DNA from: Psilocybe cubensis | Lineage: Eukaryota | Assembly: GCA_017499595.2 (NCBI GenBank) | Contig: CM039010.1 | Location: 62,001-126,000, forward strand | Direction: 5' to 3' | DNA length: 64,000 bases | Part shown: one piece after another, positions 1-64,000 of the stretch | How positions within the stretch are numbered: the stretch's first letter is position 1 | Layout of the letters: every line of letters starts with the position of its first letter | The notes under the pieces: generated by a model | Seen by the model: only the letters and a program-made list of their open reading frames with translations | What the model was told of the DNA's origin: nothing | Databases searched by the model: none | Translations under genes and position numbers: made by a program

Positions 1-36375: not shown

Positions 36376-37413
36376 ATGCCATCCATCGTCGACCTCAACC
36401 TTCCAAAATTATTAGTGCGCAAAAAAGCAGCAGAGTGCTCAGAAGATTCATCCAGTAAAGAGCTGTTGCTCGAATCAGAACAGCGGGATGCTGAACGTGA
36501 TGAATCAAAACCCTTTTTCCAGGATACACATTCATCGGCTTCCTTGCTCAACACATTCTGTGTGCTGGTCTGTATTGCCTGTGCAACACTCAGCTGGTAC
36601 AACTCCTTCTCCCACCCCCTTTCCGTCCAGAATGCACCTTTTCCTACCGATAATTATCGAACGGTGCACAGGAGCAAGTACAACAGCCTGCGTCGTCCCT
36701 CGCCCTTCATAGGATTTGACTATCTTCCGAGATCTAAGCCTGCTAAACCTCGACGTCTAGTCAACTTTCCAGTTTCAATATCCCTTGTCAATGCTTCTAA
36801 CGTCGACCAAGTATTCAGCGACGACCCAGGGTCAGAATGGACAGAGACTGGACTCATTTCGCGGGAGGACAGAACCGTAATGATTAGCCCCTCTGTAAGC
36901 ACCTTCCATGTCGGTTCCATGGACCAAATTACTTACATAATTCGATTGAAGGTTAGTACGATCGTCCAGTTTAGGGCGGTAGACTACGGCATGGAGCGTT
37001 GTATACTCACCATTCGGATGTCATCCGCGACTACGGATGTCCTCGATGTCCCTAGGGGTGTTTCAATCCATCGGTTAGATGCATCTCATGGCCCTCTTGA
37101 TTTGAAAAAATTGTCGTATTCCAACCGTCCCACTCGAATCTCTACCATGGGCGCCTTGCAAGTATCTCCCGGTACTCTCTCGGACTGGCAAACGGAGTTC
37201 CATTGTATGTGGGATACTCTACACATTTTCGAGTTTGGGTACACGGGCCAAGCGATTGATGAATATCGTGACAATAGTACCTTTACCATCCAATGGTCGC
37301 AGAATAAGGAGGAGGAAGATCCTGATACTGGTACGTCATCTACGATGTATTCATATTGTTCTTGTACCGATATCCTACTAGCAATATTTTTGGTGCAACG
37401 GGAATCGATTTGA
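36376..37413 (+). CDS. Type II membrane protein with a But2-C-like luminal domain (two probable introns)
   Basis: One TM helix LLNTFCVLVCIACATLSW, LRRPSPFIGFD, VSTIVQFRAVDYGMERCILTI; in-frame GT..AG intron about 36895-36951 and another near 37331-37382; family label recalled, not searched. Confidence 0.6.
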   Translation: MPSIVDLNLPKLLVRKKAAECSEDSSSKELLLESEQRDAERDESKPFFQDTHSSASLLNTFCVLVCIACATLSWYNSFSHPLSVQNAPFPTDNYRTVHRSKYNSLRRPSPFIGFDYLPRSKPAKPRRLVNFPVSISLVNASNVDQVFSDDPGSEWTETGLISREDRTVMISPSVSTFHVGSMDQITYIIRLKVSTIVQFRAVDYGMERCILTIRMSSATTDVLDVPRGVSIHRLDASHGPLDLKKLSYSNRPTRISTMGALQVSPGTLSDWQTEFHCMWDTLHIFEFGYTGQAIDEYRDNSTFTIQWSQNKEEEDPDTGTSSTMYSYCSCTDILLAIFLVQRESI

Positions 37414-38454
37414 CTAGAATCCAATCTCTTCGACATAATGAAAATTAGACATGGAAGAAACAGTAAATACAATATCCTAACTGATGCCTCTGTTAAAGGC
37501 AACTACAATTTTTCTGCAAGTGAAGCACGGTAAGGAACCTCAATGAGTCAAATCGCTTCTCAAACCAGTCACTGTCAAGTAGCCTACCGTAGGTCGAAAT
37601 CCTTGACGTCTTATAGCCCCAAGACCAGAAATCTCAGACCCTTGTAAAATGTCACCCTGAAATTGAAAACATATTTTAGATTCAACGCAATAAACGGTCA
37701 ACCAACCTTCACAGTGGCAGTCTATTCTTCTACTTGTTAGATCTAGATGGCGACATCATCACTTTTTCAACAATACTGAACACGAGACCATGCTTCCTGA
37801 GACTATGTATAACATTAGAGGCACATTGGAGGGTGCTGATAGTTCGTGAGACGGAAATGATAAGCGCGAACAGAGTCAAGGAAAAGTTCGAAGTAGTCAC
37901 ATGCCCCTTGCACGGAGATGGCGGGTATGTGAATGACTTTGGGCGCATGGGCGAATCATATTCGAACTGTTCGGTGTATTGATAATCTGCCTGCTTCCGC
38001 ACAACTCTGCCTACCTGGGGAACTGCACTCACCAAAGATGTATGTGCTACAATACTCACGCAAATCGGCCATATAGAAATACGGTATAATGTACCTTACA
38101 GTCCTCATAGATGTAGACCCTACATGCCTGCTAACCATGAACCGTACATTCCATCTTCCTAAAACAGTCATCAAGACCTAAATATCTTGCTCACGGCAAA
38201 CATAATTTATCACTCAAATGTCCGCACCTACCGCATTTCCAATTTAATCTGCTGAAACATTCTATGATAAGCTTGTTGATCCACTCCCGGGCTGCTGTAT
38301 GGCATGGAATGGGCCTCATTACATGTGGGCTCAATAAATGTTGTCATAGTTTGATATCAAGCAAGACAACACTGCCATGGTCTCGGAAGGTTAAAATTTC
38401 TGGGCACAGCCGAAATTGCTGAGGACAACCCTAGATGTTACGTGCACCCGAAGT

Positions 38455-39990
38455 CAGGTCAGGGACTCGAACTGTGGTGAGCTCGAGAATTTGGTGAGGG
38501 ACTCACAATGTTTCGTGCACCAGAATATGTGTGAGAGACACGAAATGTGTCGCGCAGTGGAATTTGTGAGAGGACGCTGTGAGGGATGCCCCTGAGTTTG
38601 TGTGAGGGAATCGAAATGTGGTGAGTGCCAGAATTTGTGTGAAGGACTCACAATGTTTTGTGCACCGGGATTTGTGTGAGGGACGCGAAATGTGGGGAGT
38701 TCCAGAATCTGTATGAGGGACTCGAAATGTGTCACGCAGCGGAATTTGTATGAGGGACTCGAAAAGAGCGGAGTGCCAGAATTTGTGCGAGGGACTCGAA
38801 ATGTGGTGAGCGCCAGAATTTGTGTGAGGGATGCACCTGAGTTAGTGTGAGAGCTGTGAAATGTGGTGAGCGCCAGAATGTGTGTGAAGGACTCACAATG
38901 TTTCGTGCACCGGAATTTGTGTGAGAGCCGCGAAATGTGGTGAGCGCGAGAATTTGGTGAGGGACTCACAATGTTTCGTGCACCAGAATATGTGTGAGAG
39001 ACACGAAATGTGTTGTGCAGTGGAATTTGTGAGGGGACGCTGTGAGGGATGCCCCTGAGTTTGTGTGAGGGAATTGAAATGTGGTGAGTGCCAGAATTTG
39101 TGTGAAGGACTCACAATGTTTCGTGCACCGGGATTTGTGTGAGGGACGCGAAATGTGGGGAGTTCCAGAATCTGTATGAGGGACTCGAAATGTGTCACGC
39201 AGCGGAATTTGTATGAGGGACTCGAAAAGAGCGGAGTGCCAGAATTTGTGCGAGGGACTCGAAATGTGGTGAGCGCCAGAATTTGTGTGAGGGATGCACC
39301 TGAGTTAGTGTGAGAGCTGTGAAATGTGGTGAGCGCCAGAATGTGTGTGAAGGACTCACAATGTTTCGTGCACCGGAATTTGTGTGAGAGCCGCGAAATG
39401 TGGTGAGCGCGAGAATTTGGTGAGGGACTCACAATGTTTCGTGCACCAGAATATGTGTGAGAGACACGAAATGTGTTGTGCAGTGGAATTTGTGAGGGGA
39501 CGCTGTGAGGGATGCCCCTGAGTTTGTGTGAGGGAATTGAAATGTGGTGAGTGCCAGAATTTGTGTGAAGGACTCACAATGTTTCGTGCACCGGGATTTG
39601 TGTGAGGGACGTGAAATGTGGGGAGTTCCAGAGTCTGTGTGAGGGGACTCGAAATGTGTCACGCAGCGGAATTTGTATGAGGGACTCGAAAAGAGCGGAG
39701 TGCCAGAATTTGTGCAAGGGACTCGAAATGTGGTGAGCACCAGAATTTGTGTGAGGGATGCACCTGAGTTAGTGTGAGAGCTGTGAAATGTGGTGAGCGC
39801 CAGAATGTGTGTGAAGGACTCACAATGTTTCGTGCACCGGAATTTGTGTGAGAGCCGCGAAATGTGGTGAGCGCGAGAATTTGGTGAGGGACTCACAATC
39901 TTTCGTGCGCCAGGATTTGGTGTTGGAGTCACAATTCTTCGTACACCGGAATTTGTGTGAGAGACACGAAATGTGTCCCGTAGCGGAATA
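38455..39990. repeat. Complex satellite: about 35-bp variant units arranged in an about 463-bp higher-order repeat, about 3.3 copies
   Basis: Unit resembles GAGGGACTCGAAATGTGGTGAGCGCCAGAATTTGTGT; landmark TGGTGAGC.CGAGAATTTGG at about 38475, 38938, 39401, 39865. Confidence 0.93.
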
Positions 39991-40592
39991 TGTCCAACAA
40001 TTACTGGATTTTTCAACTATTACAGGTAACAATTTCACGTGTCCCTCCATGCATGGTAAGCTAATTCCTACATTTCGTCGTCGGCATCGTATCCTTCGTC
40101 GAAGGAGTCCTCAAATTCTCCATATTGCGCGACGCGGTAGGCTGTCAATGGCCTGGAACCGTGGTGGTGAGGCGGTACGAATGTCCCGGATAGTGAAACA
40201 AAATGCCGCGTTACCGGCTGGCATTTGCCGATGGACTTCATCAAATTCAGATGAAATACAGAAATGAAGAGAGAACGGTCGTGTGGCTAAACTCAGGCAT
40301 ATGCCAGAAATCTCTCCTAACCTCGAAAATGTGGCATACACCATATAACTTGGTTAACCACAGAATGTGGCATGAGACAATATTTGAGTGTCCAGCTAAA
40401 CTCCTGCATATGGCATAATATACAATACAGATTATAAATGTTGCGTGTACCACATTATCGTCAACACATAAAATTTTGCATGTGGCAAAAAGCCAGTATC
40501 TTATTGTCGTCTACTTGGTCTATACAGTACAAGTTTACTTCGAATGCCAATAAATTTCCTCACTACAAATTTCAACTCTATATAAAAGCTAA

Positions 40593-43330
40593 TTACTGGG
40601 ACATAGCGCTCGACTCTCCAGCCTGACCTTGCTTTGTTGCTGCCTCAGCCGCCTCCCGTCTCATCCTTTCCAGCTCTGCTTCTCTCTGCGGAAAAATTAT
40701 CCTCATTTCAATTCCCGTCTTCTCTTCCCACTTCTTCGCAAGCCTGGTGATACTCAAATCCAACAATCTCACCTCTCGTTCAAACTTGCGAATGTCTCTG
40801 GGTCGGTTAGGGTCGTAGATGTCGTCCGCTGTGAGCAAAGACTGTTCTTTGAATACTTTGATCAGGAAGGATCGATGCCGCGGCTCAAAGACATCCCCTT
40901 TCATGGGTTCCTCTAACCCCTGTAGCGATGGAAGTGGCGATGAAATGGTTAGAGTCTTCCAAAAGTAAAACTCCAGCAAGACATCGTCAATCAAGCATCC
41001 GCATGACATATAACCTGTTTCCCTCAGGGGCGTTGCTGCATCCTCGACTCGGTATCGATATACGGGTTTCTTAGGGACTCCCCGAACTCTGTAAAGGCCT
41101 GGTCCGTTGTCGAAAAATTTGGTTTTCGGGTACCTTTTATGGAAACGGCAGATGAGATTACCATGCGAGGTCATGTGAATGGCGATAGCCACGCGTCTTG
41201 ATTCGAAGCACTTCTCAGGAAGTAGAGATTGGACATGACGAAGTGATCGACGATATTTTGGACGGAAATCCTGCAAGTTTCCTGTCTTCTCAAAGCGGGC
41301 AATAGAGCGCACAATATCATCTACAATGCAGTAAATCAGTCAAAGAAAAATCTAATCAACAAGAGAGGCAGCTTACCACAATATTCAACCCGCTGAATTG
41401 GTGTCATAGCTGCCCAATTGGCCTCCTCCTTCATATCTTCCTCACAATCCCACTCATCGACCCTAAACTCTCGAAGGCCCGTCGCATTTGCCTCCTCCTC
41501 CTCCTTCAGCTCATCGCTGTAAACAACCTCCAGCATGAGACGCTGAGCCTTGGTCCTCTTCCTGCCAATAGTGGGATCGAATTTGGTGCTCGATTTGCGC
41601 TTTGAGGACTTGCTACCCTCCCCATCACCTTCAAATGACCCCTCAGACAACGACGATTCATCATCATCCCCAGACCCGTTTTCTGTGGTGTTAGCCCTGC
41701 TAAATGCCTTGTCGCCGCCGGAAGATTTCGTAATTCTAGCCTGTCTAGAAGCCTTGGCAAACTTTGACCGAATGGTTGTTCCCTTTGAAGCTTTCTTGGA
41801 CTTGGAGGATGCCAGTTGCTGAAGCTCTAGCTTGACGGCATCGATCTCTGCCATGAGAAGATTTCTCTTCCGCTGATACTCAGGAAGATCTGCCACTGTC
41901 AGCCTCGAGAACTCCGCCTCGCCCTCATCTCGCTGCTTGTCGAGGATCTCTTTCCTCTTGAGGAGATGTTTGCGTCGTTCGTTGGCAGTAAAGGATCGTT
42001 CTCCTTCAGCAATAATGTTTTGTATTTCGCTGACTCTTTTCTCAACAGCGTAAATAGCAGCATAGCCCGAGTCAATCTCTCTCAGCTTCAAACGTATCTC
42101 GTCCATTGTGCGCTGTGCTGGCGCACACAGTTCTTCTTCTAGTGTGTGAATCTTCTGTAAGAGACCTGAACTCTCTGCGGTGCACTGGTCTAACTCCTTC
42201 TGAAGGTTTGGAGGAATGGGGAACATGGTTGACCCACCCACAATCTGGATTCCAAATGAGTCCATGTTCGTCACAATACAGTCCTGTAAAACTCACATTC
42301 AAAATTGGTGCTTCTCCATTTGAACCCAACGCTTCTCGCCTCCCGGAATCAATTTGAATTGGACGTGCGTCGCCGGATATGAGATCCTGGTGAGGTGGCG
42401 TTGCTGCATTAACAACTCCAGCCGGGAATCCAGATATCTCGATAGTCATCTCATGGCGAATAGACGTGTCGGCTGACTGGGACGGTAGCGAGAGCGCTTT
42501 CAAAACCGGATCGATGTTGGCATCATCAACGGTGGACTACGTGATTGGTGAGTAAAATATTTAGTTCATTCATTGTCCATGGAAAATATAACACCGTAAT
42601 GACTGACCTTGATAGCAGATTCCGTCACTGGGCCTTTGTACACCACACTGTTGGTAGGCGCACAAGGTTCGTCATCCTAAAGCAAATCAGCAGTTAGTGA
42701 GTGGCCTAATGCATATTAACATAGCGATTACCGACCTTTCTGGGAGGGCCGGTCACTGGCTCTTTCTCCGCTGGCATAGTTTCCTCGACTTGATTTTCAT
42801 CGATCTGAATGAGAAAATTTGTCGCATTAGTAGCATATCCACAAGTACAATAATGACTTACAATTGTACGATCCCATGTCTTAGGTTGTAAAATAGTAGC
42901 TGGGGCTCCCGTAGTTTGTTCCACAGGCGCAAGAGGAACCTTGGAGATAGTGGATGCAACTATAGCAGCTAAATAACTGGTCGCTGAGCTGGTTGACTAA
43001 GGGCAATAAATGAGGCAATAAGGAACACTTTTTCATACAAAAACTAGCATACCATGAAGCCTGCGGTTGTTTCCAGATTTGAAACGCTGTCGAGAGTCTC
43101 TTGATTGATCTCTTTACTTTTGCGATCTTGATATAGACAACAAGGTTAGTTGATTCATTGGTGAATTATACATAGTGGGACCTACCTTTGAGAAGAGCGG
43201 TCAATGATTCTTTGGCGTCCTTGAACTCCTTATGAATGTCCTCCCAATTTGCAGGGCGATTCTCCCTGCGTTTCTTGTGAATGCGATGCCAGGCGGCAGT
43301 CGCTGTCTCCAGCCTAATATTGGCAGCTGC
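40593..43330 (-). CDS. Transposon cargo gene, multi-exon, coiled-coil and charged regions plus a C-terminal CGC-motif domain; function unknown, 5' end uncertain
   Basis: ORFs 42072-42503, 41336-42274 and 40593-41312 linked by GT..AG introns (e.g. about 42295-42246 and 41376-41330); TGYMSCGCLIDDVLLEFYFWKT. Confidence 0.55.
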
Positions 43331-44464
43331 GATAGCTAAAAATAACAGTTAAGTAGGCCAATCCGTACAGCGAAACAATTCAAAAACACACCAAGGTCCC
43401 CCTCCATAAATTCTGGCTGCACGACGTAAAGAAAATTCTGGCTGCGCGACGTAAAGATTGATGCTAGCGGAAGTTCGCAAAGTTTCTGAAGCAATTCGGA
43501 ATGTGAAATTCTTACCTTCTATCGCTGGACTACTTCGGATGGTCTCGACTCCAAGACAATGTTGAGCGATGCATCGGATGCCATGCATTTTGCAAACCTT
43601 CATCGGACCTCAAGGCGTATGGACATCTGTGCCCGCTTTGGTTCCCATCAGAAGATCCACAAATTATCCCCGTTTGGACGACCGAATGGGTCATCATTGC
43701 TGAACCACAGGAACTTAAAGGATACATCGTTGGCGGCGTCAGCCAGGAGCACTCTTTCCCTTACAACTTCGCTTTCTTGAATTCCCCAACCCTTGACTTA
43801 TGTCTCAGCTTGCGAAAAACAGTACGTGGGAGGCATGATAGCTGGCAAATTAACTGACTTATTCATCTGTTCTGATCCAGGGTGTACATGTTTCTCGCTC
43901 GCTGCGATGGAAAAACAACTTTCTGTCTTGAACTCAGGTAAGCTCACTACATGCTTCAAAAGATCTATATACTGACGGTGTTGTAGATTGCACCTGTCAT
44001 GTTGCTGGAACAACATGCTTACGTCCCGGACACTTTCTCCCCCCCGAGGTGGAACGCTGGTACAGTGTGGTAGTTGGTCGCCGCCCTGGCCCAGTTCAAG
44101 GACGGTACGTACATACTCATTGTGTCTATCCAGTTATGCTTATAAAACATTGTTCTTAGGGCTGCCGCACTTGATAATTACACCGGAATCTCTGGTGGTC
44201 ATGCACTGTTTTGCCCATCGGAATTGATTGCTAAAGCCCATTTCTATTCGGCGTTGGAGCGTGGGGAGGTGGTAGAGGTTGTTCCCCCGGTTCGTACCGT
44301 GCTAAATCGTGAAGATGTATCCACCTGTACTGGATTTCGTCCTGAAGATCCATGTACGTGCAATCTGCTGCTCTCCACCGCTTCAATGACTGATTTTGTG
44401 GCATAGCAACTCCTGAGGTTGGAACATGGACCCTAGTCATTGTTGGTCGGGAGCCAGGCATCTT

Positions 44465-45700
44465 TTCTTCGACGTAGTAAGTTGAAATCAAACCTTTATC
44501 TCAAACAGAACCTTACCTATTGTTTAGTCGCCCCCAAGGCAGCATTGTGCATCTCAACATCCAAGGGATTCGTGGTTCCCAAACCAAAGCCCTCCCAACT
44601 AGGACCGACGCCGTTAACAAGTTTCTACAGCTTGTGGATGCTGGTGAGGTGGTTAGGGTCTCCGGTGACAGCAATTTGCGCATTGCGCATACACCTGAGA
44701 CGTATCTCGAGCTTTGTAGATACTGCCAGAACATGTAAATTGGTCGCTACTTCATACTGAATCAAGTCAATCACATTGGTGTCTACACTGTATCCATGAG
44801 TGTGTGATATACTACTTGTAGATGACCTCGTTTTGCTACAATCTCGCGAACCTGAAGAAATATTTCAAACCATTCGGGCTCACTGGGAGGTGTCTCTTGC
44901 AGAAGATTGCAATTCAGCTCGTCTGCCTCTTGTAGGAAACCTTGAAGCTGTCGGCATCGCTCTTCCAATCTACTGCCTTTAAATCGTCGAGGGTATTTCC
45001 ACCCTGAGTGAATGGTCCATCGTTGTTTCAGGGCCTTGGAGAAATCTTCGTATTCTTGAATACCTTTCTCGAAAGCCTCCTCGGCCTTCTTTGCTCGATC
45101 CAGACGCTCCAATTTCATCAGCTTTTCATGCATCAAGTCGTCGAACTCTTGTGATGCATAATATTCCTGGGATGTATAATACCCCTCAGGCCTTGGCTGG
45201 TCGGGGTTTTCTTCACAGTGGTCAGGACCAGATGTAAATCACGATTGAATATAAAGTACGGCTCACCAAGTTCAGTTTGTGTGGATTGATCCACAGATAC
45301 TGCCGTAGCAGTATACATAGCTATTCAATATATATATATATGCTGCCCCAAACTTGATAGTTGAGACTTACTGGCACTGTCCCGTTGAGGTTGTTCTACC
45401 CTAGACTCTGAAATAATAACGTCCTCGCTATCAACCTCCAGGGTGTTTGCTATTTCGGCCTCTTCTTGCCTCAGTAATTTCCTGTGCTCACTTAGTTAGA
45501 TTTTATGTTCTATACGGCTGATTAGAAGCTCTGACTCTTGCTGCCTGCGAAGACGATTTCGGACCGCATTCTTTGCATTGATTTTCTGCCGATTTCTAAG
45601 GGTAAAGCAATCAATAAAGGTCAGAGAACCAAAGCAATTGAGAGACCTACTTCTGCAAATATCTCTGCTGTTTGGTCAACCCATCCGGACCAACTCGGCA
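44465..45700 (-). pseudogene. Cargo gene remnant, helical protein with in-frame stops; boundaries approximate
   Basis: ORF 44783-45136 continues after a probable intron as YEVATNLHVLAVSTKLEIRL..HKL*KLVNGVGPSWEGFGLG (TAG at 44625-44627). Confidence 0.4.
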
Positions 45701-46789
45701 GGAGCTGGCTGATCCTTCCATGAGAGAAGCAGGAAGATTGTGTAAGTAAGGGTGAGGTCAAGTGGCAGGGTGTGATTTATGGCCAGGTTGCGAATTATTC
45801 TAATTAGGCGCTCGCTTGCAATACAGCAAATTGACGCCAGTTTGATTTCAAGCCGTGGCCTTGTCGCTTTGCACGGGCTATATCCCTGGATAATTCTCAT
45901 TTTATGATATAGGTAAACATAAAAAGGAATTGGTACATTTCATATGTATTACATTGGCACAGACAACAAAAATACTGTACAAACTGGTAGCAGGTATGCG
46001 ACCTTACAGCATGTATGCGACCTCACAGAACAAGTTCTTAGTATACGACCTGGTTTGTGACTATCAAACAGGACAAATTCTTAGTATGCGACCCGGTTTG
46101 TGACTATCGAATGATGTACTTACCTGAAGCACAAGTTGGTGGTCACATTCATCATGTATACGACCGGCCCTGGTGGACACGTATTTGCCGCCTATATTGG
46201 AACGTGACGCACAGACCATGTCTGACATAACCTGACGGCTTGAACACCGCGTGATGGGCTGGACCCTTCTAGACCCGTACCAAGGCCAGGCTATTTCCGA
46301 CAATGCCAGTGATTGTTCCCGGGATTGTGGCACAATTGGTTAACTTTGTCAAAAAATAGCACTCAGGTGTATCAATGCACACCACTAAGATTGTACCATA
46401 CAAACGTCTACTAGCTTGAGATAGCCTTTCAGTCAGAGTAGAGGGAATACCAGGCCACCTTGAAGCTGAGTTTCAGCTTGCCAAGCTGCTCATTAAGGCT
46501 GATTAACTGGCTTCTTCTCGCTTATGAATTCGGGTGTTTGGCCCATATGCCCGCAGGAATGCAACATGTCTTCGGGTGCATTGCAATTAGAGTTTTTCCG
46601 CAGCATGGCCGCCGACACACGCTTTGACATCATAGAAAGCTCCTTATAGTCATTGTGGGACCACCTTTTATTGATGTCAGTTCCAAAGGTGATATCTGTG
46701 GTTATAGTATACTTCATAGCTTTGAGACTAATTCCAAACCCAGTGCGCTGGTAGGGTCAAGTCTATGTATTTGTTAAGCGCCCCGCCAT

Positions 46790-47576
46790 GAGGTTTTGTG
46801 GGCTTATTGCCTTAGTGTGAGTGCCCAGCTTGTGTCATATGAGTGCAAATTGCAAATAGATGAATGTGCCGACTCATCATGCATGATTGTGACTGCACTG
46901 GGATGGCCATGTGGGACCTGGTGGCTAGGACAAGAAGGTACCGAGCAATCATTGACACAGGATATTCCAAACAACATAAAAAGGGACATCTGGGGGAGCC
47001 CAAGGAACGACAGTGCAGCATATTACTCCCCAGCTACCCAAGAAATTTGAATCACAGCCTTTCGCATGGAACTCTGCGCTAATCCTGACTGTCGAAGGGA
47101 CGAATGCGTTCAACGTTCAACCATCAATATCCACGTATTCTCATCAGTAAGTAATGAATGCTCTGTCCGTTCCTATCAATATCCATTAATGAACTGTTCA
47201 GCTTACACCTCGCCTACCATTTATGTGGTACATCCGAGCAAAAAATGGCCACTTTGTATATGGAGATGATTCTCATCTCTGTCATTTGACCCGGGCGTCC
47301 GAGGTTCCACTTCTTCGGGCTGTCAGACTGGGAGCCAAGAGGTTTGATTGGAAAGAATTCGATGCATTTGCACCGATTGAGCCGGAGGATTTTGACCATT
47401 ACATGATCTTCAAATGTGCCGACGTCCCCGACTCCAGTTGCTATATGATCGAACATTTTCTCCGTAGACTGCACAACAATCTCGATGACGGGCCTGATCC
47501 CGAGGAGGAGGGGGACGAGGACGAGGATGAGACCGATGATGAAAACAGGGATGATTCGCTGATTGATTCTGATTAA
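46790..47576 (+). pseudogene. Cargo gene with Cys-rich segments and acidic tail, interrupted by TGA at 47048-47050
   Basis: QEI*ITAFRMELCANPDCRRDEC, GTAAGT..CAG intron, then LTPRLPFMWYIRAKNG...DPEEEGDEDEDETDDE. Confidence 0.45.
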
Positions 47577-47613
47577 TGGTATATGGCTATGAAATAGTGT
47601 ACGACTGGCTATG

Positions 47614-48810
47614 TTAAAGAAGGCCGTGGATACGCTGATAACGCTTCAACTGTTTATCTAACTCTTTCTGAGTCTGAGCCGCTTTCTCCAATGATTGCGC
47701 CATTTGCTGTGCGTCAAGACGAGATTGATCAAGTTGGCGTTGGAGGTCCGCATTTTCCTGAGTGCGGGCCTGAATCAAATTACGAGTGATACTGGAAAAC
47801 TGAGTCCCAATATTTCCTACCTGCTCTGCAGCATCTCGACGAAGGCGTGGTGAGGCATAACTGATGGCGGGAGATCGAGCTGTCGAGTGCTGGGCACCGA
47901 TAAAAAGCCAACACGAAGTTTGTCTAGACAAGTCCTCGCACTAAAAACAATCAGTTTAGAATGTTTTTACAGCAGTTTAAAAAACCCAACCTTCTCGACA
48001 ATCGAGTTGATTGTACTCGTAAACCTCCGTACAGCCCGAGTATTGTCGGCAATAGGTGAAGGTAGCGCATGGCCGCGCACAATTTCTGGAGCCAAAGATC
48101 GGATTTCAGAGACAACCAGTGTGATTTTTAAGAATGACCAGACCACTCACGATAGATTTCCGATCCACGGTAAGCTCCTTCAACAAAGCCGTTGTATGGG
48201 TCTCTGGCACTGGTGCGGCGCGCTTGACGAGAAGATGAGGCGGACGCTGATGAGAGGCTCGCACTGGTGGTACTTCCCGTGCGAGCAGATAGTTGGGCAA
48301 GATGCGATGAGGTGAGCACACCCATGTTGCCAGAACGTGCTGATGCGGGGGTGGGAGTGGCAACGACACTGTGTGATGCGGGTGTGCTCGCGGATGCAAA
48401 GATGTCAGGAGTGGAAGGGCCTGCATTGTTGAATGCCAGTGAGGTAGAGGGGCCAGGCCCGACATTGCTGTTGGAACTGTCTGAGCTGGACTCATTGTCC
48501 GAATCATCCTCAAGTTCCTGCGACGCCATAAGCAAATAATAGGACAGTATCTAAAGAAAAACTCACATTTAATGCAGCTTGACGCGCCAGATACTCCTTT
48601 CCGCGCTTGGTATGCTCGCATTGGGCTCGAAGAGGCCTCCCAGGACACTTCTGGCACTTCTGGGCCTGACGTTGGGGCTCAATAGGTGTTGACGTCTATA
48701 CCCAGCGAGCACTGTATTCAGAGCAGTGGCAGAGCATGCATCTAGGAGATGAACATACTGTCTTCCGTTTGGAGGCACGAGGTGGTGTTCTAGAGGCTGC
48801 AGCGGCATTG
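47614..48810 (-). pseudogene. Cargo gene: Ser-rich region, Cys cluster and C-terminal coiled coil; appears disrupted
   Basis: ORFs 48569-48808, 48128-48535 and 47614-47931 on the same strand with splice-like boundaries and intervening stops. Confidence 0.4.
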
Positions 48811-49307
48811 GAAAATTGTTTCTGTCATATCTGTTAGCATGAACATTATAGACAGTCAGTAGAAACTACCTTTCTCTTGGTAATGAGACTAGACTCTTTG
48901 CGACCCATTGTATGAGAAGGAAGGAGAGTGGGGAACACACCGTAGAATTTCGGAATGGAACAACCTTAAATAATACGCCAAAATGATCTTATGGAAGGAT
49001 TTTCTGCCCCATGTCTAACCTTGTACTCTGCCGGATTTGTTGATCTGCTAAAAAAACTTCAGATGATATCGTCTTTCTGACCAGGAAGTGAAAATGAGGT
49101 CACAAACATACTTTCAAGCGCTGGCCAAGCATATAAAATAGCTCACACGCAACATCTTAGGGGCTGGATAACCATATGAAAATGGTTCACAGGCAACATT
49201 GTAAGTGCTGGACAAGGATATCAAAACTGCGCTCACAGCCATAATTTAAGTGTGCTGTAGGTCGCACACGCTATACCCGCCGGCACTCACTGTCTCTTCC
49301 AAGTAAC

Positions 49308-52300
49308 ATGTATGACTCACCTCCTCCGATTGTATACGCACTTCCACCAGAATCTCCCTCCACAATCCAGTATGCACCTGTTAAACCCCAAGACTGCGAA
49401 CTTATTACTACTCCAATTCGCAAAAAGAGAAAGGTTTCAGGTCCAGTAAAGCGGACCAAGGTTGCTGACCGGCAAGGGAAGGCACAAAACACAGAACACA
49501 CGCCAGGCCAACAATCAACACCAGCAACTTTCACTGATTTTCCCGAGCCCAATGTTTTGGAAACCTCAAATCAGGAGCTTGAAGCTACAGATGACGACAT
49601 AGATACACGACTTCTGCCTAATTTTGATGAAAATTATTCGCTTTTCTTGGATGCTGTTTTGGCAGAGGAATGCGGCCTGTTTCAACTGACCAGTCGGTTA
49701 TTTGTGGTAAATGGGTGGAATATTTTGAGGGGGGAATCAACCGTAAGTCATTTCAGATTCTCGCAAAGTTAAATTTCCCTCTCATACATCAATAGCGGCT
49801 GTGGTACCATGTACTCCGAGTGGAGATTGACGGCATCTTCACTTCTGTTTGTTTGTGCCCGGCTGCCAATGGGCAAAGTTCATGTTTCCATTCACGCTTC
49901 ATTGATCAGAATGCTGGTGTAGGTTCGGAAAACCAGGCTTTTGAGGTAGAAAAAGGTAGTGAGAACTTAGATTGTTTGATATGGATTCAACATACCGTGT
50001 TCATATGCTATCCTGGTAGATACAGATCAGACAACTTTCTTATTTTCAAGGCACGAGAGTATAAAAGATGGACAGTACATGAATTACTTCTCAACACCAT
50101 CATTTACTCGATTTTCAACAATCAAGAACCGTGCCGTGGTCGAACATCAGGGAGACGACACCGGAGCGGGAGTTTGGAAATGCAACAAGGACAGTGGGGC
50201 ATCCTCGTGCTCACATATTGTATCGGCGCGGCATACATTGCAGCAATATTTGACAGGCAACTGTGATGCTCAAGACGACAATGTAGGCAAGGATGGCGAC
50301 ACAGGATTACAATACAATGGTAAGCTTGATTATCTATTGAAAGGTTCGAGTACTTAACTACAAACCTATCTTCATAGGTACGGCTCTGCGTACAATGGCA
50401 GGTATTGCTGAATCGGTTTCATATCGCCCTCTCCCACCGCCGGGCTGGTCAAGAGTCGCATCCGATCCTCCATCAATGCCAAGAGTGACATTTGACATTC
50501 CTCCAACGATTATCTCCCTGTCGACGAATGATTCTTGCTGTTGTACAACCCCACGTGAGCGTTTCAAAGCTCTTGAACCTACAATCGAAAAGGAGTGTAC
50601 CATTTATACTCTTACACGGGCGTTCAAAGCAGTTATAACGTTGCAAAAATGCGGTAAATGCACCCATCGATGTATTGGGCCAGATTGTAGCTCACAAGGG
50701 ATTTTTAATTTCAATAACCGGAGCTTGTTCACCCATGAGCTCCTTGATGATTACACCAGCGCATTTTCGTCGTCAGAAACCCCTTTTATTTCCTGGGTGC
50801 AGACTGTTTCTCGCCGATACCAAGCAAGGAACTCCCCTATTCCGTTTGCAAACGAGAAGTTGTTTCGATCGAGCTGGTTCTCTTACGCCCGACTTATAGA
50901 CTTTGGACCCGACATGGTATGCCCATCCTGTGGCCCGACCCCTGATTCAACTATATGGGACGGCGTCACGGTGTCATTTAGCCGCAAAAACCTGATGCCA
51001 ACTCTACGTCCCCCGACTACAATAGGGGAGAATTCTATCTCTAGACCAGATGTCCGGCCGTTACCCAATCTGCAAGCCATTCCAAACCGCTCCTTGCGCC
51101 TTTTAATTCGTTATATTCTGCAGGGGCCACAATTAACCACCATTTCTGACGCCACTCATCCGGAGGGAAGCCCCGAGTATGAACGAAACCGCCGAATGGT
51201 TGAGCGCTTGACTCAAATTCCCGAGCTAGTCCGGAAATTGATGGCCCTGGACCCTTCCGTTGGAGAACTCTTCGATATCCACTTTGGGATGGCTACTGTT
51301 TTGGGTAAAAGGAATGCGCATGATGTGTATTCCAAATTTTTCATCCAGGTATTTCGGTATTCCATATATTAAACGACTCATTATAACAACTTTAATTATA
51401 GCTGTCTTCGGATGAAAATGTGCTGCAATTTATAGCATTTTCCTGCCTGGACAACCTTCGAACATTCATCAGACGTCCTTATCTCAGCAATGTTCATTTG
51501 CTGCGATATATCCCGGCTCTCCATCTGTTAATTAAGCATGAACTTACCATGGGGACGCTCACAAATCAGGTTCTAGGGGTCTGTAAATGGCTATACGTCC
51601 GGGTTACTGTGGTCTACACACTATTAAAGGTTCACGATGGACCTGCTGTTGTAAGCAATGTTTTACAAGAGAATTTATTTATGGATGATTGGCTCAAGGT
51701 GAGTTGTCATATAATGTTAAATGAAATTTCAAACGAGATTTTAAATAGACAGGATGTTGCTACGCCATGCCGGCCATTCGTGACCGTCCACAATATCCAA
51801 ATTTGCCATACGAGTCAGGATATGACTTGGGAAGCGCAGAAATTGACGAAGACATATGCCGAAAATACTACTCCACCTATTCAAAAAAGCGACTAACCGG
51901 CGGGATTATGTGTGTTTGGTGCACCCATAGCATTTGCTATGGATTTCACTGTATCCGAGCGGCGGAGGGAAGAAACGATGTGTTCTCGGCAATATTCACA
52001 CGCTGGAAAAAGGCTCCAAAAGTCGTGGTATACGATTTTGCTTGTGCTTTACAGCCTTATTGCATGTTACGGGAACCAGACTTCTTCAAGGACACACTCT
52101 TCGCCATCGACATATTTCACTCAAGTGAACATAAATGTGGTGAAGCCTGTTTTCTTTCATCTTACTGTGCAGAAAATCCAAATCTGCTCAGACTAAATTC
52201 TAGTGCTGCAGAATGTGGAAACAGTGGGATTTCCAAGATTCGAAAGGCTGTGAGCTATATGTCACAGGACAGAGCAGTGATGTACATGAGGGTTTTCTTT

Positions 52301-52354
52301 TCGATTTGGAACAGGCAGCAGATTCAAAAGTTAGAAAAAAAGCAAGGTCATTAG
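49308..52354 (+). CDS. KDZ-class transposase (Zisupton/HMGXB3-like; SWIM-like and CxC4-like Cys clusters), multi-exon
   Basis: CLCPAANGQSSCFH, CIGPDCSSQGIFNFNNRSLFTHELLDDY..ETPF, CPSCG..IWDGVT, TGGIMCVWCTHSICYGF..EGRNDVF, YDFAC, IDIFHSSEHKC, NSSAAECGN; exons joinable by GT..AG introns. Confidence 0.82.
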
Positions 52355-52576
52355 TTAGCCTGTAGTTAAAAATTTAAATCAACATTGTTTGTCTCCAACC
52401 ACAGAAACCGCAGATGTGTCAAATGCATGGTTTAGAGTATTTTTGACAGGATATCCGGGGAGAGAACAAATATGTGTGGCTGCCGAATTTTGGTCAACAT
52501 GCATTATATTTATGCTAGTATAAAAATTGACGCAGAGGATTCAGTTCTGGAACATGGTTAATATATGGCCGGTACG

Positions 52577-52755
52577 CCATTTCTCGCGGGGCAATCAAAA
52601 GGTGGCCTGTGCACCATTTCTCGCGGGGCAATCAAAAGGTGGCCTGTGCACCATTTCTCGCGGGGCAATCAAAAGGTGGCCTGTGCACCATTTCTTGCGG
52701 GGCAATCAAAAGGTGGCCTGTGCACCATTTCTCGCGGGGCAATCAAAAGGTGGCC
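52577..52755. repeat. Tandem repeat, 37 bp x about 4.9
   Basis: CCATTTCTCGCGGGGCAATCAAAAGGTGGCCTGTGCA at 52577, 52614, 52651, 52688, 52725; one substitution seen. Confidence 0.95.
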
Positions 52756-53873
52756 CGTATGTGGCCCGTCACCCCGTGCATCAAATCATGGCAACTCAAG
52801 AATTGGTGCCAAAAGAATCATTTTGAATCACTGTGTATTAAATATGCATTTGTACATTCTGCAGGATTCTAACTGCTCGCTGGTTCTGTGGTTAATGGAT
52901 AATACCATGTGTGATTCCGAATGAGTGAAAGACGTCCTCAACAATTTGAGGTCTGTGCGTAACCCTAAAGTTGAATGTGGATACCACCTCCGCTGTATGA
53001 CGGACGCTTAGACCAAGATGTTTGAAAGTGATTCTGAGAGCGAAATTGAGTATTTGAAGGATGAATGGTGCTCAGACCAATATTTAGGGTGGATAGTAAA
53101 GGGGTTGCACCGAAAGATTTGAGGTGTTACTAGAAAAAATGATGCTCCAGCTGCAATCTCTGTGACGCTTGTTGCAAAATGGGTGTTATCGCAGACTTTG
53201 ACATATGAATGAAAATAATGCTCTGGCCAAATTTTGATATGCTCACACCAAAGTTTCTATCTGCATAATAAATCAAATTTGACCGAGAGATTGACATGTT
53301 AGGACAAAATGAAGCTCCAGGCCACAATTTGTGTCACCCGTGCAAAGTGATCGTTAGCGCAGACTTTGACGCGTTCATGAAAATGATGCTTGGGCCAAAG
53401 TTTCGTTCGGCATCCTAAAGTGAATCCAACCGCAAACCTTTACACTCTACTGAAAATCGAGGCGTACACCACAATTTCTATGAGCACATTAACAGAAAGC
53501 TCTCCAACACATGAGTGAGAATGATGCTCATGCCTCAATTGATATGATGCCAGTGGAAAAAATTTCCGTTAACCCAGATAATGGCGCTTCCGAGAACAAT
53601 TTTTCCTTCCAATAACCCATTATAGACATCGGAATGTAGGGTACTTTATTTGCGGGAATGCAGGGTATAAGTTTCATTGGGATGTAAGGTACATTATACC
53701 TGCTTTACTACCCAGTCGATAGGCCAATACTCAACTGGTTATTTTTGAATTTTCATCACGAAGTGGACATAAGGATGGGATGCAATCTCTAAGCAGATCG
53801 AACTCTGCAATTCTAGAAAAGCAAGAAAGCAAAGTATCTGTGTAACGAACTTCCCGAAACACAACTTACAACC

Positions 53874-54221
53874 ATGTTCAAGCAAATCAAAGCCATCGTC
53901 GTGCTCACCCTTGCTATCTTCATAGCAAGTTCTATTGCTGCACCAACCATTAAAATTGTCAAACGTTTGTACTCATCCCTCTAAACGTAGGCCATTTAAT
54001 CACTGAAAGTGTATTGTCTCCAGGACGCCCCCTTCGCGGCAACGCCATCACCTGCCCCTGAACGGACATCAGCATTCTCAGCGGTATGATACGACAATTG
54101 ACCATCTTTCTTACTCCTATATTCAAGTCAACTCTAACAGGGCCAGAATAAAGACAAGAAGGATGGAGGGTTATTTGGGACGTACAAGGATACCGTTGAA
54201 TACCCAAATAATACAAATTGA
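53874..54221 (+). CDS. Small secreted peptide gene, candidate RiPP precursor; exon phase ambiguous
   Basis: Kozak ACCATG, signal peptide MFKQIKAIVVLTLAIFIASSIA-APT, KR site, two intron-like segments (GTTTGT..CCAG, GTATGA..CTAACAG), last exon GQNKDKKDGGLFGTYKDTVEYPNNTN*. Confidence 0.55.
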
Positions 54222-54985
54222 ATCATGGATTTGATTAGCGTTGATACGACCGAGTCCATCACTCAGACTTTCGTTCCCCTCATAGGGTACCTGATGGTAG
54301 ATGTTTTCTCTGATCGTTTAACTTTTGCTTTCGTGTTGCGCGTGGCACATTCAAACATCCAATTATGTGGGATATTCAACTATGATCCCGCTGTCCGCCT
54401 GTTCGCTTGAACACAATAGCAACTCACAAAACGGCAAGGTAAAAGAACCAATTAATAAATGATATGCTTCTACATCACGGACAGTGTTATACGTACAGCC
54501 GAAGAGGTCAAAAGCACAGCCTTCTGTATTGCTGCACTCCGTTAAAAGATTCTGATGCCATTTTCAAATATTTCAAGAGAGATGGTTCTCGATACATCAC
54601 GCAGAACGTTGAGAGGTATTCGTAACATTAATAATTATGGATATAGAAGCTCTATGGGTGTATCGGTTCGTGTGAACCAAGTGTCTGCTGATAATTTAGA
54701 ACAAACGTTGAGGTATTGAATAAGGATGATAGAAGTTTCCTACCTCACCTTGAAGCCCTTAGAGTTGTTTATTAATAGAGCTGACACCCACCGTGATATG
54801 AAAGTTTCCGACAAGTCCCCTCGCTACATTTTCGGATTTATCCACAACCGATGGGAAGTAAACCTTCCATACTTGGGTGATGTAAATGAAATTGGCTGCC
54901 GTCATACCAATTTGCATAATATTTTCTTCCAAGTTCGACATGGCCAGGCCACGGCCATCTCGCCCCAAAAAAACAATGTTCAAAA

Positions 54986-55657
54986 TCATTGCTCTACTTC
55001 AGCGGCATTTAGCCAAGCCTGAAATGCCATATACTCCTCCCCGATGCGTTCGTAAGAAGCCTCCCAGTCGTAACATTGAACATCGGATCCAATTCGCTGG
55101 GTTTGAAAATCCTTTTCCATAAAATCGTCGTCCTCAAGTGTGTCGTCTGCCTGGCAAAGTAAAGTCTGCCTAAGGTACTGAAGGCAGTGATTCACGTGGT
55201 GCGGTGTTGCACTTCTATCGGATCTCTTGAGAAGCGCTCTTCGCAGCTGGACCATGCAGTGAAGCTGATGGTAGAAGGTGGATATAAATAGCCTATGATT
55301 GCTGCCTAAGTGAACACGGCCCGTGCCCTTTGGAAACTGAAAGAGAAGCTCCCATTCGTGTGTTCCCTCTGGGTCACTCGTATTGAGGGTATAGTGAAGT
55401 GTTTCCTGTAAGGTGAGTGCTGCTGGTGTCATTGAAAGTCCTGGATGATAAAACGGGTGGTCCATTCCAATGTAGGTATACGGTGTCTCTGTCGGGTAGG
55501 TCGTGATGAGGGAGTTCTGAGATCTGAATCAAATACAATACGCAGTAATACCTTTAAAGGTGTCAGTGTGTACACTAAAGACCTCGGATAGGGTCTTCAT
55601 TGCGAAGTACACGTTGAGAAATGCAAGTAAAATGAGCAGAAACGATGAGCGGCTCAT
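54986..55657 (-). CDS. DUF3328 / UstYa-like oxidase, canonical
   Basis: N-terminal TM exon MSRSSFLLILLAFLNVYFAM, one intron, YTYIGMDHP, YHQLHC and HHVNHCLQYLRQTLLCQADDTLE, CYDWE. Confidence 0.92.
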
Positions 55658-55765
55658 GGTGGTTTGCTAGCAAAGCAAGAAGTTGCACATATTGACAAGC
55701 GGGGAATGAATTGTCATGGTATATATATATGGCAGATATCAAAGCGACCTCCCACCTTCTTTACT

Positions 55766-56400
55766 ATGTTTTACCGTCGGCTTTTGTGGGCACTGGCAGG
55801 CATATTTGCTGTGCTTGATGCAGCTTTCGTAGCACTTTGCCTGTTTAAACGTGCCCAGTCTTCCAGTGCCTCCCGCTTGTCAGCCAAAGGTAAATTATGA
55901 CCTACAGGAATAAAAGTAACAAGACTCATCGCGGCCATTCATTCATCAAAGGATTGTACTATATGCCCGAGTATGGCTCCGCGGTTGCGATGCGAATCAT
56001 TGGAAACAGCCAGCACTACCAAGTCAGCGGAGAAGATAGTGATGCAGAATGGGGAAGTTTAATTCCTACAGGCGGCCACGCTATTTATACCACAGTTGAA
56101 GATTCCGGAGTAATTGAAAAGAAAACCGTGACCATGCTTCACCAGTTCAAATGCCTCGATGAAATTCGCCGCCAGTACAATGGGCCTCAGTCGGCCCCTC
56201 TCTCACCATTGACTATCCACTGCATGAATTACCTCAAGCAGACTATACTCTGCCGACTTAACACGGGATTAGAACCGATAAAAAATCCGGAGGGAGGAGC
56301 ATCTCGAGATTATGACACTGTGTGTCAGGATTGGACGAAAATATACGCAGAGGTAATTCGTAACCAGAATGCGTATAGCACATGGAAGTCACACATATAG
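55766..56400 (+). CDS. DUF3328 / UstYa-like protein with degenerate metal motifs
   Basis: TM exon MFYRRLLWALAGIFAVLDAAFVALCLF, one intron, EWGSLIPTGG, LHQFKCLDEIR, LTIHCMNYLKQTILC, CQDWTKIY. Confidence 0.88.
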
Positions 56401-57043
56401 TGTTATATACCTCCGTAATTTCAAGATAAGTCATGGATCACTTTCAAAGAAATGACGCTATGACGCTAGCTTGCGCTGCTTCATTTTGCGTACTTTTGGT
56501 ACCACTGGAATGCGTTAATGACTGCTATATTTGTCTCCATAAAGGTACTTTGACGGCAGTAAAACTTGAAAGGGGAAAAGGCCTCCACATAACACGCAAT
56601 ACAACATCTTCTCGATAACATACTTAAAATCCGGCACTCTTACAGAATAAAATGCCCGCTCGCACGGCACGCCAATTCAACACCCACCCATAGTCCTAGA
56701 TTACTCCCTGTCGAGTGGAAGTGTAAAACTTTCTGAGTGCATGACAGACTAAATTTAACCTAGATCGCGTTCAGTTGTACAGGGATTAGGAGTCACGAAA
56801 GGCTTACGGGGGATATGACAAGAAACGGCACGAGATTAATGGTAGTAGATGCGGCTCCACAGTACAACATGACGCGAGAGGGAGCTTCGAGAGTAAAAAA
56901 AATGAACTCAAACATAACCATGGGTGTACGAATGTTAGGGATTATTCCGAGCAAAAAGAACGAGTGTTGGATAACTAGAAATGTTTTTAGCTAGTTTATT
57001 TTGTATGCATTGATTTTCCTACGCTATCGACCGACTACAATAA

Positions 57044-60000
57044 TCACGCCCCGGTGTGAACAAACATGACCCAACGTTCCAGAGGGACACCTTGTTTTCT
57101 CATCTCCCTGATTGCAATGTTTAATGCCTGAGCGGATTCCTTAAAATTGGCAGTTGATCCATTAGAAAATATGTAGTCATAGAAATGCTTCGCAATGGTG
57201 GGTCCATCTTCATCATGCATCTCCCACAATGTTCCCACAACACTTCGGAATCCACAAAATTGCAATGCCGCGGATAAGTGGATGCTTTCATCTGGTGTTT
57301 GAGTATCTCCGGCGGCACTGTGGCACGCTGAAAGAAATGCTAACTCGGCATGGGGTAGTTTTGCCTGAATCAACTCCAGAAGCTCGAGTCGCTCATTGTA
57401 GAGCTCAAATGATGATCTGAATGGCTGATTGTCGTCTCCCAAGTGACCATGACAAGCCAGGTGAACCCGGGAGTGGTCCATAATGCCGCTGAGAACAGCA
57501 TTCCTGGTTGCTTCGGAATCCATGAGAACATCTACGTTATCTTCATATCGCCTGATTACATCGACTTCATTTTTGACCCTATGAAGGTCCTTTCCTGATT
57601 GACCAACCACCAGCAGCTTCGGAACTCCCTGTGATTTGGATATTTTCGACCTCGCCCTGATTAATGCAGATAGTGTCGGAGTGTAGGAAGATATATAGAT
57701 ATCAGGCAGGTTTCTTTCACCACGCCTATAAGGTCCAGCAGCGTGGAGCGGAAGAGCACACAGCGCCGACGTTGGACACCACCAGATCCTCGATTTTTGG
57801 GCAATCCCAATGTCCGACAATCGCTCAACCACAGGGTGCCCTATTGTACGCCAAATATCCCGTAACACTCCCACAATCTCTCTGGAGGATTGAAGCTTGG
57901 TGGCATGGTCAAGAAGTGTTTCAGAGCGAGCTTGGGGCAACGGGACGAGAACGGGTGGACTATGATGGAGAATGATGATAGCGTCACAGCGGTAACTGCT
58001 GATGTTTACAATTATGACAGGGCCCTCGACCGCAGCTGCTTGAAGTTGTTTGAATTGAGGTGCTTGCAAAAAATTCTCAAACCCATCGATCTTACGAATC
58101 TTCTCCACTGTTTCATCCCATTCCTCCGATAGAATGCGATGCTTTTGCATTTGGGATTCGAGCAACTCGGATGAACTTGCTTCTTTGTTTTGAATTATGG
58201 ATCGCTGGGATTGCAATACTATCTTCTCGAGTTGGATATTCAAAGACTCAAGTCGGTCAGCTAATTCAATCCCTTCATTGGCCTGGCGGAGTTCCTGAAG
58301 TGGGTCTTTGTACACATTGGCCTTGGACCACAGGATTGCGCGACCTTGTTCAAGCAACTCGACTGCTGTTTCAAGATCTCCAGTAGGTATTATCGCGGAG
58401 GATGATTCGCATGCCAATGAAGCAGCAGATTGGGTAGTAGCGAGGTAACTTTGTTGCGCTTCAACATGGCCACGGGAAATCAGTGACCGCTGCAGCAGAT
58501 GGAGTGCAGTTTTACAGGCAGGTTTAACTGATTCATCGTTAAAGTCACGGGAAAATTTTATCCATACTGTAGCAGATGACAAGCGATGCTTTACAAAAGA
58601 ATGGACGTCGCATGATGCTTGTGCAAAAAGTTGAAATGCCTCTTTAAAGTCATTCCTCGTTCCCATGTGTGCGAAACGGAACAAAAGAGAGACTGCCAGG
58701 TCGTGGAGATACTGTGAACGTCCCGGATGGCCTGGAAGCCGCAGTTTAATCGCATTGCGGTATAGATAAATTGATTCTTCTAAATCTGCTATATTTTGAC
58801 TGTGCTCTTCGGTATACCGCGTACGCAGAACATTTGCCAGATTGTACAGGTCAGAGGAACGGTACATGTGCTCAACAGGCGTTAGCTTCATGGCTTCCCG
58901 GTGAAATGATATTGAATATTCCAAGTCTTTCTTGGATCCCAGTCGGGAGTGTCGCATTTGATGAGCAATTGCTAGACAGTTGAACGACCATGAGCGAAGT
59001 GGATGGCCAATGGGACGGAGGCTCAACGCCTCATGGCCAAAAAATATCGCTTCTGTTAGATCTTCGGTGGAATTCTGTTCTTCATAACGATTTATTAGGG
59101 CAAATGCGAGATTGTTGAAACTCAACGATCTGTTTGGATGATGAGGAGGGCAACATCTGAGCGATTCTCTGAGAAGTGATATCACTTCTTCCAAATCTTC
59201 CTTTGATCCCTGTTGCTCATATCGACTTCTTACAGAAAGTGCAAGGTTTTGGAGAGAAGATGAACGCAGTGGATGGCCAGGAGGACAAAGCCTTAGTGAT
59301 TCCCGACCTAGAGAAATAGACTCCTCCATATCTCCTATGGACCCCAGTCTATCGTATCGACGCTTGATGGCAAGTACTAGGTTGCTGAGAGCCTTTAAGC
59401 GATTTTGATCGTGCGGAGGAAGTATTTCAATCATTTCGCGTAGTAATGTAATTGCTTCTTCCAAATCGTCAATAGATCCTTGTCCCTCGTATTTCCTCAT
59501 AAGGGCTCCAGCGAGGCTATTAAGAGTCGGTGGGCGTTCTGGTCCGTGTGGAGGCAGAAGCTTTAGCGCCTCAAGACACAGTGAAATTGCTTCGGCTAAA
59601 TCATCCATTGATGCCTTCTGCTCATATCGGCACGTCAGAGCAACAGCCAGGTTGTTGAGAACGGGTAAACGAAGTGACCGGTCATAATCTACAAGGTGTG
59701 CTTCACGAGCGAGAGACACTAGTTCACCATAATGATCCATGGATTCTGGTTGTCCGTGCTGCGACATTAGAGCTGCAAGAAGTCCGCTGAGTGTTGCCGG
59801 ATGGTGTGTTTGATCATGATTCAAGAGGCTCAGCAACTCGTGTCCGAGCGATATCGCCTCTTCCAGATCATCTGCTGATCCTTGCTGCTCATGTCGCCTC
59901 ATAAGAGCATGAAAGAGCTGATAGAGGCACTTTGTACGAGCCGGGTGTCCAGGAGGCCGTAAACGAAGGGATTCGCGGTAGTTGGAAATCGCATCATCAA

Positions 60001-60407
60001 CGTCTCTTGGTACAAAAAACTTTGCATACCGAAGTTCAAATGCTAGTCCCAGAGAGAAGGCAACGGTACCACGCCCAACCTGATTGGGTGATAGAAGGTC
60101 GAGTGCTTCTTGGTAACGCGTGATAGCGTCGTCTATATCCCGCCCAGCGCCTGAGTATTGAAACCGAGTCATGAGGGCGTCTCCAAAGCTTTCAATCAAA
60201 TGGTACTTGTTTGGATGGTGAGGAGGGCATTCCTTGAGTTCCCTCTGGTAGAGGCCAATGACGGCGTCAACATCCTCTATACTGTTTACTTTACAATAAC
60301 TTTCGCTCGCTGTAGGCTCTGCCCTAATGTATCAGTTTTAATTTATGAGTTAGCATTGTTCAATGCAGATTAAGAAATTAGAAAACACACTGCTGGTTAG
60401 CACTCAT
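57044..60407 (-). CDS. Intact TPR-CHAT caspase-like protease; micro-exon 60407-60391, intron, main exon 60323-57044
   Basis: MSANQ/QAEPT..ECPPHHPNKYHLIESFGDAL in frame after splicing; TPR-like array; HLACHG and LSACHS; FVHTGA end. Confidence 0.9.
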
Positions 60408-60911
60408 GACAAAACTTGTTGTAAACGTTCAACAGTATAGAGGGAGAATGAATACATCACCGTTGTGATTCCCACTTTCTAATCGATGAACGAACACAGC
60501 ATGCTATATCCGCTGACTCATATCCCACTTCATCGGCCAATCGTTCACTTGATGTCACGTCCCGTGCAAGGTTGGCTCCATCCGTGCGTTTGTTGCACAA
60601 CCTTTGCAAAAACGACTAGTTGAAGCGCAATATAGAAACCACAAACTTGAGAGACGTTTTGTATCATGATAGTTTCACCGAGCATAAAGGAAGGAGACCG
60701 CAGATTTTTAAGGGAAATTTTTTTATTGGTTTTTCGTAGCGCATGATTCCATATTCAAACAACAGAGTCGTTATAAGCAAAACAAGAAGTAACTTTGTAT
60801 ATACAGATGCAGGCCTTTGATGAAGTATTGCTACTCCATACATTTTGCGACTTCTGTGCGGTGATTGTCAAACCGTCAAAGGTAGCGTTCTCGGCCGCAA
60901 CCTTGTGACTT

Positions 60912-64000: not shown

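What the first reader, a model, noticed from the sequence alone, without database searches (positions are those of the whole stretch)
38083..53700. Precisely delimited 15.6-kb KDZ/Zisupton-like cargo transposon with phased terminal motifs and no TSD
Seen: perfect 18-bp TIR; each end carries three 12-bp motifs (consensus ACCyTACATTCC) at exactly 24-bp period starting 10 bp from the tip (38093, 38117, 38141; mirrored, ending 53690, 53666, 53642) with unrelated spacers. Flanks AGAAATAC and TGCTTTAC show no duplication. The transposase looks intact. Established: KDZ transposases in mushrooms mobilise passenger genes. Inference: the motifs are transposase binding sites and define the ends of a large element.
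Basis: partly seen in the sequence, partly recalled or inferred. Interest (0 to 1): 0.76.

Follow-up and report, generated by a model that had tools for sequence, protein, structure and literature searches.

The report
Mobile KDZ transposon with corrected ends
A 15.7-kb jumping gene in the mushroom Psilocybe cubensis is real and recently mobile, but its true ends lie 24-25 bases outside the repeats first noticed and it does duplicate its target site, so it is a fairly ordinary member of a known transposon group that carries two conserved companion genes of unknown function.

Summary
The sequence features are real: a perfect 18-bp inverted repeat (38083-38100 / 53683-53700) and three 12-bp ACCyTACATTCC motifs at an exact 24-bp period at each end. 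The delimitation and "no TSD" are wrong. Public Psilocybe cubensis runs laid on the region show an empty-site allele joining 38049 to 53725 in 3 of 4 runs. Other copies diverge at about 38059 and 53725, and depth inside is 3-4x the flanks. The mobile unit is therefore 38059-53725 (15,667 bp), 24-25 bp beyond each 18-mer. It is flanked by an 8-bp duplication AATACTCA (nine letters, CAATACTCA, are identical). The transposase gene (49308-52354, six exons, 922 aa) is intact. It has a CxC4 domain (E 2e-44), and its predicted structure has an RNase-H-like DDE core. The reference assembly annotates three near-identical copies. The "cargo" is mostly not passenger DNA: two further genes (ORF2, ORF3) are syntenic in related elements from metagenomes. 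An ACCnTACA core recurs in mirrored subterminal arrays of relatives, which supports a binding-site role. Verdict: a recently active Zisupton-type KDZ transposon, a new member of a known kind.

The parts
38051..38058 (.). Left copy of the target-site duplication AATACTCA (with 38050, nine letters CAATACTCA are shared)
   Evidence: the empty-site joint 38049->53725 has 9 letters that fit either side. 38050-38058 equals 53725-53733.
38059..53725 (+). The whole mobile element, 15,667 bp (15,666 if the duplication is 9 bp)
   Evidence: other copies run on unlike the window before 38057-38060 and behind 53725 in all 4 runs (X12: 57 reads at each end). Depth is 3-4x the flanks between these points. 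The empty allele lacks 15,675 nt.
38059..38082 (+). Left outer terminal segment (24 nt), only weakly inverted-repeated with the right tip (7 of the first 10 letters: sGCmwATCGr)
   Evidence: gapped alignment of the two ends.
38083..38100 (+). Left arm of the perfect 18-bp inverted repeat. It is subterminal, not terminal, and overlaps motif 1
38093..38152 (+). Three 12-bp motifs ACCyTACATTCC at 38093, 38117 and 38141 (24-bp period), pointing inward
38461..39965 (+). Left subterminal tandem array: 37/74-bp units nested in 463-bp units (3.1 copies, 98% matches). Copy number varies among copies
   Evidence: a joint 39975->39907 'goes back 69' in all 4 runs.
40596..43588 (-). ORF3: 814-aa protein of unknown function, identical to JR316_0012767. 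The C-terminal domain is encoded at 40596-41339. The annotated model needs a 13-nt 'intron' at 42284-42296
   Evidence: Conserved in relatives. 578 family clusters. Model pLDDT 93.9 with no structural match.
43601..47200 (.). Lineage-specific middle region with small ORFs (for example 44786-45238, minus strand). It is the only candidate for true cargo
   Evidence: no similarity to the rest of the window or to the 50 related loci; no homologue among longer proteins; no Pfam family.
47617..48695 (-). ORF2, transcribed away from the transposase gene. Conserved exons are a CxxC..CxH knuckle (48513-48695), a YGxVEGAxRG motif (within 48131-48550), and CWL..AQH..YASPRLRRD plus a coiled coil (47617-47940). 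The full gene model was not resolved
49116..49226 (.). 44-bp x 2.5 tandem repeat in the ORF2/transposase divergent intergenic region
49308..52354 (+). Transposase gene. Exons: 49308-49742, 49796-49955, 50020-50343, 50402-51348, 51402-51698, 51749-52354. 922 aa, with a SWIM-like CxCx8CxH (164-177), CxC4 (340-468) and a DDE-type core (D493, D817, E876 proposed)
52566..52755 (+). Right subterminal 37-bp x 5.1 tandem array, distantly related to the left 37-bp units in direct orientation
   Evidence: score 26, reached by 0 of 300 tiled shuffles.
53631..53690 (-). Three 12-bp motifs on the minus strand (53631-53642, 53655-53666, 53679-53690), mirroring the left end
53683..53700 (-). Right arm of the perfect 18-bp inverted repeat
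53701..53725 (+). Right outer terminal segment (25 nt)
53726..53733 (.). Right copy of the target-site duplication AATACTCA

Best explanation
This is one copy of an autonomous, recently active cut-and-paste DNA transposon of the KDZ superfamily, of Zisupton type (SWIM-like + CxC4 + DDE core), in Psilocybe cubensis. The mobile unit is 38059-53725 (15,667 bp). It was inserted by a staggered cut that duplicated 8 bp of target (AATACTCA); 9 bp is not excluded. It carries three genes that the family conserves in order and orientation: ORF3 (minus strand), ORF2 (minus strand, divergent) and the transposase (plus strand). It also carries subterminal tandem arrays and about 3.6 kb of lineage-specific DNA. 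Inferred mechanism: element-encoded protein binds the three phased ACCyTACATTCC sites at each end, which are mirrored and begin 35-36 nt from the tips. The binder is most likely the transposase, through its zinc modules. The two ends are paired, and the DDE core (proposed D493, D817, E876) cuts about 24-25 bp outside the perfect 18-bp repeat and joins the ends to a target. Shown: the boundaries, the duplication, the empty allele, multiple near-identical copies, an internal-deletion derivative, an intact transposase gene, a DDE-like predicted fold, and synteny of the three genes. Inferred: which protein binds the motifs, the catalytic residues, and the roles of ORF2 and ORF3.
For: Boundaries and mobility (runs X1, X5, X9, X12 of 13 listed). 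The joint 38049->53725 skips 15,675 nt with 9 shared letters. It is seen in X5 (1 contig, depth 20.4), X9 (1 contig, 18.6) and X12 (19 raw reads from 13 starts), and not in X1, which instead has contigs across both filled junctions (36100-38087 and 53696-55700). Loose ends lie before 38057-38060 and behind 53725 in all 4 runs; in X12 there are 57 reads at each end with consensus agreement of 0.6 and 0.49, which indicates several different flanks. Depth inside versus flanks is about 200 vs 54 (X1), 45 vs 14 (X5), 54 vs 21 (X9) and 110 vs 33 (X12). One other copy in X5 has a left flank ending CGATAGCA and a right-flank consensus starting CGATACCA (7 of 8 alike). X12 also holds joints 46581/46590->52601/52675 with the filler GCAATTAG, which is a derivative lacking ORF2 and the transposase gene. 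Copies: the JR316 annotation has 3 transposase/ORF3 pairs on 3 contigs, always 5 locus tags apart. They differ from the window's proteins by 0-2 residues. Family: CxC4 scores 151 bits and is found in 33 of 33 relatives; PF18758 KDZ is found in 11 of 33 at E<=0.01. C164, C166, C175 and H177 are conserved in 30 of 30 covering sequences, D493 in 33 of 33 and D817 in 21 of 21. In the VIA second look at the transposase model, the best rows are the ISCth4 transposase (Z 10.2, rmsd 3.8, 223 aligned), then retroviral integrase cores at Z 8.6-6.2. All 50 rows shown are DDE recombinases. Literature: Zisupton and Dileera make 8-bp TSDs (PMC12730594, passages). KDZx1, with KDZ+CxC4+SWIM, is called the canonical Zisupton structure, is 6.4 kb and makes an 8-bp TSD (PMC11343200, passages). 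Motif: in 50 related metagenome loci, ACCnTACA occurs 56 times in 43.4 kb downstream of the transposase match (about 5.3 expected), against 13 in 107 kb of coding sequence (13.1 expected). L027 has 20 plus-strand copies upstream and 7 minus-strand copies downstream, mirrored as in the window.
Against: PF18758 (the KDZ catalytic domain) does not hit this protein even at E<=1. The best relative scores 25.4 bits, below the 26.6 cut-off. Foldseek gave no PDB match at E<=0.001 for the 922-aa model. The DDE match comes from a second look at Foldseek's own weak hits on a model of mean pLDDT 75.8. An 8-bp versus a 9-bp duplication rests on where clipped reads end and on one blended consensus of another copy, because I could not read individual junctions. 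The very tips are poor inverted repeats (7 of 10), which is unusual for Zisupton as described and leaves the cleavage chemistry open. The ACCnTACA enrichment is concentrated in about four element families (L026, L027/L032, L028/L039, L045) and is inflated by tandem arrays. Other close relatives (L012, L017, L020, L022, L024) show none on their short contigs. No binding, transcription or transposition experiment was done.
Confidence: 0.88

Rival explanations
1. One reading: the element is exactly 38083-53700, bounded by the perfect 18-bp TIR, and integrates without a target-site duplication.
For: The 18-mers are perfect and unique. The 8 nt directly outside them differ, with 4 of 8 alike.
Against: The empty allele in 3 of 4 runs lacks 38050-53724, not 38083-53700. 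Other copies share the 24-25 nt outside the 18-mers. A 9-letter direct repeat flanks the larger unit.
Confidence: 0.02
2. The same element, but with a 9-bp duplication (CAATACTCA) and ends at 38059-53724, which would be a TSD length not reported for KDZ elements.
For: Nine letters fit both sides of the empty-site joint ('both' = 9).
Against: Clipped reads and contigs of other copies stay like the window through 53725 in all 4 runs, and from 38059 in X12 (57 reads). This puts 53725 inside the element and leaves 8 bp. The other X5 copy fits 8 bp (7 of 8). Zisupton, Dileera and the Cryptococcus KDZ elements give 8 bp (PMC12730594 and PMC11343200, passages; PMC12810828 passages report 8 bp for KDZ1 and 4-8 bp for KDZ2/KDZ3).
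Confidence: 0.15
3. A two-component system like En/Spm: the phased motifs are bound not by the transposase but by a conserved accessory protein. The candidate is ORF2 (zinc knuckle plus coiled coil) or ORF3, which would pair the ends while the transposase only cuts.
For: ORF2 is found next to the transposase gene in 18 of 19 related loci with enough upstream DNA, and in the 19th it lies downstream. ORF3 is found in 8 of 12. ORF2 has a conserved CxxC..CxH knuckle and a coiled coil. ORF3's C-terminal domain has invariant C64, H67, C113, G114 and C115. Short subterminal motifs in both orientations are what TnpA of En/Spm binds (recalled, not from a call).
Against: The transposase itself has three Cys/His modules that are the usual candidates for end recognition. 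KDZx1 of Cryptococcus moves with only one extra ORF (PMC11343200, passages). There is no evidence of DNA binding for either accessory protein, and neither matches Pfam or PDB.
Confidence: 0.25
4. The presence/absence polymorphism is a recombinational deletion or a segmental duplication, not transposition.
For: Recombination between short direct repeats can delete the DNA between them and leave one copy.
Against: The same unit occurs at three or more unlinked sites with different flanks. It encodes an intact transposase. Depth changes exactly at the two breakpoints. A 9-letter repeat present by chance at exactly both homology breakpoints is unlikely.
Confidence: 0.02

Closest known systems
Zisupton-type KDZ elements, e.g. 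KDZx1 of Cryptococcus deneoformans (PMC11343200, passages read)
   Same: The transposase has a CxC4 domain, a SWIM-type Cys/His motif and a KDZ-like core. The target duplication is 8 bp. There is no good TIR at the very tips. It carries an extra ORF or ORFs without known domains, has few copies per genome, and is currently mobile.
   Different: It is 15.7 kb against 6.4 kb. It has three conserved genes instead of two ORFs, long subterminal tandem arrays, and a perfect 18-bp inverted repeat with phased 12-mers set 24-25 bp inside the tips. Pfam's KDZ model does not reach this protein. Its mobility is inferred from strain polymorphism, not trapped in an experiment.
KDZ1, KDZ2 and KDZ3 of Cryptococcus neoformans (PMC11343200 and PMC12810828, passages read)
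   Same: They are large (9-11 kb) KDZ elements with 8-bp TSDs (4-8 bp for KDZ2/3), 2-5 full-length copies, and extra ORFs of unknown function.
   Different: Those have CxC1 domains, group with the Dileera clade, and have long terminal TIRs of 139-241 bp. This element has CxC4 and only a short subterminal perfect repeat.
Kyakuja elements of Agaricomycetes, e.g. Kyakuja-1_LB (PMC12730594, section 3.2.1 read)
   Same: Mushroom KDZ elements without true TIRs at the tips.
   Different: Kyakuja makes 7-bp TSDs, has 5'-CA..TG-3' termini and often carries TET/JBP. Here the TSD is 8 (or 9) bp, the termini are CG..CC, and there is no TET/JBP gene.
En/Spm (CACTA) and Ac-type subterminal repeat architecture (recalled, not from a call)
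   Same: They work alike in layout: multiple short motifs in mirrored orientation within the first 100-1500 bp of each end, and internal-deletion derivatives that keep the ends.
   Different: The transposase family is unrelated. En/Spm has CACTA termini and a 3-bp TSD, neither of which is seen here.

Membership tests
KDZ superfamily of DNA transposons | N-terminal CxCn zinc-chelating module on the transposase | tested here: met
   PF18717 CxC4: 151.1 bits, E 2e-44, cut-off 26.9. Found in 33 of 33 relatives.
KDZ superfamily of DNA transposons | KDZ catalytic domain (Pfam PF18758) | tested here: inconclusive
   No hit for P0001 at E<=1 or for the window's exons. 11 of 33 relatives hit at E<=0.01. 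The best, P0019, scores 25.4 bits against a 26.6 cut-off over residues 818-910, a stretch 58% identical to the window's last exon.
KDZ superfamily of DNA transposons | RNase-H-like DDE catalytic fold with conserved acidic residues | tested here: met
   Model pLDDT 75.8. VIA second look: ISCth4 transposase at Z 10.2 (rmsd 3.8, 223 aligned), and all 50 rows shown are DDE transposases or integrases. D493 is conserved in 33 of 33 and D817 in 21 of 21. Foldseek alone gave nothing at E<=0.001. The triad is proposed, not superposed.
KDZ superfamily of DNA transposons | Target-site duplication of 8 bp (Zisupton, Dileera; 7 bp in Kyakuja) | tested here: met
   Empty-site joint with 9 shared letters. 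Read clipping places the ends at 38059 and 53725, which leaves 8 bp, AATACTCA.
KDZ superfamily of DNA transposons | Multiple copies with sharp common boundaries; presence/absence among genomes | tested here: met
   Depth 3-4x the flanks, loose ends at both boundaries in 4 of 4 runs, empty allele in 3 of 4. 3 annotated copies on 3 contigs.
Zisupton clade | Domain structure KDZ + CxC4 + SWIM (as stated in PMC11343200) | tested here: inconclusive
   CxC4 is met. A CxCx8CxH motif (164-177) is conserved in 30 of 30 covering sequences, and two relatives are named 'SWIM-type' by UniRef. Pfam's SWIM model was not hit, and the KDZ model is inconclusive as above.
Zisupton clade | Terminal inverted repeats at the tips | tested here: inconclusive
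   The tips match in only 7 of the first 10 letters. The perfect 18-bp repeat starts at nt 25-26. A gapped alignment of the first 110 nt is roughly two-thirds identical.
Zisupton clade | Phylogenetic placement with reference Zisupton transposases | not tested
   No reference Zisupton, Dileera or Kyakuja sequences (Repbase; Iyer et al. 2014) were available. The paper was not held.
Kyakuja clade | 7-bp TSD and 5'-CA..TG-3' termini | tested here: not met
   The TSD is 8 or 9 bp. The termini are 5'-CG...CC-3'.
TET/JBP-carrying KDZ elements | A TET/JBP dioxygenase gene inside the element | tested here: not met
   No TET/JBP family among 18 ORFs of 100 aa or more or among 101 ORFs of 45 aa or more in 40000-49400. 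Small exons could escape this scan.
Starship-type giant cargo elements | Tyrosine-recombinase 'captain' gene at one end | tested here: not met
   No such Pfam family in any ORF scanned inside the element. The element has a DDE-type transposase and a TSD instead.

The most novel reading that the evidence does not exclude
The CxC4/Zisupton lineage of mushroom KDZ elements is a three-gene transposon type. The two conserved companions are ORF2 (zinc knuckle plus coiled coil) and ORF3. ORF3's C-terminal Cys/His domain has 578 family clusters, a very confident predicted structure and no match among solved structures. On this reading both are working parts of transposition or of escape from silencing. 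For example, one could be a TnpA-like factor that reads the phased ACCnTACA sites and pairs the ends, with cleavage about 24 bp outside the bound sites.
Probability: 0.25. Interest if true: 0.65.

Novelty: new member of a known kind. Interest (0 to 1): 0.45.

Why it matters
The finding gives a fully delimited and apparently still active KDZ element in Psilocybe cubensis: exact ends, the duplication, an empty allele, and a natural deletion derivative. That is the material needed for a transposition assay or a strain marker.

It also shows how a perfect inverted repeat can mislead when read without comparison. The real tips lie 24-25 bp further out, and the target duplication only appears once the true ends are known.

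Beyond this copy, the comparison suggests three things about this KDZ lineage:
- It keeps two companion genes of unknown function.
- One of them belongs to a large protein family absent from Pfam, with no structural match found here.
- It shares an ACCnTACA subterminal motif across relatives whose transposases are only 39-63% identical.

These are testable leads on how KDZ transposases, which have never been studied biochemically to my knowledge (recalled), find their ends.

Tried and rejected
- **Whole-genome search for the 18-mer:** no genome is held for this window.
- **Earlier notes of this scan:** nothing by place or by sequence.
- **A duplication directly outside the 18-mers, or with symmetric shifts of up to 6 nt:** none beyond trivial TA/TATA inside the repeat.
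- **Pfam on cargo ORFs:** only sub-threshold chance rows (Fanconi_C, Retrotrans_gag, Prolactin_RP, LisH_TPL).
- **ORF 44786-45238:** no relative among longer proteins.
- **ESM Atlas:** no usable hit for ORF3 residues 570-814. For ORF2 exon C the best score was 0.78, to an uncharacterised Basidiomycota cluster, which is a lead only.
- **Pfam and PDB sequence profiles for ORF2 and ORF3:** only coiled-coil noise and no PDB hit. For the transposase profile there were 2 chance rows at E about 0.5.
- **Pfam on 40 of the 150 listed ORF3-family proteins (the longer ones):** 0 families above cut-off, plus one sub-threshold Hexapep row.
- **ORF3 C-terminal domain against solved structures:** Foldseek gave 0 matches at E<=0.001. 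VIA-align over 48,161 chains gave a best Z of 3.1 and none at Z>=5. This does not show that the fold is new.
- **The 18-mer in 50 related loci:** only L044 comes close (16 of 18), and no phased motifs follow it there.
- **L028/L039 homology start (L028:214) as a left terminus of a related family:** rejected, because the ORF3 homologue of L039 lies outside that point.
- **Bacterial promoter/terminator scan of the divergent intergenic region:** irrelevant for a fungus, so disregarded.
- **Foldseek on the whole transposase model:** nothing at E<=0.001. The best row was Pur-alpha at E 0.067.
- **Literature:** no held paper contains both 'Psilocybe' and 'KDZ transposase'. None of the 15 listed rows, nor the 4 papers, describes this element (listings only). 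Supplements (Table S1 and Data S1 of PMC12730594) were not opened and might list related Agaricales families.

Full report

Yes for the repeats. The 18-mer GGTATAATGTACCTTACA stands at 38083-38100 on the plus strand and 53683-53700 on the minus strand. With up to three mismatches these are the only two matches in 64 kb (expected 0.04; 0 of 100 shuffles gave two). The repeat finder extends the pair to 70-nt arms that are 73% complementary.

Allowing 2 mismatches, the window's total count is unremarkable (13 against 8.5 expected). However, 6 of the 8 hits with 1 mismatch or fewer are these six.

The phasing is exact. Triplets at lag 24 have a mean pairwise identity of 9.67/12 and 10/12, while the spacers have 3.67/12. 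Of 127,878 lag-24 triplets in the window, only six reach 9.67, and all lie at the two ends. The eight letters directly outside the 18-mers do differ (4 of 8 alike).

**2. Where are the true ends?**

No genome is held for the window, so I used public sequencing runs. A junction-spanning query found 13 runs of 4 studies. Four of them (X1, X5, X9 and the raw-read run X12) were laid on 36100-55700. Three results decide the matter.

- **Depth.** Depth rises 3-4-fold exactly in the bins that hold 38062 and 53757, in all four runs (X1 about 54 to 200; X12 about 33 to 110). Contig depths are only a rough guide; the raw-read run agrees.
- **Empty allele.** A joint from 38049 to 53725, skipping 15,675 nt, is present in X5 (one contig), X9 (one contig) and X12 (19 reads from 13 starts). 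It is absent from X1, which instead has contigs across both filled junctions. Nine letters fit either side of the joint, and CAATACTCA indeed stands at both 38050-38058 and 53725-53733.
- **Other copies.** Reads and contigs from other copies stop resembling the window before 38057-38060 and behind 53725 in all four runs. In X12 there are 57 reads at each end with low consensus agreement, which indicates several different flanks.

So the inserted unit includes 24 nt to the left and 25 nt to the right of the 18-mers, and it is flanked by a target duplication.

Clipping puts 38059 and 53725 inside the element. I therefore read the element as 38059-53725 (15,667 bp) with an 8-bp duplication AATACTCA, the ninth shared letter being chance. 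A 9-bp duplication is not excluded. One other copy in X5 fits 8 bp: its left flank ends CGATAGCA and its right-flank consensus starts CGATACCA, although that consensus blends three contigs.

The tips are poor inverted repeats (7 of the first 10 letters).

**3. What is inside?**

The organism is Psilocybe cubensis. The CxC4-bearing exon is 99% identical to JR316_0008749.

*Transposase.* The gene has six exons (49308-52354) and five GT-AG introns of 50-64 nt. It encodes 922 aa with one difference from that protein. Pfam finds CxC4 (151 bits) in it and in 33 of 33 relatives. Pfam's KDZ domain model does not reach this protein and hits only 11 of 33 relatives at E<=0.01.

A CxCx8CxH motif (164-177) is conserved in 30 of 30 covering sequences. 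D493 is conserved in 33 of 33 and D817 in 21 of 21.

The AlphaFold model (pLDDT 75.8) has no Foldseek match at E<=0.001. The VIA second look ranks the ISCth4 transposase first (Z 10.2, rmsd 3.8, 223 aligned), followed by retroviral integrase cores, and all 50 rows shown are DDE recombinases. I take this as an RNase-H-like DDE core with a proposed triad of D493, D817 and E876. The triad is inferred.

*Copies.* The reference annotation holds three transposase/ORF3 pairs on three contigs, always five locus tags apart. Their proteins differ from the window's by 0-2 residues, so amplification was recent.

X12 also carries an internal-deletion derivative (46581/46590 to 52601/52675, with filler GCAATTAG) that removes ORF2 and the transposase gene. 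This is the classic non-autonomous product of cut-and-paste elements.

**4. Is it a cargo transposon?**

Mostly not. No TET/JBP or any other Pfam family above cut-off is found in the remaining ORFs. I fetched 50 related loci from metagenomes using the transposase alignment and compared the window's ORFs with them.

- **ORF2.** An ORF2 exon (47617-47940, minus strand) is found in 20 loci. Of 19 loci with at least 1.7 kb upstream of the transposase start, 18 have it on the opposite strand 0.9-1.9 kb upstream. The 19th (L018) has it downstream.
- **ORF2 knuckle exon.** A second ORF2 exon with a CxxC..CxH knuckle is found in 21 loci.
- **ORF3.** The C-terminal domain of the 814-aa ORF3 (40596-41339) is found in 8 of 12 loci with at least 4 kb upstream, always on the minus strand. 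It is missing in L005, L026, L028 and L038.

Several loci are near-duplicates of one another (L006/L008, L039/L041, L002/L005, L042/L043, L003/L004), so the number of independent cases is smaller.

ORF2 and ORF3 are thus the family's own genes. Neither matches Pfam or PDB sequences.

The ORF3 domain family has 578 representative clusters at E<=0.001. None of the 40 longer members scanned (of the 150 listed) has a Pfam family above cut-off.

Its model is very confident (pLDDT 93.9, pTM 0.85). It has no match among solved structures: Foldseek found none at E<=0.001, and the best VIA Z was 3.1 over 48,161 chains. This shows neither absence nor novelty of the fold, but it is a lead.

The annotated ORF3 model needs a 13-nt "intron" (42284-42296), so its N-terminal half may be mis-modelled or frameshifted.

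Only 43601-47200 has no counterpart in relatives or elsewhere in the window. It is the sole candidate for cargo, and its one sizeable ORF found no relatives among longer proteins.

**5. Are the motifs binding sites?**

This was not tested directly. Comparative evidence helps.

The core ACCnTACA occurs 56 times in the 43.4 kb downstream of the transposase match in the 50 loci (about 5.3 expected). It occurs 13 times in 107 kb of coding match (13.1 expected) and 32 times in 126 kb upstream (15.4 expected; 21 of these are in L027).

The excess sits in about four families (L026, L027/L032, L028/L039, L045; 39-63% transposase identity) and is inflated by tandem arrays of 61-, 89- or 121-bp period.

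L027 is a 13.3-kb contig with inverted ends. It has 20 plus-strand copies at its left and 7 minus-strand copies at its right. That is the same mirror arrangement, relative to the transposase gene, as in the window.

A motif kept in mirrored subterminal arrays across such divergence is most simply a recognition site for an element protein. Whether that protein is the transposase (three Cys/His modules) or ORF2/ORF3 is open.

**6. Comparison with what is known**

- Kojima 2025 (PMC12730594; abstract, section 3.2.1 and passages read) states that Zisupton and Dileera give 8-bp TSDs, and that Kyakuja gives 7-bp TSDs with CA..TG termini and no TIRs.
- Huang et al. (PMC11343200; passages) describe KDZx1, with KDZ+CxC4+SWIM, as the "canonical" Zisupton structure. 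It is 6.4 kb, makes an 8-bp TSD and has no detected TIR. They also describe KDZ1-3 (9-11 kb, long TIRs, extra ORFs without domains).
- PMC12810828 (passages) confirms KDZ1-3 mobility, with 8-bp TSDs for KDZ1 and 4-8 bp for KDZ2/KDZ3.
- Iyer et al. 2014 and Böhne et al. 2012 were not held, and I know them only through these citations.

The present element fits the Zisupton type in domain make-up and TSD. It differs in size, in the three-gene layout, and in the subterminal 18-mer with phased motifs.

No held paper contains both Psilocybe and "KDZ transposase". The listings show none on this element.

**7. Verdict**

This is a real, recently mobile, autonomous KDZ (Zisupton-type) transposon, and a new member of a known kind. 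The cargo idea is largely replaced by conserved accessory genes.

Interest is moderate (0.45). The element is ordinary in kind. It offers exact ends, an empty allele, a natural deletion derivative, a conserved candidate binding motif, and two uncharacterised conserved proteins for a transposon superfamily that has no biochemistry.

Noticed in passing
window 6740-9281 and 15637-18178: Two perfect 2,542-bp direct repeats, 8,897 bp apart, flank a Gypsy-type gag-pol (ORFs 9199-11901 and 11796-15677, with protease, RNase H and integrase domains). They look like very long, identical LTRs. Each contains an ORF fragment with a CHAT domain on the minus strand (7671-8276 and 16568-17173), suggesting a young LTR element whose LTRs carry a captured host gene piece.
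   Followed up: partly
window 1-855, 17911-20565, 21511-25086, 57047-60331; 54989-55528 and 55894-56397: The element sits in a cluster of CHAT/TPR (NLR-like) genes. Two UstYa-family ORFs lie 1.3-2.7 kb to its right. The insertion itself interrupts no ORF longer than 115 aa.
   Followed up: no
window 31564-34644 (minus strand): A 1,027-aa open frame with no Pfam family, and a 349-aa one at 36364-37410, lie just left of the element.
   Followed up: no
window 42509-42511, in run X12: 26 reads run on unlike the window before 42509 and 29 behind 42511, with agreement of 0.96-1.0. In that strain, one copy of the element appears to carry a further insertion with a 3-nt overlap.
   Followed up: no
window 54427-54465, in run X12: 53 and 29 reads break away at 54427 and 54465 in the right flank, with agreement of 0.98-1.0. 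This is a structural difference between strains just outside the element.
   Followed up: no
window 36100-55700, all four runs: Differences from the window are dominated by C>T and G>A. In X12 these make 329 of 465 places, against 74 for T>C plus A>G. In X1 they are 41 against 9. Of 7 such interior places listed, 3 lie in a TCG context. This may be methylation-driven or RIP-like decay of the other copies, with the window's copy near the unmutated state.
   Followed up: partly
window 38461-39965 and 52566-52755: The left and right subterminal tandem arrays both have a 37-bp unit. They are distantly alike in direct, not inverted, orientation (local score 26; 0 of 300 tiled shuffles reach it). 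Depth over the right array is about twice that of the rest of the element.
   Followed up: partly
window 42284-42296: The public gene model for ORF3 (JR316_0006704 and its twins) skips 13 nt here, which is too short for a fungal intron. This indicates either a frameshifted gene or a wrong model.
   Followed up: no
L044 1450-1467 (minus strand): A metagenome contig has a 16-of-18 match to the 18-mer, 286 nt from a fragment of a related transposase (55% identity). No phased motifs follow it.
   Followed up: partly
transposase residues about 124-277 (window exons 1-3): The best Foldseek rows for the whole model are Pur-alpha repeats (E 0.067, probability 0.33). Two beta-sheet-plus-helix units carry the SWIM-like Cys/His motifs. 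This is a weak lead to a nucleic-acid-binding N-terminal module.
   Followed up: no
L003 235-720 and 8327-8456; L027 1-1332 and 12394-13255: Related elements are much more compact (about 8 kb in L003) or have far longer motif arrays (L027), while keeping the same ORF3-ORF2-transposase order.
   Followed up: partly
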